Assembly (NCBI GenBank): GCA_963835575.1
Contig: CAWIGG010000002.1
Coordinates: 32,001 to 96,000, forward strand
DNA: 64,000 bases
Direction: 5' to 3'
Origin: an uncultured Spirochaetota bacterium
GTDB taxonomy: Bacteria; Spirochaetota; Brevinematia; Brevinematales; JAOACQ01
Translations under genes and position numbers: made by a program
Notes under the pieces: model-generated
The model's database searches: none
What the model saw: the letters and a program-made list of their open reading frames with translations, nothing else
What the model was told of the DNA's origin: nothing
Part shown: positions 1 through 64,000 of the stretch, one piece after another
Position numbering within the stretch: position 1 is the stretch's first letter
Layout: each line of letters opens with the position of its first letter

Positions 1-1
1 A

Positions 2-2467
2 AAATATACCGATTATTTAGCCAAGTGGGAAATACTTTGGGCTAACTTTTCAAAAGAAGCCGTTTATGACGGAAGTATTGAAAACCTCGCTGGAAAAGTT
101 TCCAGAAACACAAAAACATTAGACGATGAATTTTTAAATGATATTATTGAATGGCGAGAAACGCTCGCCCGGAATGTCGCTATCCGAAATAAAAACTTAT
201 CCGTCGATGAAATAAATGAAGCTGTTCAAAGAATTCTTGACCGTCTTGTCTTTATCAGAAATCTTGAGGACAGAAACATTGAAGATGAGAATCTTCTTAT
301 GAATCTTGTTGACCGCCAGGATTATGAGGACGCGCATTTTTATAAATGCATAATTCCCTTATTTCGCAAATTCGATATTGATTATAACGGCCTTCTTTTT
401 AAAAAGCATTTCAGCGAAGAATTGGAGATTGATAATAAAATCATCAAGGATATTATTAAAAGTATGAGTTCAGAAGTTTCTCCTTTCCGGTTTGATATAA
501 TTGAACCTGAAATATTAGGGCATATTTATGAGCGCTTTCTCGGTTCAAAAATCCGGTTGACTGAAGATCACCGGGCTAAAGTTGAAATGAAACCGGAAGT
601 GAATCATGCCGGCGGTGTTTTTTATACTCCTGAATATATCGTCAAATACATTGTTGAAAATACTGTAGGTGAAAAAGTAAAAGATAAAACACCGGAAGAA
701 ATCGAACAACTCAAAATATTAGACCCGGCTTGCGGTTCGGGTAGTTTCTTACTCGGAGCTTTTGATTATCTGATAAAATACCATCAGGATTATTACTCTA
801 AACTTTCCAAGACCGCCCGGAAAAAATACAAAGATTACTTTTTTGAAACCCCTGACGGTGAAATCCGGCTGACTTTGCAGAAGAAAGGCCGAATCCTCAA
901 AAATAATATTTTCGGCGTGGATATCGACCGTGAAGCTACTGAAGTATCTATTATGAGCCTATATTTAAAACTTCTAGACGAAGGCTTTGACAAAGGGCAA
1001 GCATTACTATTTATGCGAGGGCATATTTTGCCGGATATGACAGCCAATATTAAATGTGGAAATAGTTTGATTGACCGTGAGCAATTATTTTCTAATGACC
1101 TTTTCGGTGATGAAGATATTAAACCTTTTGATTGGGATACTGAATTTTGGATAGGTGGCTTTGACTGTATTATCGGCAATCCTCCGTATATCAGAATTCA
1201 GGAAATGCAAAAATGGGCGCCTAAAACAGTTTCTATTTACAAAAATATATATAAATCCGGCAGTTCAAATAATTTTGATATTTTCGTGTTATTCCTTGAA
1301 AAAGCCTTGATGCTTTTGAATCAAAAAGGGCTTTACGGTTTTATCGTACCAAACAAATTTATGCAGCAGGAATATGGTCAAAATATTCGAGAAATATTAA
1401 GCAGTGGAAAGCATATATTTCAGATCATTAATTTTAAAGATTTTCAGGTCTTTAAAAACGCTACTACTTATACTTCTCTAGTTTTTGCCTCAAAAAACCC
1501 AAACATTTCATTTAACTATGCTGAGGTCAAGAACGAATTGGTTAACTTTCATCTTACACAAAAAGACTTTTCTTCTATTACAGCAGATCCCTGGCTTCTA
1601 CATGATGAAAAAGATGAATTGTTAATTAAATCTCTGTCAAAATACCCTATCCTTGCCGATCTGTCCACCAATATCTTTGTCGGTGTTCAGACCAGTGCTG
1701 ATAAAATATTTATTCTTGATTTCATTGAAGAAAAGGAAAACTCCTATGTTCTTTATTCAAAATCTGTTGAACGTCAGATTGAATTGGAAAAGACTTATGT
1801 AAAACATGTTATCAGCGGTCTGGATGTAAAACGTTATTTAATTCCGCCAAAAAGACAATATATTATTTTTCCTTATAAGATTGAGAACGAAAAAGCAATT
1901 CTACTTTCTAAAGCCGATCTGGAAAACAACAGCCCGAAACTGTGGGAATATTTATTTGAAAACAAAAAAGTCCTTGAAGATAGGGAGAATGGACGTTTAA
2001 AAGGCAAAGGCTGGTATGGTTACATATACCTAAAAAATATGTCTTTACAAGATAAACCTAAATTATGTGTGCCTCGTTTAGTACAGAAAATTCAATGCAC
2101 TTTTGATGCTAATGGTTCTTATTGTCTTGATAATGTGGATGTCGGCGGAGTTATACTTAAAGAAGAATACAATCATTTATATTATTATATTATGGGGCTT
2201 TTGAATTCTTCCCTGCTCAGTTTTTATCTAACCAAAATAAGCACACCATTTCGGGGTGGCTTTTGGTCGTGTAATAAGCAATATCTTGAAAAACTGCCAA
2301 TTTATCTTCATTACCCGCAAGATAAAGATAAGTATGCTCTCTGTCAGAAGATTGAAGAAATGGTTAAACAGATTATAGAACTCAAGAAAGATGAAAAACG
2401 TTTGAAGGATGCTGAATTTCTTGAAAGAAAGATTGATGAGATGGTTGAGAAAATTTATTTGGAGTGA
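2..2467 (+). CDS. Type IIG-like restriction-modification enzyme (N6-adenine MTase + target recognition domain), 5'-truncated by the window edge
   Basis: Frame is open from base 2 (KYTDYLAKWEIL...QRILDRLVFIRNLEDR) into the 722-aa ORF. Motifs FYTP, LDPACGSGSFL (motif I) and IIGNPPY (motif IV); TaqI_C-like C-terminus. Confidence 0.85.
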   Translation, partial: KYTDYLAKWEILWANFSKEAVYDGSIENLAGKVSRNTKTLDDEFLNDIIEWRETLARNVAIRNKNLSVDEINEAVQRILDRLVFIRNLEDRNIEDENLLMNLVDRQDYEDAHFYKCIIPLFRKFDIDYNGLLFKKHFSEELEIDNKIIKDIIKSMSSEVSPFRFDIIEPEILGHIYERFLGSKIRLTEDHRAKVEMKPEVNHAGGVFYTPEYIVKYIVENTVGEKVKDKTPEEIEQLKILDPACGSGSFLLGAFDYLIKYHQDYYSKLSKTARKKYKDYFFETPDGEIRLTLQKKGRILKNNIFGVDIDREATEVSIMSLYLKLLDEGFDKGQALLFMRGHILPDMTANIKCGNSLIDREQLFSNDLFGDEDIKPFDWDTEFWIGGFDCIIGNPPYIRIQEMQKWAPKTVSIYKNIYKSGSSNNFDIFVLFLEKALMLLNQKGLYGFIVPNKFMQQEYGQNIREILSSGKHIFQIINFKDFQVFKNATTYTSLVFASKNPNISFNYAEVKNELVNFHLTQKDFSSITADPWLLHDEKDELLIKSLSKYPILADLSTNIFVGVQTSADKIFILDFIEEKENSYVLYSKSVERQIELEKTYVKHVISGLDVKRYLIPPKRQYIIFPYKIENEKAILLSKADLENNSPKLWEYLFENKKVLEDRENGRLKGKGWYGYIYLKNMSLQDKPKLCVPRLVQKIQCTFDANGSYCLDNVDVGGVILKEEYNHLYYYIMGLLNSSLLSFYLTKISTPFRGGFWSCNKQYLEKLPIYLHYPQDKDKYALCQKIEEMVKQIIELKKDEKRLKDAEFLERKIDEMVEKIYLE

Positions 2468-2500
2468 TTGGATTAGAAAAAAGTTAATTGAGGTTATTAT

Positions 2501-3736
2501 ATGAATGGAAAAAAAAACGATCAAAACGATTTTATCTGTTATATAGGTAATAAGAAAGAAATATCCTTAGAGAAAATACGCTTAAGAATAAAAAATTATC
2601 TGGAACTGGATAATGTTAGTATTCTTGCCGGTGCAGGTACAAGTTTTCATATTGGCGCGCCTATAATAAGAGTAATTCCAAAAGAAATAAATGACTCATT
2701 ATTAAGCGATAAAGAAATAAAAGATTTTTACAAAATTAAAATAGATGAAATCAGTAAAGATAAAAATAACAACAAGGGTATATCTCTCGAAGATTTTCTC
2801 AATTATTTACAGGCAGATAGATTTTGTGCAATAACAAGATCAGAAGACATAACTAATTATGACATTTTAATTAAAAAAATTCAAAGTGAATTATTTTTAC
2901 GATGTAATACTCAGAATACAAACTTACATAATGATTACAAAGAAGATTCTAATTTAAAGGAAAATAGATATTTTTATCATGAGAAATTAATCAAAAAAAT
3001 ACTCCTAAGACCAATTAATCTGAGACGTGTCAATCTTTTTACTTCTAATTATGATTTGGCTTTTGAATATAGTTTTGATAATACAGGAATATATTATATA
3101 AATGGTTTTTCTGGTTTTCAGAGACGATTTTTTCATCCTGAATCCTATGATTATGACGTTTATTATCCTGGTCAAACTACAAGCGGAAAAGTGCATCGTG
3201 CTGAAAAAGTTTTACGTTATTATAAATTACATGGTTCTTTATCTTGGATTTTTACTGAACAAAATGCAAGAAATTTATATGGAATTGAAGAAATTTATAT
3301 TGATAAAAAACCAGAAAACGAATTAGTAATATATCCATGTGTAACAAAAAAAAGATTTACTCTCGATTTGCCTTATTCCGAATTATTCAGACATTTCTCA
3401 AATTCTATTAAACTAAACCAGTCAGTATTGTTTTGTATTGGTTATTCTTTTAATGACGAACATATAAATGATATAATCTATCAGGCTCTTTCAATTCCTT
3501 CTTTTACTCTTTTTGTAATTGATTATAAAGCTACGGATAATAAAGAAATTAATAAATTAAAATCTCTCAATGATCCACGTATTTTAATAATTGAAGGTAA
3601 ATATGCGAAATTCACTAAATTTGTTACTGATGTTTTACCTGATATATATGATGAAAAAGATGAAATCAAGATTACTGAAACAATGAATAAATTATATAAT
3701 ACTGATAATAATGATGAGGAAATTTCAGATGTCTGA
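2501..3736 (+). CDS. SIR2-like NADase of a Sir2-HerA defence system
   Basis: Sirtuin-like motifs ILAGAGTS, FTSNYD, YYKLHGS and IGYSFNDEH; overlaps the HerA start. Confidence 0.88.
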   Translation: MNGKKNDQNDFICYIGNKKEISLEKIRLRIKNYLELDNVSILAGAGTSFHIGAPIIRVIPKEINDSLLSDKEIKDFYKIKIDEISKDKNNNKGISLEDFLNYLQADRFCAITRSEDITNYDILIKKIQSELFLRCNTQNTNLHNDYKEDSNLKENRYFYHEKLIKKILLRPINLRRVNLFTSNYDLAFEYSFDNTGIYYINGFSGFQRRFFHPESYDYDVYYPGQTTSGKVHRAEKVLRYYKLHGSLSWIFTEQNARNLYGIEEIYIDKKPENELVIYPCVTKKRFTLDLPYSELFRHFSNSIKLNQSVLFCIGYSFNDEHINDIIYQALSIPSFTLFVIDYKATDNKEINKLKSLNDPRILIIEGKYAKFTKFVTDVLPDIYDEKDEIKITETMNKLYNTDNNDEEISDV

Positions 3737-5852
3737 TCGTCAAATAGGCCGTGTTGTATCTGTAGATAATTTTCGTGTTTTTGTAAAGCTTGATGATGAT
3801 CTAACAAGTACACATAAAAGCGGTTTTAATGACATTTACGAAGTTGCACGCATCAATTCTTATCTTATCATACCTGTGGGTTCAGATAGAATAGTAGCTT
3901 TAATTACAAGGGTCAAAATGCAGGAAGAACCCGAATTCGATAAAAATAAACAATCTATTTCACTGCCTTCTTCTTCCAGATATATTACCGCAACTATGCT
4001 AGGCACAATTGAAACAAGAAATAATAAAGAAATATTTATTCAAGGCGTATATAATTTTCCGGTTCTCGATAATGTAGTCTGGTTCATTACCGCGGATGAT
4101 TTAAATAAAATATTCGATTATAATGAATCTTCCGAGATAGATTATTCTAAAGACTTTTATCTTCCTATCGGTAATTCTCCAGCTTTTCCGGATTATGATG
4201 TGAAAATCTGCCCTGACCAACTTTTCGTAAAACATACGGCAATTTTAGGAAATACCGGGTCTGGTAAATCGTGTACGCTTACTTCCATATTGAAATCCAT
4301 TTTTAACTATAAATTTAAGACAAAAGTTGCTGGTCAAACGGAACAAAGTGAAGAATGTTATTTGAAGAATGCCCATTTTATTATATTTGATACTAATGGA
4401 GAATATAAAAATGCTTTTATTTCTGAAGGTGAACAATTCGAAAGAATAAATACCCTGGTTATTGATGATAAAGGTCTAAAAGTACCTTACTGGTTTATGA
4501 ATTGGGATGATTTTGATTATTTGTTTGAGCCGGGTTCTGGCACACAAGCTCCAATTTTGAAAAGAGCAATAGGATTGGCTAAAAATATTACAGAAGCTAA
4601 AACAAATAATTTGCTTAATAAAGTTTTGGAAGGATGCCTCGTAGAAATTATAAATTCTGCTTGCGGTTGTGAAGAATGGAAATTCAAAGCTAAAAGAGAA
4701 AAAGATAAAAATTTTGATTGTAATAATCAAATACTTCAATTATCAAAAGAACTGGAAAAGTATTCTGAACTGAATTTAAGAAATATTTCAGAGAAATTAA
4801 AAATTTTAGGTAAAAAAGATTTAACATTAACTGAAAAAACACAATCAATTAATGAAATTGAATTAAGTTATAAAAAATATAAAGAAAGTTTGATTGATCA
4901 ACAAATAATGACAGAAAAGAATATTGATCTTCCAGTATGGTTTAAGTATCAAGAATTAATTACAAAGTACATTGATTCCGCTATTGAAGAACATGAGGGT
5001 TCTTCTTCAAAAATTAGTGAATATGTCTCAACACTTAGATTGCGTTTGGAAGGCTTTTTTAATGACCGGCGTATTGCCGATCCTTTATTATTAAATATTG
5101 AAGCAGAATTTACAGAATCTTTAATAAAATTCATTTCATTTATCTTTGGCGATTTCTACCGATCCTTAAATAATAATGAAACCGATGTTTATTCAGAATA
5201 TTATAATCAATTAAAATATGATCAATTTGAAAATATACCAAATAAAGGAAAAGCAAACCAGATCACAATTCTTGATATGTCACTTATCCCTTTTGATGTA
5301 CTTGAAAATTTGACTGGACTTATAGGTAGACTGATAATTGAATTTGTGGAGCATTTTAAACCTGAGGAAAGAGGTCGGTATCCAATAGTAATTGTATTAG
5401 AGGAAGCTCAAAATTATATACCGGAAAAGAACAGGAAGGACCGGGAATCCATAGCAAAGAAAGTTTTTGAAAGAATAGCCCGTGAAGGACGTAAATATGG
5501 TATTTCATTAATAGTATCCAGCCAAAGACCTTCGGAATTATCAAAAACTGTGTTGTCTCAATGCAATTCATTTATCATTCATCGGCTACAAAACCCTGAC
5601 GACCAAAAATATATAAAAGGACTTGTTTCCAGCGCCAATAGTGATATTTTAGATCAGCTACCGATACTCCCGCAACAGCATGCAATAATCATGGGTGATT
5701 GCGTCCGTACCCCTGTACAAATGAGAATAAATGATATATCACCCAAACCAAATAGTGACAACCCAAGATTTATTGAAAAATGGCTTGAAAGTAATAATGA
5801 TTTTCCTGATTACAAAGAAATTTGTGACAGATGGGAAGAAGGTAAAAAATAA
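3729..5852 (+). CDS. herA: HerA/FtsK-family ATPase (HAS barrel + helicase), partner of SIR2
   Basis: N-terminal IGRVVSV barrel, Walker A GNTGSGKS, Walker B IVLEEAQ, IAREGRKYG and SQRPSEL. ATG at 3729 follows GAGGA and overlaps the SIR2 stop. Confidence 0.88.
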   Translation: MSDRQIGRVVSVDNFRVFVKLDDDLTSTHKSGFNDIYEVARINSYLIIPVGSDRIVALITRVKMQEEPEFDKNKQSISLPSSSRYITATMLGTIETRNNKEIFIQGVYNFPVLDNVVWFITADDLNKIFDYNESSEIDYSKDFYLPIGNSPAFPDYDVKICPDQLFVKHTAILGNTGSGKSCTLTSILKSIFNYKFKTKVAGQTEQSEECYLKNAHFIIFDTNGEYKNAFISEGEQFERINTLVIDDKGLKVPYWFMNWDDFDYLFEPGSGTQAPILKRAIGLAKNITEAKTNNLLNKVLEGCLVEIINSACGCEEWKFKAKREKDKNFDCNNQILQLSKELEKYSELNLRNISEKLKILGKKDLTLTEKTQSINEIELSYKKYKESLIDQQIMTEKNIDLPVWFKYQELITKYIDSAIEEHEGSSSKISEYVSTLRLRLEGFFNDRRIADPLLLNIEAEFTESLIKFISFIFGDFYRSLNNNETDVYSEYYNQLKYDQFENIPNKGKANQITILDMSLIPFDVLENLTGLIGRLIIEFVEHFKPEERGRYPIVIVLEEAQNYIPEKNRKDRESIAKKVFERIAREGRKYGISLIVSSQRPSELSKTVLSQCNSFIIHRLQNPDDQKYIKGLVSSANSDILDQLPILPQQHAIIMGDCVRTPVQMRINDISPKPNSDNPRFIEKWLESNNDFPDYKEICDRWEEGKK

Positions 5853-5986
5853 ATATAAATTTAAAACATAAAAAGCCACTTTTTTAAAATATTTTAAGGA
5901 AGTATTAAAAATGGCAGCGCTAACTCTAATCTCCGCAGTTATTCCGGCGGAGACAAAGATGGGATTCTTTTTCCAAGCCATATATT

Positions 5987-6382
5987 AAGCTTTCCTCGGG
6001 CACTCCCGAAAACTCCGGCGCGGTCGCCGTCCTTCCACTGCCTGCGTTTTCGGGAGTGCCCTCGTCAAGCTTCCTGTTTTCAACCCTTTGAGCACTGCCT
6101 CACTCTTAACATAATTTTTCTTATGGTCAAGCAAGCGAATTAATCGCACTTTTTTATACTGATATTCCTCTATTTTTTTATAAAGTTATTTTATAATTTA
6201 TTCTTTTTTCTACCGATGGCTCAATGGAGTAAACGCCTGCCCATAAGAAGAAATTATGTTAAGTAGCAAAGGATTTAATAATTTTTATATCCTGCATCTT
6301 TCTTATTCTCTAAAATCTTTTCTTTATTGTTGCTTTCTCAACCTTTGCTAACGTTCGGCGCGCTCAAAGGGTTGAAAACAGG
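5987..6382. repeat. Nested inverted repeats forming a large branched ssDNA/RNA structure
   Basis: Stem pairs: 5998-6013/6046-6061 (16 bp perfect), 6073-6093/6362-6382 (21 bp perfect), 6105-6126/6241-6263, 6264-6272/6342-6350. Confidence 0.85.
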
Positions 6383-6570
6383 GCTGGCGCATTTCGTTAT
6401 TATTTTCCACCCTGCCCGCCCGTATAGAATGAAGCAAAAAGCATAGCTTTTTTTATGAGCTGTCCCGTCCGTCCCGTAGATATTCTTTTTCTCTTTCAGG
6501 TTCCAATTTCGGGACTCCCCTTTGTCCTTTTTCACTTGTCAGTACCGTTTTAAAACCGTGCTCTTTAAAT

Positions 6571-6790
6571 ATTTTCACCCTGCCTTTTTTATTATACCGT
6601 GAGAAAAATAAAATAGTCCACTTCGCCAAGGGTAAAGTCGCAAGCTCCCGATTTAAAAATATTTTATTGTCTTAAAAACAGAAATGCTTTTTTTAAAAAC
6701 CAAGGGTCTTTATTACAGGTTAAAATATTTTTAAATCGCCCTTGCTATTTTATTTTTCTCGCTGGTGTTGTATTTAGTCAGGGTTAGAAA
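6571..6790 (+). promoter_or_regulatory. Candidate Frpo-like single-stranded DNA promoter
   Basis: Stems 6649-6666/6721-6738, 6627-6632/6739-6744, 6601-6616/6745-6760 and 6577-6582/6779-6784 enclose an 18x18-nt bubble containing ATTATA (6591-6596, TATAAT on the minus strand). Confidence 0.6.
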
Positions 6791-6822
6791 TTTTATTATA
6801 ACTCAAATTTTAGGAGGTATTT

Positions 6823-7203
6823 ATGTCAGCTTATATTGTCAGCAAAGATCACATTTCTGCGTTAGTCAGTTTTTGTAATGCGAAAAATGTTTATGTGTAT
6901 TATGATGGGAAAAAGTTTGATGTCACGAATCTTGACGCTATTGGTCAGATTCTCGTGAATGAAAACTACCGTTCAGTTAATACCCGGTATAGTTCAAACG
7001 ATGCCCCATTTGTTTACGAGTTTCAATATCTGCAACGGCATTTTACGCTTATTCAGATTATTAAACTATGTCATTGCTATAATTATCAGTCATGTGAAAC
7101 GGAAGATTATTATGAATCTCTTGCCTATGCGATTGTGAGAGGTATCGAATCTCATGCTGTCCGGTTATTACCTGGCTATGAAGAAGCGGAATGGGGTTTA
7201 TAG
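6823..7203 (+). CDS. Hypothetical protein (126 aa), mobile-element type
   Basis: Clean ORF with strong AGGAGGT Shine-Dalgarno; no motif recognised. Confidence 0.8.
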   Translation: MSAYIVSKDHISALVSFCNAKNVYVYYDGKKFDVTNLDAIGQILVNENYRSVNTRYSSNDAPFVYEFQYLQRHFTLIQIIKLCHCYNYQSCETEDYYESLAYAIVRGIESHAVRLLPGYEEAEWGL

Positions 7204-7257
7204 TTTTGAAGCGTTATTGAAACGGAATTGAAGCGGAGAAGGTCTCCTTAAGAAATA

Positions 7258-7296
7258 AAAAAGCCCCTGCATTTTATAGATTTATGCAGGGGTTTT
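7258..7296. terminator. Bidirectional intrinsic terminator
   Basis: AAAAAGCCCCTGCAT...ATGCAGGGGTTTT between convergent genes. Confidence 0.7.
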
Positions 7297-7321
7297 AGTT
7301 TGCGATATCCGGCCGGGATTA

Positions 7322-7651
7322 TCAGCTCGGCATAAACGGAGTTGTAGGAGCTGTCCCATTGTTTGCGTTTTTGTAGTTTATATATCCGCTCACATACAGG
7401 TTAAAACCGCTCATCTGCTGACCACTTGCAGCACTATTCCAGGCGTCTTTTGTCGCCTGTGTTTCCGCCTGCCAGGCCGCTACCGCCGCCGTAAAATAGT
7501 CCCTGACTTTAAGCTGATTTTCAGTCTGGGGATTTGAAGGTACAGTATACTGCCTGCTATAGTTGATCCCCTTCCATTTTGCGAAAACCATCGTATCGGC
7601 AAATGTGCCGCTTGCGTCAAGGGACATCAAAGGCCCTGTTACTTTTGCCAT
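7322..7651 (-). CDS. Phage/virus-like hypothetical protein (MAKVTGPLMSLDASG..., DUF6266-like)
   Basis: GGAGGTGG SD. The pattern ASGTF...VFAKWKG..Y.R.Y..P.NP.T..Q..VR resembles small virus-associated proteins; family assignment is from memory. Confidence 0.55.
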   Translation of the reverse strand: MAKVTGPLMSLDASGTFADTMVFAKWKGINYSRQYTVPSNPQTENQLKVRDYFTAAVAAWQAETQATKDAWNSAASGQQMSGFNLYVSGYINYKNANNGTAPTTPFMPS

Positions 7652-7988
7652 AGTATTTCCACCTCCTTAAAGGATATAATTTTAAACAAATATTTTTTAC
7701 CCTTTATTAATAGTCATTTTTAAGGGTATCGAAATGAAATAAATGGTTGAATTTAATCGGCAGGGAAGAATGACTGAATAAAACAAACAGGTTACATACG
7801 GAAAGTTAATAAATATTATCGGAAAGCAAGATATTATGGAGATCAATGCTGGGGAATAATAGGTTAAAAAACCTATTACGAACTATTTAAAACCCTTAAA
7901 AACTATTTGTAAAGCTCATTGGAAGTTTTTAAAACCATAAAAATATTTATGGTATTATTTATGATTATATTTATATTCTCTGTTTTCC

Positions 7989-8017
7989 TTGACAGTACCT
8001 TAAATTTGTCTTAATAT
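7989..8017 (+). promoter_or_regulatory. Sigma70-like promoter upstream of the Panacea TA pair
   Basis: TTGACA-N17-TAATAT. Confidence 0.45.
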
Positions 8018-8159
8018 TTAGGCATACTGTTAACAATACTATTCAAATACTTGACGGAGAGAATTTTCCGTGAAATCGATTTTGAAATAGAAATATCTGT
8101 TCTATTTATCATATTCTTAATTAGAATTCCGAATATTAAATATGAAGGGGGCGTAGCTT

Positions 8160-8708
8160 ATGATTAGTTATAAATTTAATGAAACAAAAGCAATTCAGTT
8201 AATCGCTTTTCTTCTTAAGCAAGATAATACAAAAGATTATAATAATTATACAAAAATTATCAAACTTTTATACTTGGCAGATAGAGAAGCATTAAATAGG
8301 TGGGGAAGATCAATAACAAAAGATATTTATGCAAATCTTCCAGCGGGGCCGATTGTAAGTGAAACTTATGATTTAATTAAGGAAATGAAAAAAGGGGCTA
8401 ATGAATTTATTTGTTCTAAAAATGAATATGATTTGGCATTAGTAAGTGATCCTGGTGATGATGAATTAAGTAATGCAGAAATTAAGCTACTTAGAGAAAT
8501 ATCTGAAAAATATAAGGATAAAACATATCAAAAAATGGTTGATGAGGTTCATCGTCTTCCTGAATGGGTTGATCCAAGACCTAGAGGGAAAAAATCATTA
8601 TCAGTTGAAAATATTTTAGAAGTGTTAAATAAAACAGATGATGAAATTAAAGAAATTGAAGTATCAAACAAAGAAGAAAACTATATAATTAATGTCTTAG
8701 GTTTATAA
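8160..8708 (+). CDS. Panacea-domain (DUF4065/SocA-like) antitoxin
   Basis: KIIKLLYLADREAL..WGRSIT.D.Y..LPAGPI..., ELS..EI..L and VH.LPEW motifs. Confidence 0.82.
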   Translation: MISYKFNETKAIQLIAFLLKQDNTKDYNNYTKIIKLLYLADREALNRWGRSITKDIYANLPAGPIVSETYDLIKEMKKGANEFICSKNEYDLALVSDPGDDELSNAEIKLLREISEKYKDKTYQKMVDEVHRLPEWVDPRPRGKKSLSVENILEVLNKTDDEIKEIEVSNKEENYIINVLGL

Positions 8709-8709
8709 G

Positions 8710-9087
8710 ATGAAAAAAGGGGGGACATTCTACGGCAACCCAGAAGGAGCCTCTCAACCCCATCTACACTGTATAATTACAGACTCATCCGAGCATAAAG
8801 AAAAAGGTAAATGTCTTTTTGTTCATATGATTTCATATAATGAAGGTAATCCGTATTCAGACCGTTCTTGTATTTTAAATAAAGGTGATCACCCATTTAT
8901 TACACGTCCAACTTGCATAAATTATGCTGCTGCAACGGAAATAGATTTAGAGAATCTTGAATTTGCTGTTAGTCGATGTTTGTGTGAAGAAAATGCCCCT
9001 CTATCCTTAGAAATCTTAGAGAGAATACGTGAAGGGGCAAGACTTTCTGATCATTTACCTAGAAAATATAAATACTTATTCGAATAA
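8710..9087 (+). CDS. Putative PemK/MazF-like toxin partner of the Panacea antitoxin
   Basis: Starts 1 nt after the antitoxin stop; PHLHCIIT...D.SCIL..GDHPFI.R.TCINY pattern. Confidence 0.55.
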   Translation: MKKGGTFYGNPEGASQPHLHCIITDSSEHKEKGKCLFVHMISYNEGNPYSDRSCILNKGDHPFITRPTCINYAAATEIDLENLEFAVSRCLCEENAPLSLEILERIREGARLSDHLPRKYKYLFE

Positions 9088-9421
9088 AATAAAGAAATTT
9101 AATCATTCAAAGAAAGAATTATGAATTTTCATCATAATAAAATAAGCAATAATTATTATTTCTAAATATTGTGTTAATTTTTCGACACTATAAAAAGGAT
9201 TAAACAGAGTTTTTAGAGTCCGTAAAAAAGGCATTGAATATATTAAAATTAATAGTAAAACAATAAAATAACTATAAGGTTCCATTGTAAAACAAAAAAA
9301 TAACAAAAAAGTAAACGATATTAGAAATCTTATAATAATTACTTTTCCCTAAAAATGTTATTGTTTTGTTACCAAATAGGTTTTATAATTCACTTATCTT
9401 ATTGCTATTATATATATTAAC

Positions 9422-9527
9422 AACTCTATAAGCAAAAACTGTGACAAAGCAAAATGTGGGCGCATCCCCGCAGGGCCGATAGGCCCGTAGCGTTTACACC
9501 GGGTTGTACGAAGTTTGCCGGGCCGAA
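9422..9527 (-). other. Truncated terminal attC-like site
   Basis: Minus strand reads TTCGTAC-AAC CCGGTGTAAACG..., then an internal GGGCC/GGCCC hairpin and TTTTGCTTTGTCACAGTTTTTGC; the complementary L' arm is missing. Confidence 0.6.
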
Positions 9528-9530
9528 TTT

Positions 9531-10058
9531 CTATTTAAATATTTCATTAGCATCAATTTCAGCTGGCAGATTATCTTTTGTTAAATATCCTGGTAATCCC
9601 CACCATTGATTATAGTTATCATCATAATAATTAATAATTATTCTAATCTGTTCGTTATACAATTTTAATGAATCTAATAAATTCTGATAAATATATTTCT
9701 TTTCTTCAATTGATTTAACTTGAGCAAATCCAGCATCTTCTGGTGCAGGTTGAGGCATAACTATGGATTTTTGGGAAATATTCTCTTTAATATTATTATA
9801 ATAATTTTTTTCTATTGTTGATCTTTCATTTACAAATTTGTCTAATTCTTTAATATAAAGTGTATAAAATACAAATGAATGCTTCAGATTTTCCTCCCTT
9901 TTAACCAATTCCCTATAGAATTTAATACACATTTCATAGTTATATCTATAATTATTGAATGAAAATATAGTTGGTTTCTTTAAAGATTTAAAACATTTAT
10001 TATTTAGGTTGAGAATATCATAAAATTTTGGAATTAAATTACTATTTTCTTTTTCCAT
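9531..10058 (-). CDS. Cassette-encoded hypothetical protein (cassette D)
   Basis: ATG at 10058 with AGGGGA SD; AT-rich; flanked by inverted repeats 9503-9527/10101-10125. Confidence 0.75.
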   Translation of the reverse strand: MEKENSNLIPKFYDILNLNNKCFKSLKKPTIFSFNNYRYNYEMCIKFYRELVKREENLKHSFVFYTLYIKELDKFVNERSTIEKNYYNNIKENISQKSIVMPQPAPEDAGFAQVKSIEEKKYIYQNLLDSLKLYNEQIRIIINYYDDNYNQWWGLPGYLTKDNLPAEIDANEIFK

Positions 10059-10118
10059 AAATGTTCCCCTTATATAACAATTTAAAATCGAATAACCAGC
10101 TTCGGCCCGGCAAATTTC

Positions 10119-10272
10119 GTACAACGGTGCGCGTAGAAGAAGTTTGGCGGCCCGTCAGGGTTGGCGTCTTTTTTGCATCCCACGCGCAAAAAAGATGACA
10201 AAGCCAAATTTGCCGCAGGCCGAGCACCGCCCGGAGCCGCGCGAGGACGGAGCGGAGCTTCTACGCGTTGTT
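10119..10272 (-). other. attC-like site 1 (R'' side interrupted by the IS)
   Basis: AAC(10123-25) GGTG CGCGTAGAAG ... CTTCTACGCG TT GTT(10270-72); internal hairpins TTTGGC/GCCAAA and TCTTTTTTGC/GCAAAAAAGA. Confidence 0.8.
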
Positions 10273-11994
10273 GAGTCTGTCGAAAAAGTGATATTTAATG
10301 TAAATTATTATCGATATAGCTTAAAATAATGAATGAAATAAATCAATAGCGGAAGGTTATATGGCAAGATACAAGACAGTTAATTATGAGCAGATGGAAA
10401 TGATACCGCTCAATTTTTCAGATCAGCTGATCGAAGGAACATATGAACACACACTCAATTTCCTAATCGAGGAAAAGGCTGACCTTTCCTGTTTTGATAT
10501 AAATTATAAAAATGATAAAACAGGCTCGAAAGCGATTTCTCCGGCAATTCTTCTGAAAATAATCCTTTTTGCCTATTCGAAAGGTATTACTACATCACGC
10601 AGGATTGAGGAAGCTTGCCGGGTGAATGTCATCTTCAAAGCCCTGTCCGGGAATACCGTTCCAGACCATTCCACTATAGCCGCTTTTGTTACCGGTATGA
10701 AAGACCGGATTAAAATAGTATTTCAGTTTGTGCTGATGGTCTGTTCTTCTGCGGGATTGATCGGCGGGGACATGTTCGCCGTTGACGGCTGTAAATTGCC
10801 TTCAAACGCTTCTAAAGAATGGAGCGGTACATTCAAAGACCTGAAAAAGAAACAGGAAAAGTTTGAAAAGCTGGCGGCATTTCTACTGGAAAAACACGCG
10901 CAAGCTGACTGCTCCGGCGAAAATGAAAAGTCTAAAGCGCTTCAAAAAAGATCGGAAAAAATACGGAAGAAAGCGGAGAAAATCGATGCCTTTCTCAAAT
11001 CCCAGAATCCCAAATACGGCAAGCGGGGACGTGAAAACCAATCGAATATTACCGATAACGAAAGCGCGAAAATCAAGAGTTCCCACGGTGTGATACAAGG
11101 TTATAATGGACTTGCGGTAGTGGATTCAAAGCATCAGGTGATTACCGCGGCGGAAGCTTTTGGTTTAGGCCAGGAAGGGGAAGTATTGAAGCCGATGGTT
11201 GAAATAACGGAGGAAAATTTAAGCGTGATAAAAGGAGAAACAAATCCGCTGGAAGGAAAAACAATACTGGGGGACACGAATTATTTCAGCGAAGAAAATC
11301 TAAAATATCTGGCGGAAGAAAAGAAGATGGAAGCTGTGATACCGGACAATCAATTTCGAGGGAGGGATGAACGGTTTACCGATCGGGGAAGGTTCAAGCC
11401 GAAACCGATGAAATACCGGGAACACGATTTTGAAAAAAATGAAGCTGATAATACTTATATATGCCCGAATGGAAAAATATTAAGCTATAAGGGATACCAG
11501 AGGCAATTGAGTAATTTCGGCCATAAATATCAGGCCAGGCAGGCGGATTGTTCAAAATGCGGGAAAAGGGGACAATGCTTAAAACATCCCGATAAGACAA
11601 GGCAAAGAACATTATATCTGGTGGACAAAAGAGGGGATAAAAACTATTCAAAAGAAATGGTAAATAAAATTGATCTGCCGGAAATCAGGGATTTGTACAG
11701 CCGGAGGATGGGAATAATTGAGCCGGTATTCGGTAACATCCGTTCTTGTAAAGGTATGGACCGTTTTACGCTCAGGGGTAAGAGTAAGGTTAATATCCAG
11801 TGGCTTTTGTTCTGTATAGTGCATAATATTGGTAAAATCCAGATATTTGGTAAGATTTAAGGGGGTGTTCATAGCCATAATACCGGCTTGAAATTGGAAA
11901 AATGGAAAATCCGGATAGAGAAATGAAAAATGATACTCTATCCGGCTTTCAGAAGACAGTTTTTATTCTCGTTTTTGGCTTTTTCGACAGGGTC
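10273..11994 (+). mobile_element. IS1182-family insertion sequence with 3-bp GTT target duplication
   Basis: Terminal IRs GAGTCTGTCGAAAAAG and CTTTTTCGACAGGGTC; GTT at 10270-72 and 11995-97. Confidence 0.88.
10361..11860 (+). CDS. IS1182-family DDE transposase
   Basis: LLKIILFAYSKGITTSRRIE, PDHSTIA, AVDGCK, GYN, C-terminal Cys cluster (CPNG...CSKC...C) and IEPVFGNI. Confidence 0.9.
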   Translation: MARYKTVNYEQMEMIPLNFSDQLIEGTYEHTLNFLIEEKADLSCFDINYKNDKTGSKAISPAILLKIILFAYSKGITTSRRIEEACRVNVIFKALSGNTVPDHSTIAAFVTGMKDRIKIVFQFVLMVCSSAGLIGGDMFAVDGCKLPSNASKEWSGTFKDLKKKQEKFEKLAAFLLEKHAQADCSGENEKSKALQKRSEKIRKKAEKIDAFLKSQNPKYGKRGRENQSNITDNESAKIKSSHGVIQGYNGLAVVDSKHQVITAAEAFGLGQEGEVLKPMVEITEENLSVIKGETNPLEGKTILGDTNYFSEENLKYLAEEKKMEAVIPDNQFRGRDERFTDRGRFKPKPMKYREHDFEKNEADNTYICPNGKILSYKGYQRQLSNFGHKYQARQADCSKCGKRGQCLKHPDKTRQRTLYLVDKRGDKNYSKEMVNKIDLPEIRDLYSRRMGIIEPVFGNIRSCKGMDRFTLRGKSKVNIQWLLFCIVHNIGKIQIFGKI

Positions 11995-12013
11995 GTTATA
12001 TGCCGTTGCCCAA

Positions 12014-13054
12014 TCATTCTTTTAACCCGCTTTCTGTAATTTTTAATATTACCGATTTAACAATGTCCAAGAATACAGATATTTCTTTTTCAGAATATGA
12101 CTTACTAATTACCCACTTTAGATTTGATTGAGCATTAACAAAATAACCTGTCTTTACAAGATTCTCTTTATAGTAATCTATAATAATTTCAGGATTATTG
12201 ATTTTCTTTTGAATTTCTTCAAAACCGGAATAAATACTTTGTTTAAAAACTGATTTTGGAGGATAACCAAATAATAATGCGATTTTTTTATCACTTATAT
12301 TTAGATTTAAAGAATATCCTTTTGAACCCCAAATAAACATTAAGGTATTGACTTTTGCAAACTCGATAATTTTATTGAAAACCAATTTTCCATTTTCATC
12401 TAAAGATTCTAAAAAGTCTTTCTGATTTACTTTTGGTAATGAAGCAGATTGAACATTTTGTTTTTTATATTCTTCATCGCCTATTATCATATCTGAAGAA
12501 ACGACTTTTTCTCCATTTTTTGATTCAAAATATTTAAATTCTAAACAATTAATATCAATTCCTTTTTGTCTTAAGAAAACAGCAGTTTGTTTAATTTCTT
12601 TGCTAATTTCCTGAGCGATAATTAGTAAACGCATATTTTTATTAAATGATACTTGTTGATCCGGTTCTTGAATAAAATATTGATTGTGATAATCTTCTAA
12701 ATTTGATTCTTCTCCATAATATTCTTTAAATATTTCATTTAATTGCTCATAATTCAAATTTTCAATAAATGATGCATATTCAAGTATTTGTGCGATGGTT
12801 TCTCTGGGTGTTTTATCTCTTTTTAGTTCAATGACAACAACATTGCCAATTTTATCTATTCCCAATAAGTCAATATAAGCATTGAAATTAGTTGATACCT
12901 GTCTTCCAATAATTAATATTTTTGTATTTTCAAAGAAATAATCCGGATTCTTTTCCAGTAAAATTTCTAAATCTTTTTCTATATTATTAATTTTGAAATT
13001 TTGTTCTTTGTAAGGAGTGAAATTTCCTTCATTGTTTATTGTAAATAATTTCAT
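12014..13054 (-). CDS. NucS/DUF91-like PD-(D/E)XK nuclease with C-terminal extension (cassette C)
   Basis: EKDLE..LEKNP, IGRQV, IDLLGID..G..VVIELKR, AQILEYAS; GGAGG SD; flanked by IRs 11995-12016/13072-13093. Confidence 0.75.
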   Translation of the reverse strand: MKLFTINNEGNFTPYKEQNFKINNIEKDLEILLEKNPDYFFENTKILIIGRQVSTNFNAYIDLLGIDKIGNVVVIELKRDKTPRETIAQILEYASFIENLNYEQLNEIFKEYYGEESNLEDYHNQYFIQEPDQQVSFNKNMRLLIIAQEISKEIKQTAVFLRQKGIDINCLEFKYFESKNGEKVVSSDMIIGDEEYKKQNVQSASLPKVNQKDFLESLDENGKLVFNKIIEFAKVNTLMFIWGSKGYSLNLNISDKKIALLFGYPPKSVFKQSIYSGFEEIQKKINNPEIIIDYYKENLVKTGYFVNAQSNLKWVISKSYSEKEISVFLDIVKSVILKITESGLKE

Positions 13055-13086
13055 TTGTTTCCTCCAAAAGCTGATTGGGCAATGGC

Positions 13087-13272
13087 ATATAACGGCACAG
13101 ACAAGCCGACGTTTTTTCGGCTTAGAGCCAGGCTTGCCGCTCTTAGCCGAAAAAATGTGGTGAACTTTTTGTCCTTCTCCTCCGGCCTACTTCTCAAAAA
13201 GTGAACCTGAGGAACGGAACCCGGAGCGACTGAGCGTAGGGTGAGTACCGGAACGTTTGTCTGTTGTTAGCT
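13087..13272 (-). other. attC-like site 2
   Basis: AAC(13091-93) GGC ACAGACAA ... TTGTCTGT T GTT(13266-68); branched internal hairpins shared with site 3. Confidence 0.85.
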
Positions 13273-13447
13273 GCTGTGCCGGTTGCCGTGTATCATGAGC
13301 ATATTTTATTTTTATTCCAAGTTTTTTTGATAGTTTTTCAACATAATTATGAGTTTCTTTAACAATTTTTAATAAGTCATAATCATTTTCAGCAGACATT
13401 TTTCTTTGAACAATTTCTTTATTTTTGATAATTTCATCTAAAATCAT
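13187..13447 (-). CDS. Small protein, probable antitoxin partner of the PIN toxin (cassette B)
   Basis: Directly follows the PIN gene, with SD AAGGAGG in the PIN 3' end; reads through into attC site 2. Confidence 0.6.
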   Translation of the reverse strand: MILDEIIKNKEIVQRKMSAENDYDLLKIVKETHNYVEKLSKKLGIKIKYAHDTRQPAQQLTTDKRSGTHPTLSRSGFRSSGSLFEK

Positions 13448-13451
13448 AAAT

Positions 13452-13919
13452 TTATTCCTCCTTATTTAGTAATTCTAAAGGTGTGATAATTTCAGGTATA
13501 TACAATCCCAATCTAGTATTAATAATTCTGATGTGTTGTTTTTTATTTCCATTTGCCAAATGAGTACAATTCCAGGTCAATAAAAAATCGATTTTATAAT
13601 AAGACGCATAAGATAAATGAAGTGCATCTCCACCTAATTCTTTAGGCATTAAATAATTGTCAATATAAATCTGTGCGATATCAAGAACATCTTTATTTGG
13701 AGGTAAAACGGTAAGTTTCAAAGCGTTTTGAAGAACTTGTTCTTTTCTTGGATAATTACTTTCTCCAAGCTCTTTTAATGTTTCTTCTGATAAGGATACT
13801 TTATAAAATTTCTTTTCTTCTTTCCACCATTTTTTTGTGATATCAATAAGAAATTGAATCTCTTCCCTTTCATCATAAAGAAAACTCAGAACTGTAGAAT
13901 CTAAATAAACAGATTTCAT
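13452..13919 (-). CDS. PIN-domain (VapC-like) toxin (cassette B)
   Basis: VYLDSTV, S.ETL.EL, DALHLSYA, LLTWNCTHLAN and IITP motifs. Confidence 0.85.
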   Translation of the reverse strand: MKSVYLDSTVLSFLYDEREEIQFLIDITKKWWKEEKKFYKVSLSEETLKELGESNYPRKEQVLQNALKLTVLPPNKDVLDIAQIYIDNYLMPKELGGDALHLSYASYYKIDFLLTWNCTHLANGNKKQHIRIINTRLGLYIPEIITPLELLNKEE

Positions 13920-14024
13920 AAAATATCCCACTTATTTTTTATTAATTATAATACTAAAATGAAATTATCACACTTTTTTTATTGCGTTTTTTGTTTTATA
14001 ACAAAGCCAGGCAACCGGCATTTC

Positions 14025-14200
14025 AGCTAACGGTGGCGGACAAACGACGTTTGCAAGCCTTAGAGCCAGGCTTGCCGCTCTTAGGCTTGCAAATGTGGTG
14101 AACCTTTTGTCTTTCTCCTCCGTCCTACCCAACAAAAGGTGAACCCGAGGAGCGCAGGCGTCGCAACGCCGAGCACCGCAGCGTTTGTCCGCTGTTGGGC
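14025..14200 (-). other. attC-like site 3
   Basis: AAC(14029-31) GGTG GCGGACAAACG ... CGTTTGTCCGC T GTT(14194-96). Confidence 0.85.
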
Positions 14201-14581
14201 GATGGCGGCCAATTCTCTGAATGAATAAGATTTTCCGCAGGCAATTATTTCGCTGAATTTCTCAGTCTTTCTATAAATATCATTACTTGACAACGGCACT
14301 TATTTTCTTACATATGCCTGCGACCATAACCCTTCTCTTTATTCATTATAATCAAAAATGCCCATAATAATTTTATCAAACAGCCTTTATTTTTTCAAAT
14401 AAGAATTCTTAAAAAATAATATTTTCAAGTAAAAAAAACAACATAAAAATAATTTTATTTCTATTATAACTAATTTATAAGCCAAATATCTAAATTATCT
14501 CTTACAACCTGAACTACGCAGAGAAATATCCGTCCTTCCCGGGCATTTTTGAATGTTTATTATACAGCATTGGCCGCTTTC

Positions 14582-14683
14582 GCCCAACTCTATATAAAAG
14601 AATTTCGTTTTTTATGAAAATAATTACTACGATTTATTGTATAAAATACGAAATTGAATCAGATTATTTTAATAAGCTAATAT
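14582..14683 (-). other. Putative attI site at the 3' end of the integrase gene
   Basis: Minus strand TATATAGA|GTTGGGC (GTTRRRY) starts cassette A. No attC hairpin lies upstream, only AT-rich DNA with an AATTTCGT/ACGAAATT inverted motif. Confidence 0.7.
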
Positions 14684-15745
14684 TTAAGTGTCAAGATTAG
14701 TTTTTTTTAAGCTTAGAGTTACATCAAGGGGGCTGATAATATTTTTAACTATGTTTTTTGAAATATGGGTATAGATCTCTGTCGTTTTTAGACTTTTGTG
14801 CCCCAGAAAGGTCTGGATATACCGGATATCTGTTCCATTTTCCAGAAGGTGTGTCGCGAATGAATGCCTCAGACAGTGAATACTGCATTTTTTATTGATC
14901 CCGGTTTTTATAACGGCATTTTCAAATACTTTTTCCGCTGTTCTTATCGTTATGTGGCTGTTTATGTCATAACTTGGAAAAAGCCAGATGAGAGTATTGT
15001 AATGTTTGGTATAATCATCCATCAATGAAAGGATGATATCCGAAAGTATGGTGATCCTGTCTTTATTCCCTTTGGCCTTCCTGATAAATATCTGCTTTCT
15101 TTCACGGTCAAGGTCTTCAATTTTTAGTTTGACAGCTTCGCTGACCCTTAATCCGGCCGAATATATAATGGAGATTAAAAGTTTGTGTTTTAAATTATCG
15201 ATACCGGATAGTAATTTTATGATTTCCCCTGTATTTAAAATCACAGGAAGCTTTTTGTCTTTTTTTGCCCTGGGTATGTATACCGTAAAATCCTTCTTCA
15301 ATATTTTACCATAGAAATATTTAATCGCGTTAACGGCGCAATTAATAGTTGACGAGGACAGGTTTTCTTCATCCGCGAGATAATAAAGGTATTCCATAAT
15401 TTCAGGCCTGGTTATTAATTCCGGTTTTTTCCCATGATATTCAAGCATATTTTTATTGTAATAAAGATATGAGGCTATTGTCTGAGAACTGTATTTTCTG
15501 ATCTTAAGCTCTTTCTCCAATACGGTCAGATAATGATCGTAAGAGAATAATTCGTGATAACTTTCCGGGAATAATTCCTTTAGCCGGATAATATTTTCTT
15601 TTTTCGGGTTTATTAACCAGCATTTATTCTGCTTGTCCCATTTGCTTCCGGAAATTGTATGCATTTTCTCAATTAAATCTATGTCATAAAGGAAACACAC
15701 CTCAATTTCCCCGCTATTATTATATCGCATCTTCACATCTTTCAT
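14684..15745 (-). CDS. Integron-like tyrosine recombinase with N-terminal HARP-like domain and no IntI-specific insertion
   Basis: SAM-like domain YSSQTIASY, KKLPVIL; catalytic motifs GLRVSE, KGNKDR, HCLRHSFATHLLE, LGHKS and TTEIYTH. Only ~23 aa separate KDR from WLFP. Confidence 0.85.
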   Translation of the reverse strand: MKDVKMRYNNSGEIEVCFLYDIDLIEKMHTISGSKWDKQNKCWLINPKKENIIRLKELFPESYHELFSYDHYLTVLEKELKIRKYSSQTIASYLYYNKNMLEYHGKKPELITRPEIMEYLYYLADEENLSSSTINCAVNAIKYFYGKILKKDFTVYIPRAKKDKKLPVILNTGEIIKLLSGIDNLKHKLLISIIYSAGLRVSEAVKLKIEDLDRERKQIFIRKAKGNKDRITILSDIILSLMDDYTKHYNTLIWLFPSYDINSHITIRTAEKVFENAVIKTGINKKCSIHCLRHSFATHLLENGTDIRYIQTFLGHKSLKTTEIYTHISKNIVKNIISPLDVTLSLKKTNLDT

Positions 15746-16032
15746 ATTTTTCTCCTCTTTTACCTTAATACCTGAAACTTGTTAAATGGTATGTAGATTA
15801 TGTTTTATTGTTGTAAATAAATATTAACATTTAGCTCAATATTAAGAATATAAATCGAATTTCGTTAATTAATTACGAAATATGGATTGCTGTCTTCCCG
15901 GGTTGAAGGCGGCTGATTACGGCTTTAATATGGAAGGAGTGTATTTGCCGCATGGGAAGGAGTATAATACTGTCAGCGCAAAAAAAGTTTTTTTATTAAA
16001 ATGTATTATTATCGCCTGAAATTTATTACTCT

Positions 16033-16061
16033 TTGATAAATAACCTGTCTTCTATTATAAT
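16033..16061 (+). promoter_or_regulatory. Sigma70-like promoter for lepA
   Basis: TTGATA-N17-TATAAT. Confidence 0.55.
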
Positions 16062-16080
16062 ACTATAGTGTAAATTTGGA

Positions 16081-17895
16081 GTGAATATGTCTTACAGGGA
16101 TCAGATCAGGAATTTTTCCATCATCGCTCATATCGACCATGGCAAGTCGACGCTGGCCGACAGGATCCTGGAAAAGACCGGCATCATTGATAAAGCGAAA
16201 GGCGGGGAGCAGGTCCTCGATTCCATGACGGTTAAGAAGGATCATGGCATTACCGTCAAGGCGCATACGGTTTCCGTGCCGTACAAAGCGAAAGACGGGA
16301 TTGATTACACGCTGAACCTGATCGATACGCCGGGCCATGTCGATTTTTCCTACGAAGTTTCCCGGAGCCTCGGCGCGTGCGAGGGCGTTCTTCTTTTGAT
16401 CGACGCCTCGCAGGGCGTTCAGGCGCAGACGCTCTCCAATTTTTATCTTGCCTTCGAGCAGAACCTGGAGATCATTCCTGTGATCAATAAAATCGACCTG
16501 CCCAGCGCCCATATCGATATGGTAAACGAACAGATCGAAAAAGACCTCGGCCTTTCTCCGGAAAGCGCGCTCAAGATCAGCGCCAAGGCGGGCATCGGCA
16601 TCGAGGAAGTTCTGGAAGCGCTTGTCACTAAAATCCCGCCGCCGAAGGGCGACGAAAACGCCCCGCTCAAGGCCCTTGTTTTCGATTCTTATTACGACAT
16701 CTACCGCGGTGTGATCGTCAAGGTGCGGGTTTATGAAGGGAGCGTCAGGCATGGCGACCAGATTTCCTTTATGCTTTCCAACCGCGAGTACCAGGTGGAG
16801 GAAGTCGGGCTCATGCGGATGAGCCTGCTGAAAAGGGACGAGCTCCGTGCCGGCGAGGTTGGTTACATCATCGCCGGGATCAAGTCCATCTCGGAATTCG
16901 GCGTCGGCGATACGATCACAACGAAGATTCATCCCTGTGATAAGCCGCTGGCCGGCTACAAGCCGCCCAAGCAGTATGTTTTCGCCGGGCTTTTTCCCAT
17001 CGAGGGCGAGCAGTTTGATGAGCTTCATGAAGCGCTTTATAAGCTCAAGCTGAACGACGCCTCTCTCTCATTCATAAAGTGGAATTCCGGCGCCCTGGGC
17101 ATGGGCTTCAAGTGCGGCTTCCTGGGCCTTCTGCATCTTCAGATCATCCAGGAGCGGCTGGAAAGCGAGTTCAACCTTAGTATCATCTCCACAGTACCGT
17201 CTGTTGAATACCGGATCAAGCTGACGAACGGTAACACTATTTTTATAGAGAACGCCACGGAACTTCCTGAGAACAGCAGCGTCTCCCAGATTGAGGAGCC
17301 GTGGGTGACAGCTCGGATCATACTGCCGAACGATTTTCTCGGCACGGTCCTCGACCTGATCCAGAAAAGGCGCGGCATCCAGAAGAACATGCTCTATATC
17401 GATTCCACACGTGTCGAGGTCAAGTGCGAGCTGCCGCTGGCGGAGATCATCTACGATTTTTACGACAAGCTGAAATCCTTCTCGAAAGGCTACGCCTCCT
17501 TCGATTACGAATTCCTCGAGTTCCGCCGCGGCAAAGTTGTCAGGATGGACATCCTTGTGAACGGCAAGCCCGTGGACGCGCTGGCCCAAATGGTCCATGA
17601 GGACAATGCCTACGCCCGCGCGCGTTCCGTCTGCGAAAAGCTCCGCGAGCTCATTCCCCAGCATCTCTTTCAGATCCCGGTCCAGGCTGCGATGGGAGGC
17701 AAGATCATCGCGCGCGAGACGATCAAGGCACTGCGCAAGGACGTGACGGCCAAATGCTACGGCGGCGACATCACCCGGAAGCGCAAGCTCCTCGAGAAGC
17801 AGAAGGAAGGCAAAAAGCGGATGAAGACCATCGGCAATGTGGACATTCCGCAGGAAGCCTTTATCGAAGTCCTCAAACGGGGCGACGATGAATAG
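16081..17895 (+). CDS. lepA: Elongation factor 4
   Basis: IRNFSIIAHIDHGKSTLADR, DTPGHVDF, KCYGGDITRKRKLLEKQKEGKKRMK. Confidence 0.97.
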   Translation: MNMSYRDQIRNFSIIAHIDHGKSTLADRILEKTGIIDKAKGGEQVLDSMTVKKDHGITVKAHTVSVPYKAKDGIDYTLNLIDTPGHVDFSYEVSRSLGACEGVLLLIDASQGVQAQTLSNFYLAFEQNLEIIPVINKIDLPSAHIDMVNEQIEKDLGLSPESALKISAKAGIGIEEVLEALVTKIPPPKGDENAPLKALVFDSYYDIYRGVIVKVRVYEGSVRHGDQISFMLSNREYQVEEVGLMRMSLLKRDELRAGEVGYIIAGIKSISEFGVGDTITTKIHPCDKPLAGYKPPKQYVFAGLFPIEGEQFDELHEALYKLKLNDASLSFIKWNSGALGMGFKCGFLGLLHLQIIQERLESEFNLSIISTVPSVEYRIKLTNGNTIFIENATELPENSSVSQIEEPWVTARIILPNDFLGTVLDLIQKRRGIQKNMLYIDSTRVEVKCELPLAEIIYDFYDKLKSFSKGYASFDYEFLEFRRGKVVRMDILVNGKPVDALAQMVHEDNAYARARSVCEKLRELIPQHLFQIPVQAAMGGKIIARETIKALRKDVTAKCYGGDITRKRKLLEKQKEGKKRMKTIGNVDIPQEAFIEVLKRGDDE

Positions 17896-18541
17896 GATCA
17901 TCCTGGCCAGCGCCTCTATCGGCCGGAAAAGGCTCTTTGAAAAATATTTTACGGAATTTACAGTCTGCGTGTCAGACTTTGATGAAAGCTCGGTTCAAAA
18001 CAGCAGTCCTTCCGAACTGACGCGGCTTCTGGCGCTTTACAAATCAGGAAGTGTTGCCGAAAAGTTTCCCTCCGATTTTGTTGTCGGCTTTGATACAGTT
18101 GTCGTGTGCGAAGGTAAAATTCTGGGGAAGCCGGCTGATTTGAATGAAGCCCGAAAAATCCTGCGTTTTCTCAGCGGAAAAAAGCAGTCCGTCCTCAGCG
18201 GCTACGCGGTGATCCTCCGCGGCAAAGGCATTGAGATTTCAGGGGTAGGGGAAACGGTGCTTCTCTTTAAAAAATTGACTGATGAATTTATAGAAAACTA
18301 TATCAGGGAGCATCCTGTCACAAAATACGCCGGCGCGTACGGCGTTCAGGACAAGGACGAGTTGATCCAGATCATAAAGGGCGGTTTTGATAATGTCATC
18401 GGCGCGCCGATGGATGAAATAATCGCGCATCTCAAAAAAGCGGGCGCTCCGGAAGGGCTTTTTAAAAAGATATATACCGGATTTTCCGCGAATGCACATA
18501 AGGATTTCATTTCACAGGAAGACACGAAGACGGGAAGATAA
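17888..18541 (+). CDS. maf: Maf-family nucleotide pyrophosphatase
   Basis: IILASAS..R, DTVV..EG.ILGKP, AGAY.VQ, NVIG.P; ATG at 17888 overlaps the end of lepA. Confidence 0.88.
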   Translation: MNRIILASASIGRKRLFEKYFTEFTVCVSDFDESSVQNSSPSELTRLLALYKSGSVAEKFPSDFVVGFDTVVVCEGKILGKPADLNEARKILRFLSGKKQSVLSGYAVILRGKGIEISGVGETVLLFKKLTDEFIENYIREHPVTKYAGAYGVQDKDELIQIIKGGFDNVIGAPMDEIIAHLKKAGAPEGLFKKIYTGFSANAHKDFISQEDTKTGR

Positions 18542-18756
18542 TATTGTCTTTCAATCCCTTATCATGCTGTTAAACATTATTAATCAAATAAATAACCTCA
18601 GGGATTGGTAAATAATATGATAATGTTTCTTCCAAATATATTTCCTATTTCTTTCAAATAATGAAATGGATGTTTATTTATATATAAACGACATAATTCA
18701 ATCAGCTTTCGCCTTATACTCTTCCCGGCTTCGTGCCTTCCTGTTAAAATTCCCAA

Positions 18757-18794
18757 ATTCGCGTCCATTCGCGTGAATTAGCGGATTATCCGTT
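18757..18794 (-). repeat. REP-like repeat (solo left-end unit AACGGATAATCCGCTAAT.CACGCGAAT)
   Basis: Matches units at 21612, 29490, 45817, 55258, 57333, 58676 and 60476. Confidence 0.75.
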
Positions 18795-18795
18795 C

Positions 18796-20181
18796 TCAAA
18801 TCCTGAATCCCGCGCCGATACCGTAGGAAACGCCGATATTCCCCTGATCCCAGTACAGGTAAAGCGTCGGTTTCAGAATGATGAATTTCCATTCGAGCTG
18901 TCCGAATATTCCGAGGTTCGGCATATAATTTTGAATGGAAGGATCTATCTGGCGCACGGGATTTTCTGGGAAATACATATTGACCCTGCCCTGAATTCCA
19001 GCTCCGATCCGGAAATCATAGTTTATATCTCCCAGGAAGTAATAGCCGGCTTCAACGTATGGGGAAATGAAATAGACAGTGCCTGTGCTCAGGGTCGAAT
19101 AGGAAGCTCCTGCTCCGACGCCGAACCAGAAATATCTTCCCCAGAATAAATCGGCCCCTAAAGTCGCGAAGCTTCTGTCCAGCGCTATCGCCTTTATATG
19201 GAAAATCCCTGAACTTTTTTCAGAAGGCGTGACATCCCTGTTCTCGCCGTCCTTGACATAAAAAGTCTGGTTTTCAACGACGCCTTCATTGGTTTCCGTA
19301 AGCTTCAGGACATGGTTCCTTCCGGCAGGCATGTTGGTAATGATATCGTTTTCATTAACGGGTTTATTATCCAGGAATAGCTGGTAATTCTTATTCCTGT
19401 CTTTATAGGCTATGCCGTTCACCTTGACCGTGGCCAGCCCGGCATAGCTGATAGTGATCGATTTATAGCTTTTTAAATTCGCCAGGGCTTCCAGAACAAA
19501 CTTCTGGTCCCAGAGACGCTTGATCTGGACTTTGTAATCATTGTCCGGAAGGATTTTCAGGTTATAATTGAAGCCGTCATTGGTTATCGGGGAGATAAGT
19601 TTTCCATTGACATAAAGCTCGTATTGGTCCCTGCCGGTTTTGAATTTTTCAAAGAATATGTTGGCGATATTCACTTCGATGTTCAGTGCGGACTTAACGC
19701 TGTCGGAGATCATTTCGTCAATTGTATCGAAGATTTCCGCTCCGGTTGAGGCGACAAGGTATTCTTTTTTCAGGATATTGGTATTGCCGTTCCTCGAATA
19801 AATTCTTAATTCCGTTTTAATGCTGGGGTTCGCGCGTGTGCCTTTGAACTGATAATCGCCGTAGATGATGATATCCGCGTTTTCTTCTTCAGCCAGCTTT
19901 GAAACATTCTTTTCATCGGCGGTTAAATTTAACATATTTGTATCATCGGGGACGTTAACGCTGGGAATGATGCCGATGAATGTATAAAACGAATGGAAAA
20001 TGATGGCGCGGACAAGGCCTGAACTCACAAACACTCTTTCATTAGACTTGTTTTTTAAAGGCAGGATCAGGACCTTCGCTTTTTTATTTGTCTCGCTTCC
20101 GCCGGTGCTGACGCTGACCTCCTGCGCAAAGGTAAATGACGCGGCTGTAATAAGTATGAAAAATACCAGAAGTCCTTTCAT
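18796..20181 (-). CDS. Exported hypothetical protein (signal peptide, beta-rich repeats, C-terminal outer-membrane-barrel-like end)
   Basis: Signal-like N-terminus MKGLLVFFILITAASFTFAQ; ends YGIGAGFRI. Confidence 0.7.
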   Translation of the reverse strand: MKGLLVFFILITAASFTFAQEVSVSTGGSETNKKAKVLILPLKNKSNERVFVSSGLVRAIIFHSFYTFIGIIPSVNVPDDTNMLNLTADEKNVSKLAEEENADIIIYGDYQFKGTRANPSIKTELRIYSRNGNTNILKKEYLVASTGAEIFDTIDEMISDSVKSALNIEVNIANIFFEKFKTGRDQYELYVNGKLISPITNDGFNYNLKILPDNDYKVQIKRLWDQKFVLEALANLKSYKSITISYAGLATVKVNGIAYKDRNKNYQLFLDNKPVNENDIITNMPAGRNHVLKLTETNEGVVENQTFYVKDGENRDVTPSEKSSGIFHIKAIALDRSFATLGADLFWGRYFWFGVGAGASYSTLSTGTVYFISPYVEAGYYFLGDINYDFRIGAGIQGRVNMYFPENPVRQIDPSIQNYMPNLGIFGQLEWKFIILKPTLYLYWDQGNIGVSYGIGAGFRI

Positions 20182-20332
20182 AAACGCCTCCGATAAAAAC
20201 AAAACAATTTTATACGGGGATCAGCGAATAAAATTCTTAATTTTTATTGACCGGAGATATCTAATTATTTATATTTTAATGTGCAGTCCTGAAAATCCAG
20301 GTTTTTGGAATTATGACTTTGTTCTGTATTTT

Positions 20333-20393
20333 GCTGTCCCTCACCATTTTGTAAGCTCCACCGGCGCAGCCTGACAAAATGGTGAGGGACAGC
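20333..20393. repeat. REP-like palindrome (20-bp stem); related copy at 46791-46840
   Basis: GCTGTCCCTCACCATTTTGT...ACAAAATGGTGAGGGACAGC. Confidence 0.7.
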
Positions 20394-20621
20394 GGCATTT
20401 TTTTAAAAAAAAAGTTTATTAAACCCGGGCACTTCCAAAAACTATAAGTTTTTTAAAGCGCCTTAAATCAATTATAAACCCTGAGAATAAAAGTTTCAAG
20501 AGTAATTTGTAATTTTCACCAAAAAAAAGTATAGTATATGAAACTTGGGAAAGAGGCTTTAATTGACCGGATTTATGGGAAAAAGTCTTATTTGCCGGAC
20601 GGAAAATTATTGGAGGAATGG

Positions 20622-21602
20622 ATGTTGACGCTTGATATAGATAAAGGAGTTCAGAAAGGGCCTGAGAAAAATCTTAATTTTGACGTGATAATTATCGGCG
20701 CCGGTCCCGCCGGACTGACCGCCGCGATTTACGCTTCGCGCGCGCTTTTGAAAACACTCGTGATTGAAAAGCTCGGTTCGGGCGGCCAGGCGGCCGTTTC
20801 CGACCTGATAGAGAATTATCCCGGCTTTCCGGACGGCATCAACGGCTTTGAGCTTTCACAGAGGATGGAACAGCAGGCCAAAAAATTCGGCGCTCTCTTT
20901 GAGAACGATGAGATAAAGTCTGTAGAAAAACCCGAGGGTTCGGATTATTTTATCATAAAGGGCGAATCGGCAGTGTACCAGGCCGGCGCCGTTCTGATTT
21001 CGACGGGGTCCAATCCGCGCCTCTTGAATGTGAAGGGCGAATCGGCCTATATGGGCAGGGGGATTTCGACCTGCGCGACATGCGACGCGGCCCTTTACAG
21101 GGAGAAGATCGTCGCAGTTGTCGGCGGCGGGGACTCGGCGATGGACGAAGGCATGTTCCTCACGCGGTTCGCGAAAAAGGTGATCATCATACACAGGCGC
21201 AACGAGCTCCGCGCGGAGAAAATACTCCGGCAGAAAGCCTTGGCAAACCCGAAAATGGAGTTTGTCTGGGACAGTGTTGTGGAAGAAGTGATGGGAGACG
21301 AGAAGATCCGCCGTGTCCTTATCAGGAATGTTAAAACAAATGAGACAAAAGAGATTGAGATCGACGGGCTTTTTATATACATCGGCCATATACCTAATAC
21401 GGCCTGGATTAAAGTGGAAAAAGACCCGGAAGGCTATATCATCACCGATGAAATGATGAAGACAAACATACCGGGAATTTTCGCGGCCGGCGACTGCCGT
21501 AAAACGCCCCTCAGGCAGATTTCAACCGCAATCAGGGACGGGGCCATAGCGGGCTGTATGGCGGAAAAGTACCTTGAAGATATAAAGTGCAAAGAAAAAT
21601 AA
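20622..21602 (+). CDS. trxB: Thioredoxin reductase
   Basis: IIGAGPAGLTAAIY, CATCD, VVGGGDSA, GIFAAGD; GGAGG SD before ATG 20622. Confidence 0.93.
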   Translation: MLTLDIDKGVQKGPEKNLNFDVIIIGAGPAGLTAAIYASRALLKTLVIEKLGSGGQAAVSDLIENYPGFPDGINGFELSQRMEQQAKKFGALFENDEIKSVEKPEGSDYFIIKGESAVYQAGAVLISTGSNPRLLNVKGESAYMGRGISTCATCDAALYREKIVAVVGGGDSAMDEGMFLTRFAKKVIIIHRRNELRAEKILRQKALANPKMEFVWDSVVEEVMGDEKIRRVLIRNVKTNETKEIEIDGLFIYIGHIPNTAWIKVEKDPEGYIITDEMMKTNIPGIFAAGDCRKTPLRQISTAIRDGAIAGCMAEKYLEDIKCKEK

Positions 21603-21611
21603 TACAATTCC

Positions 21612-21856
21612 GGGTAATCCGCTAATGCACGCGAATGAAGTGGATTTTTTTTAGAAAAAGCCGTCATTGCGAGGGAAGGGATATCTGCTGTGCCGGAAGG
21701 CATTGCCCGAACCCCCGATTAGATCGGGGGCTGTCGGGACAAGAAGATTACTTTATGTACAGACAGATTGCTTCGCGCTAAAGTCAGTGGCGAAGGACAA
21801 AGCATAGTGCTCGCAAAGACGCTTTTCTGCGCATATTTGCGTGGCTTAGCGGAAGA
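21612..21856. repeat. Composite REP element; homologous to 60476-60657
   Basis: Outer ATCCGCTAATGCACGCGAAT / TTTGCGTGGCTTAGCGGAAGA; inner GTCATTGCGAG / CTCGCAAAGAC. Confidence 0.85.
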
Positions 21857-21899
21857 CCTGCTGATCCTGTGTAATTGGATTCAACAAATCAAGAGAATT

Positions 21900-22487
21900 T
21901 TATTTCACAATTCCGAGAAAGCCGTACATAGCCAGGGCCATCAGCGCCGCGGAGATGAAGGCGATCGGCAGGTCCTGAAAGGCCTTCGGAACTTTGGCGC
22001 GCGCGAGCCTTTCGCGCACGCCGGCCATCATCACAAGGGCCAGCGTAAAGCCCACGCCCGCGGCGAATGAAAACACGACGCTCTGGATAAAATCATATCT
22101 TTCGCGGATGACGATAAACGCGGCGCCGAGGATGGCGCAATTGGTCGTGATCAGCGGCAGGTATATCCCCAGCGAATGATAAAGGGCCGGAGTCAGTTTT
22201 TTCATAACGCTTTCCACAAGCTGGACGAACGCGGCGATCACAAAAATGAAAACGATGATCTGCAGGAATTTATCCAGTTTCCATGGGACAAGGAGATAAT
22301 AATTGACCGGGTAGATAGCGATAGTGGACATCGTCATGACAAAGATCACGGCAAAACCCATGCCGAGGGCGGAATCGAGCTTTTTCGAAACGCCGAAAAA
22401 CGGGCATAAACCCAGGAAGCGTGAAAAAATGAAGTTATTGATAAAAATGGCGCTGAACATGATCACCATCAGTTTTCCTAAGTCCAT
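21900..22487 (-). CDS. rnfA: Rnf complex subunit A
   Basis: NNFIFSRFLGLCPFFGVS, LGIYLPLITTNCAILG. Confidence 0.93.
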   Translation of the reverse strand: MDLGKLMVIMFSAIFINNFIFSRFLGLCPFFGVSKKLDSALGMGFAVIFVMTMSTIAIYPVNYYLLVPWKLDKFLQIIVFIFVIAAFVQLVESVMKKLTPALYHSLGIYLPLITTNCAILGAAFIVIRERYDFIQSVVFSFAAGVGFTLALVMMAGVRERLARAKVPKAFQDLPIAFISAALMALAMYGFLGIVK

Positions 22488-22519
22488 ATCTGCCTCCGGT
22501 AATTTTTAATTATGAATGA

Positions 22520-23986
22520 TCAAGCCTTTTTTCTACGGATAAAATACACACCAGTCAAAGCGATAAAGCCTGCCGCGCAGAGCCATGCGAAAAGATCGCC
22601 TGTATAAGAGTAGATTGTCCTGACGCCTTTTGTGGGCAGGTCGGCGATCATGATACTATATCCGTTTTTATAATCGCTTTTTGCCGCCTGAACCCGGCCC
22701 AGGTAGTCAGCCGCGATGGATAATCCGCTTCCAGCCGCCCGGAACATGGAAAAGCCGTTCTCCACAGCCCTGAAGACCGACATATACGAGTGAAAAGGGG
22801 TAATCTCATCCCAGTCTAAGGAAGGAATGAGGAAGATATCAGTCCGGTTTCTGCCGGCCTGCTGAATATATTGCGGAAAATCGTTATCATAACAGATGGC
22901 GGAGGAAAGCTTTCCATACGGCGTTTGAAGGTAAGGAATAACGGCGGCTCCCGGAGTAAACCTGAATGATTCGACCCCCACGAGAAGATAATGCTTGATG
23001 TATTCCCATCGCATAACACCCTCAGGGTCGAAGAGGTAAGTTTTATTCTGCGCCCTGCCGCTTAAATCTTTCTGATAGACGGAAGCCGTGACGGAAAGAT
23101 AGACTTTATTTTTGAGCGCGGCTTGACTGCAGTCTTTCAATAAAGCCGCTTCTTCATCATGGGAAATGAGAAATCCGTATTCCTGCCATACAATGATTTT
23201 AGCTCCGCTGGATGCCGCGATGGATGTCAGATCATTCAATTTCTTCATGGCCTCTTCAGGGGAGATGAAATTTTTATACTTGTAAACGTTTTTAAATTCC
23301 TCATTTCTGCTTATTTCTGTAACGGAGGCAAGCCGGATGGTTTCTGACTTCGGCTGTGAAAATACGATCCTTGTTCCGCCGTAAAGAAGGACGAGAATTA
23401 ATATTGTGGAAAAAAGCACGGCAGTCTTTTTTATTTTCTGCATGGAAAAACCGTTTTCCCAGGCCAGGTTGACAACCGGGGCGAACCAGGCTATCAGGAA
23501 AGAGAGGCCCCATATTCCTGTTACGGAAACAATCTGGATGAGAGCCATGCTGCCGTATTGGGAGTAGGCCAGGGATCCGATACTGGCCGAACCGGGAATG
23601 AAAGATTGAATGAACTCCTTGGTTGTCCAAAACAATGGAAATGCAAGCGTGGAGAGAAGTCCTTTCAAGCGCTTTGAGAAAATCCAGTCGATATAATATA
23701 CCAGAAAATTGGCCAGGCTTAGAGAGACTATCATGAAAATACTGATAAAGAGAGGGATCATTTTCAACATGGGACTAAGCATGATATAATCCGCCGCCAG
23801 AATAGCGATACCGCCGGCAAGTATACCGGGGAATGATTTCTCTGACCGCATAAAGCGCAGGATAAAAACAGGGGCAAGCCATGCCGCCGCGGGTATTGCA
23901 AGGTTAAAGTTAGAAAAGATCATCAGCACAATACCGGCCAGGAGATAAAGATAATTCTTTAATAAATCCGCGGTTTTTGCAGTCAT
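22520..23986 (-). CDS. Apolipoprotein N-acyltransferase-like membrane nitrilase-family protein
   Basis: N-terminal TM helices, LAYSQ and IQIVSVTGIWGLSF; E-K-C triad (WQEY, YIKH, ICYD); RAVENG. Confidence 0.75.
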   Translation of the reverse strand: MTAKTADLLKNYLYLLAGIVLMIFSNFNLAIPAAAWLAPVFILRFMRSEKSFPGILAGGIAILAADYIMLSPMLKMIPLFISIFMIVSLSLANFLVYYIDWIFSKRLKGLLSTLAFPLFWTTKEFIQSFIPGSASIGSLAYSQYGSMALIQIVSVTGIWGLSFLIAWFAPVVNLAWENGFSMQKIKKTAVLFSTILILVLLYGGTRIVFSQPKSETIRLASVTEISRNEEFKNVYKYKNFISPEEAMKKLNDLTSIAASSGAKIIVWQEYGFLISHDEEAALLKDCSQAALKNKVYLSVTASVYQKDLSGRAQNKTYLFDPEGVMRWEYIKHYLLVGVESFRFTPGAAVIPYLQTPYGKLSSAICYDNDFPQYIQQAGRNRTDIFLIPSLDWDEITPFHSYMSVFRAVENGFSMFRAAGSGLSIAADYLGRVQAAKSDYKNGYSIMIADLPTKGVRTIYSYTGDLFAWLCAAGFIALTGVYFIRRKKA

Positions 23987-24041
23987 TTTATAATCCTCAT
24001 TTACAATTTATTCTTTTATCTGATCAATAATGCCGGGGCTT

Positions 24042-24755
24042 TTATTCCGCTGTTTTTTTCTCCTCAAGGGCCCGCATTTTGATTTTACTTTCCTTTTCCC
24101 GGCGCTTGATTTTCAAGCGCTGTAAGAAAGCGAGCAGAAGCCCCATAACGATAAAACCGCCGGGCGGCATCATCATGACGACTGCCGATTTCGGCAGAAT
24201 GTTCTGCCGGCTTAAATCGGGCAGTGCCTGCCGGATATACGCGCCTATGTCGAATACAGGGCCTACGCCCGCCAGCCGCAGGGTGATTGTTCCATTCCCG
24301 GCCACTTCACGGATCGCTCCGATAAGCGTGAGGGCCAGCGTAAAGCCGATCCCCATCCCGATACCGTCCAGTACGGAGTCCATAATGGTGTTTTTTGCGG
24401 CGAACGCCTCGGCGCGTCCGAGGATGATGCAGTTAACGACGATCAGGGGAATGAAGATACCGAGCGCCCTGTTCAGATCCGGTGTGAACGCCTCCATAAA
24501 AATCTGAACGATTGTGACGAATGAGGCTATCACGATTATATAGCAGGGTATCCGCACTTCATTCGGGATAAAATTTCTTAAAAGCGATATAAAGAGATTT
24601 GAAAAAGTCAGGACGAAAATAACGGCCAGGCCCATGCCCAGGCCGTTGATCGTCAGGTTTGTTACCGCAAGGGTGGGGCAGAGCCCGAGCACGATCACGA
24701 ATATGGGATTTTCCTTGAAAATGCCTTTTGTCAATTCTTTCCAATTTATTTTCAT
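24042..24755 (-). CDS. rnfE: Rnf complex subunit E
   Basis: ENPIFVIVLGLCPTLAVT, LGIFIPLIVVNCIILGRAEAFA. Confidence 0.93.
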   Translation of the reverse strand: MKINWKELTKGIFKENPIFVIVLGLCPTLAVTNLTINGLGMGLAVIFVLTFSNLFISLLRNFIPNEVRIPCYIIVIASFVTIVQIFMEAFTPDLNRALGIFIPLIVVNCIILGRAEAFAAKNTIMDSVLDGIGMGIGFTLALTLIGAIREVAGNGTITLRLAGVGPVFDIGAYIRQALPDLSRQNILPKSAVVMMMPPGGFIVMGLLLAFLQRLKIKRREKESKIKMRALEEKKTAE

Positions 24756-25351
24756 CGCGGCTTCTCCTCTACTGAGGCTGATGTATCCGCGTCCGTATTC
24801 GAGAGTTCCGTATGATTGATGATGCTGTTGTACAGCGCGAAGGATTTGCGGATGTCATTCGCCACGGCCATGGATGTGAGCGTCGCGCCGGTTATAGCGT
24901 CCAGGCCTTTATTTTTAAAATCCTCTTTTGACGCCGGGATCCCGCCTGCCGTCAGGCCTTTGAATTGCTTGAGCCATGAATCTTCTTTTGTCTTTGTTCC
25001 CAGTCCCGGTGTTTCGGCCGGCATGCTGAGAATAAAAACGGAGTCGACCGCGCCGTTGGTGATGCCGGTGAGGGTTTCGATCATCCCGCCGTAACCCAAA
25101 CTTCTTTCCTTAAAAATATAGCCGGCCATATTGCGCGACGCGTCATACGCCACGTAGTATTCTCTGCCGGAATTTGTCAGGAGGACAAAACTGGTGGCCG
25201 GTCCGATCGCGTTGGTAAGGGCGTTCTTTTCATCCTTCATCCGGACTTCCGCCAGCTTATTTTCAAGCAGCTGGTAGGTAAGCCCCATGGCCAGGCCGGC
25301 GCAGGTCGCGATAACGACCAGAGGATATATGATTTTAAAAAAATATTTCAT
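24752..25351 (-). CDS. rnfG: Rnf complex subunit G
   Basis: GYGG, ETPGLG, FMN site DAITGATLTS. Confidence 0.92.
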   Translation of the reverse strand: MKYFFKIIYPLVVIATCAGLAMGLTYQLLENKLAEVRMKDEKNALTNAIGPATSFVLLTNSGREYYVAYDASRNMAGYIFKERSLGYGGMIETLTGITNGAVDSVFILSMPAETPGLGTKTKEDSWLKQFKGLTAGGIPASKEDFKNKGLDAITGATLTSMAVANDIRKSFALYNSIINHTELSNTDADTSASVEEKPR

Positions 25352-26407
25352 GCCCCGGCCCCCGGATTTCTCGTTTTACTATACCCGTAAATCCTGTCTT
25401 TGACATAACGGTCGATCAGCGGGACAAATATATTCATAAAGACAATGGCGTAACTGACGCCCTCGGGATAACCGCCCCATAAGCGGATGATGACGGTCAA
25501 TACTCCCAGGCAGACGGCGAAAATGATCTTGCCCTTAAGCCCGATGGGAGATGTGACATAGTCTGTTGCCATAAAGCAGGCGCCCAGAAAAAGCCCGCCG
25601 GATAGTATATGATAAAGCGCGTTGCCTGTAAAAAGCCCGGTGCCCAGCGGAAGACCGCCGAATACCCATGCGAGGAGGGCGGCCGTCCCGATATAAATGA
25701 CCGGTATGACAGGAACGATGACGCCTCTCACAACCAGATAAATTAATCCGATCAGGATGGCCAGTTTTGATGTTTCGCCGATGCATCCGGGAATATCGCC
25801 TATAAAGAGGTTCCAGTAATTATCGAATTTCATGGAATGGACAGCCTGCCATCCGCCGGTCTTTAATGTATTCAGCGGCGAAGCTGTGCTGACGGCGTCC
25901 AGGATTTTCTGTGAAGCTGTTGCGAAGTTAAACCATGGATTCACGATCCCGCGTATGGTGGGCGACCAGTTCCCGACCATCACATTGGTCCACGCGGCCA
26001 GGACGAAAATACGCCCGCCAAGGGCGGGGTTCATAAAGTTATAGCCCAGACCTCCGAAGGCCCATTTCACTATCGCGATGGAAAAAGCGCTGCCGGCGGC
26101 TACGACATACCAGGGGCAGGACGGCGGCATATTATAGGCGAATAAAAGCGATGTGATGACGGCGCTGCCGTTCAGGATCGTGATACCGCTTCTGGTGAAT
26201 AAGTTCATCAGGAGCTCGGTTAAAACTCCCGTAATGAGGCTTATAGCCATGATATTAATAGCGTTCATGCCCGAAGAAATAAACCGCGGCAAGACCCGAT
26301 GGAATAAGCGCTATGACCACGTCCCACATGATCTTTTCGATACTCTTCGGGCCATGAATATGCGGTGAAAAAAGAACTGAGCCGGCCTTGCCTTGCGCCC
26401 TGGCCAT
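25348..26407 (-). pseudogene. rnfD: Rnf complex subunit D, split by a +1 frameshift at ~26270 (true mutation or sequencing error)
   Basis: N-terminus MARAQ...SPHIH...IMWDVVIALIP...VYFFG is in one frame; MNAINIMA...FGGLGYNFMNPA...STASPL...GCIGETS is in the next. TTCTTCGGGCATG has one extra G. Confidence 0.85.
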
Positions 26408-26422
26408 CAAACACCTCCAAGA

Positions 26423-26540
26423 CACCGTTGCAATCAATATAGAGCAACTTTTTTGTGCGGAACCCGGCTGTGACTCCCGAAAGTCTATCTTTGCCGGGGG
26501 AAGAGCACAAAAATTAGTTGCTCTTTGATTGCAACGGTGT
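26423..26540. repeat. ~120-bp palindromic MITE/REP-like element between rnfC and rnfD
   Basis: ACACCGTTGCAATCAA..AGAGCAACT..TTTGTGC / GCACAAAA..AGTTGCTCT TTGATTGCAACGGTGT. Confidence 0.75.
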
Positions 26541-26576
26541 TTCAATTAATTTATTACAATTCTATCCAAACTAGTG

Positions 26577-27917
26577 TTAAGTCAGATTCTTGCCTTGTTT
26601 CCTCTTCCAGAATTCCTTTCCGTAGCGGATCAGCCCGACGATCGGAATGGATGACGGACAGACATAAGCGCAGCAGCCGCATTCGATGCAGTCCAGAAGC
26701 CCCATTTCATTAACGGCCTCTTCCACCAGCAATTGGTCGCAGAGCTTGGCGAGTTCCGTCGGCTGAAGCTTTATCGGGCAGACAAAGAGGCAGTATGAAC
26801 AGCGGATGCATGTTTTATTTTTGACTTTATAATCCTTTGCTTTTGGAATGATAATCAAGCCGGTCGTCCCTTTGATGACAGGCATGTTCAAGTCAGCGAC
26901 TTCTGTGCCCATCATCAGGCCTCCGGCCGCCATTGCCCCGAATTTATCAGGAATTCCGAATTCCTCGATGATATGGGTAATAGGAGTACCGATCTTGACT
27001 TTATAATTACCGCGGTTTTTTAAATTATCGCCCGTATAGGTGATGCCGCGTTCGATCAACGGCTTATGATAGACAACGGCCTCGTAAACAGCGAAAACAG
27101 TCGAGACGTTTTCCACCAGGACGCCGATATCGATGGGAAGCCCTTTTGACGGCACTTCCTTTTCCAGCAGGGCTTCTATCAGCTGTTTCTCACCGCCCTG
27201 GGGATATTTTGACCGCACAACTTCCACGCGGACGGACGGATCGCCGGCAAGCTTTCCGGCGAATAATTCCGCGGCGTCCAGTTTATTGTCCTCAATAGCG
27301 ATAATGACTTCTTTGACCGGCAGTATTTTCATGACAATGCGGGCCCCTTCCAGGATTTCGTCGGTTTTATCCAGCATCATCCTGTGGTCGATTGTCAGGT
27401 ACGGCTCGCATTCGGCGCCGTTAATAATCAGGGTGTTTATTTTTTTATCCGGGGGAGGCGAAAGTTTGACATGGGTCGGGAAACAGGCCCCGCCGAGGCC
27501 CACGACGCCCGCCTTTTTAATTTCCTGAATCAGCTGTTCGGGAGATAAACCGGAATAGGGGAATTTTTTTTCATACCAGTTTTTGATGGTGCCGCCCGTT
27601 TCAATTGTGACGATGTCAACATTCCTGGCGGTAAAGGTGTTTCCCTTTTCCACGGAAACTACTTTTCCTGAAACGCTGGCATGGATATTGGCTGAAATAA
27701 ACCCGGAGGCCTCGCCGATCAGCTGGCCTTCTTCCACAACCTGGCCCGCCTTAACAAGCGTCTTTGCCGGGGCGCCGGTGTGCTGGGACATCGGAATCCT
27801 GACCAGCCTCGGCATATGGGATTTGATGATGGGCTCCGCCGCGGTCAGCTTGGCTTCGTCGGGACGGACCCCGCCGGAAGCGAAGGATTTTTTTTTAAAT
27901 TCCATTGAAAACCCCAT
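26577..27917 (-). CDS. rnfC: Rnf complex subunit C
   Basis: QHTGAPA, AGVVGLGGACFPTHVK, NGAECEPY, YPQGGEKQLI and two 4Fe-4S motifs. Confidence 0.95.
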   Translation of the reverse strand: MGFSMEFKKKSFASGGVRPDEAKLTAAEPIIKSHMPRLVRIPMSQHTGAPAKTLVKAGQVVEEGQLIGEASGFISANIHASVSGKVVSVEKGNTFTARNVDIVTIETGGTIKNWYEKKFPYSGLSPEQLIQEIKKAGVVGLGGACFPTHVKLSPPPDKKINTLIINGAECEPYLTIDHRMMLDKTDEILEGARIVMKILPVKEVIIAIEDNKLDAAELFAGKLAGDPSVRVEVVRSKYPQGGEKQLIEALLEKEVPSKGLPIDIGVLVENVSTVFAVYEAVVYHKPLIERGITYTGDNLKNRGNYKVKIGTPITHIIEEFGIPDKFGAMAAGGLMMGTEVADLNMPVIKGTTGLIIIPKAKDYKVKNKTCIRCSYCLFVCPIKLQPTELAKLCDQLLVEEAVNEMGLLDCIECGCCAYVCPSSIPIVGLIRYGKEFWKRKQGKNLT

Positions 27918-28154
27918 AGGATGCGGATTGGATCATGTTGATTTTTTTATCCCTTATGTTAGTTTAAAAAAACCATTTAGTCAATTAATAGGAATGACAC
28001 ACATTCAAACAACATTCAAAGTAATAAATTGACAAAAAGCGCTTCGCTCTTTAAAATTTTTATCCTGTTTAATGCCAATACGAGTGTTTTTTAGCAACAG
28101 CTTATTAATAGGCAATTACTTATGCTTTAAATAAAAAAAAACGCTCATTTAAAT

Positions 28155-28227
28155 GCCACTTTAGCTCAATTGGTAGAGCAGCTGATTTGTAATCAGCAGG
28201 TTGTGGGTTCAAGTCCCACAGGTGGCT
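28155..28227 (+). tRNA. tRNA-Thr (TGT)
   Basis: Cloverleaf with anticodon arm CTGAT-TTGTAA-TCAG and T-arm GGTTCAAGTCC; upstream TTGACA-N17-TAAAAT promoter at 28029. Confidence 0.95.
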
Positions 28228-28277
28228 GATTTTTGACAGAGTATAGAAAATAAGATAGAATACTTTCACTTAAAATT

Positions 28278-28350
<73 letters not shown>

Positions 28351-28360
28351 TTTTAATTAA

Positions 28361-28397
28361 GAATATTTCCAAAAACCTTTGGTTTTTGGAAATATTC
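28361..28397. repeat. 17-bp perfect palindrome (terminator or TTCCAAAAAC-type mini-repeat)
   Basis: GAATATTTCCAAAAACC TTT GGTTTTTGGAAATATTC; relatives near 20427 and 57405-57586. Confidence 0.65.
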
Positions 28398-28487
28398 CGA
28401 TTATAATGATTTTTGTATATTTAAATGCGCTGCTGCGGGGAGTTCGCAACCTGTAGTGTTCCTCGACAGGCTTGGTTGGTGAGCTTG

Positions 28488-28586
28488 CAGACTGTGTGAA
28501 AACTATTTTTCGCCACGTATTTATTGAAGTTACGGAACGAAAAATATAGAATTACGATGCAAAACACCGATTTTTCACACAGTCTG
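28488..28586. mobile_element. 99-bp MITE, copy 1 (TSD TTG)
   Basis: TIR CAGACTGTGTGAAAA / TTTTCACACAGTCTG; near-identical to 40658-40756. Confidence 0.9.
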
Positions 28587-28698
28587 TTGCCGAACCACGG
28601 GGACCAAGCCTGTCGAACCAAGCGAACTCAGCAGCTGCAAAATTCGGAACAATGGCGTCGGCATTAACCGGGCCAGAGCCGTAAGGAGAAAATAAACT

Positions 28699-28842
28699 AT
28701 GAAAAGGACTTATCAACCCAGTAATGTTAAAAGGGCGAGAACGCATGGATTCCGGAGCAGAATGAAAACTAAAGACGGAAGACAAATTTTAAGCCGCCGG
28801 AGAGCAAAAGGCAGGAAGAAACTGACCGTTTCTGATGAATAA
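28699..28842 (+). CDS. rpmH: 50S ribosomal protein L34 (not in the ORF track)
   Basis: [55 protein letters not shown]. Confidence 0.97.
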
Positions 28843-29191
28843 ACCCTTCTCATTCACAAAAGAGAACCATCTCAGGAAAAGGTCTGACTTTCAGGCTGTA
28901 TATGAAAAGGGAAAGCAATTCAAGTCTTCTTTTTATGCCTCCTACTATCTGCCTTCGGCGGAATTGAGGCTGGGCATAGCCGTCCCGAAAAGGTTCGGCA
29001 ATGCCGTTTTCAGGAACAGGGAAAAAAGGATCATCCGCGAATTTTTCAGGAAAGAAAAAGCCGAGATACTTATGCCTCTTGATATTGTTCTTGTCTTGAT
29101 TAAAAAGCCGCCCGACAGGGCTTCCCGGCAGGGCGACTTGAAGAGGATCATTCAATGCCTTTCTCAATTAAAACCGCCTTCAGGAAAGTAG
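28835..29191 (+). CDS. rnpA: Ribonuclease P protein component
   Basis: [32 protein letters not shown]; follows rpmH. Confidence 0.93.
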
Positions 29192-29442
29192 CCGCTTTTC
29201 CATTTATACTTTATAAAAAAATAATTTCCCCTCTGCTTCCAAAGGCATGCCTCTATGAGCCGAGCTGTTCGGTATACTTCAAGGAATCGATATTGCGGTT
29301 CGGTATTTTCAAGGGATTTGTTCTTGGGACAGCCAGACTTATCCGCTGCAACGGCTGGTTTTTTGAAGGCGGTGATGATCCCGTGCCGGAACAATTCAGC
29401 TGGAAGTATATAAAGGAATCTTACAAAAAATTCAGGAAATAA
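29155..29442 (+). CDS. yidD: Membrane protein insertion efficiency factor
   Basis: YKKIISPLLPKACLYEPSCS.Y, RLIRCN, GGDDPVP. Confidence 0.9.
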   Translation: MPFSIKTAFRKVAAFPFILYKKIISPLLPKACLYEPSCSVYFKESILRFGIFKGFVLGTARLIRCNGWFFEGGDDPVPEQFSWKYIKESYKKFRK

Positions 29443-29489
29443 TTCGTGGATATTCCAAAAACCGGAATTTTATTATTGGTACTGCACAT

Positions 29490-29649
29490 CGGAAAATCCG
29501 CTAATGCACGCGAATAGACGCGAAAGGAATCGGGAATTAATAAAGCAAATAAAAATAAATAGGAAAAAAGAATCAGTGAACCTATCAGAATTCGAGAAAA
29601 TCATGAAACAAGTTTAAATTAGCGTGTCTTCGCGTGGCTTAGCGGAAGA
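29490..29649. repeat. REP bracket pair with AT-rich cargo
   Basis: ATCCGCTAATGCACGCGAAT ... TTCGCGTGGCTTAGCGGAAGA. Confidence 0.8.
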
Positions 29650-29661
29650 TTTTTTGAATTT

Positions 29662-30252
29662 TTATATCCCGTAAGCGAAAGAGATATAAAACCTCACGCC
29701 GAATGTGTAATTAGGGTCGGCGGTTATAATGCCGTAGATGGCCTTGATCCCGACCCGAGTATAGAGGTCGGAAGATATCTGCGCCGTTAATTCTGGTCCT
29801 AAAAAAACCGAAAAGAAATTGATTTCCTGATCGGACATCGGGACATAAGTGTTGACCGTTTTATCAATAATATAACCTGATATGAAATCATTATAGGAAA
29901 TCCCCAGGGCGACGGAAAATCCTTTGATATAAAACTTGAGGGCGCCGCTCATTTCGATATAATCCCTTTTACCCTGCCCGTAATAATTAACAGTTGTTCC
30001 GAGTATCTGCTGTGAATAATTTGTAACCGGTATAGAGGACTTCGCCATTTCAATTTCCAGGCCGAACCATGGCGCGATGACATTCTCAAAGAAAACACCG
30101 GTGGACCAGTCGCTCAGAAAATTATTGACAAAAAACTCTCCGCCGGCTTTGAAGCCGATCAGTTGTGTATAGGGATTGGCCGGGGAATCCTCCGCGTATG
30201 CCGAAAATAAAATTAAAAATAAAAAAACAGATATGATCCCTGTTCTTTTCAT
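29662..30252 (-). CDS. Exported outer-membrane beta-barrel-like hypothetical protein
   Basis: Signal-like N-terminus; alternating aromatic/Gly strands; GAGGAGG SD. Confidence 0.6.
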   Translation of the reverse strand: MKRTGIISVFLFLILFSAYAEDSPANPYTQLIGFKAGGEFFVNNFLSDWSTGVFFENVIAPWFGLEIEMAKSSIPVTNYSQQILGTTVNYYGQGKRDYIEMSGALKFYIKGFSVALGISYNDFISGYIIDKTVNTYVPMSDQEINFFSVFLGPELTAQISSDLYTRVGIKAIYGIITADPNYTFGVRFYISFAYGI

Positions 30253-30313
30253 ACAGCCTCCTCTCTCAATTGCCTGATAACAAGATACCATTAGTATTCT
30301 CGGATTTCAATTT

Positions 30314-32482
30314 CTATAACTTAATGACTATCAATGTCATATCATCGAAAGGCTCAGCCGAATCTGAGAAATTTTCAACGGCCGAGATGATTTCATCCGC
30401 TATTTCGCGGCTTGTCTTCAATTCATACTGACGGATGAGCGCCTGGAGCTTTTCAACGCCGAATTCCTCCTCTTTTGAGTTAATGGTTTCGGTGATGCCG
30501 TCTGAGTAGAGCACAAATATTTTGCCTTTTTTGTAATGAAAGATCCTGGAAAGATATGACTCTTCCTGGAAAATCCCGACAGGTTTGGCGTTTGCCTTGA
30601 TGAACTCAAAGTCTCCGGAGGCTGTGTCATACACGATAATCGGATGATGTCCGGCATTGGTATAAAACAAAGTCCTCAGCGCGTTGTCAAAAAATCCGCA
30701 GAAGACGGTGGCAAAGCTCATGGTCTTCGTCAGGCGGCTGTAATTCTGGCTGGATGTCATAACCTCGTTTATCTTGGATACAATGGCATTGGTTGAAGTG
30801 GAAGAAAACTCCTGGCTTTTTGTGATGGTATGGATCACCATGGAAACCAGCGCCGCTGAAAATCCTTTTCCCGAAACATCCGCTATCAATACGCCCAGCG
30901 ATTCATTTGATACTTTCTCTATAAGAAAGTAGTCCCCGCTGACGCCTTTGGCCGGTTTCTGATAGGCATAAATATCAATATGGGAAAAAGTCGGAATTGT
31001 GCTCTGGAAAATGGACTCCTGGATATTGGAAGCGAGCAGCAGGTCCCTTTTTGTTAATTTCGCTTCTTCTTCTTTGTCGAATAAAATTATATTATGAAGA
31101 ATAATCTGCGAAATTTTTTTTAATTTTGTTATGAGAGCTAATTCCCGTGATATATAAGAGGTATTATCCAGCTTGCCGGATATGGGAAGCAGGGCGATCA
31201 ATTCGTTTTCATAAAAGAAAGGGACAAACAGGGCCGCCTCATGTTTTTTAAAATACCGCTCGGCGCTGTCTTTAATGCCGGAAAAGCGAGGGTCAAAATT
31301 AATCAATTCCCTGTCGTAAACATCAATCTTGCCGGAAATATGCCTGAAAAAAGGCTCTATGGCGGAAATGTTGTAATCCCTGCCGTTCGAGGAGTACAGG
31401 ACCTTGAAAATCTCTTTTCCGCCGTCGAAGATCAGGAAGTCGGCATTCCTGCAGTTAATATGGTCTGTCAGGGCCTCAACCGTATTTCTGGCCAGCTCGG
31501 ATATGGTGTAAGACTTGCCGATTTTATCAAGAAAGATTTCGGTCATATCCTTATTTAAATAATCAATCTGAAGGATCTTTCTGATGAGATTTCCTGCCAG
31601 CTGGTAAATCCAGAAAAAGAAAACGATGCCGGGGACCATAATGACAAAGAACAGAAGCATGGGGGTCCGGTCAAGCCAGCTCCTGAATATAAATATTAAA
31701 AAAATAATCGGCAGGGCCACAATTATGCCTATGATAAAATCCCGTATTAGAGAAACAAGGTTTCTTCTGAGATTTACAAAACGGTAGGTGATAACAGAGT
31801 ACATGAGCATGCCGCCCGCGGCTACAAAAGAAAGGGAACTGAGGAAATAACTGATAAACGGCAGTAATGAATCCCTGATCAAGAAAAGTAAAGTCTGGAC
31901 CAGGACTAAAAAAGCGAGGCCGCTCAGAAAATAGCGGATCTGCTTTTTCTGGTAAATTAAATGAGTATTGTGGTACTTGATCACAATGAGCAGGATGGAA
32001 ACAGCGGCCGCCGCTATTGACACGGTAAGTCCTATATAATAAAAGAAGTTGTGCTCAATATAGAGTTCAAAAAGCTTTTTGGTCACATCCTGTGTGTAAA
32101 TAAGAAAATTATACCGGTTGATGTCCTGGCCGGTCAGTGATATTAAGGCAAATGCGGCGGAAAAGACAAGCAAAACCCAATTTATAAAACGGAGGCCTTC
32201 CGCCTTTTTATCCTTCGGGAATTGGATTGAAAAAGCAAAAAAAGCGTATCCGATAAAATACAGGGCCGCCGTCTGGATCTTTGTCATGAGAAAGGATAAT
32301 GATTGATAGTTAAGCAGGGCGAAATAATCCGTCAGTCCCATACTGCCGATTAGAACTGCGGCTGTAAACAGTAGAAAAGCGGCCGCGGCGTTCAGGGCAT
32401 TCATGCTCCGGAGAATACTTTCGATAGCCATCGCGATGAGGATGCATGCCGCGGTTATCAGGAAAATATAAGCGATTGTCAT
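30314..32482 (-). CDS. Membrane-bound SpoIIE/PP2C serine phosphatase with GAF-like region
   Basis: Many TM helices; VSGDYF, IADVSGKG, NAGH, LYSDGITE, DDMTLIV. Confidence 0.88.
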   Translation of the reverse strand: MTIAYIFLITAACILIAMAIESILRSMNALNAAAAFLLFTAAVLIGSMGLTDYFALLNYQSLSFLMTKIQTAALYFIGYAFFAFSIQFPKDKKAEGLRFINWVLLVFSAAFALISLTGQDINRYNFLIYTQDVTKKLFELYIEHNFFYYIGLTVSIAAAAVSILLIVIKYHNTHLIYQKKQIRYFLSGLAFLVLVQTLLFLIRDSLLPFISYFLSSLSFVAAGGMLMYSVITYRFVNLRRNLVSLIRDFIIGIIVALPIIFLIFIFRSWLDRTPMLLFFVIMVPGIVFFFWIYQLAGNLIRKILQIDYLNKDMTEIFLDKIGKSYTISELARNTVEALTDHINCRNADFLIFDGGKEIFKVLYSSNGRDYNISAIEPFFRHISGKIDVYDRELINFDPRFSGIKDSAERYFKKHEAALFVPFFYENELIALLPISGKLDNTSYISRELALITKLKKISQIILHNIILFDKEEEAKLTKRDLLLASNIQESIFQSTIPTFSHIDIYAYQKPAKGVSGDYFLIEKVSNESLGVLIADVSGKGFSAALVSMVIHTITKSQEFSSTSTNAIVSKINEVMTSSQNYSRLTKTMSFATVFCGFFDNALRTLFYTNAGHHPIIVYDTASGDFEFIKANAKPVGIFQEESYLSRIFHYKKGKIFVLYSDGITETINSKEEEFGVEKLQALIRQYELKTSREIADEIISAVENFSDSAEPFDDMTLIVIKL

Positions 32483-32516
32483 TTATAACCTCAATATAAT
32501 CATATAGCCGCACTGC

Positions 32517-33530
32517 CTAAACCAGCCTGACCTGCCCGCTGCCTTTTTCCAAACGGCCGATAATATGAGATTTATAGCTGTTTGCATTTAAAAAATCCGC
32601 GATTTCGTTCTTTTTCTTTCCATCAACGACAAGGGCCATGCCGATTCCCATATTAAAAGCTTTAAAAGCTTCCGGTTCAGTGATTTCGCCCTGGGCCGCG
32701 ATAAATTGAATGACTTCAGGGACTTTCCAGCTTTTTTTATCCACGACGGCGTCCAGGTCCGGGGGAATGACGCGGCAGAGGTTGCCTTCAATGCCTCCGC
32801 CTGTGATATGAGCGATACCCTTGACCGTATTTTTGAAATTTCCGAATGCTTTTAGCAAAACCGGCGAATAGATCTCGGTCGGCGCGAGCAGAATGCTGCC
32901 CAGCACTCCGAACCCGTAATTATTTTGAAGGTCCAGATTTTTAGTTTCAATGACTTTTCTGATCAGGGAAAAGCCGTTGGAATGAAAGCCGGAAGACGCC
33001 ATGCCGATAACGGCATCGCCTTCTTTAATCTTTTCGGGTTTTAAAATATCCTGCTTTTCCACAATACCGACGCAGAACCCGGCCAGGTCGAATTCCTCAA
33101 CCGGATACATCCCCGGCAGCTCGGCCGTCTCGCCGCCGATAAGAGAACAACCGGAATAAAGACATGCCTTTGATATGCTTTCGATCAGGGTCAAATAAAC
33201 GTCTTTTTCCAGCCTGCCGACGGCGATATAGTCCAGAAAGAATAGAGGACTGGCGCCGCAGCAGATCACATCATCGACGCTCATGGCAACCAGGTCAAAC
33301 CCGAGCCCGGCGTATTTTTTCATCTTATGCGCCAGGAGGATTTTTGTTCCCACTCCGTCGGTGGAGGAAACAAGAATGGGGTTTTTATATTTTTTTATCT
33401 CGAATAACGCCCCGAATCCTCCGACCCCGCCCAGCACGCCGTTCTGGTAGGAACGGGACGCGAAATGCCTGACATTTTCAATTAAACTGTCGGCTTTGTC
33501 GATATCAACACCCGCGGATTTATAATCCAT
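32517..33530 (-). CDS. purM: Phosphoribosylformylglycinamidine cyclo-ligase
   Basis: YKSAGVDI, STDGVGTK, GGETAELPG, HITGGG, FNMGIGM. Confidence 0.96.
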   Translation of the reverse strand: MDYKSAGVDIDKADSLIENVRHFASRSYQNGVLGGVGGFGALFEIKKYKNPILVSSTDGVGTKILLAHKMKKYAGLGFDLVAMSVDDVICCGASPLFFLDYIAVGRLEKDVYLTLIESISKACLYSGCSLIGGETAELPGMYPVEEFDLAGFCVGIVEKQDILKPEKIKEGDAVIGMASSGFHSNGFSLIRKVIETKNLDLQNNYGFGVLGSILLAPTEIYSPVLLKAFGNFKNTVKGIAHITGGGIEGNLCRVIPPDLDAVVDKKSWKVPEVIQFIAAQGEITEPEAFKAFNMGIGMALVVDGKKKNEIADFLNANSYKSHIIGRLEKGSGQVRLV

Positions 33531-33554
33531 AATAAACTCCCCATTTTCTTTAAT

Positions 33555-36233
33555 TTAAACCCTGGCAGACAGTGCCGCCCTTTCTTTTCTGAGATCTTCT
33601 TCCATATGGCACATTTTATACTTTCTTCCGCTGCCGCACCAGCATGGGTCATTCCGCCCCGGTTTTTCGATTTTCTTGATGGGCTGCGGCTTGTCCGAAA
33701 CCTGCGCGGCCTTGCCGCCCTTCATTGTGCCGAACTGGTCGTATTCGCTGTGGATGGTCTGTACGGCGGCGGGACGCTCTTCTTCCTGTTCCAGCTCGGC
33801 GCTGGTGTGGATTTCAAGTCTGGACAGAAGCGCCATGGCTTCCAGCATAAAACTGGCCCGCATTGCCTTGAAGAGGTCATAGGCTTCCAGTTTATATTCG
33901 ACTATAGGGTTTTTCTGGGCATAACCGCGCAGGCCGATGCCTTCCTGAAGCGAGTCAATGTTCCTGAGGTGCTGTTTCCATTGTGTGTCCAGCGTGTTCA
34001 GAACGATATACTTGAAGCCTTCGGCGCGGATATCATCCGGGACGTTCGCCAAGCGGTCCCATACCCGTTCCTTTATTTTACCGCAGATGAGGCTGACAGC
34101 CTCTTCATACGTTTCCCTGCCGAGGTCAATATCCAGGCCTGTATAGAAATGGTATTTAAACCATTTATCCATCTCTTCCTTGTTCCAGGAATCCGGCCTT
34201 TGCGGCCTGTCAAAAGTACCGAGATAATTCTCGGTAACATTGCGTATAAGTTCATCAACAAAAGCGTAATTATTGCTGATATCGAGTATTTTATCACGTG
34301 TTGAATATATATAAACCCTCTGCTCATTCATGACATTATCGTATTCGAGAAGGTTTTTTCTTATTTCGAAGTTTCTGGCTTCCACTCTTTTCTGGGCGCC
34401 TTCTATGGCCCTGGAAATCATTCTGTTCTGGATCTCATCCTCTTCGCTGAACCCGAACCTCTCCATCAGGCCCATCTGGTTATCCAGGCCGAAGAGCCGC
34501 ATCAGGTCGTCCTGAAGCGAGACATAAAACTGCGAGGAACCTGGGTCTCCCTGTCTTCCGGTACGGCCGCGGAGTTGATTGTCGATTCTTCTCGCTTCAT
34601 GCCGCTCGCTGCCTATCACATGAAGGCCGCCAACTTCCACGACGCCTTCTCCGAGTTTGATATCTGTTCCGCGCCCTGCCATATTGGTCGCGATTGTGAC
34701 CGATCCCCTTAAGCCGGCATTGGCGATGATATCCGCCTCTTTTTCATGGAATTTGGCGTTCAGGACGTTATGACGTATTCTCTTCTGGTCCAGAAGCCTT
34801 GAAATCTTTTCCGATTTTTCGACCGAGATCGTCCCCAGCAGGATCGGCTGGCCTTTTTTATGCTTTTCCTCCACATCCCTGATGATCGCTTTATTTTTGG
34901 CGTTTTCATTAATATAGACCTTGTCGGAATAGTCTGACCTGGCCACGGGCATATTGGTCGGGATGACCGCCACGTCCAGTTTGTAAATGGAATAAAATTC
35001 CGTCGCCTCGGTTTCAGCCGTGCCTGTCATGCCGGCCAGCTTTTCGTACATCCTGAAAAGATTCTGGAATGTGATTGTCGCCAGGGTCTGGAATTCCTGC
35101 TTGATCTGGACCCGTTCCTTCGCCTCAATGGCCTGGTGAAGACCGTCCGACCAGCGGCGCCCGGGCATTTTTCTTCCGGTAAATTCATCGACGATGACGA
35201 CTTCGTTATTTTCTATGACATAGGCGACATCCTTCTGATAAAGTTTATGCGCGCGGATGCCCTGTGTTACATGGTGGACAATACGGCTGTTCTTCGGTGT
35301 AAACAGGTCTTTGACGCCGATTAATTTTTCCACTTTTTCTATGCCCATCTCGGTAAGGACGGCCGATTTATCCTTTTCGTCGACGGCATAATCCCCGGTT
35401 CCCTCAATCGGCTCTTTTTTATCGTTGACCTGAGCCTCTGTCAGGCGGGGAATGATCTTATCAATCTTGTAATAAAGATCGGTCGCTTCCTCGGACGGTC
35501 CGGAAATAATGAGCGGCGTCCTCGCCTCATCGATCAGGATCGAGTCCACTTCGTCGACAATGGCGAAATAATGCTTGCGCTGGACCTTCTGCTGAAGGGC
35601 GAAGACCATGTTGTCGCGGAGGTAATCAAAACCGAACTCATTATTTGTTCCGTAGGTTATATCGCAGTTATAAGCCTCCTGCCGGCTGCATTCGATCGTC
35701 ATGACTTTATAATTGGAGATGTCCTCCCACTCGACCCGGTAGGATTTTTCGTGGTTGATCACGCCGACCGTGAGCCCCAGGAATTTATAAACCGGCCCCA
35801 TCCAGAGGGCGTCCCTTTTTGCCAGGTAATCGTTGACGGTGACAAGGTGGCATCCCTTTCCGGTGATCGCGTTCAGGTAAAGGGGCAGTGTGGCGACAAG
35901 GGTTTTACCCTCGCCGGTTTTCATTTCAGCTATCATATTGTTATTCAGGGCGATTCCGCCCATGATCTGGACATCAAAAGGGCGCATCCCAAGCGTTCTT
36001 TTGGACACTTCGCGCGCGGCGGCAAACGTCTCGGGCAGAAGGTCGGCCAGAGTTTCGCCTTTACCGAGACGTTCCTTGAATTCCTGTGTTTTGGCAGCCA
36101 GTTTATCATTAGGCAGTGTCGAGAATTCGCTTTCAAGCGAGCCGACTTTCTCGACAAGCGGCTTCATTTTTTTGATATCTCTCTGCTGTTTGGTGCCGAA
36201 AATAAGATTGAGAAGCTTTTTCAAGAGTTCCAT
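33555..36233 (-). CDS. secA: Protein translocase subunit SecA
   Basis: AEMKTGEGKT, DEVDSILIDEARTPLIISG, ATNMAGRGTDI, SEC-C motif CWCGSGRKYKMCH. Confidence 0.97.
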   Translation of the reverse strand: MELLKKLLNLIFGTKQQRDIKKMKPLVEKVGSLESEFSTLPNDKLAAKTQEFKERLGKGETLADLLPETFAAAREVSKRTLGMRPFDVQIMGGIALNNNMIAEMKTGEGKTLVATLPLYLNAITGKGCHLVTVNDYLAKRDALWMGPVYKFLGLTVGVINHEKSYRVEWEDISNYKVMTIECSRQEAYNCDITYGTNNEFGFDYLRDNMVFALQQKVQRKHYFAIVDEVDSILIDEARTPLIISGPSEEATDLYYKIDKIIPRLTEAQVNDKKEPIEGTGDYAVDEKDKSAVLTEMGIEKVEKLIGVKDLFTPKNSRIVHHVTQGIRAHKLYQKDVAYVIENNEVVIVDEFTGRKMPGRRWSDGLHQAIEAKERVQIKQEFQTLATITFQNLFRMYEKLAGMTGTAETEATEFYSIYKLDVAVIPTNMPVARSDYSDKVYINENAKNKAIIRDVEEKHKKGQPILLGTISVEKSEKISRLLDQKRIRHNVLNAKFHEKEADIIANAGLRGSVTIATNMAGRGTDIKLGEGVVEVGGLHVIGSERHEARRIDNQLRGRTGRQGDPGSSQFYVSLQDDLMRLFGLDNQMGLMERFGFSEEDEIQNRMISRAIEGAQKRVEARNFEIRKNLLEYDNVMNEQRVYIYSTRDKILDISNNYAFVDELIRNVTENYLGTFDRPQRPDSWNKEEMDKWFKYHFYTGLDIDLGRETYEEAVSLICGKIKERVWDRLANVPDDIRAEGFKYIVLNTLDTQWKQHLRNIDSLQEGIGLRGYAQKNPIVEYKLEAYDLFKAMRASFMLEAMALLSRLEIHTSAELEQEEERPAAVQTIHSEYDQFGTMKGGKAAQVSDKPQPIKKIEKPGRNDPCWCGSGRKYKMCHMEEDLRKERAALSARV

Positions 36234-36820
36234 ATATTCTCCTTGCGTTTCTAAACTCAATATGCTCAAAAGATAATAATTGATACTATCTTCCGGCAAA
36301 TATCATGGCATCGTATGCCTCACAGACGTATGTCTCGTATGCCATATAGAATATCATATTATTCGCTTTTTCGAAAGTTTTAGGGCTTATTAATCAAGCC
36401 GCATTTATAAGACAGCTTTTTAAGCCTTTGATGGAATATTTATAAAAAAATAAAAAATGAAAATTGTCTGGAAATGAAAAAACAGAAGCCGGAATTACAG
36501 CTTAACAATAAATTTATGAATAAAATTAAGTAACACGTTATGATTTCTTTGAATAATAAAAAAAGGATTTATAATTTGTTTATAAAAATCAGTGTAAATC
36601 CGCTTAATCCGTGAAAATCTGTGTTGAATTGGGGTATTATCAAATGGCATTTCCTCTTTAAAATTATAAATTTTTCTCAATTTTTATTGTAGAGAACGGA
36701 ATAATAGAATATAATATAGGACATTTTTCCGGTTTGAGATAAATGTTCCGGCTTTAAAATTCTTCGGAAAAATAAAAGAAAACCGGGTTCTGCAGAAGTA
36801 AATAAACAAGGGAGTGTTCT

Positions 36821-38314
36821 ATGATCCAAGCGAAAAAGTTCTCTATTTTATTGATATTTTTAGCCGGGTTTGTTTTTGGGATAAGCCTTCTGACGCTGAA
36901 TAAAATGTTTTTCTCGGCCAATCTGGCTTATGCCGATGCTCCTTCCACAAATGAGCAGGAAAACCCATTTGATCCCGATGAGAACAACTATTTTAAGTAT
37001 TATAGAATGTTTAATGAAAGCTATAACATCATTAAAAGGGAATTTTATGACCAGAAAATGGTCTCTGCGAAAAACATGATGTACGGCGCCATGAAAGGCA
37101 TGCTGGAAAATCTGGATGATCCCTATACGACCTTTATGGACCCGACGATCGCGAAAGAGTTCGGCATTGATGTGACCGGCAGCTTCGGCGGCCTGGGAAT
37201 ACAGATCGATATGCGGGACGGCAATTTAACCGTTATTTCCCCTATGGAAGACACACCCGCATGGAAAGCGGGTATTAAGCCCGGCGATAAGATCATTGAA
37301 ATTGAGGGCGGTACGACCAAGGGGATGTCAGTCAAGGAAGCCGTGGATAAGCTCCGGGGTAAGACCGGGACAAAAGTTACAATAACCATTTCCCGGGAAG
37401 GCGTTGCCGAACCGTTCAAAGTCACTTTAAAACGTGAGGAAATAAAACTGAAGACAGTCAAGTCTGAAATGATTGAATATCATAAAAAGAAATACGCTTA
37501 TATTAAGATGCTTGAGTTCAGTATGCCGACAGCGGATGAATTTAAAAAACAGATCAAAGACAGGCTTGATAAAAAGCCGGACGGGATTATCGTTGATCTC
37601 AGGAACAACCCGGGCGGGCTTCTGAATGTCGTGTCCGATTGCGTCAATTACTTTCTTGATGAAGGCCTGATCGTTTATACCCGCGGCAGGCTGCCTGAAA
37701 ATAATCAGGACTTTACGGCTAAAAAGGAAGATACTTTTGTTCCCCTTGACCTGCCCCTGGTGGTTTTGATCAATCAGGGCAGCGCCAGCGCGAGCGAGAT
37801 ATTCGCCGGCGCCATGCAGGATACGGGCAGAGGCGTACTGGTCGGGATGAAAAGCTTCGGAAAAGGTTCCGTTCAGAAAACCTTTACATTTCCGGATGAC
37901 GGCTCCACGATCAAATACACGGTGGCCAAGTATTTTACTCCGTCCGGAGTCTGTATCGATAAGATCGGCCTGACGCCCAATGTGGAAGAAAAATACTGGT
38001 ATGAGGCTTTAAGCGATGATGAGAAAACCGCTCTTGTCAAGATTCAGAACACAAACTTTATAAAAGATTTTCTTTCCCGGAATCCGTCTGTATCTGAAGC
38101 GAAAGTACAGGAATTCCGGAAGAAACTTCAGGAAAAGGGTTTTAAAATAGGCGAACAGCCTCTGGCGTTTCTGATTAAAATGAAAAAGACTGAAAATGAG
38201 GTCCTGCCGGTCTATGACCTGGAATTTGACAATCAGCTCGTAAAAGCTTTGAATATAATGGGCGATTACAGCAAGTATAAAAAGCCGTTTAAAGTATACC
38301 GTGAAGCAAAATAA
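36821..38314 (+). CDS. S41 C-terminal processing protease (CtpA-like, PDZ)
   Basis: LDDPYT, DLRNNPGG, SASASEIFAGAMQD, FGKGSVQ. Confidence 0.92.
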   Translation: MIQAKKFSILLIFLAGFVFGISLLTLNKMFFSANLAYADAPSTNEQENPFDPDENNYFKYYRMFNESYNIIKREFYDQKMVSAKNMMYGAMKGMLENLDDPYTTFMDPTIAKEFGIDVTGSFGGLGIQIDMRDGNLTVISPMEDTPAWKAGIKPGDKIIEIEGGTTKGMSVKEAVDKLRGKTGTKVTITISREGVAEPFKVTLKREEIKLKTVKSEMIEYHKKKYAYIKMLEFSMPTADEFKKQIKDRLDKKPDGIIVDLRNNPGGLLNVVSDCVNYFLDEGLIVYTRGRLPENNQDFTAKKEDTFVPLDLPLVVLINQGSASASEIFAGAMQDTGRGVLVGMKSFGKGSVQKTFTFPDDGSTIKYTVAKYFTPSGVCIDKIGLTPNVEEKYWYEALSDDEKTALVKIQNTNFIKDFLSRNPSVSEAKVQEFRKKLQEKGFKIGEQPLAFLIKMKKTENEVLPVYDLEFDNQLVKALNIMGDYSKYKKPFKVYREAK

Positions 38315-38375
38315 ATTACGTTCAGAATAATAAATATTATTTGCATGAGAAGAGCCTTTAATCAAAGGAGTATTT

Positions 38376-39218
38376 ATGGCTTGGTTTGAAAAACCCAAAT
38401 ATGTTGTAAAAAAAACCACGCACGCCAAACTGAACGAAGGTTTATGGAGGAAATGTTCCAGCTGCAGCACCATTATTTACAACAAGGAATGGGAAGATAA
38501 TCTCCATGTCTGCACTCATTGCGGGTTTCATGACAAATTGAAAGCTGGGGAAAGGGTCCAGACTCTTATCGATACCGGGACTTTTATTGAAACAAACCAG
38601 AATATTTCCAGCGCCGATCCGTTGAATTTTCATGACGGCGTTATAGCTTACAGGGATTATATCAAAAAGCAGATGGAAAAAACAAAGCTGAAAGAAGCGG
38701 TTGTGACAGGCTACGGCAAGCTGAACGGGAGAATGGTAGATATAGCCGTTATGGATTTTAGTTTTGTGGGCGGAAGCATGGGCTCTGTTGTGGGCGAAAA
38801 AGTTACTCTGGCCATCGAATCCGCGGATAAAAACCGCAGGCCGCTGATCATTGTCGCGGCGTCCGGCGGCGCGAGAATGCATGAGGGAATTTTATCGCTG
38901 ATGCAGATGGCTAAAACTTCGGCCGCGTTAAAAAGATTTTCTCAAGACGGCGGTTTATATATTTCGGTATTGACAGACCCGACATCCGGAGGGGTTACGG
39001 CCTCATTTGCCATGCTGGGGGATTTTAATATCGCGGAAAAAAAGGCGCTTATCGCATTCGCGGGGGCCAGGGTCATCGAGCAGACCATACGCCAGAAACT
39101 GCCGTCCGGCTTTCAGCGCGCCGAATTCCTGCAGGATCACGGCTTTATCGACATCATTGCCGAGAGGAAAGATTTAAAAAAGATCATCTCTACCATTATT
39201 AATTACACGCTGGAGTAA
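38376..39218 (+). CDS. accD: Acetyl-CoA carboxylase carboxyltransferase beta subunit
   Basis: Zn finger LWRKCSSC...CTHC, GGSMGSVVGEK, SGGARMHEG. Confidence 0.95.
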   Translation: MAWFEKPKYVVKKTTHAKLNEGLWRKCSSCSTIIYNKEWEDNLHVCTHCGFHDKLKAGERVQTLIDTGTFIETNQNISSADPLNFHDGVIAYRDYIKKQMEKTKLKEAVVTGYGKLNGRMVDIAVMDFSFVGGSMGSVVGEKVTLAIESADKNRRPLIIVAASGGARMHEGILSLMQMAKTSAALKRFSQDGGLYISVLTDPTSGGVTASFAMLGDFNIAEKKALIAFAGARVIEQTIRQKLPSGFQRAEFLQDHGFIDIIAERKDLKKIISTIINYTLE

Positions 39219-39223
39219 AATGT

Positions 39224-39988
39224 ATGGCAATATATAAGCCTGAGCATGTGAAAAATACCGCTTCATCGGGCATAGTTACAGAAGACCTTGTTAAAATCTA
39301 TAAAAAAAGAAGAGTTGTCAACGATATTTCATTCCATATCAATCAGGGCGAGATTGTCGGGCTTTTAGGGCCGAACGGCGCCGGAAAGACCACGACGTTT
39401 TATATGATTGTCGGCCTCATAAAGCCTGATGAAGGCAAGGTGTTTTTAAAAGGCGAAAATATCGCCGGCTATCCGATGTACAAAAGAGCCCTTATGGGGA
39501 TCGGCTACCTCCCGCAGGAAATGTCGATTTTCAGGAAATTATCCGTGGAAGATAATATAAAAAGCGTTTTAGACCTGCAGGGCAAGGAAAAAGATGAAAT
39601 TGAAGAAATAACCAATTCGCTAATCAGGGAACTGGGCCTCGAAAAGATCCGGTTTCAAAAGGCTTATACCCTGTCAGGCGGTGAAAAAAGAAGGACTGAG
39701 GTCGCGAGAATCCTTTCCATCAGGCCGAATTTTCTTCTGCTGGATGAACCGTTTACGGGAATTGACCCGATAGCCATAGCGGACATTCAGAATATCATTC
39801 TTCAACTCAAAAAAGAAAGAGGGCTCGGCATTCTCATTACCGACCATAATGTCCGTGAAACCCTTAAAATCACTGACAGGGCATATATCATCCATGAAGG
39901 CAAAATACTCGTCAGCGGCACGTCGAACCAATTGATAAAAGATAAAGAAGCAAGGCGCATTTATCTCGGAAGGGATTTTTCCATGTAA
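39224..39988 (+). CDS. lptB: LPS export ABC transporter ATP-binding protein
   Basis: GPNGAGKTTTFYMIVG, YLPQE.SIFRKL, DEPFTGIDP, LITDHNVRETL. Confidence 0.93.
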   Translation: MAIYKPEHVKNTASSGIVTEDLVKIYKKRRVVNDISFHINQGEIVGLLGPNGAGKTTTFYMIVGLIKPDEGKVFLKGENIAGYPMYKRALMGIGYLPQEMSIFRKLSVEDNIKSVLDLQGKEKDEIEEITNSLIRELGLEKIRFQKAYTLSGGEKRRTEVARILSIRPNFLLLDEPFTGIDPIAIADIQNIILQLKKERGLGILITDHNVRETLKITDRAYIIHEGKILVSGTSNQLIKDKEARRIYLGRDFSM

Positions 39989-39994
39989 GCGGAG

Positions 39995-40384
39995 CTATTT
40001 CTTTTTAGCCTTGATTTTTTCCGTCATTTCCTTCGCGAGGACCTGTGGCGCGGGATTACTCAGCTTGAAATAGAGGACCTCGTTAAAATATCTTAAAGCC
40101 TCATCAATCTTAGACTGTTTATATTTGATAAATCCGATCTCATACTTGGCCCATGCCCGGGCATCATTATATTCTTCCGTATCGTTAGTGTAAATTTTAT
40201 CAACTTCAGTATAATAGTAGATTGCCTCGTCATAACTGTAGAAGCTGTATTTTTCAGCGCCCATCTCCATCACTTTTTTTACCGGCATCTGCTGCAACTC
40301 TTTTTCAGGCAGTACATTTGTTCCCCCGCAGCCTGAAATAACAGCGCCTGTTAAAAGCAATAATATCGCTATTTTTATCTGCAT
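39995..40384 (-). CDS. TPR-like lipoprotein
   Basis: Lipobox ISGC; AWAKYEIGFI.Y.Q helical repeat. Confidence 0.7.
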   Translation of the reverse strand: MQIKIAILLLLTGAVISGCGGTNVLPEKELQQMPVKKVMEMGAEKYSFYSYDEAIYYYTEVDKIYTNDTEEYNDARAWAKYEIGFIKYKQSKIDEALRYFNEVLYFKLSNPAPQVLAKEMTEKIKAKKK

Positions 40385-40657
40385 ATTGACTCCCTTTAAT
40401 TCAATGAATTATTTCATATACTGTTTAGTATACAATCAATTTTCATTTTCATCAACTTATCCATTTGAGAAACCTTAATCAGCCACAGAATGGATTCGGC
40501 AGGAATCAAAAGGATTATCGGGATAGCAGCCACAGAATTTCACAGAATAACACTGAATAAAACTGAATACTAAATGAAAGAATAATGGTTTTATTAAAAG
40601 TTTATTATTTTCAGCGTTATATTTCTGTGTGCTTCTGTGAAACTTGTGATGAGCCTG

Positions 40658-40756
40658 CAGACTGTGTGAAAACTATTTTTCGCCACGTATTTATTGAAGT
40701 TACGGAACGAAAAATATAGAATTACGATGCAAAACACCGACTTTTCACACAGTCTG
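40658..40756. mobile_element. 99-bp MITE, copy 2 (TSD CTG)
   Basis: One substitution relative to copy 1; same TIRs. Confidence 0.9.
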
Positions 40757-40869
40757 CTGTCGAATCCATTCTGTGGCAGACCTTGAGTCTTTTCTTCAAA
40801 ATTCATTTGCCTTTTTAAATCAGTATTATTAGTATTGATTTAGAGAATAATATCCGATTGGAGGTCCAG

Positions 40870-41541
40870 ATGAAGAAAAGATTTAAGGTAATTTTGATAA
40901 TAATTGCCTTATTTTTTTCCTTTAAAATTCTATTTTCAGTTGAAGAAAAACCTTTGAGCATTCAGGCGGTTCTCTCTGAGATCAGGCTGGATGAAGGCTT
41001 GAAGAAGAATGAGAATATCAATACCGGCAAAGTCAGTCCGGCAAGGCTGGAGGAATTGGGGGATTCCGTTATGGAAGCGTTGATAGGTAATCATGATCTG
41101 CATGAACTCCTTGATAAAAAATGGGGCGGTGAAGGTTCGCCGGCACTTAAGGAAATGCATCAGAGGATCGGTTATCATTATCTTGCCGGCTATCCTATGG
41201 GCATGCTGGGCTGGATGACGGGTTATCCTGAAAATAATAATAATGAGACAAATCAAATATTTAGTCAAAATCGGTTTAGAGGAGGTTATCCTATGATGTG
41301 GGGCAATTGGAACGGGAATTGGCCCGGAATGATGGGCTGGTGGGGCTTCGGGGGAGCTTTTATGGGACTGCTGTTTTTTATATTGCTTATTGTAATTATA
41401 GTATTTGTTATCCGCGCGGCAAGAGGCGGAGCTTACAGGGGATTGGGAGAAACACCCCTGGATATACTTAAAAAGCGCTACGCGAAGGGCGAAATCACAA
41501 AAGAAGAATTTGAGCGGATCAAAAAAGATATCACAGGTTAA
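40870..41541 (+). CDS. Membrane protein with Met/Gly-rich segment and C-terminal SHOCT domain
   Basis: TPLDILKKRYAKGEITKEEFERIKKDI; GGAGG SD before ATG 40870. Confidence 0.8.
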   Translation: MKKRFKVILIIIALFFSFKILFSVEEKPLSIQAVLSEIRLDEGLKKNENINTGKVSPARLEELGDSVMEALIGNHDLHELLDKKWGGEGSPALKEMHQRIGYHYLAGYPMGMLGWMTGYPENNNNETNQIFSQNRFRGGYPMMWGNWNGNWPGMMGWWGFGGAFMGLLFFILLIVIIVFVIRAARGGAYRGLGETPLDILKKRYAKGEITKEEFERIKKDITG

Positions 41542-41771
41542 TTCCTTTACAGGAATTCCTCCTATAAAAGGGCGCCCCGGGCCGTGAGATCCGGGATGCC
41601 CCGCATTTTCTTTCATCGGTTTCATTTTTAAAAGCTTTTTATATTAAAGAGGGCGAATGAGACGGTTAAACTTCTATTATTATAAATCCGTTATCTATAT
41701 GACATAAAATAGTTTTTACCCTTGATTAATCAATTAGTTATTGTATAATCAAAAGGAGAAGGAGGCTGATT

Positions 41772-42740
41772 ATGGAATTCGGCGATATACAGGTTTTATC
41801 CGAAAAACTGATTGCCAATATAGAAAAAGTAATTGTCGGAAAGCGGAACGTAATTGAAAAAGCCCTTGTCGCGCTGTACTGCAGGGGGCATATCCTGCTT
41901 GAGGATGTGCCGGGCCTGGGAAAAACAATGCTGGCGCGCTCGATAGCGAAATCAATTGACGCCTCTTTTAAAAGGATCCAGGGTACGCCGGACCTTCTAC
42001 CCGTTGATATCATAGGCGTATCCATATATAACGCCGAAACCAGGAAATTTGAATACCGGAGAGGACCGATTTTCGCCAGCATCGTTCTTGTCGATGAAAT
42101 AAACCGCGCCACTCCGAAAACGCAGTCGGCCATGCTTGAAGCCATGGGCAAATCGCAGGTGTCGGTTGAAGGGATCACCCTTCCGCTTCCGGAGCCTTTT
42201 TTTGTGATCGCCACTGAAAACCCGATCGAATTTGAAGGCACATTCCCGCTGCCGGAGGCGCAGATGGACAGGTTCTTTGTCAGCTTGGCGATCGGGTATC
42301 CTGAACCAAAGGAAGAAGAGGAAATCATCCTGATGCAGAATAAAACGCATCCAATTTATGCGCTCACCGCGGTTGTCAGCACGGATGATGTCAAACAGAT
42401 CCAGAACCTTATCTTTAACGTTCATGTGGACAACTCGCTGAGGGAATATATTGTCAGTATTGTCAACAGCACAAGAAATGATCCCAACCTGGAATTGGGC
42501 TCATCGCCCCGCGGAAGTATCGCGCTTTACAAGGCGGCGCAGGCATTTGCCGCGATTAACGGCAGGGATTATGTCATTCCTGAGGATATCAAGACGCTGG
42601 CTTATCCCATACTCAAACACCGTATCATCATGCGCTCCGAGGCCAAATTGAAGAATTTAAAACCAGAAAATATCATAGAGAAGATTCTGTCCAATTTACC
42701 TGTGCCTGTTAAGGCGGAAACCAAGGCGACCCCCTCATAA
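41772..42740 (+). CDS. MoxR-family AAA+ ATPase
   Basis: HILLEDVPGLGKT, DEINRATPKTQSAMLEAM, NPIEFEGTFPLPEAQMDRF. Confidence 0.93.
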   Translation: MEFGDIQVLSEKLIANIEKVIVGKRNVIEKALVALYCRGHILLEDVPGLGKTMLARSIAKSIDASFKRIQGTPDLLPVDIIGVSIYNAETRKFEYRRGPIFASIVLVDEINRATPKTQSAMLEAMGKSQVSVEGITLPLPEPFFVIATENPIEFEGTFPLPEAQMDRFFVSLAIGYPEPKEEEEIILMQNKTHPIYALTAVVSTDDVKQIQNLIFNVHVDNSLREYIVSIVNSTRNDPNLELGSSPRGSIALYKAAQAFAAINGRDYVIPEDIKTLAYPILKHRIIMRSEAKLKNLKPENIIEKILSNLPVPVKAETKATPS

Positions 42741-42761
42741 ATTTAGTTCGGAGATTCATTC

Positions 42762-43940
42762 ATGACAAAAGCGCGCGCGGCTTTTTTCTTTATCCTGCTT
42801 ATGGTCAACTTTTTATTTATTGATTTTCCCGGCGCTAAAATTATTACTTACGGCGGAATTATTTTAATCCTTATCAATTTTATCTACACAAAAATAATAC
42901 AGGGGAATTTTGAAGTCGAAAGGGAATCCGAGAATTATACTATTTTTTCCGGGATCAGCGAAATCAGCAGATTATTTATCGCCAATAAATCATTCCTGCC
43001 GGTCCATGCGATTTTAGTGAACGACTATGCCGATCTTGATATCAGTCCCCAGCAGAGCCATTCTTTTATTGCGCTGATACCTGCGAAGAAGAAGAACACA
43101 TTTGAATATAATATCTACGGCAGGAAAAGGGGCAGGTACAAAATCGGGCCGACTATTGTCAAATTCAATGATATTCTCGGTATGTTTTCCTTTAATTTTG
43201 AGATTGACACGCATAAGGAAGTCATTGTTTTTCCGAGGATATATAAGATCCCATATATGAGTTATAAGAGCCTTCAGCCCCAGGGCGTCATAAAAAATAA
43301 AGTGCCTATTTTTGAGGACCCTTCCCTCATTACGGGCCTTCGCGAGTATGTGGTCGGTGACGACGTAAAAAAAATAAACTGGAAGATATCGGCCAAGCAC
43401 GGCAAATACCTTGTGAACACATATCAGCATTCAATTTCCTCCGCCAGCATCATCATACTGAATCTCTTTGATGAGGAATACAACTTCCGTGAAAAGGATT
43501 TCTATGTCGAGCAGGCTATTGAGCTTTGCGCCTCGCTTTCGAACGAGCTTTTTCTCATCAAGCAGGAATTCGGCTTGGTGGCCAACTGCAATAAAGATAA
43601 TAATGATACGGTCCTTATTTCCGCCATAGGAAAAAGCGAAAATCATTTTAAGAACCTTTTAATGGACATGGCTTTGATCGAAACTAATAAAACCATCCGC
43701 GTCAGGGATGTTTTTGATAAGCTTAAATATGTCAGGTGGGGATTATCTATTTTTCTCATCACAACGCGGCTGGACGAAGAAACTCTTAATCAATTGATCC
43801 ATTTTCAAAAAAGGGGCCATACGATTACCATCATTAATACAGGGCCTGAAATCCGGAAGGATTTAAGCCTCTGGAATATCGGGTTCCAGAGTTTTTATGC
43901 CGAGCATGAAGCTAATATGATCAACTTATTGAGGCTGTAG
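42762..43940 (+). CDS. DUF58-domain protein
   Basis: RGRYKIGP, D.LGMF, VIVFP, GLREYVVGDD.KKINWKISAK. Confidence 0.85.
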   Translation: MTKARAAFFFILLMVNFLFIDFPGAKIITYGGIILILINFIYTKIIQGNFEVERESENYTIFSGISEISRLFIANKSFLPVHAILVNDYADLDISPQQSHSFIALIPAKKKNTFEYNIYGRKRGRYKIGPTIVKFNDILGMFSFNFEIDTHKEVIVFPRIYKIPYMSYKSLQPQGVIKNKVPIFEDPSLITGLREYVVGDDVKKINWKISAKHGKYLVNTYQHSISSASIIILNLFDEEYNFREKDFYVEQAIELCASLSNELFLIKQEFGLVANCNKDNNDTVLISAIGKSENHFKNLLMDMALIETNKTIRVRDVFDKLKYVRWGLSIFLITTRLDEETLNQLIHFQKRGHTITIINTGPEIRKDLSLWNIGFQSFYAEHEANMINLLRL

Positions 43941-43951
43941 GAGGCCGGTGG

Positions 43952-45499
43952 ATGTACGCCCAGAGCAGAAGGTTATTCATCATATTTCTCTGGCTGACTT
44001 TGACGTCAATTACCGGAATATTATTTTACGGCATCATCAGCCTGTTTTTGAGCAATTTCGGCAACACTGCCCTGTGGATCAATATCACTCTCTTTTTTGT
44101 GAGCTACTTTTTAGTGATCATTTACTTCAGCGACCGTGCGGGTTCGGTTATCAAGATCATACTCGGGTTTTTGCTGCTGCTCGGCGCTTTCTTCGCGGCG
44201 CAGTATTTTATCCGTTTCTTTCTAGGCTCTTTTAAAATAATTCAGTTCAGTAATCTCCAGCTTTTACTCCTGATTACCGGGTTATTTCTTATTCTCAGGC
44301 TTTATTTGAACAGCATTAAGAAAGGGTTCGATAAGATCTATATGATACTCAATAATGAAAGCCGTTTTCCCTCAAAGGACAGGTTCAGGGAATGGGCTGA
44401 GGGCCAGATTGATGTCAAAAATGAAAAGATTGAGCCCGTCTGGTTTATCAAGCTCATAACAAACACGGGTTTTTTCCTTCTTGCGCTTTCCTTTATCGGC
44501 ATTGCCAAAAACCCGGAAACGAAATGGTTCCATTCGCTTTTTCTCTTATGCCTGGGGCTGGGCAGCGTCGGGATTTATCTTATTTTATACCAGCTTTCTT
44601 CCATATTAAAGTGGAAGCTTCTGGGCTACGGCATTAAAGAGGAGATCGTTAAAAACTGGAACAGGATGATCGGCTTTATTTATCTTCCGCTTGCCTTACT
44701 GCCGCTCCTGATACCATGGAACTTTATCCTGTTTCCCACAAAATGGCTGACGGACGCGCTGAATAAGTTTTTCTCCAGACTGGCGCTGACTATCAACCTG
44801 GCGCCGGCGGCCCAAGCGATGGAAAACCAGCCTTTGAATGAAGCGCCCGCCGGCAATGAAAATCTTTCAACCCTGATCTGGAACACGACATGGACGATTG
44901 TTAAATATCTTGTCCTGGCCTTATGCGCTTATATTGCCTTTTATCTCATCCTCGCATTGATCGGGAGCGTTTTACTCATTATCTTCCTGAAAAGGGAAAG
45001 GCCGGCATGGGCCATGTTTTTTATCAGGCGTTTTCAGAGGATTATTAAAATCATAACCGGCTTTTTCAAGATCCTGTACATGATCCTTATGCTAATTTTA
45101 AAGATTTTCGGGTTCGGAAACGCCGGAAAGAAAAAAGTTGACAAACGGACACAGCGGCTTGAAAAGCAGCTGTTATCATTTTTTGATAAATACGATCAGC
45201 TTCCGGATGAAAAAATGGAAGAGATCAAGACGATCATCAAAGAGTTTGTCCGGATGATCGAAATCGCGGGCCGCCTTGTAACGCCGTATTACTTTCATTA
45301 CGGCCCCAAGGAATACACCCACATGCTGATCGGGTTTCTTCCCGACCTTAAAAACGATTTGATAAGGATCGTGGACATTTTCAACGAAAGCCGGTACAGC
45401 CTCCATCTCCTGAACGAGGAAAAGAAAAAGGATTTCAAAGTCTCAATAGATGTGGTCATTCAAGAGATATCGTCAAGGCCGCAAACGCCTGCGAAGTGA
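43952..45499 (+). CDS. Multi-pass membrane protein (DUF4129-like C-terminus)
   Basis: Many TM helices; C-terminal P.EY...F.ESRYS.H; follows MoxR and DUF58. Confidence 0.65.
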   Translation: MYAQSRRLFIIFLWLTLTSITGILFYGIISLFLSNFGNTALWINITLFFVSYFLVIIYFSDRAGSVIKIILGFLLLLGAFFAAQYFIRFFLGSFKIIQFSNLQLLLLITGLFLILRLYLNSIKKGFDKIYMILNNESRFPSKDRFREWAEGQIDVKNEKIEPVWFIKLITNTGFFLLALSFIGIAKNPETKWFHSLFLLCLGLGSVGIYLILYQLSSILKWKLLGYGIKEEIVKNWNRMIGFIYLPLALLPLLIPWNFILFPTKWLTDALNKFFSRLALTINLAPAAQAMENQPLNEAPAGNENLSTLIWNTTWTIVKYLVLALCAYIAFYLILALIGSVLLIIFLKRERPAWAMFFIRRFQRIIKIITGFFKILYMILMLILKIFGFGNAGKKKVDKRTQRLEKQLLSFFDKYDQLPDEKMEEIKTIIKEFVRMIEIAGRLVTPYYFHYGPKEYTHMLIGFLPDLKNDLIRIVDIFNESRYSLHLLNEEKKKDFKVSIDVVIQEISSRPQTPAK

Positions 45500-45531
45500 G
45501 AAAGGATTAATACCCAAAATTGCTTTTTTAT

Positions 45532-45932
45532 GCTGATCCCAATTAATCAGGATTTCAAGGATTTTGCAGGATTCTCAGGATAATATAATTTATTGTTTAA
45601 TATGAATTAACCACAGACATGAAGATCGCCAAGAAGCACTAACAAAGTTTTCCTAGTTCCGCTTCTGAATCTTCCGCTAAGTCACGCTAAGATAAAATAT
45701 ACTTTACCAGATATTTCATATTACTCTCTGAGTTAATAGCATTTCAATACACTTTTTCCCCTACTGCAAAGACTCAAAGATAGCTAAGTATTACAATAAA
45801 TTTCCTAAATCCCATATTCGCGTTTATTAGCGTGCATTAGCGGATTATCCGTTCCAACGTAATCTTTTGATAACCATAAGGAACAACTTCAATCCTGATT
45901 AATCCTGCTGATCCTGAATTATTGGGGTCAGC
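45532..45932. repeat. ~400-bp composite MITE-like element; inverted homologue at 55173-55571
   Basis: Ends GCTGATCCCAAT / ATTGGGGTCAGC; CAGGATT repeats; internal REP bracket; colinear homology with the second copy. Confidence 0.8.
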
Positions 45933-45986
45933 AAATTAGATATGTTGTAAAATAAATTTAGTAAAACACAAAAATGACTTCCAATT

Positions 45987-46256
45987 TTATTTATCCTCGA
46001 TCTTCTCCACAACGATCCTGCATTTCGTCACCAGCGCCGCCAGGGCGCCGACGGCAGCCCAGACAGGAAGGAGAGCGGCGCCGATAACGCCGATGGTGAG
46101 CGGTATCTCGATCAGGCTCTGGCCTTCCTCGTTCTTGATCGTGATGCGGCGGATGTTTCCTTCATGAAGGATCTCCTTGATCTTGGAAAGAAGGATGTCG
46201 CCGCTGACCTTGAATTCCTCCGTCCGCGTTTTCTCGTTCTTTTTTTCCTCTTCCAT
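45987..46256 (-). CDS. DUF4342-domain protein
   Basis: EEFKVSG..LL.KIKE..HEGNIRRI.IK...LIEIPLTIGV. Confidence 0.85.
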   Translation of the reverse strand: MEEEKKNEKTRTEEFKVSGDILLSKIKEILHEGNIRRITIKNEEGQSLIEIPLTIGVIGAALLPVWAAVGALAALVTKCRIVVEKIEDK

Positions 46257-46314
46257 ACGGCCTCCTTGATAGCAACTAGAATTCCCCCTGCTTGTTCAAA
46301 AACATCTTCTGAAA

Positions 46315-46590
46315 TTAGTATATTGTTATTTTGATTTTTTCACCAAGCGCCGCCGTATATTTTTCAATTGTAGCAAGTTTCACATTCTCAGTATGATTTT
46401 CAAGCCTTGAAATATTATTTTTGTATGTTTTAAGCTTTTTGGCAATTTCCTCCTGTGTTAATCCGGCTTCTTCCCTGACCATCCGAAGCATCGCGCCGAT
46501 CTTAAAATCCTCATAGCCGAGATCAAACTCTTTTGCGAGATCCGGGCGTTTATTTTTAAATTGTTCGATATGTCTATCCAGATCATCCAT
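46315..46590 (-). CDS. XRE-family HTH antitoxin (HigA-like)
   Basis: MDDLDRHI...FDLGYEDFKIG.ML...REEAGLTQEEIA.KL.T.K..ISRLEN. Confidence 0.85.
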   Translation of the reverse strand: MDDLDRHIEQFKNKRPDLAKEFDLGYEDFKIGAMLRMVREEAGLTQEEIAKKLKTYKNNISRLENHTENVKLATIEKYTAALGEKIKITIY

Positions 46591-46864
46591 AAAAATCTCC
46601 TCTCATTTAGTTATAATTTAACTATTGATAATATCCGATTCATCACGCGGATAACACAGATGACACGGATGGATTCGATTAACTCACCACTGGTTTTCAC
46701 GGATTTTTTCTATAAAGGTTTTACTTCCGGTCTCCTTTTCTTTTTCCCGTATAAACATTCCTGAAATATCCATGCTAATCCGTCAAATCCTCCCTCACCA
46801 GTTTGTCGGGCTACACCGGAGAGGCTAACAAACTGGTGGACGCGAGAAACATCGGAACAGCAGC

Positions 46865-46936
46865 AAGACTTTTCATACAACTTTTGACATTACCTTTATT
46901 ATTTTCAGTTCTATAGTAAATAATATTTCTTACCAT
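46865..46936 (-). pseudogene. Remnant 5' end of a RelE/HigB-like toxin gene
   Basis: Translates MVRNIIYYRTENNKGNVKSCMKSL, then runs into repeats; preceded by palindrome GTTATCA-TACG-TGATAAC (46944-46961). Confidence 0.5.
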
Positions 46937-47441
46937 AGACAATGTTATCATACGTGATAACTTAAATCAAGCGGGGCGGAAGTCAAATTATCAATCCAGC
47001 CTTACGGTATGCCTAAAAATAACAGACAGAAATGTCTGTTATACCGGATGAACCGGCGGTATTTTTCCTTCTTTAAAAAAGAATATTTCGCATAAATGAA
47101 AAGAATAATAATCATAAAAGATGTTCAATAAATTGTCCGTTCCCGAGGCCATTTTTCAGTAGAATCATGGACAGCGTAATAAGGCGGCTATTAAAAAAAG
47201 GAATTGTTTTTTTAAAGCCGGATAACACACCTCCATACGATCAGATAGCTTCGTATGAAAATGGCCTCGAAAGTCCTTTTCTTTTCGGTTCACTTTTCTT
47301 TTGGGACTTTCCAAAAGAAAAGTGAACAAACCTCTAAGGGTATGCCTTCCCCTTTTTCTTGATTTTATTTATAATCTTTCTTATTATAGAAAGCCTGAAC
47401 CGTAAGTTTATGGTTCAATTTTTAATTCCGAGAGGGACGAT

Positions 47442-48422
47442 ATGGCAAAGATTTTTCTCAGTCTGATCATACCCTGCTATAATGAGCAGGAGGTCATCGG
47501 GCAGACATACATCAGGGTCAAAAAAGTCCTGACTTCCAATCAATTCAAAGAGCATGAGATCCTCTTTATCAACGACGGAAGCGGCGACAGGACGCTGGAA
47601 ATCCTTGAAAAAATAGCTGGAAAAGATAAGAATGTCAAAGTGATCAGCTTTTCCCGAAACTTCGGGCACCAGGCGGCCGTGTCGGCGGGCATTCACCATG
47701 TTAACGGCGACGCCGCAGTTATCATTGACGGCGACCTGCAGGACCCCCCGGAGCTTATCCCGGATATGGTGGAAATGTGCGTCAAGGAACACTGCAACGT
47801 GGTGTACGGAGTCCGTAAGGTCAGAAAGGGCGAATCCTTCTTTAAAAAATTGACCGCCAAGCTCTTTTACCGTTCGCTCAACTACCTTTCTGAAATTCCC
47901 ATCCCCCTGGACACGGGCGATTTCCGCCTGATCGACAGAAAAGTGATAGATGCGTTTAAAAGTTTAAAGGAAAAAAACAAATACATCCGCGGCCTTGTGA
48001 CGTGGATCGGCTTTAAACAAAGCCCGATCTATTATACGCGCGAGCCGCGCTTTGCCGGCGAAACAAAGTACCCGTTCGCGAAGATGGTAAAATTTGCCAC
48101 GACCGGGCTTCTTTATTTTACCAAAAAGCCTCTCAAGCTTTCTATGGCGCTGGGCTTTTTCAGCATAATCATCGGCATAGGCCTGAGCGTTTACACCGTT
48201 ATTGCCAAATTTTCAAATCTAATAGATACCGTCCCCGGTTGGGCTTCCACAATTATCACACTGGTGTTTTTCGGCGGTGTCCAGCTTATGACCATAGGCG
48301 TGCTGGGGGAATACATCGGCAGCGTTTTTGATGAGATCAAGGGCAGACCCGAATACATTATTGATAAAAAGTGGAATTTTGATGAGGCGGAAGCATGGCA
48401 GAGCAGAAAAAAGAAACGCTGA
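47442..48422 (+). CDS. GT2 polyprenyl-phosphate glycosyltransferase (GtrB/ArnC-like)
   Basis: IIPCYNEQE, NDGSGD, SRNFGHQAA, IDGDLQDPP, GDFRLID; two C-terminal TM helices. Confidence 0.9.
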   Translation: MAKIFLSLIIPCYNEQEVIGQTYIRVKKVLTSNQFKEHEILFINDGSGDRTLEILEKIAGKDKNVKVISFSRNFGHQAAVSAGIHHVNGDAAVIIDGDLQDPPELIPDMVEMCVKEHCNVVYGVRKVRKGESFFKKLTAKLFYRSLNYLSEIPIPLDTGDFRLIDRKVIDAFKSLKEKNKYIRGLVTWIGFKQSPIYYTREPRFAGETKYPFAKMVKFATTGLLYFTKKPLKLSMALGFFSIIIGIGLSVYTVIAKFSNLIDTVPGWASTIITLVFFGGVQLMTIGVLGEYIGSVFDEIKGRPEYIIDKKWNFDEAEAWQSRKKKR

Positions 48423-49924
48423 GGGGATTAATAGAAAAGCATTATTTATTTCTTTTTATATGCGTTCTCATCATTGCCGCCTTAAATATTTTTTTCAACA
48501 TTTCAGGAAGGGCAGTCCAGGATTGGGACGAGGCTCGTCATGGCGTATCAGCCTGTGAAATTGTCAAGAACGGCAGCTGGATCAAAACCACTTATGAGGG
48601 TTCCACGGATTACTGGAATTTAAAGCCGCCTCTGGGCCTCTGGCTCATCGCCGTTTCCTACAAGATTTTCGGTTTTAATACCTTCGCTCTCCGGTTTCCT
48701 TCCGCATTGTCCGCATTTCTCTGCGTGTTTTTCCTGATGCGTCTGGCGGCATCGCGTTGTAATAAAATAACCGCAATATTTTCCGGCCTGATTCTTTCGA
48801 CGGCCTTTGCCTTTATCCAGGCCCACTCCGCGAGGAACGGGGATTTTGACGCCCAGCTGGCCCTGGTCCTTCTTCTGGCTGTTTTTTTTCTGGATAAAAT
48901 GAAAGATAACAAGTATTATTTTACGCTCGGCGTTTTTATGGCGGCGCTGGCTTTTCTGCTGAAAAGCTTCGCATTTATACCGGTTTTATCGGTCATTATT
49001 ATTTCTCTTATATTCATGGAAAAAAAATCAAGGCCGGGGCCGGTTCATTATTTAACCGGGGCCGCTGTTTTTATTCTTCCCATAGCCGCATGGGGATTCG
49101 CACGTTTTTCGCAGGATGGATTTGAATTTTTCCAGAGGATGATCTCTTACGATCTGTTTAGAAGGAGTCTTGAACCGCTGGAGGGTCATTCTTCTTCCAA
49201 TCTTTTTTACCTTGAAGTGATCTTCCTTAAATTTATTCCCTGGGCTCTTTTTTTTCTTGTCTTCCCGTTTTATAAAAACAGGATTTATATAAGAAAGGAA
49301 AACTCCCGGAACAGGATACGGTTCCAGGTAAACGGGTTTTATCAAAACCCCATATTCTGGATCTGGATTCTTGTGCCTCTGGCTATCGTCCTCTTCATAA
49401 AAACGAAAAACGAATGGTATATGGACCCTCTCTACCCGGCTTTTTCATTATGGCTGGGATGGCATATTTCGGACCTCCTGAACGATTCCGTCAAAAAAGG
49501 ATTTTTCGGCCGGCTCCGGCTCATGCTGCCGGCGCTTGTTTTATCATTTTTCATTATAGCGGAATCGGCAATATTGATAGTTGACGGATCGCCGATCCTT
49601 CAAATTGCCTTAAACAAGCGCGCTTCATTTCCGGAAATGGAGAAAATCCTGGAAAAGCAGGTTATTTTGAAAAGTATCCCCGCCGCTGTTGATAAAAGCC
49701 CTGTTGAAATCTACAGCGTTTCATGGGAGCAGGCGGATATCTTTATTATGAGAGTTTTGAAAAACATAAGGCCGGTATTACTCAACAATAATGAAGCTTA
49801 CGCTGCCCTGCATAATGAAAATAGAATGCTGATGATAGAAAACACTTTGTCAAATGCTGATATTGTGCAGTCGGACCGGCTGGACGTAATTTTATCTAAC
49901 CGGCACTGGCTGGTGGCAAAATAG
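48395..49924 (+). CDS. ArnT/PMT-family (GT-C) glycosyltransferase
   Basis: WDEARH, KPPLGLWLIA.S..IFG, ALRFPSAL; multiple TM helices. Confidence 0.85.
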   Translation: MAEQKKETLRGLIEKHYLFLFICVLIIAALNIFFNISGRAVQDWDEARHGVSACEIVKNGSWIKTTYEGSTDYWNLKPPLGLWLIAVSYKIFGFNTFALRFPSALSAFLCVFFLMRLAASRCNKITAIFSGLILSTAFAFIQAHSARNGDFDAQLALVLLLAVFFLDKMKDNKYYFTLGVFMAALAFLLKSFAFIPVLSVIIISLIFMEKKSRPGPVHYLTGAAVFILPIAAWGFARFSQDGFEFFQRMISYDLFRRSLEPLEGHSSSNLFYLEVIFLKFIPWALFFLVFPFYKNRIYIRKENSRNRIRFQVNGFYQNPIFWIWILVPLAIVLFIKTKNEWYMDPLYPAFSLWLGWHISDLLNDSVKKGFFGRLRLMLPALVLSFFIIAESAILIVDGSPILQIALNKRASFPEMEKILEKQVILKSIPAAVDKSPVEIYSVSWEQADIFIMRVLKNIRPVLLNNNEAYAALHNENRMLMIENTLSNADIVQSDRLDVILSNRHWLVAK

Positions 49925-50071
49925 GAGGGCGGCAGAGTTCAGCACTGGAATTAATGACTTTTTGAATATTTTTTACTTATCCCGCTTTGCGCTTTACAAT
50001 AATGGAATATAAAACATTTTCATACTATCTGCTTGGTCCGGTTAATACAATTTTATTAAGGAGTTCCTTTT

Positions 50072-52129
50072 ATGGCTGATAAAATCAAAAAAAGTATGGT
50101 TATCCTTTTTCTCTTTTTTCTAGTCTTTATACCGCTGGGCGGCGCTGAAAATATAAAGAAGGAAAAAGTCATCATGAATGAAGTGACAAAGGTCCTCAGG
50201 GAGCATTACAGCCGAGAGGCGCTGGACGACAATTTCTCAAAAAAGGCGTACGACCTCTTTATCAAGAACCTGGACTATAATAAAAGGTTCCTGCTTCAGG
50301 AGGACATTAAAAAATTGAACGAATATGAGACAAGGATGGCGGATGATTTTTCCCTTAAAAACACTGAAATCCTGGATGTATCAAAGGCTATAATGGACGA
50401 GAGGATACAGGAGATCAGGAAATACGCGAAAGAGCTTCTCGCTGAGCCGGTTGACCTGACAAGCGATGAATCCCTGGAAATGAACCAGAAAAAAAGGGAT
50501 TTCTGTAGGACAGCCGCGGAACAGAAAGAACTCTGGAGGAAATATCTTAAATATGAAGTCCTTTTTCAATACTATGATTTTATTTCCGTCAATTCGAATT
50601 TTAATTCCGAATTTCAGCCTGATATAGAAAAGAAAGCGCGCGCCAAGGTGGCTAAAAATATCGATCAGATCCTGGACAGGATGCAGAAGGAAAAGGAAGA
50701 AGACAGTTTTGACCGCTATCTTAATATCATCGCGGGATGTTTTGACCCGCATACATCATATATGCCCCCTGTTGATAAAAAAGATTTCGACATCGCCATC
50801 AGCGGCACTTTTGAGGGAATAGGGGCTTCGCTTAAGGAAGAAGGCGAATATATTAAAGTCGTGGATATCATACCGGGAAGCGCGGCATGGAGGCAGAACC
50901 TCTTAAAATCCGGCGATATTATTTTAAAAGTCGCGCAGGGCAAAGACGAACCTGTTGATGTTGTAAATATGCCGGTGAAGGATGTGGTCAAGATCATCCG
51001 CGGCCCGAAAGGCACCGAAGTGCGCCTGACGGTCAGGAAACCCGACGGGCAGATGACCGTGATACCCATTATCAGGGACAAGGTTGTTCTGGAAGACACT
51101 TATGTCAGGGCCGGAATAATCAATGACGAAAAATCGGGTAAAAAATACGGCTATATCTACCTGCCTTTATTTTACCGCGATTTTAACAATAAAAACGGAC
51201 GGAATGCCACCGACGATATGAGGCGCGAGCTTAAAGCGATGCAGGAAGAAAATGTTTCCGGCGTCATTTTTGACCTCAGAAACAACGGGGGAGGGGCGCT
51301 TGAGGACGCGATAAACATCGCCGGGCTTTTTATTGAAAGCGGGCCTGTTGTTCAGGTTAAAGACGGCGATGGAGATTCAAAGGTTTTCAATGATACTGAC
51401 AAAGGCATTGTCTATTCAGGGCCCCTTGTTGTTATGATCAATACTTTCAGCGCTTCGGCTTCCGAGATTGTCGCGGCCGCCCTGCAGGATTACGGGCGGG
51501 GCGTCATACTGGGCGGTCATACATTCGGAAAAGGCACGGTCCAGCAGATTGTCGACCTGGATAATCTGCTTTTCTTCAACGATTTCAAGCCCCTCGGAAG
51601 CGTCAAACTGACGGTGCAGAAATTCTACAGGATCAACGGCGATTCAACACAGCTTAAGGGCGTTACCGGGGACATTCCCATTCCCGATCTCTATGACGGC
51701 ATGGATGTCGGCGAAAAATCCCTGGATTATCCCCTGCCATGGGACACAACACAGGTCCAGAGCTATCCGAAATGGAACACTCCCTATAAACTGGATGATC
51801 TCAGGAATAAAAGCCGGGCCCGGATCCAGAAAAGCGAGATATTCAATCTGATCATTTCAAACTCAGGGCTTTTAAAACAGCAGATGGACCATCCCAGGCC
51901 GCTGCAGCTTGCAAAGTTTCTGGAAGAACAGAAAAACAGCCGTTTATTGGGCGAAAAGATCAACCGGCTTCTTGATGCGCTTTCTCTTTTGGATATAAAA
52001 GTTCCCGATGAAGTTAAAAAGGAAAAGGATTACGCGGATAGAAAAGATAAAATAGAATCTTACATTAAACTTCTTCAGAAGGATATTTACGTCCAGGAAG
52101 CGGTGAATGTTTTAAGTGATATAAAATAA
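50072..52129 (+). CDS. prc: Tail-specific protease (S41, Prc/Tsp type)
   Basis: HY...LDD.FS, FDPHTSY, IRGPKGTEVRL, SASASEIVAAALQDY, QKFYRINGDSTQ.KGV. Confidence 0.88.
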   Translation: MADKIKKSMVILFLFFLVFIPLGGAENIKKEKVIMNEVTKVLREHYSREALDDNFSKKAYDLFIKNLDYNKRFLLQEDIKKLNEYETRMADDFSLKNTEILDVSKAIMDERIQEIRKYAKELLAEPVDLTSDESLEMNQKKRDFCRTAAEQKELWRKYLKYEVLFQYYDFISVNSNFNSEFQPDIEKKARAKVAKNIDQILDRMQKEKEEDSFDRYLNIIAGCFDPHTSYMPPVDKKDFDIAISGTFEGIGASLKEEGEYIKVVDIIPGSAAWRQNLLKSGDIILKVAQGKDEPVDVVNMPVKDVVKIIRGPKGTEVRLTVRKPDGQMTVIPIIRDKVVLEDTYVRAGIINDEKSGKKYGYIYLPLFYRDFNNKNGRNATDDMRRELKAMQEENVSGVIFDLRNNGGGALEDAINIAGLFIESGPVVQVKDGDGDSKVFNDTDKGIVYSGPLVVMINTFSASASEIVAAALQDYGRGVILGGHTFGKGTVQQIVDLDNLLFFNDFKPLGSVKLTVQKFYRINGDSTQLKGVTGDIPIPDLYDGMDVGEKSLDYPLPWDTTQVQSYPKWNTPYKLDDLRNKSRARIQKSEIFNLIISNSGLLKQQMDHPRPLQLAKFLEEQKNSRLLGEKINRLLDALSLLDIKVPDEVKKEKDYADRKDKIESYIKLLQKDIYVQEAVNVLSDIK

Positions 52130-52141
52130 ATGATCTGAATG

Positions 52142-52182
52142 AAATAAAATCCCCCCGCGCTTCGCGCGGGGGGATTTTATTT
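52142..52182. terminator. Bidirectional intrinsic terminator
   Basis: AAATAAAATCCCCCCGCGC TTC GCGCGGGGGGATTTTATTT between convergent genes. Confidence 0.88.
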
Positions 52183-52190
52183 TTATATGT

Positions 52191-55079
52191 CTATTTGATT
52201 ACAACGGGGAAATCGGGAATTGTCTGCGGCTTTGTCGTGGAAGGGGTTTGCGCGCCTTTTGTCAATTCCTTTACCCTTTCTGAAATATAGAGGTCAATCA
52301 TATTAACGGTTATCTTTCCCTTTCCGGTATAATCCGCCTTACCGTTGACGGCCTCGATCAGGGCCTTGGTAAAAGCGCCGTTGCCCCAGGCGTCGGATTC
52401 GAGCGAGAACTGGTTCCCGGTCGAAGATGTGAAAACAACCGCGCCGTTTTCCACGGCGGCCAATTCGTTGACGATGCCGTTGATATCGACAAGGCCCTTG
52501 CGGGAGCCCATTACATTGCCGGAATGGCAGGCGTCGACAAAAAAGATCGTCTTGCCGGAGATGCTCGCGATGGTATTTTTGATGTCTGAAAAGGCGACGC
52601 CCGATCTTTTGAGCTTGTCCAGGTCGACATTAACGGGCAGGTAGTAGAAAAACCCGTTGGGGTCGTTGACGCCATGCCCGGAAAGGAAGACCATCGCCAC
52701 GTCCTTGCTGGTCGTTTCCTTCTGGATCCAGTCCAGTGCGTCCAGTATGTTGTCCTTTGTGGCATCCTCGTCCGTCACGACCTTTTCGACCACATCGCGG
52801 TACAGCCCACCTTTCTGCTTTAACATGGCATTCGCGAAATCTTTCGCGTCTTTTGCCGGGTATTTCAGCTGAATGTCTTTATTCTGATAGCGGCTGACGC
52901 CGATGGCCAGAATATAGAGCTTCGGTTTTATGATGAACTCGTCTTCCGTTTTTTTGCCTTTATAATTCACCTTGATGATGGCCGGCTCGCTCCAGCTGTT
53001 GTCATTTTTGGCGAGGACGGATATTTCGCTTTCTCCTTCAGGGACCGTGACGCTCACGGTTTTGGTGTCGCCTTCCCTTTTAACGGGCTTGATGGTCAGG
53101 CCTTTCATATTATTGACCACCGGACGGCCGTTGACAAGGGTTTTGATTTCCGATACGGTTGTGTTTTCCGGAGTCCTGACCGAGATTTCTAATTCAAACG
53201 TTGGATTGTCGATGGTCGTCCCGCTGTCGGGATTGAGTATTGTCACAACAGGCGGAAGGAGCTCTTTGACCTCGGTGGACGTTGTTCTTATATTCTTGTC
53301 CGCATTGGCCGCATCGAGGGCTTTTGCCTCAAAATCCGTATCATTAACATAATTCAGGACAAGAGGGATGATATCGGGCCGGTAGAATTTATTGGCAAAG
53401 CGGCTTGCGGAATAGAAATCGGCCGCCTTATCGATGCCGTTATTGATGTGCCAGCCGATGAGGTTATCGCCGCCCGTGGAACAGTCGTAATAGCCGGAAG
53501 GCGTCCACAGCACCCATTTTTTTGTGACGCTGTTAATGTAGAGCGTATAGAGCTCATGCCCGTCTTTCAGGCGGTACCAGTGGATCGTTCCGTCGCCGAG
53601 CGCGGCCGCGCAGACGTCTTTAGAGCGGGCGATATTGATGGACCATACCGTTGCCGGAACAGGCGTCTTCCATACCTGTGTTCCGCTGTTATCAACATAA
53701 TAAAGGTTCCAGTCCGCTCCGAAAAGGACATATTCGCCCGACGGATGAACCGCATAGCACCGTGAAAGCTCATAATCATCCAGGAATGTCAGCTTTTTTC
53801 CGTTCAGTTTGGGCTTTATGGTATTTTTCCAGTCGGTCACATCAACACCGTCCATACTGTCGATGGGTGAAAGGTAATCGGATTTTTCCGCGAGAAGCTT
53901 CCTGTCCGTGATTGTGAATGTATAGGTTGAGTCGCCGACGGGCGTAAAACTGATGCCGCCGCCGTCATCGCTCATTTTCAAATGCGTTGTATCGCTTGAA
54001 TTAAGGGAGAATGTTTCTCCCCTGTTATAGACGAGTTTTTTGCCGTTCGGGTCCATTCTGCCCCAATCCGGCGTATATCCGCTGTAAATGATCGTGTCGT
54101 CGGGAAGGCATTTCATGTCAAGGATCGTGTTATAAGCCGCGGAGAAATCCTCATAGCTTCCCTTTCCGCCGTTTGACCATTTGCGGATCTGGTACCACCA
54201 CTCGTTATCCACCTTCAGGACATATTTTCCGCCCGAATAGAGAATGCTTCCGTCCTGCGACCAGCAGACCTTGCTCAGGTTGTAATAGTCGGTGGCGCCC
54301 GAACAGTCCGGCTCATAAAGGACTGAAAGGTCGGAGGCGTCCAGCACCTGTATCCGGTTATAATCGCTGTACCCGACGCCGATTTTTTTACCGTCGGGCG
54401 AGAAGGCCACATTATATGCCTGTTTGCCGCCGGTCAGCTTTCCGGTCAGGACCGGCTTCGGCAGTTTATTCAAATCATAAAGGCGGATCTTTCCGTCATA
54501 GGAAACCGTGACAAAGAGCTTATTTTTATAAAAACTGCATTTATTGACATTGTCCTCGTATCCGTCCAGATGGATTTCCTTCCAGCCTGATGTCTCAAAG
54601 AGGGACACGCCCGCGTCTCTTCCCAGGCAGGCGGCAAGGTATTTACCGTCGGGGGAGAACCTGAGGTCGTTGATGGCGTTGCCGAGATCGGGAAGTTTCC
54701 GGATCATTTCTCCCGTTGAAGCGTTGAATAAATAGATGATATTTTTTTTGAACCAGTCATAACCCGTCCAGCCGCCTACCGCGATGATCTTTCCGTCGGG
54801 GGAAATCGCGCATGAATAAAGGAGGCCTTCGTTTTCCGTATCGATCGGCGGACGGTAGATGCGGATCAGGTCCCCGGTCCTGGCGTCCCAGAGCCTGGCT
54901 GTCTTGTCTTCGGAGGCCGTTACGACATATCTGCCTTTCGCGTCGGTATCCAGCCTTAATATCCTTGCCGTGTGCATCGTCGTATTGATGCGGAGCATCG
55001 GTTTGGACGTGATATCTTTAGCGTACGCGGCCAGACCTGCTGCCATGACAAGCGATATGATAATGAATTTTTTTAACAT
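52191..55079 (-). CDS. Secreted WD40-repeat protein with C-terminal caspase-like (peptidase C14) domain
   Basis: Signal peptide; WD repeats (TASEDKTARLWD, FSPDGK); LAIGVS.Y, FLSGHG, FVDACHSG. Confidence 0.88.
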   Translation of the reverse strand: MLKKFIIISLVMAAGLAAYAKDITSKPMLRINTTMHTARILRLDTDAKGRYVVTASEDKTARLWDARTGDLIRIYRPPIDTENEGLLYSCAISPDGKIIAVGGWTGYDWFKKNIIYLFNASTGEMIRKLPDLGNAINDLRFSPDGKYLAACLGRDAGVSLFETSGWKEIHLDGYEDNVNKCSFYKNKLFVTVSYDGKIRLYDLNKLPKPVLTGKLTGGKQAYNVAFSPDGKKIGVGYSDYNRIQVLDASDLSVLYEPDCSGATDYYNLSKVCWSQDGSILYSGGKYVLKVDNEWWYQIRKWSNGGKGSYEDFSAAYNTILDMKCLPDDTIIYSGYTPDWGRMDPNGKKLVYNRGETFSLNSSDTTHLKMSDDGGGISFTPVGDSTYTFTITDRKLLAEKSDYLSPIDSMDGVDVTDWKNTIKPKLNGKKLTFLDDYELSRCYAVHPSGEYVLFGADWNLYYVDNSGTQVWKTPVPATVWSINIARSKDVCAAALGDGTIHWYRLKDGHELYTLYINSVTKKWVLWTPSGYYDCSTGGDNLIGWHINNGIDKAADFYSASRFANKFYRPDIIPLVLNYVNDTDFEAKALDAANADKNIRTTSTEVKELLPPVVTILNPDSGTTIDNPTFELEISVRTPENTTVSEIKTLVNGRPVVNNMKGLTIKPVKREGDTKTVSVTVPEGESEISVLAKNDNSWSEPAIIKVNYKGKKTEDEFIIKPKLYILAIGVSRYQNKDIQLKYPAKDAKDFANAMLKQKGGLYRDVVEKVVTDEDATKDNILDALDWIQKETTSKDVAMVFLSGHGVNDPNGFFYYLPVNVDLDKLKRSGVAFSDIKNTIASISGKTIFFVDACHSGNVMGSRKGLVDINGIVNELAAVENGAVVFTSSTGNQFSLESDAWGNGAFTKALIEAVNGKADYTGKGKITVNMIDLYISERVKELTKGAQTPSTTKPQTIPDFPVVIK

Positions 55080-55172
55080 AATAATCCCCCTCTGCAGATT
55101 GAAATGTATTTCATTTATTTTAAGGCAAAGGTAAATATAGTCAAGGGTTTGAAAAAAGGGGCATTTATTATT

Positions 55173-55571
55173 TGACCACAAGTTCTGCAGGATTAATCAA
55201 GATTTGCAGGATTGGAGATTTTCCTTTTAGTTATCAAAAGATTAAGTTGGATCTAATAATCCGCTAATGCACGCGAATAAACGCGAATAAGGGATTTAAG
55301 AAATTTATAGTAATACTTGGTACTCTTTGAGTCTTTGTGGTAGGGGAAAAAGTATATTGAAACGCTAATTGACTCAGAGAGTAATTGAAATATCTGGCAA
55401 AGCAAATTTTATCTTAGCGTGTCTTAGCGTGGCTTCGCGGAAGATTCAGAAGCGGAACCAGGAAAATTTGATAAGTGTTTCTTGATGATATTCATGTCTG
55501 AGGTAAATTTAAAGATTTTACATTAAACTCTAAATTTCATTATCCTGAAAATCCTGATAAATTGGGGTCGC
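55173..55571. repeat. ~400-bp composite element, inverted homologue of 45532-45932
   Basis: Colinear reverse-complement similarity with the first copy, including the REP bracket at 55258-55445. Confidence 0.8.
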
Positions 55572-55590
55572 TATAATAAGCCTTCAAGAA

Positions 55591-56325
55591 TTATTTTAAA
55601 TTATGTTTTTTTAAGAACTTACTGTCCTTCAGGATTTCCCGGGAACTCCCCTGACGGATGATCTTATGATCTTCGGAGAAAACGATAGTATTTTCAAATA
55701 CCCCTTCAATGTATTCGAACTCATGGGTGGCGCAGATGATGGTCTTGCCTGAATCGCGGATTTCTATGAGAAGTTCCTTCAGGAAGCGTTTGGTTTTAGG
55801 GTCAAGCCCGTCCATCGGCTCGTCAAGAGTGAGGACATCGGGGTTCAGGGAAAGGACCGAGGCGATGGCCACCTTTTTCTTCTCCCCTTCGCTGAGGTGG
55901 TAGGGTTCGCGGTGCTTGAGATGCCCGATCCCGAGCATTTCCAGGCAGTCATTGACCCGGCGCCGGACTTCAGCCTCGTCCAGGAGCATCTGCCTGGGGC
56001 CGAAGGCGATCTCCTCATAAACGTTAGGGCAGAAGAGCTGGGCGTCGGAATTCTGAAAAACAAGGCCGATCCGCTTGTGGAACTGTTTTGAAAAAACGCC
56101 TCCGCTTAATTTTTTGGGATCGATCCGCACTCCGTCAAATTGATAGGAGCCTGAATCGGGAAAAACGATGCCGTTAATGATCTTCAGCAATGTGGATTTG
56201 CCGCTCCCGTTGGGACCGATCAAAGCTGCGGAATCCCCTTCCGGTATTTCAAGATTGATCCCGGCCAGGGCTTTGTTTTCTTTATAAGTATAATTGACAT
56301 TCTGTAATTTTATCAGTTTTTTCAT
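55591..56325 (-). CDS. ECF Ni/Co transporter ATPase (CbiO/NikO)
   Basis: GPNGSGKST, VFQNSDAQLF, LSEGEKKKVAIA, LDEP. Confidence 0.9.
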   Translation of the reverse strand: MKKLIKLQNVNYTYKENKALAGINLEIPEGDSAALIGPNGSGKSTLLKIINGIVFPDSGSYQFDGVRIDPKKLSGGVFSKQFHKRIGLVFQNSDAQLFCPNVYEEIAFGPRQMLLDEAEVRRRVNDCLEMLGIGHLKHREPYHLSEGEKKKVAIASVLSLNPDVLTLDEPMDGLDPKTKRFLKELLIEIRDSGKTIICATHEFEYIEGVFENTIVFSEDHKIIRQGSSREILKDSKFLKKHNLK

Positions 56326-56345
56326 AAATATTTCCTGTAAGGCAG

Positions 56346-57137
56346 TTATTTAAAGAAAAAAAATGCTGAGATCAGGAGAATGTTTGCCGGTATATATATA
56401 TAATCCATTGTATTAAAATGATTTTTCCCATAAATAGTATAATGCCCGTCAAAACCCCGGCATTCCATGGCTGAATAGGTCAGTTCGGCCATTTCTTTCG
56501 ATTTCAGGAACAATCCCCCCATAAGGTTGGAAAGCGACTGGTATTTCCGGTTGTTCCTGCCTATGGACCGGAGCTTGAGGGCATAGAGCATATTTACGGA
56601 ATATTCTCCCAGAATGACAATATATTTGATGGTGATATCAAGAACAAGAATAAAAATATCAGGAATATGGAAAACCTTCATTGAGCGCGTGATATGGCTC
56701 CATTTTGTGGAATTGGCCAGAATATTAACGGCCGCGACAGACCCGGTGATCTTTAAGAAAAGCATCATGCTGTTATTTCTGTTCCCGGCCAGGACAGAGG
56801 GGAGTAAAATCAGGACAGAGAAAAAACCGACAGTCAGTGTTATGAGAGCCGTTTTCTTTATGTCTTTCAGCTCCAGAAAACCTAAAGTAAGAAGGAAATA
56901 AGCGCAAATGAGCATAATAAAGTTAAAGCTCTGAGATAATGAAAGGAGCAGCACCGATAAAAAAGTAAAGGCAGACTTCAAAGCCGGATTAAGGCGGTAA
57001 AAGAATCCCGAAGCGAGATTGCCCCCCCGTCTGATTCGCGAGAGAACGCTAAGGACCGACAGCAGGCTTTTATCTATAAAGCTGTCCTTATCGGCGGGCG
57101 GTAAATAGCTGTCCTTTTTCATCAGCCATTCTGTCAT
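56346..57137 (-). CDS. ECF Ni/Co transporter T component (CbiQ/NikQ)
   Basis: TM helices; ALKLRS, AMECRGF.G. Confidence 0.87.
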   Translation of the reverse strand: MTEWLMKKDSYLPPADKDSFIDKSLLSVLSVLSRIRRGGNLASGFFYRLNPALKSAFTFLSVLLLSLSQSFNFIMLICAYFLLTLGFLELKDIKKTALITLTVGFFSVLILLPSVLAGNRNNSMMLFLKITGSVAAVNILANSTKWSHITRSMKVFHIPDIFILVLDITIKYIVILGEYSVNMLYALKLRSIGRNNRKYQSLSNLMGGLFLKSKEMAELTYSAMECRGFDGHYTIYGKNHFNTMDYIYIPANILLISAFFFFK

Positions 57138-57299
57138 ATTGCCTCCAGGCAGTAAATAGAATAATAATTATACATTCTTAAGGCAAAAAGGCGCAAGAAT
57201 AGAGGTTGTCGGTTAAAAAATTATACCTGCCCTGAATAAGCAAAGCGTATTGATGGATGATCTCAGTAGTTATATTCTCCCAACCCGTTTTCATTTTCC

Positions 57300-57360
57300 T
57301 TCGCGTGACTTAGCGTGGCTTAGCGGAAGACCAACGGATAATCCGCTAATACACGCGAAT
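57300..57360. repeat. REP right-end/left-end junction
   Basis: TTAGCGTGGCTTAGCGGAAGA-CC-AACGGATAATCCGCTAATACACGCGAAT. Confidence 0.75.
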
Positions 57361-57404
57361 AAGTGATTATTGTTTTTTACACCCTTCATGGTTATTCCTA
57401 GAAC

Positions 57405-57586
57405 TTTATTATAGGGCAGTTCTAAAAACTCATATTTTTAGAACTGCTGACATTGTTTTGATTCATGCAACTGCTAAGTTTGCTTTGCAAACTCCACGCA
57501 GTAGCGTCATTTACATTAACCAAAAAGTTTTTATAACCGGGGCAGTTCCTAAAAACTTAAGGTTTTTGGAACTGCCCTATAATAAA
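57405..57586. repeat. MITE-like element with 18-bp TIR and a hairpin at each end
   Basis: TTTATTATAGGGCAGTTC / GAACTGCCCTATAATAAA. Confidence 0.75.
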
Positions 57587-57612
57587 AACCTATAGAATGA
57601 ATCAATTCAGGT

Positions 57613-58605
57613 TTATTTATTTTTGACAGGTTCTTTTTTGCGTAACAGAGACGAAAAGATCTTGAAAATAATCAGAAGGACCGCTATCCCGGCTACTGCG
57701 GAAATAATATATCCCGCAATATCATTTTTTATCACCGGCAGGTTATAATCCGGAAGCGGGGTTTTAAGCTCAAATCCTTTTGTCATACCCGGAGGAATAA
57801 ATCCGAAAAGTTTTCTCAATTCTCCCGAGGTCCATTCGCCCCATGCCGTTCCGGAGGCGATAAGCCCCAGCGGCGTAAGCACCGTCAGGACGGCTAAAAG
57901 GATGTAAAGAGGGCTGAAGCGCATTTTCTGATCGCTGTCGGCATGGATGATTTCAGGCGAGACCCTTTTAACATATGCCAGAACGCCGACTGTTATGAAC
58001 GCGTCAACCAGGCCGGCAACTAAAAGATGCGGTATCATCATCGCCGGGATGGAGACATTGAGCGGATAGGGACAGTAAAGCGGCAGACCGGCGGCGTCCT
58101 TGAAAAGCAGGGGCTGGATGCCGAACTCCACGGCGGCGAAAAACGCGGCAATGTTGATTGCGATGTAGCTTGCAACAAAAGCGCTGATGTATCCGGCCTT
58201 TTCGCTTTTCCAGAGCTTTTTTATCATATTGTAAATGAAATATCCCGCGAATGGAATGACAAAAGCCATATTGAAGCAGTTCGCGCCGAAAGCCAGGATG
58301 CCGCCGTCGCCGAACAGAAGGGCCTGGATCAGCAGGGCCGTCGATACGGCGATTGCCGCGGCGTACGGTCCCATCAATATGGCTATGAGCGTCGCGCCGA
58401 CGGCATGCCCGGTGGTGCCGCCGGGCAGGGGTATATTAAACATCATGATCAGAAAAGAAAAAGCGGCGGAAATCCCGAGAAGCGGGATTTTTTTTGCCGA
58501 GATTTCTTCCCTTACTTTTTTTACCGCGATGGCCCAGACCGGGACCATTATGGCCCCCATCACGGCGCAGGTTTGCGGGCTGAGATAATTGTCGGGGATA
58601 TGCAT
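57613..58605 (-). CDS. ECF Ni/Co transporter substrate component (fused NikMN/CbiMN type)
   Basis: N-terminal MHIPD metal-binding motif, GGTTGHAVG, QALLFGDGG, TAWGEW, PLPDY. Confidence 0.9.
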   Translation of the reverse strand: MHIPDNYLSPQTCAVMGAIMVPVWAIAVKKVREEISAKKIPLLGISAAFSFLIMMFNIPLPGGTTGHAVGATLIAILMGPYAAAIAVSTALLIQALLFGDGGILAFGANCFNMAFVIPFAGYFIYNMIKKLWKSEKAGYISAFVASYIAINIAAFFAAVEFGIQPLLFKDAAGLPLYCPYPLNVSIPAMMIPHLLVAGLVDAFITVGVLAYVKRVSPEIIHADSDQKMRFSPLYILLAVLTVLTPLGLIASGTAWGEWTSGELRKLFGFIPPGMTKGFELKTPLPDYNLPVIKNDIAGYIISAVAGIAVLLIIFKIFSSLLRKKEPVKNK

Positions 58606-58675
58606 AAAATTCGTTCCTGAATAAATTATATATTATAATTAAAAAATAAGTAATTATCAGGCTCGTCAGGAAACC

Positions 58676-58807
58676 GGGTAATCCGCTAATGCACGCGAAT
58701 AAAAGCTAATTCCTCATCCCGCCTCGAAAGGCTCGGCACCCTTCTCCAAATTTGGAGAGGGGACGGGGGTGAGGTATTGGCGTGAATTCGCGTGGCTTAG
58801 CGGAAGA
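58676..58807. repeat. REP bracket pair enclosing a CCTCATCCC/GGGGTGAGG hairpin
   Basis: Same outer ends as 21612 and 60476 with different cargo. Confidence 0.8.
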
Positions 58808-58873
58808 TTTGTTTTATACTGTTATTAATATAAAATTCATGGTATAATATTTTTCATTTTAAGAGGAAACACT

Positions 58874-59695
58874 ATGGATATTAACGAAAAATATAAGCGG
58901 TTAAAAGAAATCCTCCGCTCTTACAAAAAGGCGGCGGTCGCGTTTTCGGGCGGTGTGGACAGTACCTTTCTTGCGAAAGTTTGCCATGATGAGCTTGGCG
59001 AAAACTGCGCGGCGGTCACGCTTGTTTCATCCATGAACCCGAAAAGCGAAATGAAGGCGGCCGGAGAGATCGCGAAAAAAATCGGCGTCCGTCATTATAT
59101 TCTGAAAGATAGCCTTCTTGAGGAAGCCGTCAGTATGAATACGCCGGAGCGCTGTTACCATTGCAAGAAAATAGAATTTTCTAAGATAAAGAAAAAAGCT
59201 TCGGGGCTTGGGATAGATATAGTCCTGGACGGCTCCAACCAGGATGATCTTTCCGATTACAGGCCGGGCCTGCGGGCGCTCAGGGAAACCGGCATCAAAA
59301 GCCCCCTGCGGGAAGCGGGCCTGACGAAGGATGAGATACGCCTGCTTTCGAAAAAGCTCGGCCTGCCGACATGGAATAAGCCGGCTTTCGCGTGCCTCGC
59401 CTCACGTATCCCGTACGGCGAGAGGATCACCGGAGAAAAACTCGAGAGGGTCGAAAAGGCCGAGGATTTTCTCAGGAAGCTGGGCTTTATCCAGTTCCGC
59501 GTGAGGAGCCACCAGGACATGGCCAGGATTGAGATCAGTCCCGGGGAAAGGGTCAAAATGCTGGACATCAATCTGATGGACAGGGTATCAAAAAAACTGA
59601 AATCTTTCGGATTTGTCTATGTAGCCATGGAGCTTGAAGGCTACAGCATGGGGAGCCTGAACAGGGTTATTCAAAATAAGAGGAAAGCAAAATGA
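58874..59695 (+). CDS. larE: ATP-dependent sacrificial sulfur transferase
   Basis: AFSGGVDS, RCYHCK, DYRPG, ACLASRIPYG, RVR.H. Confidence 0.92.
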   Translation: MDINEKYKRLKEILRSYKKAAVAFSGGVDSTFLAKVCHDELGENCAAVTLVSSMNPKSEMKAAGEIAKKIGVRHYILKDSLLEEAVSMNTPERCYHCKKIEFSKIKKKASGLGIDIVLDGSNQDDLSDYRPGLRALRETGIKSPLREAGLTKDEIRLLSKKLGLPTWNKPAFACLASRIPYGERITGEKLERVEKAEDFLRKLGFIQFRVRSHQDMARIEISPGERVKMLDINLMDRVSKKLKSFGFVYVAMELEGYSMGSLNRVIQNKRKAK

Positions 59696-60456
59696 ACAAC
59701 AGGGAATTAAAAAAACTTCTTGCATCCATCAAAAGCGGCGATATGACTTTGGAAGACGCCATGCAGAAGATCAAACAGCTGACGTTTGTCGATCTTGAAT
59801 TCGCCAAGATCGATACGCATAGGGAAATCCGGACCGGGTTCCCCGAAGTCATTTTCTGCTCCGGCAAGACAATTCCCCAGATCAAAGCCATTGCCGCCAA
59901 AATGACGGAAAGAAAGATCAATATTCTGGCAAGCCGCGCGGGCGAGGATGTTTATGAAGCTCTGAAGCCGGATTTTAAAAACTGCGAGTATTATCCCGAA
60001 GCGCGGACCCTCTTTATCAAAAATACGGAACTTCATGCCGGTAAAAGCGTGATCCTGGTGGCATCCGGGGGAACGGCCGACATTCCCGTTGCGGAAGAGG
60101 CCGCTGTAACGGCGGAAAAGCTCGGGAACACCGTGGAAAGGCTGTATGATGTCGGCGTCGCGGGAATGCACCGCCTGCTTAATCATTCCGATAAGCTGGA
60201 AAAAGCGAGCGTGATCATAGCCGTGGCCGGGATGGAAGGCGCCCTGGCCAGCGTCATCGGCGGCCTGACCGATAAGCCTGTGATTGCCGTGCCGACGAGC
60301 ATAGGCTACGGCGCGAGCTTCGGCGGATTGGCCGCGCTCCTCTCGATGCTCAACAGCTGCGCGGGCGGCGTCGGCGTGGTGAATATCGATAACGGCTTCG
60401 GCGCGGCGTTCCTGGCCGCCAAGATCGTCCGGCAGATTGAAAAAGTCGGTAAATAA
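59692..60456 (+). CDS. larB: Nickel-pincer cofactor biosynthesis carboxylase/hydrolase
   Basis: D.HR..RTGFPEVIF, DVGVAG.HRL, AGMEGAL, AVPTSIGYG, VVNIDNGFGAA. Confidence 0.95.
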   Translation: MNNRELKKLLASIKSGDMTLEDAMQKIKQLTFVDLEFAKIDTHREIRTGFPEVIFCSGKTIPQIKAIAAKMTERKINILASRAGEDVYEALKPDFKNCEYYPEARTLFIKNTELHAGKSVILVASGGTADIPVAEEAAVTAEKLGNTVERLYDVGVAGMHRLLNHSDKLEKASVIIAVAGMEGALASVIGGLTDKPVIAVPTSIGYGASFGGLAALLSMLNSCAGGVGVVNIDNGFGAAFLAAKIVRQIEKVGK

Positions 60457-60475
60457 TCTGAATTTGGGAAAATCG

Positions 60476-60657
60476 GGGTAATCCGCTAATGCACGCGAAT
60501 GGAGGGGGTCTGTTTTTTAGAAAAAGCCGTAATTGTCGGGACAAAAAGATTACTTTATGTGCAGACAGATTGCTTCGCGCTAAAGTCAGCGGCGAAGGAC
60601 AGAGCATAGTGCTCGCAAAGACGCTTTTCTGCGTTTATTCGCGTGGCTTCGCGGAAG
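60476..60657. repeat. Composite REP element, homologue of 21612-21856 lacking the inner hairpin
   Basis: Shares GTCGGGACAA..GATTACTTTATGT.CAGACAGATTGCTTCGCGCTAAAGTCAG... with the first copy. Confidence 0.85.
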
Positions 60658-60714
60658 CCCAATCTATTATTGAAGCAAATTGGCGGCAGACCCGGGAAAA
60701 GATGAGGATGTTTT

Positions 60715-61890
60715 ATGATAAAAAAAATATTATTTTTTGACTGCTTTTCCGGCATCAGCGGGGATATGACTGTCGGCGCGCTTCTGGACCTCGGCGCGGA
60801 CCGGGAGCTTTTAACGAAAAGTCTGTCGGGCCTCCCCGTCGATGGGTACCGGATCGAGATAAAGGAAGGTACAAAAAAAGGCATCGGCGGGACTGATTTC
60901 AGCGTGATCATCGATAAGAATCACAAACAGCCGCACAGGCACCTTCATGATATCAATGACATCATCGAAAAGAGCGGTCTGGATGAGGAAGTAAAAACAA
61001 AAAGCAAAAATATTTTTTCTCTCATCGCCGGCGCGGAATCGAAAGTACACCGGGTTCCGGTTGAGGAAATACATTTTCATGAGATAGGCGCCGTCGATTC
61101 CATTGTGGATATTGTCGGTTCAGCCCTCTGCATCTCAAACCTGGGCGTGGATGAGGTATGGTCGTCGCCGTTGAACCTGGGAGGAGGGTCCGTCGAGTGC
61201 GGTCATGGCGTGCTTCCCGTGCCGGCCCCGGCTACGCTTGAAATACTGAAGGATGTCCCGGTCTATTCCAGCGGCATCAAAAGGGAATTGACGACGCCGA
61301 CAGGCGGCGCGGTCATCCGGGCGTTCTGCACAGAATTCATGGATTTCCCTTCCATGACAATTAAAAAAACAGGCTACGGCCTCGGCAAAGCCGACCTGGA
61401 TACGCCGAATGTCCTCAGGGCCGTGCTCGGGGAGGAGGCTTCTTTTAAAACTCTGGTCATGCTGGAAACCAGTATCGATAATATGAACCCGGAGATTTAT
61501 TCCTATCTCTTTCCGAAGCTTTTCGAGAAAGGCGCGCTGGATGTTTTTACCGCGCCTATCATGATGAAAAAAAACAGGCCGGCCCAAAAGCTCAGCGTTC
61601 TCTGCACGACTGAAAAGACGGAAGAGCTTGAAGGATTCCTTTTTAAAGAGACGCCGACGTTAGGAATCCGCAGGTATCCGGTGGCAAGGGACGAAATGGA
61701 GCGAAAACAGATCAAGATCGAAACTCCCTACGGCGAGGCGGTTGTCAAGGCCGCATACATGAACGGCGAGTTGATCAAGTTCGCGCCGGAATACGAGGAC
61801 TGCGCCAGAATTGCCGAAAGCTCCGGAAAGCCTATCCGGCAAATCTATCAGGAGATCATGGCGATCGCTTCCGGTAAATTGAAGGATTAA
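60715..61890 (+). CDS. larC: Nickel insertion protein
   Basis: DCFSGISGDM, HRHLHDI, HFHEIGAVDSIVDI, PVPAPAT, ELTTPTG, MKKNRP, PEYEDC. Confidence 0.95.
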   Translation: MIKKILFFDCFSGISGDMTVGALLDLGADRELLTKSLSGLPVDGYRIEIKEGTKKGIGGTDFSVIIDKNHKQPHRHLHDINDIIEKSGLDEEVKTKSKNIFSLIAGAESKVHRVPVEEIHFHEIGAVDSIVDIVGSALCISNLGVDEVWSSPLNLGGGSVECGHGVLPVPAPATLEILKDVPVYSSGIKRELTTPTGGAVIRAFCTEFMDFPSMTIKKTGYGLGKADLDTPNVLRAVLGEEASFKTLVMLETSIDNMNPEIYSYLFPKLFEKGALDVFTAPIMMKKNRPAQKLSVLCTTEKTEELEGFLFKETPTLGIRRYPVARDEMERKQIKIETPYGEAVVKAAYMNGELIKFAPEYEDCARIAESSGKPIRQIYQEIMAIASGKLKD

Positions 61891-62363
61891 TTTTTTCACA
61901 GGAAGTCGGGAAGAGCAAAATTGTTTTCTTAAATGAATCACATAGCTGTTAATTCAAAAGAGTAATTTGTTTTATTAATTATCCTTTTCATAAATCAATT
62001 ATTTGAAATTTATCCGGCTTCATGCCCGTCTTCCTGTAAATTTTATCTTATGTTTTCGCCGGACCGTCAAATGAAACCTTGACTTCCATTGACTCAGGCA
62101 ATTCATATCATTCGTTCTTTTTAAATTCCATTTATAGGTTTTTTTTATCCGACAGGCTGTCGGGGGCTTTACGATATTTCTTTCTTTTCGAAAAGAAAGA
62201 AATATCGTGCTAAAGAAAGAAAACAGGTCGAGGCCATTTTCATACGAAGCGGCCGGATTGCACTGATATGTGTTATCCGGTTGCTTGATTAACGGTTCCT
62301 TTCTTTTTATAGCCGCCTTAATATCGCAGTCCATTGCTATATGCGGCGGTTGCGGCATCCTTG

Positions 62364-64000
62364 GTACGTCAAGATAAACTAGATTGACCTAATGGGTTGA
62401 GATGTACCCATACTGCCAATTGCCTGTTAGCAGGTAGCCAGGTGGACGTGAACGGGAGTAATCCCGTTGGCGAAGTTCTACGAGGCGAAGATATGAGCCA
62501 TAACGCAAGTGAATCCGTTAGCCTCGTTAGCCGAAAAAAGAGAGTGACCAAGCCATCAAGGAGGCTGAAGTCAATATCCGCAGAGCAGGAACAGGTAGAA
62601 AGCTGCGGAACTCTCCGGGGTTGTAAGGAATAGCGCGTATCGAAAGGTTAGTCGCAGAACTTGAGAGACCCTTCAGAACAAGGTCAAACCTAAAACCATA
62701 AGGGAATACATAACCTTATAGCTGTTCTGACAGGGAGTCGGATAAGCCCATAGTAGTGATGAAGCAGGGTAATTCCCGCAGAGCGAAGGGGCTTTACTGC
62801 AAATATGTTTGAGTTGAGATGAAAGGAGGTCTGATTGGAAAGAATTCCTACTACAGGAAAAGACGGATATAAAGGACAACTGCCTGAATACAAAGGTAGT
62901 ATCTTGATACCGTTGAAACTCTCCTCTCTGAGACACAAACTGGGTCAAAAGGCCAAACAGGAAGCAAAGTATCGTTTCTACACGCTATATGATCACCTTA
63001 CAAGAGAAGATGTGCTAAAGACAGCGTGGTATCTGGTCAAGAAGAATGGAGGCAGTCCAGGAGTAGATGGAGTATCCATTGCACAAATTGAAAGCAATCC
63101 GGAAGGGGTGGAAAATCTTCTGAAAGAAATCTCTGAAGAGATAGAAGAAAAGAAGTATATCCCTGAAGAAGTTTTGAGGGTGTATATACCCAAGGCAAAT
63201 GGGAAACTTCGGCCACTCGGTATACCGACAATAAAGGATAGGATAGTGCAGATGGCGGTAATGTTGATACTGGAGCCAATATTTGAATCTGATTTTCTGG
63301 ATTGCTCATACGGTTTTAGACCGGGAAAAAATGCGCATCAGGCGCTGGAAACGATCAAGCAACACATTGAGAATGGATATACGGCAGTGTATGACGCAGA
63401 TTTACAGGGATACTTTGACTCAATACCGCACGATAAGCTAATGAAAGGTTTGGAAATGAGAATTAGCGATAAACACATATTAAAGCTTATTCGGATGTGG
63501 TTGAAAACCCAGATAGTTGAAAAGGGAAGTGAAGGAAACCCGAAGAAGGAAAGGCCGAAGAAGGGTACACCGCAAGGTGGAGTAATATCCCCATTATTGG
63601 CAAATATCTATCTTCATTGGTTTGACAAAGTATTTCATAAGAACGATGGACTTGCAGTGCAGGTAGGTGGAAAACTGGTAAGGTATGCCGATGACTTTGT
63701 TATTTTGACGAGGTATTATCAGGACTGTATAGGGAAATGGGTAGAGCAGAAATTGGAGGAATGGCTTGGCCTGGTTATTAACCGGGAGAAAACCAGGGTC
63801 CTGAATCTCAGGGAAGAAGGCGCCAAACTTGATTTTCTTGGTTTCAGTTTTAGGTACGACAAATCGAAACACAAGGTAGGGCGAAAGCGCTACCTTAATG
63901 TATTCCCGTCTGAGAAGGCTTGTATCAGGGAAAGAGGCAGAATAAAGGAAATGGTAGGTAACAGGGATACTTGCTTATCGGTTGAGGAAATGATTGAGAA
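62364..64000 (+). mobile_element. Group II intron (5' boundary approximate; 3' end beyond the window)
   Basis: Ribozyme-like segment GGAGTCGGATAAGCCCATAGTAGTGATGAAGCAGGGTAATTCCCGCAGAGCGAAGGGG precedes the RT ORF; candidate 5' end GTACG. Confidence 0.8.
62835..64000 (+). CDS. ltrA: Group II intron reverse transcriptase/maturase (3'-truncated; not in the ORF track)
   Basis: TTG start after AAGGAGGT; YRFYTLYD, PGVDG, RVYIPK.NGKLRPLGIPTIKDRIVQ, SYGFRP, GTPQGGVISPLLANIYL, VRYADDFV, DFLGF. Confidence 0.93.
   Translation, partial: MERIPTTGKDGYKGQLPEYKGSILIPLKLSSLRHKLGQKAKQEAKYRFYTLYDHLTREDVLKTAWYLVKKNGGSPGVDGVSIAQIESNPEGVENLLKEISEEIEEKKYIPEEVLRVYIPKANGKLRPLGIPTIKDRIVQMAVMLILEPIFESDFLDCSYGFRPGKNAHQALETIKQHIENGYTAVYDADLQGYFDSIPHDKLMKGLEMRISDKHILKLIRMWLKTQIVEKGSEGNPKKERPKKGTPQGGVISPLLANIYLHWFDKVFHKNDGLAVQVGGKLVRYADDFVILTRYYQDCIGKWVEQKLEEWLGLVINREKTRVLNLREEGAKLDFLGFSFRYDKSKHKVGRKRYLNVFPSEKACIRERGRIKEMVGNRDTCLSVEEMIE

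Follow-up and report, generated by a model that had tools for sequence, protein, structure and literature searches.

An integron-like cassette array headed by a HARP-like tyrosine recombinase without the IntI insertion in an uncultured Spirochaetota bacterium

The analyzed window, a stretch of 64,000 nucleotides from an uncultured Spirochaetota bacterium, contains a tyrosine recombinase of 353 aa (ORF call at 14684-15745, minus strand) at the head of a cassette array. Its HARP-like N-terminal domain precedes a SAM_4 core-binding domain and a catalytic domain, and the IntI insertion is lacking. Downstream on the minus strand comes attI (14586-14683), an AT-rich spacer with 16.8% GC ending in TATATAGA|GTT, with the crossover GTT at 14586-14588; the attI-like motif GTTGGGC reported in the initial annotation is found on the minus strand at 14582-14588. 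Four minus-strand cassettes lie just downstream of the co-oriented recombinase gene, as had also been described. Cassette 1 (14031-14587, 557 nt), in which an ORF search finds no convincing candidate, ends in attC1 (14029-14196, minus strand; AAC at 14194-14196, GTT at 14029-14031), and its first 23 nt are complementary to its own R'' flank. Cassette 2 (13093-14030) has ORFs of 159 aa (13452-13931) and 86 aa (13187-13447), neither with a family match in Pfam, NCBIfam, or PADLOC; it ends in attC2 (13091-13268, minus strand), a complete hairpin, and its ends form a 22-nt inverted repeat. Cassette 3 (10125-13092) has an ORF of 346 aa (12014-13054) resembling the candidate defence protein PDC-S11 (PADLOC, E 6.5e-46), an IS-interrupted attC3 (R'' at 11995-12016, remainder at 10123-10272, minus strand), and a 23-nt inverted repeat at its ends (96% complementary). 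Cassette 4 (9432-10124) has an ORF of 197 aa (9531-10124), the 5' half of attC4 (9432-9505, minus strand; R'' AAC at 9503-9505, broken at 9432-9444), and a 25-nt inverted repeat at its ends (96% complementary). Searched against Pfam, NCBIfam, and PADLOC, the cargo yields no immunity family, one match to PDC-S11, and three ORFs without a match; the GC content of the cassette ORFs is 24.6-28.3%, versus 54.7% for lepA. The locus thus has the arrangement by which an integron system is recognized, that is, an attI beside a recombinase gene, then cassettes with folded attC sites bounded by AAC and GTT.

Two insertions have entered the array. An IS1182-family element of 1728 bp (10270-11997, plus strand; transposase at 10361-11860, 277.4 bits with transpos_IS1182, cut-off 270) is inserted exactly at the R'' AAC of attC3 and has an AAC at either end, and attC3 is undamaged; of six full copies of this element in the genome, four are at the R'' AAC of an attC. 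The second insertion is a 14.85-kb integrated element, not part of the cassette system itself, part of which makes up positions 1-9431 of the window (no strand assigned) and which spans C2:26,5xx-41,4xx between 13-nt direct repeats; the repeat TCACAGTTTTTGC is present at both breaks of attC4. It encodes a 364-aa tyrosine-integrase-like ORF (L092:6722-7816; partial TIGR02249 match at C2:27562-27762). The 3' half of attC4, with the complementary L' arm, is found upstream of the window at C2:26470-26591, beyond the integrated element; hence, the array extends far past position 9422, and the window covers just the head of the array, which reaches as far as the contig end. The initial annotation listed three intact-looking hairpins and a truncated one: attC1-attC3 are indeed complete, while attC4 is not truncated but split, and its other half exists.

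The recombinase matches Pfam families PF13495 (E 3e-17) and PF00589 (E 4e-37) and has the tyrosine recombinase fold with its catalytic residues, R200, K225, H290/R293, H316, and Y325 being invariant or nearly so among 43 relatives. The IntI insertion is regarded as a defining, essential trait of integron integrases, and integron detection depends on it. This additional domain around patch III (I2 helix) is absent here. The best PDB relative of the recombinase, VchIntIA (2a3v), is aligned in two pieces (residues 74-235 and 263-341 of the query with 7-170 and 240-318 of the chain), separated by 27 residues in the recombinase versus 69 in VchIntIA, that is, by about 42 residues fewer at the IntI insertion; XerA (5hxy) is aligned with the recombinase along its whole length. 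Similarly, TIGR02249 is matched in two stretches, at model positions 2-172 and ~235-313, leaving positions ~173-234 unmatched. The scores are 213.7 bits for TIGR02249 (cut-off 265), 155.5 bits for PRK15417 (cut-off 435), 215.8 bits for XerA_Arch (NF040815; cut-off 220), 172.6 bits for XerD (TIGR02225; cut-off 329.6), and 157.1 bits for XerC (TIGR02224; cut-off 335.15). Since the TIGR02249 score is under its cut-off, annotation based on IntI profiles would not name this protein an IntI, as had been predicted. The initial annotation deduced the missing insertion from an interval of about 23 aa between KGNKDR and WLFP; the translation has exactly 23 residues there, and the split VchIntIA alignment and the two-stretch TIGR02249 match agree with that deduction. 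Judged by these alignments, the recombinase is closely related to IntI and XerA but has no IntI-specific insertion.

The N-terminal domain comprises residues 1-75 (15521-15745, minus strand), and the translation contains the extra N-terminal segment noticed earlier, FLYDIDLIEKMHTISGSKWDKQNKCWLI. A profile built from 24 homologous N-termini has the HARP domain of SMARCAL1 (PDB 4o66) as its top match (E 5.9e-5), consistent with the HARP-like assignment proposed initially. Pfam HARP (PF07443) is matched at E≤0.01 by 9 of the 24 N-termini, and two full-length relatives of the recombinase exceed the 25-bit HARP cut-off; the N-terminus of the window recombinase itself yields no Pfam HARP match. With the predicted model of the domain (pLDDT 85.4), Foldseek finds nothing at E≤0.001 (4o66 is at rank 7, weakly, with E 0.3 and TM 0.47/0.51), and VIA-align gives no Z reaching 5 (MotA, the best, 4.9; XPB, 4.5; 4o66, weakly, 3.8). 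As the structure comparisons are weak, the fold assignment depends on sequence profiles, by which the domain is HARP-like at the family level. Among four canonical IntIs of Spirochaetota that were examined, all bearing the insertion, two have the same domain; hence, it coexists with the insertion, and these proteins indicate that it is no simple substitute for it. The initial suggestion that this domain stands in for the missing insertion is, as worded, not supported, given the two IntIs that have both. The domain may bind the hairpin or single-strand/duplex junctions.

The attC-like hairpins are GC-rich, ~150-180 nt long, and variable at their centre. The 31 distinct sites have a mean fold z of -4.1 relative to shuffles, and the bottom strand is more stable in 28 of them. 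The R box, 11 bp, is conserved in sequence (TTTCG-YNY-AAC pairing with GTT-RNR-CGAAA) and is supplemented by an outer stem; the inner (L) stem, 10-11 bp, retains its structure but not its sequence, with compensatory changes in 9 of 10 predicted pairs. The loop is asymmetric: on the cassette-sense strand, AAC is followed by 0-2 unpaired nt, while GTT is preceded by 3-5; therefore, the extra bases of the bottom strand are on the arm of AAC. The same loop polarity is seen in 15 loci of other taxa (47 matches versus 1 for the mirror geometry). Canonical attC sites, as described in Nivina 2016, have R and L boxes of ~7 bp and a central spacer that is unpaired in either arm, and their bottom strand has extrahelical bases across from the AAC triplet; the sites of the window have a different geometry, their unpaired bases being on the arm opposite the canonical position, and the analogy with IntI chemistry may fail in detail. 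The complementarity of cassette ends is general: a complement of the R'' flank (≤5 mismatches in 22 nt) is found within 6 kb upstream for 26 of 37 attCs, versus 4 of 36 in the downstream control, and all four window cassettes have inverted repeats of 22-25 nt at their ends. An Rfam search of 9000-16200 at E≤0.1 gives no match. A profile of the window's sites has 66 matches in the genome, clustered in arrays; with the folding scores and the compensated stem pairs, this places the signal above chance. Scattered single copies of this repeat family also occur outside arrays; we read them as single inserted cassettes, although they could alternatively mark a more general repeat family.

Many cassettes are common to several arrays and have clean GTT junctions, which allows the crossover to be located. 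One attC with its upstream cassette occurs seven times, with six different following sequences, diverging exactly at GTT; the downstream start GTTAAGCGAAAGCCGG is found after four kinds of attC, and GTTGTACGAAATTTTCCGG after three kinds. These shared cassettes place the crossover at G|TT of the distal R box, as in integrons. A second copy of attI and cassette 1 is located at C2:2028328-2028912, where attI is 98.7% identical and has no recombinase of its own, while the attC part is 100% identical until GTT and then diverges. As copies of one cassette part ways precisely at GTT wherever their surroundings differ, the cassettes behave as mobile units in the manner of integrons; by all these junctions the array is a real, recently shuffled gene-cassette array built like an integron, and the near-identical attI/attC1 copies together with the shared cassettes point to recent exchange. 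Two other schemes of cleavage were rejected. If the top strand were the substrate, cleaved at the proximal AAC, an attC would be linked with the gene after it, contrary to what the shared cassettes show; a cut separating L' from the spacer disagrees with the spacer variants AAAC or ACC, which remain with the attC and do not travel with the next cassette. Excision joints were sought in four public sequence sets (four studies, contigs only and none of RNA, mainly IS and attC fragments), with none found.

The genome encodes a recombinase paralogue (47% identity), which stands at the head of a second array whose attI ends alike, in TATAAAGA|GTT, and Xer-like recombinases at C2:1244996-1245784, C4:114239-115060, and C3:299947-300711. 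A canonical intI elsewhere in the genome that services these sites would have spoken against the initial proposal; in this assembly, 94% complete, none of 35 matches is over the TIGR02249 cut-off, and canonical IntI is likewise absent from three other array-bearing genomes, one of them complete.

Homologues of the recombinase were compared for the presence of arrays. The sequence profile of the genome's attCs gives only 15 weak matches on 80 homologue loci (in 7 loci, all downstream and co-oriented); as the site sequence is lineage-specific, a structural scanner was used for these loci. It finds 58 co-oriented hairpins downstream of the homologues (1.62 per 10 kb), versus 10, 11, and 18 in control regions (0.18-0.30 per 10 kb). 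Arrays are present at 12 of 16 evaluable loci and were not detected at the other four (L014, L019, L021, L053); at 26 of 42 loci the contig stops within 2.5 kb on the downstream side, versus 2 of 42 within 2.5 kb on the upstream side. The pairing of recombinase and array is seen in Spirochaetota, Bacillota, Bacteroidota, Nitrospirota, and Thermodesulfobacteriota, and close relatives of the recombinase are found in Archaea. To the question raised initially, whether homologues consistently stand upstream of such arrays, the 12 loci with co-oriented arrays in several phyla give a largely positive answer. A quick tree groups the canonical IntIs into a single clade on a long branch, amid insertion-less lineages whose order is unresolved (leaving out one canonical IntI, L122, with a branch length of 10 and probably mis-extracted), and canonical Spirochaetota IntIs form a separate clade with support 100. 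The distinct integron-like lineage proposed in the initial annotation is, hence, upheld as integron-like and insertion-less but is less isolated than claimed, given the insertion-less lineages of the tree and the published layout of rAID-1 (see below). In the openly accessible literature that was searched, no integron integrase lacking the insertion or bearing a HARP domain is described.

The window system shares with canonical integrons, such as the VchIntIA array of Vibrio cholerae, a SAM_4-type recombinase adjoining attI; mostly promoterless cassettes, each with a terminal imperfect hairpin between AAC and GTT; the G|TT crossover; sites that are alike within one host and whose bottom strand folds better; and low-GC cassettes, here including one with a candidate defence gene. 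Unlike canonical integrons, its recombinase has no IntI insertion, has a HARP-like N-terminus, and is co-oriented with the cassettes; the sites are long (~150-180 nt) and have an 11-bp conserved R box with an outer stem; cassette ends share 22-25 complementary bases rather than ~7; and a loop of 3-5 nt is on the crossover arm, whereas the extrahelical bases of canonical sites are on the opposite arm. Co-oriented ('reverse') integrons of the Treponema type are reported in spirochaetes, and, as far as the accessible accounts describe them, they share phylum and co-orientation with the window system, as well as, in two of the four canonical IntIs examined, the HARP-like N-terminus; however, unlike the window recombinase, canonical Spirochaetota IntIs score 358-504 bits on full-length TIGR02249 and have the insertion. 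XerA is the nearest non-IntI profile (215.8 bits, with PDB 5hxy aligned at full length), and the cleaved strand, with an arm of ~11 nt, 4-6 nt, and an arm of 10-11 nt, may be likened to a self-folded dif site. Unlike XerA, the window recombinase is under the XerA cut-off, has a HARP-like N-terminus, and belongs to a type present several times per genome, every copy heading an array; unlike dif, the sites flank mobile cassettes and not the replication terminus.

The layout also resembles that of rAID-1 of Bacteroidales, described, in the accessible part of the account, as a 5' XerD-family tyrosine recombinase gene followed by co-directional short genes of skewed GC, with intergenic repeats that the authors called reminiscent of integrons, in 226 of 423 genomes (Ross et al. 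2019, bioRxiv 10.1101/471110). The likeness is one of layout, compared by description; a rAID-1 cluster is recognized by a 5' recombinase at least 44% identical to BF9343_RS08045, to which the window recombinase may be related. As in rAID-1, at least two co-directional downstream genes of low GC (≤41%) and repeated intergenic motifs are present in the window; the cargo of rAID-1 is described as orphan immunity genes, while that of the window is not recognizably so. Folded attC-like sites, a crossover point, a HARP domain, the lack of an IntI insertion, and clusters beyond Bacteroidales go unmentioned in the accessible part of the same account (Ross et al. 2019, bioRxiv 10.1101/471110). Our query for homologues in Bacteroidales is positive in 75 of 151 genomes, about half, as for rAID-1, and one Bacteroidales homologue with HARP modules has six co-oriented downstream hairpins of the same geometry.

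We favour, with a probability of about 75%, the interpretation that the locus is a large sedentary integron-like platform, whose cassettes are captured, excised, and reshuffled by the adjacent insertion-less HARP-like recombinase. The recombinase, as the putative acting enzyme, would act between attI (TATATAGA|GTT) and folded single-stranded attC-like hairpins, each made of the 11-bp conserved R box, a short asymmetric internal loop, and the 10-11-bp L stem; the exchange would occur at G|TT of the distal R box, the bottom strand (AA|C) being the presumed substrate, and the cassette unit would be TT...ORF...AAC-hairpin-G, as in integrons. The HARP-bearing gene might instead be a mere neighbour, the cassettes being moved by another recombinase, either an XerC/D-type enzyme of the host that works on folded sites, as with the CTX phage, or a canonical IntI missing from the assembly. 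Several Xer-like genes, the 94% completeness of the assembly, and a folded site with possibly dif-like dimensions on the cleaved strand speak for this; we nevertheless consider it improbable, as two different HARP-type recombinases each stand directly at the attI of an array head, the pairing and co-orientation recur in several phyla, and canonical IntI is absent from all four array-bearing genomes, one of them complete. Still less probable is a fossil array left by a lost canonical integrase, the present recombinase then serving some unrelated purpose, for example dimer resolution or inversion. The proximal array does have an IS in attC3 and the 14.85-kb element in attC4, and the second attI copy has no recombinase, but decay is hard to reconcile with the identity of attI (98.7%) and attC1 (100%) at the second place, the shared cassettes with clean GTT junctions, the compensatory stem changes kept in the sites, and the constant loop polarity in 15 loci of other taxa (47 versus 1).

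That the system is an ordinary integron with a merely divergent integrase and the same mechanism would fit VchIntIA as the best PDB relative, the 213.7 bits with the IntI profile, and the layout, which is like that of co-oriented spirochaete integrons in the accessible accounts. We regard this as very unlikely, given that the IntI-defining region is missing (27 versus 69 residues; model positions ~173-234 unmatched), the score falls short of the curated cut-off, the tree puts canonical IntIs from this phylum in a clade of their own (support 100), and the site geometry is different. Finally, an intergenic REP- or MITE-like family, unrelated to recombination, could explain GC-rich repeats whose single copies are scattered around the chromosome; it is scarcely credible in view of the shared cassettes with modular junctions exactly at GTT, the mutual complementarity of both ends of each cassette, the absence of an Rfam family match, and the presence of one site per gene unit in a single strand orientation, in arrays that start at the recombinase.

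More tentatively, and with a chance that we put slightly below even, insertion-less HARP-bearing relatives of IntI may operate a second class of integrons, one that is ancient and widespread across Bacteria and Archaea, with a different geometry of folded sites. If so, cassette recombination on hairpins would be possible without the IntI insertion; canonical integron integrases would be one long-branched offshoot that gained the insertion; and surveys with IntI profiles would have missed most integron diversity, including systems of Bacillota and Bacteroidota. Insertion-less recombinases heading real arrays would extend the known range of cassette-based gene capture, and many 'arrays without integrase' would become complete systems. 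They would also provide a natural comparison for how folded single-stranded sites and the strand get chosen, and would be relevant to how integrons arose from Xer-like enzymes. At least one candidate anti-phage gene is among the cargo of the system described here.

The recombinase gene (353 aa, 14684-15745, minus strand) is followed 3' by a 95-nt attI spacer of 16.8% GC on the same strand, ending TATATAGA|GTTGGGC (GTT at 14586-14588), and then by four units, each formed by AT-rich coding DNA (24.6-28.3% GC) that closes in a GC-rich element (52-60% GC, about 150-180 nt) with the limits ...AAC and GTT.... The AAC-to-GTT spans of these attC-like elements, also on the minus strand, are 14029-14196 (attC1), 13091-13268 (attC2), and 10123-10272 (attC3), and attC4 is seen as a half-site at 9432-9505. 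Coordinates and motifs quoted in the initial annotation are correct, among them the N-terminal segment and the interval of 23 residues from KGNKDR to WLFP, and the array that it described is confirmed, with an extent well past the coordinates given there. Its description of three intact hairpins and a truncated one is to be amended in two points: attC3 is whole though interrupted by an insertion sequence, and attC4 is not truncated, being split by another element. The 346-aa product of cassette 3 (12014-13054) is a PADLOC match to PDC-S11, a candidate defence family (E 6.5e-46), with an N-terminal NucS-like nuclease region.

The interruption of attC3 is a 1728-bp IS1182-family element (10270-11997; NCBIfam transposase match, 277.4 bits), inserted exactly at the R'' AAC, with AAC on both sides. 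Among its six full copies in the genome, four are inserted at this same position of attC sites, which suggests that the element targets folded attC sites; the further copies are at C6:168903-170630, C6:412093-413820, C2:2042218-2043945, and the contig ends of C3 and C5 (C1-C7 are contigs of this genome, G000; C2 holds the window). The IS end joined to an attC start is also seen in contigs of three other sediment metagenome runs. The terminal hairpin of attC4 is broken by a 14.85-kb element (window 1-9444 plus the C2 stretch L092; C2:26579-41444) with a 13-nt direct repeat, TCACAGTTTTTGC, at its limits. The second half of attC4 lies beyond it at C2:26470-26591, its L' arm complementing the L'' arm in the window; hence, beyond the upstream edge of the window, the array runs on as far as the end of the contig. 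Among the genes of the 14.85-kb element are a 364-aa ORF that resembles a tyrosine integrase (L092:6722-7816) and one similar to the SocA/Panacea antitoxin (window 8160-8708).

Three independent lines of evidence, namely folding, matched cassette ends, and breaks at GTT, identify the elements as recombination sites. The 31 distinct site copies fold with a mean z of -4.1 relative to shuffles, and nine of ten predicted pairs of the inner (L) stem show compensatory double changes. After the preceding GTT, each cassette opens with 22-25 nt that are reverse-complementary to the 22-25 nt ending in its own AAC; this complementarity is 96, 96, 87, and 86% in the four window cassettes, and genome-wide 26 of 37 sites have such an upstream partner within 6 kb, compared to 4/36 in the downstream control. 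Judged from sequence, the pattern is exactly what would be expected of a circularising unit cut at G|TT. Seven copies of one attC and the cassette upstream of it have six different continuations, which diverge exactly at GTT; one downstream start is found after four kinds of attC and another after three, and spacer variants immediately before GTT travel with the attC. Since shared cassettes diverge exactly there, the crossover is at the distal GTT, the same as in integrons.

Sixty-six genome matches to a profile made from the window sites form arrays on C2 (at 1-46 kb and at its end), C6, C7, C3, and C5, the strand always being that of the nearest recombinase; isolated, scattered copies are also present. 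Single cassettes outside arrays (C2:1248043-1250400, C2:1772038-1773200, C2:249134-250100, C5:159837-160900, and C5:367243-368650) each have the complementary start directly 3' of TATnnnnA|GTT (or GAT), a context like that of the two attI endings, and look like insertions at secondary sites. A second copy of attI and cassette 1 heads the array at the C2 end (L093:2329-2912; C2:2028328-2028912): the attI stretch is 98.7% identical, and attC1 is 100% identical up to GTT and different thereafter. No recombinase gene accompanies this attI copy; in its place, a 434-aa transposase-like ORF lies upstream.

The sites have an 11-bp, sequence-conserved R box, TTTCG-YNY-AAC paired with GTT-RNR-CGAAA, extending into an outer stem in the circular form, and an L stem of 10-11 bp. 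Between them is an asymmetric loop: on the cassette-sense strand, AAC is followed by 0-2 nt of loop, and GTT is preceded by 3-5 nt; at 15 loci of other taxa this polarity is seen in 47 matches, and its mirror image in one. The commonest spacing in other taxa is 1 and 5 nt (25/58 matches), while in the arrays of this genome spacings 1/3, 0/4, and 2/4 make up 22/30. Tyrosine recombinases cleave at the 5' edge of the central region; hence, with the junction at G|TT of the top strand, the bottom strand would be cut at AA|C. The more stable fold is that of the bottom strand in 28 of 31 sites, and there the extra bases are on the same arm as AAC, whereas in canonical attC the extrahelical bases that the integrase reads are described as lying opposite the AAC triplet of the bottom strand (Nivina 2016). 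We infer that an enzyme without the base-reading insertion and sites with unpaired bases elsewhere form a coherent picture. On the cleaved strand a first arm of about 11 nt and a second of 10-11 nt are separated by 4-6 nt, and the site might loosely be likened to a dif site folded on itself.

The recombinase comprises SAM_4 core-binding and catalytic domains (Pfam). Among NCBIfam profiles, it scores 215.8 bits with archaeal XerA (cut-off 220) and 213.7 bits with the integron integrase TIGR02249 (cut-off 265), the latter match being in two stretches; its scores with XerD and XerC are much lower. The closest solved structure is VchIntIA (2a3v), with a broken alignment (residues 74-235 and 263-341 against chain residues 7-170 and 240-318), while the alignment with XerA (5hxy) is in one piece. 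At the break, the recombinase has 27 residues where VchIntIA has 69, which bears out the earlier reading that the IntI insertion is missing. Catalytic residues are kept in 43 relatives. None of 35 matches in this genome exceeds the IntI cut-off, so that a canonical intI elsewhere in it, named beforehand as a finding that would contradict the proposal, was not found. A paralogue with 47% identity on C6 heads a second array via an attI ending TATAAAGA|GTT; its near-identical copies on short contigs C7 and C1 may be assembly duplicates. The array context makes the recombinase the candidate cassette-moving enzyme.

The HARP domain proposed for the N-terminus is supported at the level of the family profile, and the window copy itself has no Pfam match to HARP there. 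Two of seven full-length relatives score above the HARP gathering score and three more below it; 9/24 N-termini match at E<=0.01, and in the PDB the profile of all 24 matches the SMARCAL1 HARP domain (4o66) best (E 5.9e-5). The AlphaFold model of the domain is confident (pLDDT 85.4), and structural comparisons with it are weak: Foldseek gives none at E<=0.001, with 4o66 ranked seventh, and VIA-align gives Z of 4.9 for T4 MotA (the best), 4.5 for XPB, and 3.8 for 4o66. HARP, the XPB damage-recognition domain, and MotA are described as one fold group. We call the domain HARP-like on sequence-profile grounds. Tandem HARP-like modules precede the recombinase core in Bacteroidales and Porphyromonadaceae homologues, three in L072:9437-11071 (544 aa) and two in L066:2946-4316 (456 aa).

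Canonical IntI (358-504 bits over the whole model) is present in 15 of 151 genomes of the same phylum, and about 26 more have only split, insertion-less matches. In four canonical IntIs examined, SAM_4 starts at residues 99-130. Two of these, at L117:1498-2835 (hhalign 94.1%, E 1.3e-7) and L127:1498-2724 (97.0%, E 1.1e-10), match the HARP-like profile in an N-terminal extension of about 100-130 aa; the other two (L125, L128) have a different extension. Domain and insertion thus occur side by side in one protein, contrary to the suggestion that the domain stands in for the insertion; it is no simple substitute. A quick tree of 43 rows, with three Xer-like proteins from this genome as its root, puts nine of the ten canonical IntIs into a single long-branched clade (support 100). 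It does not resolve the 30 insertion-less rows into one clade, and it sets both kinds together apart from the Xer rows (support 94). On this tree, IntI may be a sister group of the insertion-less family or may have arisen inside it.

The closest protein outside this genome has 51% identity, and there are thousands of relatives in Bacteria and Archaea, the named ones mostly labelled XerD, XerC, or "site-specific tyrosine recombinase/integron integrase". We scanned 80 loci from species-representative genomes for AAC, 0-2 nt, a 10-bp stem, later its complement, 2-5 nt, and GTT. Downstream of the gene there are 58 matches on the gene strand (1.62 per 10 kb) and 10 on the opposite strand (0.28); upstream, 11 (0.18) and 18 (0.30), respectively. 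The expectation that homologues sit upstream of such arrays holds at 12 of 16 evaluable loci (those with a matched N-terminus whose downstream sequence reaches 4 kb or more), nine via hairpins and three via direct repeats; at the other four (L014, L019, L021, L053) neither detection gave an array. A contig end within 2.5 kb of the gene is seen downstream at 26 of 42 loci with a matched N-terminus and upstream at two, the pattern that assembly-breaking repeats would produce. Among the loci with arrays are those of a complete Desulfitobacterium genome, Flavobacterium, Arundinibacter, Nitrospirae, Thermodesulfobacterium, and Spirochaetia; canonical IntI was also not found in three array-bearing genomes, the complete one included.

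The array, attI, and shared cassettes breaking at GTT uphold the integron-like system originally proposed: as far as its sequence tells, it works like an integron, and it lacks two defining features of integrons, the IntI insertion and canonical attC geometry. The activity of the recombinase and any role of the HARP-like domain are proposals. Archaeal integrons are reported to possess the additional domain of IntI (Ghaly 2022). The nearest published layout, as far as its description goes, is rAID-1 of Bacteroidales, with a 5' XerD-family recombinase, co-directional low-GC genes, and intergenic repeats termed "reminiscent of integrons", in 226/423 genomes (Ross 2019 preprint; 2025 preprint). 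In main texts outside subscription journals, no description turned up of an integron integrase that lacks the insertion or bears a HARP domain, nor of the crossover point or site geometry. One of the Bacteroidales homologues with HARP-like modules, used as a query, is matched at E<=1e-40 in 75 of the 151 genomes searched in its order, many matches covering the catalytic part only, and one such genome has six co-oriented downstream hairpins of the same geometry.

Follow-up and report, generated by a model that had tools for sequence, protein, structure and literature searches.

The closest described systems to the locus analysed here are chromosomal integrons, especially those of the Treponema denticola type, in which a tyrosine recombinase adjoins an array of mostly promoterless cassettes, the recombination sites start with ...AAC, finish with GTT... 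and contain an inner stem and a variable interior, and the crossover falls at G|TT. The initial bases of a cassette complement its own R'' box, and an insertion sequence can be found at a site. An IntI-specific additional domain near patch III (the I2 helix) was reportedly described by Messier and Roy in 2001 and is said to be the integrase criterion of IntegronFinder. Xer recombinases, whose binding arms are 10-11 bp long, provide further comparisons. In the CTX phage, XerCD at dif, without an I2-like insertion, acts on a single-stranded hairpin that mimics a two-arm site, and an insertion is therefore unnecessary in principle. In Acinetobacter plasmids, pdif modules carry genes between inverted sites for Xer-type recombinases. 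PMC4792948 touches on the CTX phage in its discussion.

The window, as we call the whole 64,000-nt stretch of DNA analysed here, carries an integron-like array at positions 9414-14683, in a Brevinematales-like spirochaete. The array lies directly downstream of the gene for the tyrosine recombinase P0001 (14684..15745, minus strand) and on the same strand, an arrangement also found in the reverse-orientation spirochaete integrons described in PMC4909258 and PMC9668308. Four cassettes flanked by arm pairs are divided by GC-rich folding cores of 144-172 nt, and the array has the attC-type layout (R''..AAC, L'', L', R' GTT..), sharing with chromosomal integrons the mostly promoterless cassettes, the putative crossover at G|TT and an insertion sequence at a site. 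We consider it probable that the window holds the cassette array of an integron-like system of the kind proposed below. The initial annotation had read the units as cassettes, which our analyses support; the locus is not a canonical integron, because the recombinase is without the defining insertion. The system seems to be a little-described integron relative in which folded DNA is recognised differently.

All array features lie on the minus strand, apart from an inserted element. An attI-like junction (14589..14683) separating the recombinase stop codon from cassette 1 ends on the minus strand with ...TTTTATATAGA|GTT, its first GTT being 95 nt past the stop, and would correspond to attI. Cassette 1 (14194..14588, 395 bp) contains no convincing ORF and is followed by the GC-rich core 1 (14032..14193, 162 nt), which reads AAC-GGTG-11 bp stem ... 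11 bp stem-T-GTT on the plus strand and has a branched interior according to sequence and folds. Cassette 2 (13266..14031) contains ORFs at 13452-13931 (159 aa) and 13187-13447 (86 aa), the latter with its end extending into core 2, and neither matched a family in Pfam and NCBIfam profile searches. Core 2 (13094..13265, 172 nt) is closely related to core 1, as judged by alignment and folds. The 346-aa ORF (12014-13054) of cassette 3 (11995..13093) gave a weak NucS-type nuclease domain with family profiles. An IS1182-family insertion sequence (10273..11994, plus strand; transposase 10361-11860, NCBIfam transpos_IS1182, 277 bits, exceeding the cut-off) occupies precisely the GTT/AAC crossover triplet separating cassette 3 from its core; as read from the sequence, GTT is duplicated on either side of the element (10270-10272 and 11995-11997) and the terminal repeats are GAGTCTGTCGAAAAAG and CTTTTTCGACAGGGTC. 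Core 3 (10126..10269, 144 nt; plus strand AAC-GGTG-CGCGTAGAAG ... CTTCTACGCG-TT-GTT) precedes cassette 4 (9503..10125), whose ORF at 9531-10068 (or to 10124 with a TTG start) matched no Pfam or NCBIfam family. The array ends with a degenerate core (9414..9502, left limit approximate) in which half of the inner stem is absent.

Direct inspection of the sequence recovered all four inverted pairs reported earlier, at 9503-9527/10101-10125 (cassette 4; 25 nt, one mismatch at position 11), 11995-12016/13072-13093 (cassette 3; 22 nt, one mismatch at position 11, extendable to 23 nt), 13266-13287/14010-14031 (cassette 2; 22 nt, three adjacent mismatches at positions 9-11) and 14194-14213/14569-14588 (cassette 1; 20 nt, two mismatches at positions 10 and 11, extendable to 23 nt at the cost of one further mismatch). 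Every left arm starts with GTT, every right arm closes with AAC and the four arm sequences differ from one another, as had been stated; that every cassette has its own inverted ends holds for 4/4, the array totalling only four cassettes. The arm pairs are not due to chance. When inverted repeats anchored by GTT and AAC were searched for (score +1/-2, threshold 13, spacing 100-3500 nt), four appeared in 9400-14700 and none in the 48 kb at 16001-64000, whereas 300 dinucleotide-preserving shuffles averaged 0.03 (maximum 1, with one pair in 9/300). The arms are also much richer in GC than the cassette interiors (~25-30%). A fifth anchored pair (6076-6093/6362-6379) is a different kind of repeat: its complementarity extends outward beyond GTT to 21 perfect nt (6073-6093/6362-6382) and shows no mismatch at position 11.

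Comparison of inverted-repeat length across homologous arrays showed that long arms recur, spanning 14-25 bp in 22 cassettes at 11 loci, namely the window and ten others (Spirochaetota, Bacteroidota, Firmicutes and one plasmid). Counting from GTT, position 11 was paired in 0/22 cassettes; in 22/22 an A in one arm faced a G in its partner, equivalent to T·G wobble pairing in the antisense strand and to C·A in the sense strand. Before this break the arms paired in all 22 cassettes at positions 1-7, in 21 at position 8, 19 at position 9 and 14 at position 10, where the eight exceptions were A/T each time; beyond it pairing resumed in 22/22 at positions 12-14 and in 13-18 of 22 at positions 15-18, and was down to background level at about position 21. 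Each paired position accommodated two to four different bases. The arm mismatches are thus a single conserved feature at position 11 (sometimes 9-11) rather than decay or noise. Seven of the 22 cassettes (those of L013 and L018, two in L061 and three in L080) were chosen by eye once the A/G rule was known; L018 also passed a blind scan that ignored position 11, and L018 and the L080 cassette at 11500 required reading by eye. The blind scan returned A/G in 15/67 pairs, against 5 in three shuffles (~1.7 per shuffle), and gave four further pairs in L046 with the mirror state, in an oppositely oriented array. The polarity of the arms at position 11 (A left, G right) was uniform within every array (4, 4, 3, 3 and 2 cassettes), including L001, where one cassette has its genes on the opposite strand. 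At 10/10 loci the first cassette began 37-312 nt past the recombinase stop (79-122 nt at seven of them), and most of the junctions carried a loose TATA(A/G)A..(G/A)A|GTT-like motif.

The controls were 15 cassettes neighbouring true integron integrases (in L072, L063, L079 and, for class 1, L082). Pairing between a control cassette's own arms reached position 9 in 12/15, dropped to 6-10 cassettes over positions 10-13 and to 1-5 over positions 14-22, and had a longest perfect run of 12; for the L063 cassette at 1144 the script anchored wrongly and a run of 9 was read by eye. Pairing resumed after a break in none of the 15, class 1 included. The canonical baseline of about 7 bp assumed by the initial annotation was therefore too short, as controls pair over about 9-12 bases, and the true contrast is 9-12 bp in canonical against 14-25 bp in long-armed cassettes. 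Equally long extensions, which would have made the window's arms ordinary, did not occur among these 15 controls, whose perfect runs end by position 12. For comparison, PMC4909258 gives complete own-cassette complementarity of the 7-bp boxes in 51/58 Treponema-type cassettes.

The window contains three complete cores and a degenerate one, each running from AAC to GTT through a spacer, the two halves of an 8-11 bp stem and a second spacer. Across all loci the spacer after AAC is short, the stem is perfect and 8-12 bp long, and the spacer between the stem's partner and GTT is longer, this asymmetry being constant relative to arm polarity. Predicted folds and direct reading showed perfect inner stems, free of extrahelical bases, in the window, L001, L046 and L080, and A/G mismatches rather than bulges in L061. 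An Rfam search of positions 1-16500 returned nothing, the IntegronFinder attC covariance model not being part of Rfam. Complementarity of each cassette to its own R'' box rather than to its neighbour's was evident: the two measurable in-array hybrid sites of the window pair over 3 and 4 bases, against 20-25 bp for own arms, in agreement with the earlier view that in-array hybrids pair little. At these sites the circularised form was predicted to be 14 kcal/mol more stable than the in-array form, and across all nine sites measured it was favoured by 1-14 kcal/mol, with the antisense strand as the better folder in 9/9. The predicted folds thus back the long outer stem suggested for the excised circle.

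In comparison with chromosomal integrons, the present arrays differ in the outer stem (14-25 bp, broken by the constant A/G at position 11, against 9-12 bp), in inner stems without extrahelical bases, in cores ranging from 84 to 346 nt, in having Firmicutes among their hosts, and in a recombinase that lacks the IntI-specific insertion in the I2 helix region. In Firmicutes, no complete integron turned up when complete genomes were surveyed (PMC4889954). P0001 is a 353-aa protein related to integron integrases and XerA, with Phage_integrase and Phage_int_SAM_4 domains (Pfam) and an additional N-terminal domain of about 70 aa. It scored 213.7 bits against the NCBIfam integron integrase (cut-off 265) and 215.8 bits against NCBIfam XerA (cut-off 220), thus under both cut-offs, and its AF2 model (pLDDT 84) had 2a3v as best PDB fold match, VchIntIA being the closest PDB entry both by sequence and by fold. 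The insertion of ~41 residues that defines integron integrases is absent: 27 residues of P0001 stand opposite 69 of VchIntIA, IntI1 is 43 aa longer across query residues 73-342, and the alignment opens two gaps in P0001, one of about 31 residues and one of about 10, so that the I2 helix domain is missing from P0001. Both segments are absent from 11/11 recombinases beside long-armed cassettes (the window and 10/10 other loci) and present in 9/9 integron integrases compared, IntI1 among them. In a tree of 74 recombinases, unrooted and built with a quick method, a branch with 100% SH-aLRT separated 8 insertion-bearing from 65 insertion-less sequences. For known integron integrases, the inserted helix is regarded as a requirement of attC recombination (Cury et al.), a statement that counts against the mechanism proposed here.

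Likeness to the Xer systems is partial. P0001 aligns gap-free with XerA (5hxy), and the putative duplex arms of 10-11 bp flanking a spacer resemble XerC/D-dif; unlike XerA/dif and XerC/D-dif, the gene adjoins a cassette array instead of serving a single dif site, and the protein has the extra N-terminal domain. In chromosome dimer resolution, the dif site is one conserved sequence of 28-30 bp, and the recombinase gene is not linked to cassettes. CTX/XerCD recombination brings one phage into one chromosomal site through fixed arm sequences, with no array and no cassette-specific arms, whereas pdif modules are bounded by conserved double-stranded XerC/XerD sites, not by hairpins with module-unique arms, and are not known to have a dedicated recombinase gene alongside.

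In the mechanism that we propose, the mobile unit would comprise, on the minus strand, TT-arm, cargo, arm-AAC, GC-rich core and G. Crossover would occur at G|TT, as in integrons, and the two arms of a cassette would therefore lie at its opposite ends in the array, meeting around its own core only upon excision as a circle. This agrees with the original reading of the units as cassettes and of the arms as stem halves made whole by circularisation. The outermost part of the folded single-strand site would be the arm stem of 14-25 bp, with its T·G (antisense) or C·A (sense) irregularity always 11 bases away from the crossover triplet, and inside it would follow a short asymmetric unpaired spacer, the perfect inner stem of 8-12 bp and a variable interior, so arranged that two 10-11 bp duplex arms flanking a spacer could mimic both binding arms of a Xer-type site. 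The antisense strand would fold better because of the T·G wobble there. The recombinase is a relative of integron integrases without the inserted helix, and its putative sites are without the extrahelical bases that this helix reads. We infer the purpose of the wobble and of the extra stem length from this anatomy: the wobble probably marks the strand or the register, and the long outer stem, free in sequence and fixed in shape, appears to replace the extrahelical bases. That the recombinase gene adjoins the array speaks for a dedicated role, in which the enzyme would act on the array sites and on single strands.

As for mobility, independent movement of the units had been suggested earlier, and the cassette-specific arms fit it, as does a related array on a Chryseobacterium plasmid (L080), where an ORF-less module with 14-bp arms and a 134-nt core is present three times. 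The copies are identical save one base in one copy (171/172 columns invariant), and although their surroundings differ at all three places, identity sets in exactly at GTT and stops immediately ahead of the following GTT. The L080 array also contains an IS110 and a group II intron. No comparable repeated module is seen in the window itself. The window's sites would recombine and its cassettes might be mobile in the present-day genome; the window's array may be inactive, given its degenerate last core and the insertion sequence inside it.

An alternative that we regard as possible, if on the unlikely side, accepts the same system and lets the arms work inside the single-stranded array, pairing across the whole cassette. 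The cargo would be looped out and a full duplex placed at the crossover beside the neighbouring core, joining both crossover points; the extra length would close a loop of 0.4-2 kb and aid rather than hinder excision, which would be tied to long single-strand exposure during replication, conjugation or transformation. It competes with the suggestion in the initial annotation that the arms might favour integration over excision, since a crossover duplex would then form within the array too. Minimum-energy folds of core-cassette-core segments do pair 18-23 of the 20-25 arm bases across the cassette in 8/8 cases (four cassettes, both strands), and long-arm loci outside the window had 7 or more of the first 10 arm positions paired in 25/28 folds against 12/26 for canonical cassettes, although such folds are lenient, canonical arms pairing in nearly half of them, and being equilibrium structures they disregard kinetics, single-strand-coating proteins and the extent of single-strandedness. 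With nothing but the core hairpin between the arms of a circle, a stem of 10 bp would presumably suffice there, and the circle alone would therefore fail to account for 20-25 bp. On the other hand, arm length does not follow cassette length: 14-bp arms close a 10-nt loop as well as cassettes of 600-870 nt, and 18-bp arms close 2.2 kb.

Less probable, and in our opinion unlikely, is an ordinary integron whose arms are the long end of routine own-R'' complementarity, with no separate function, stretched by drift or by the need for a GC clamp in AT-rich cassettes. Own-cassette complementarity of the 7-bp box is established (PMC4909258), the controls often pair over 9-12 bp, and the arms are far richer in GC than their cassettes. 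Drift, however, predicts neither the constant base combination at position 11 (22/22, three phyla) nor the resumed pairing, which 0/15 canonical cassettes show; the long-arm inner stems are also without bulged bases and the integrase's defining insertion is absent. Segments flipped between inverted repeats as a gene switch, such as fimbrial switches and Bacteroides invertons, would explain why such repeats flank gene-sized stretches beside a tyrosine recombinase, and the L001 cassette with genes on the opposite strand recalls an inverted state. We nevertheless find this highly improbable: the repeats differ among units past GTT and a loose consensus, the conserved inter-unit cores are left without a role, inversion via the arms would swap a polarity that is uniform in each array, L001 included, and the L080 module was copied to new places, not flipped. 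Scarcely credible, finally, is that each unit is a small transposon or MITE inserted into tandem GC-rich repeats. Transposons do typically end in inverted repeats of 20-25 bp, yet no unit encodes a transposase, the separate IS1182 aside, there are no target-site duplications past the common GTT/AAC, one enzyme per unit would be needed because the repeats differ, and the position-11 rule and the fixed spacer asymmetry link the arms to the cores.

Returning to the folded-circle mechanism, we tentatively extend it, with slightly less than even confidence, to a distinct and widespread clade of cassette-capturing systems (Spirochaetota, Bacteroidota, Firmicutes and plasmids), whose Xer-like recombinases never gained the I2 helix and read the wobbled outer stem instead of extrahelical bases; the T·G wobble would then sit one helical turn from the crossover. 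If true, the clade would represent either the state from which integrons descended or a second solution reached independently, and would bear on a paradox stated in PMC4792948, namely whether attC sites preceded the domain reading them or the reverse. Long-armed cassettes were found at 9/51 insertion-less loci outside an alphaproteobacterial clade (7/42 when restricted to loci with at least 1 kb downstream) and at 0/20 loci of that clade in the same scan, so that either the recombinase family is much wider than the cassette function or the scan misses arrays. At L017, a locus without a scan match, repeated cores are present.

The four inverted-repeat pairs described in the initial annotation were all found within the integron-like array, at 9503-9527/10101-10125 (25 nt, 1 mismatch), 11995-12016/13072-13093 (22 nt, 1 mismatch), 13266-13287/14010-14031 (22 nt, 3 adjacent mismatches) and 14194-14213/14569-14588 (20 nt, 2 mismatches). 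In each pair the left arm begins with GTT, as had been claimed, and the right arm ends with AAC; the mismatches originally counted include position 11, numbered from the GTT, in every pair. Scanning for GTT/AAC-anchored inverted repeats returned four in the 9400-14700 region, against a mean of 0.03 and a maximum of 1 in 300 dinucleotide shuffles, and zero in the remaining 48 kb of the window. The four-pair observation is both confirmed and strengthened. The pair 6076-6093/6362-6379, considered as a fifth cassette, was dropped, as this repeat extends beyond the GTT and shows no break at position 11.

The window cassettes, each flanked by one of these pairs, are AT-rich units with their ORFs on the minus strand and are separated by GC-rich cores of 144-172 nt located at 10126-10269, 13094-13265 and 14032-14193. 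Read on the plus strand, these cores consist of AAC, 2-4 nt, a stem of 8-11 bp, a branched interior, the stem partner, 1-2 nt and GTT, and a degenerate copy at about 9414-9502 ends the series. The tyrosine recombinase gene (14684-15745) shares the strand of the cassettes, and 95 nt separate its stop codon from the first GTT. Between cassette 3 and the core of that cassette lies an IS1182-family element (10273-11994) with GTT on either side, which reads as an insertion at the GTT/AAC crossover triplet itself; the flanking GTT (10270-11997) looks like a 3-bp target duplication.

The length of these arms was compared with that of canonical cassettes. Perfect runs between a cassette's own arms measured 7, 9, 11, 5 and 8 bases plus two poorer cases in L072, 10, 9, 9 and 8 bases in L063, 9 and 9 bases in L079, and 8 (dfrA14), 9 (qnrVC1), 12 and 12 (aacA4) bases in the class 1 integron array L082. 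When 15 canonical cassettes were tabulated, one row being mis-anchored by the script, pairing reached position 9 in 12 of the 15, then decayed and never resumed. The figure of about 7 bp previously taken as canonical was therefore understated, but the arms of 14-25 bp with a fixed break found here still constitute a pattern distinct from canonical cassettes. Matching 7-bp boxes within one cassette are established knowledge, and PMC4909258 reports them in 51 of 58 Treponema-type cassettes.

Pairing between arms was tabulated by position for 22 cassettes from the window and ten other recombinase loci; all were set in one orientation, and the right arm of each was reverse-complemented and compared with the left arm. 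Positions 1-7 were paired in all 22 cassettes, position 8 in 21, position 9 in 19 and position 10 in 14, the eight exceptions being all A/T. Position 11 was paired in none of the 22, with A on the left and G on the right without exception; seven of these cassettes had been added by eye after the rule was seen, and one of the seven, from L018, also passed a scan blind to position 11. Pairing resumed at positions 12-14 in 22/22, was retained in 13-18 cassettes at positions 15-18 and in 10 at positions 19-20, and fell to background from about position 21. Since the paired positions hold two to four different bases, it is the shape that is conserved rather than the sequence. Position 11 forms a T·G wobble on the antisense strand, where position 10 is T·T in the eight exceptions; the corresponding oppositions on the sense strand are C·A and A·A. 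Of the 67 pairs returned by the blind scan, 15 had the A/G state, whereas three shuffles together gave 5. The same scan showed the mirror state in L046, in the four cassettes of an array that is reversed and located upstream of the recombinase gene. A second recurring break, A/T at arm position 16, was observed in 8 of the 22 cassettes.

The window's recombinase, P0001, scored below the cut-off of both NCBIfam models examined, with 213.7 bits for integron integrase (cut-off 265) and 215.8 bits for XerA (cut-off 220). P0001 aligned with XerA free of gaps, whereas it matched VchIntIA in two pieces, between which 27 P0001 residues face 69 VchIntIA residues; over the same span IntI1 is 43 residues longer. 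The alignment showed that P0001 and the recombinases of all ten other long-arm loci lack two stretches, one of about 31 and one of about 10 residues, both of which occur in the nine integron integrases compared, IntI1 included. No helix was present at the insertion site in the AF2 model of P0001 (pLDDT 84), although the best fold match of this model is still VchIntIA, followed by XerA. A quick maximum-likelihood tree of 74 recombinases placed a fully supported branch between the 8 insertion-carrying proteins and the 65 lacking the insertion. P0001 is not a canonical integron integrase. The protein also carries an N-terminal domain (residues 1-70, window 15536-15745; pLDDT 77-91) folded as strand-strand-helix twice and kept in the closest homologues. 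No convincing family was recognised for this domain: Pfam searches gave only sub-threshold HARP in two homologues (E about 5e-4) and DUF5710 for P0001, no protein-atlas match exceeded 0.83, and the whole-protein fold search matched the recombinase body alone. In L046 the recombinase is considerably shorter at its N-terminus, and long arms are nevertheless present in the array.

A profile built from 24 aligned homologues and searched against genome contigs identified 79 loci. Long-armed cassettes adjoin the recombinase in L001, L002, L003, L007, L013, L018, L020, L046 and L061, and in the Chryseobacterium plasmid locus L080 (NZ_CP041688), found by tblastn; the hosts belong to Spirochaetota, Bacteroidota and Firmicutes. 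Of the 51 insertion-less loci outside the alphaproteobacterial clade, 9 had such cassettes, as did 7 of the 42 among these with at least 1 kb downstream; both fractions are lower bounds for arrays, because many contigs stop just past the recombinase gene and the scan missed the cores of L017. None was detected among the 20 loci of the alphaproteobacterial clade or the 8 whose recombinase is a true integron integrase. These counts show that the recombinase protein family is wider than the cassette function. In L017, repeated hairpin cores at 12865-12960 and 14519-14621, 1.65 kb apart, lie downstream of the recombinase, and were left unflagged by the own-arm scan because the arms are alike between units; an unanchored repeat search of L017, L004, L009 and L022 returned repeated cores in L017 only. 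The L017 recombinase is the sister of P0001 on the tree. A weak pair flanking the recombinase gene of L004 (9832/12196) was treated as chance, and anchored matches were set aside in L044 and L064 as long IS-type repeats and in L024, L052 and L079 because of their close spacing. The junction upstream of the first cassette of L020 (2650-2710) contains GAGACCTATA in two direct copies and one partly inverted copy (TATAGGTCT); these repeats may be accessory binding sites. A 2.2-kb cassette of L001 (13092-15273) carries three ORFs opposite to the recombinase strand with the usual arm polarity, and cargo orientation is thus independent of arm polarity.

In a common orientation, every core had a perfectly paired inner stem of 8-12 bp, with a short spacer on the 5' side (0-4 nt) and a longer one on the 3' side (0-7 nt), and interiors ranged from 84 to 346 nt. 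No bulged bases were seen in the inner stems, and further A/G asymmetries occur in the other core stems. The antisense strand gave the stabler fold in 9/9 circularised sites, by 1-17 kcal/mol. In the hybrid sites at array junctions the arms paired over 3-4 bases in the window and 0-8 elsewhere, the core alone being folded, while circularisation added the whole outer stem with a gain of 1-14 kcal/mol. The predicted folds thus support the structural proposal of the initial annotation, namely a long outer stem in the excised circle and hybrids that barely pair. In minimum-energy folds of single-stranded core-cassette-core segments, the arms paired across the cassette in 8/8 window cases and in 25/28 from other long-arm loci, against 12/26 for canonical cassettes. 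If such pairing occurs in cells, the arms would provide an in-array crossover duplex and join the two crossover points of the cassette. A bias towards integration over excision had been suggested, but pairing across the cassette in these folds implies that the arms could affect excision in either direction. Overall, the interpretation given in the initial annotation is partly supported.

The sites are without extrahelical bases and P0001 is without the insertion helix. We consider it likely that the array is an integron-like system, the activity of which we infer, with a crossover that would fall at G↓TT and a folded single-stranded substrate for which the antisense strand is the most likely candidate. 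Like a Xer-type site, this substrate would present an unpaired spacer flanked by two 10-11 bp duplex arms. The extrahelical bases and the inserted helix would be replaced by the distal clamp together with the T·G wobble, which lies one helical turn away from the crossover. Insertion-less Xer enzymes act on the folded strand of the CTX phage, a case which shows that such a mechanism is feasible in principle; this phage is mentioned in PMC4792948. The array is best classed within the integron kind, as a variant of it, and there is a real chance that it represents a separate and widespread class.

The L080 array points to movement of the cassette unit. Three copies of an ORF-less mini-cassette, each consisting only of 14-bp arms, a loop of 10 nt and a core of 134 nt, are found at 10122-14770, with 171 of 172 columns invariant. 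Identity extends from one GTT up to the base preceding the following GTT, with different sequence flanking each copy on either side; these bounds match the predicted G↓TT crossover, suggesting that the core travels with the unit preceding it. An IS110 element is also present in this array, as is a group II intron reverse transcriptase, and elements of both types are known to target attC sites.

Recombination of cassette hairpins is held to need the inserted helix of the integrase, which reads the bulged attC bases. The joint origin of helix and attC is openly posed as a paradox in PMC4792948, and canonical site features are given in PMC7439510. According to PMC4889954, recombinases without the insertion near attC were counted as not IntI and discarded by that genome survey, 21 of them being listed in its supplements, and no complete integron was found in Firmicutes. 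PMC9668308 describes archaeal integrases as carrying the insertion and typical spirochaete integrons as reversed. A full-text literature search covering few subscription journals retrieved neither arms beyond the R box, nor the position-11 rule, nor arrays with insertion-less recombinases, and PMC3053210 yielded nothing relevant. The window holds a tidy cassette array beside an insertion-less recombinase, in which the bulged bases are apparently replaced by one fixed wobble and a long stem, and three phyla and a plasmid share this site anatomy. If such systems are active, more kinds of bacteria can collect cassettes, a class of arrays escapes current search tools, and a natural test system is available for the evolution of single-strand recombination from Xer-type enzymes. 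Arms of any sequence plus one wobble might also serve as a design rule for structure-specific recombination sites.

Finally, the content and surroundings of the window array were analyzed. GC content is 25-30% in the array region, about 25-35% in the array with its neighbourhood (1-16000) and mostly 40-55% in the rest (16000-64000), and the cassettes look foreign to the host genome. The neighbouring LepA is 86-88% identical to Brevinematales and Brevinematia MAG proteins, and cumulative GC skew climbs over the whole window. A weak NucS-type domain was the sole Pfam/NCBIfam match among the cassette proteins, and an Rfam scan of 1-16500 (E up to 1) matched nothing. The first cassette (14194-14588, 395 bp) has no convincing ORF; ORF-less integron cassettes sometimes carry promoters. 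Genes of defence type are located beyond the array end. They encode an Eco57I/MmeI-like restriction-modification methylase (2-2467), SIR2_2 (2501-3736) with a HerA-like ATPase (3711-5852), and a protein with a SocA/Panacea antitoxin domain (8160-8708), which is accompanied by a small partner ORF (8710-9087). Nested palindromes of a kind other than the cassette arms occupy 5987-6760, comprising a hairpin of about 27 bp with a 32-nt loop (AAGCTT...GAAAAC/GTTTTC...AAGCTT, 5987-6073), a perfect 21-bp inverted repeat (6073-6093/6362-6382) and further repeats at 6105-6117/6251-6263, 6601-6616/6745-6760 and 6649-6666/6721-6738.
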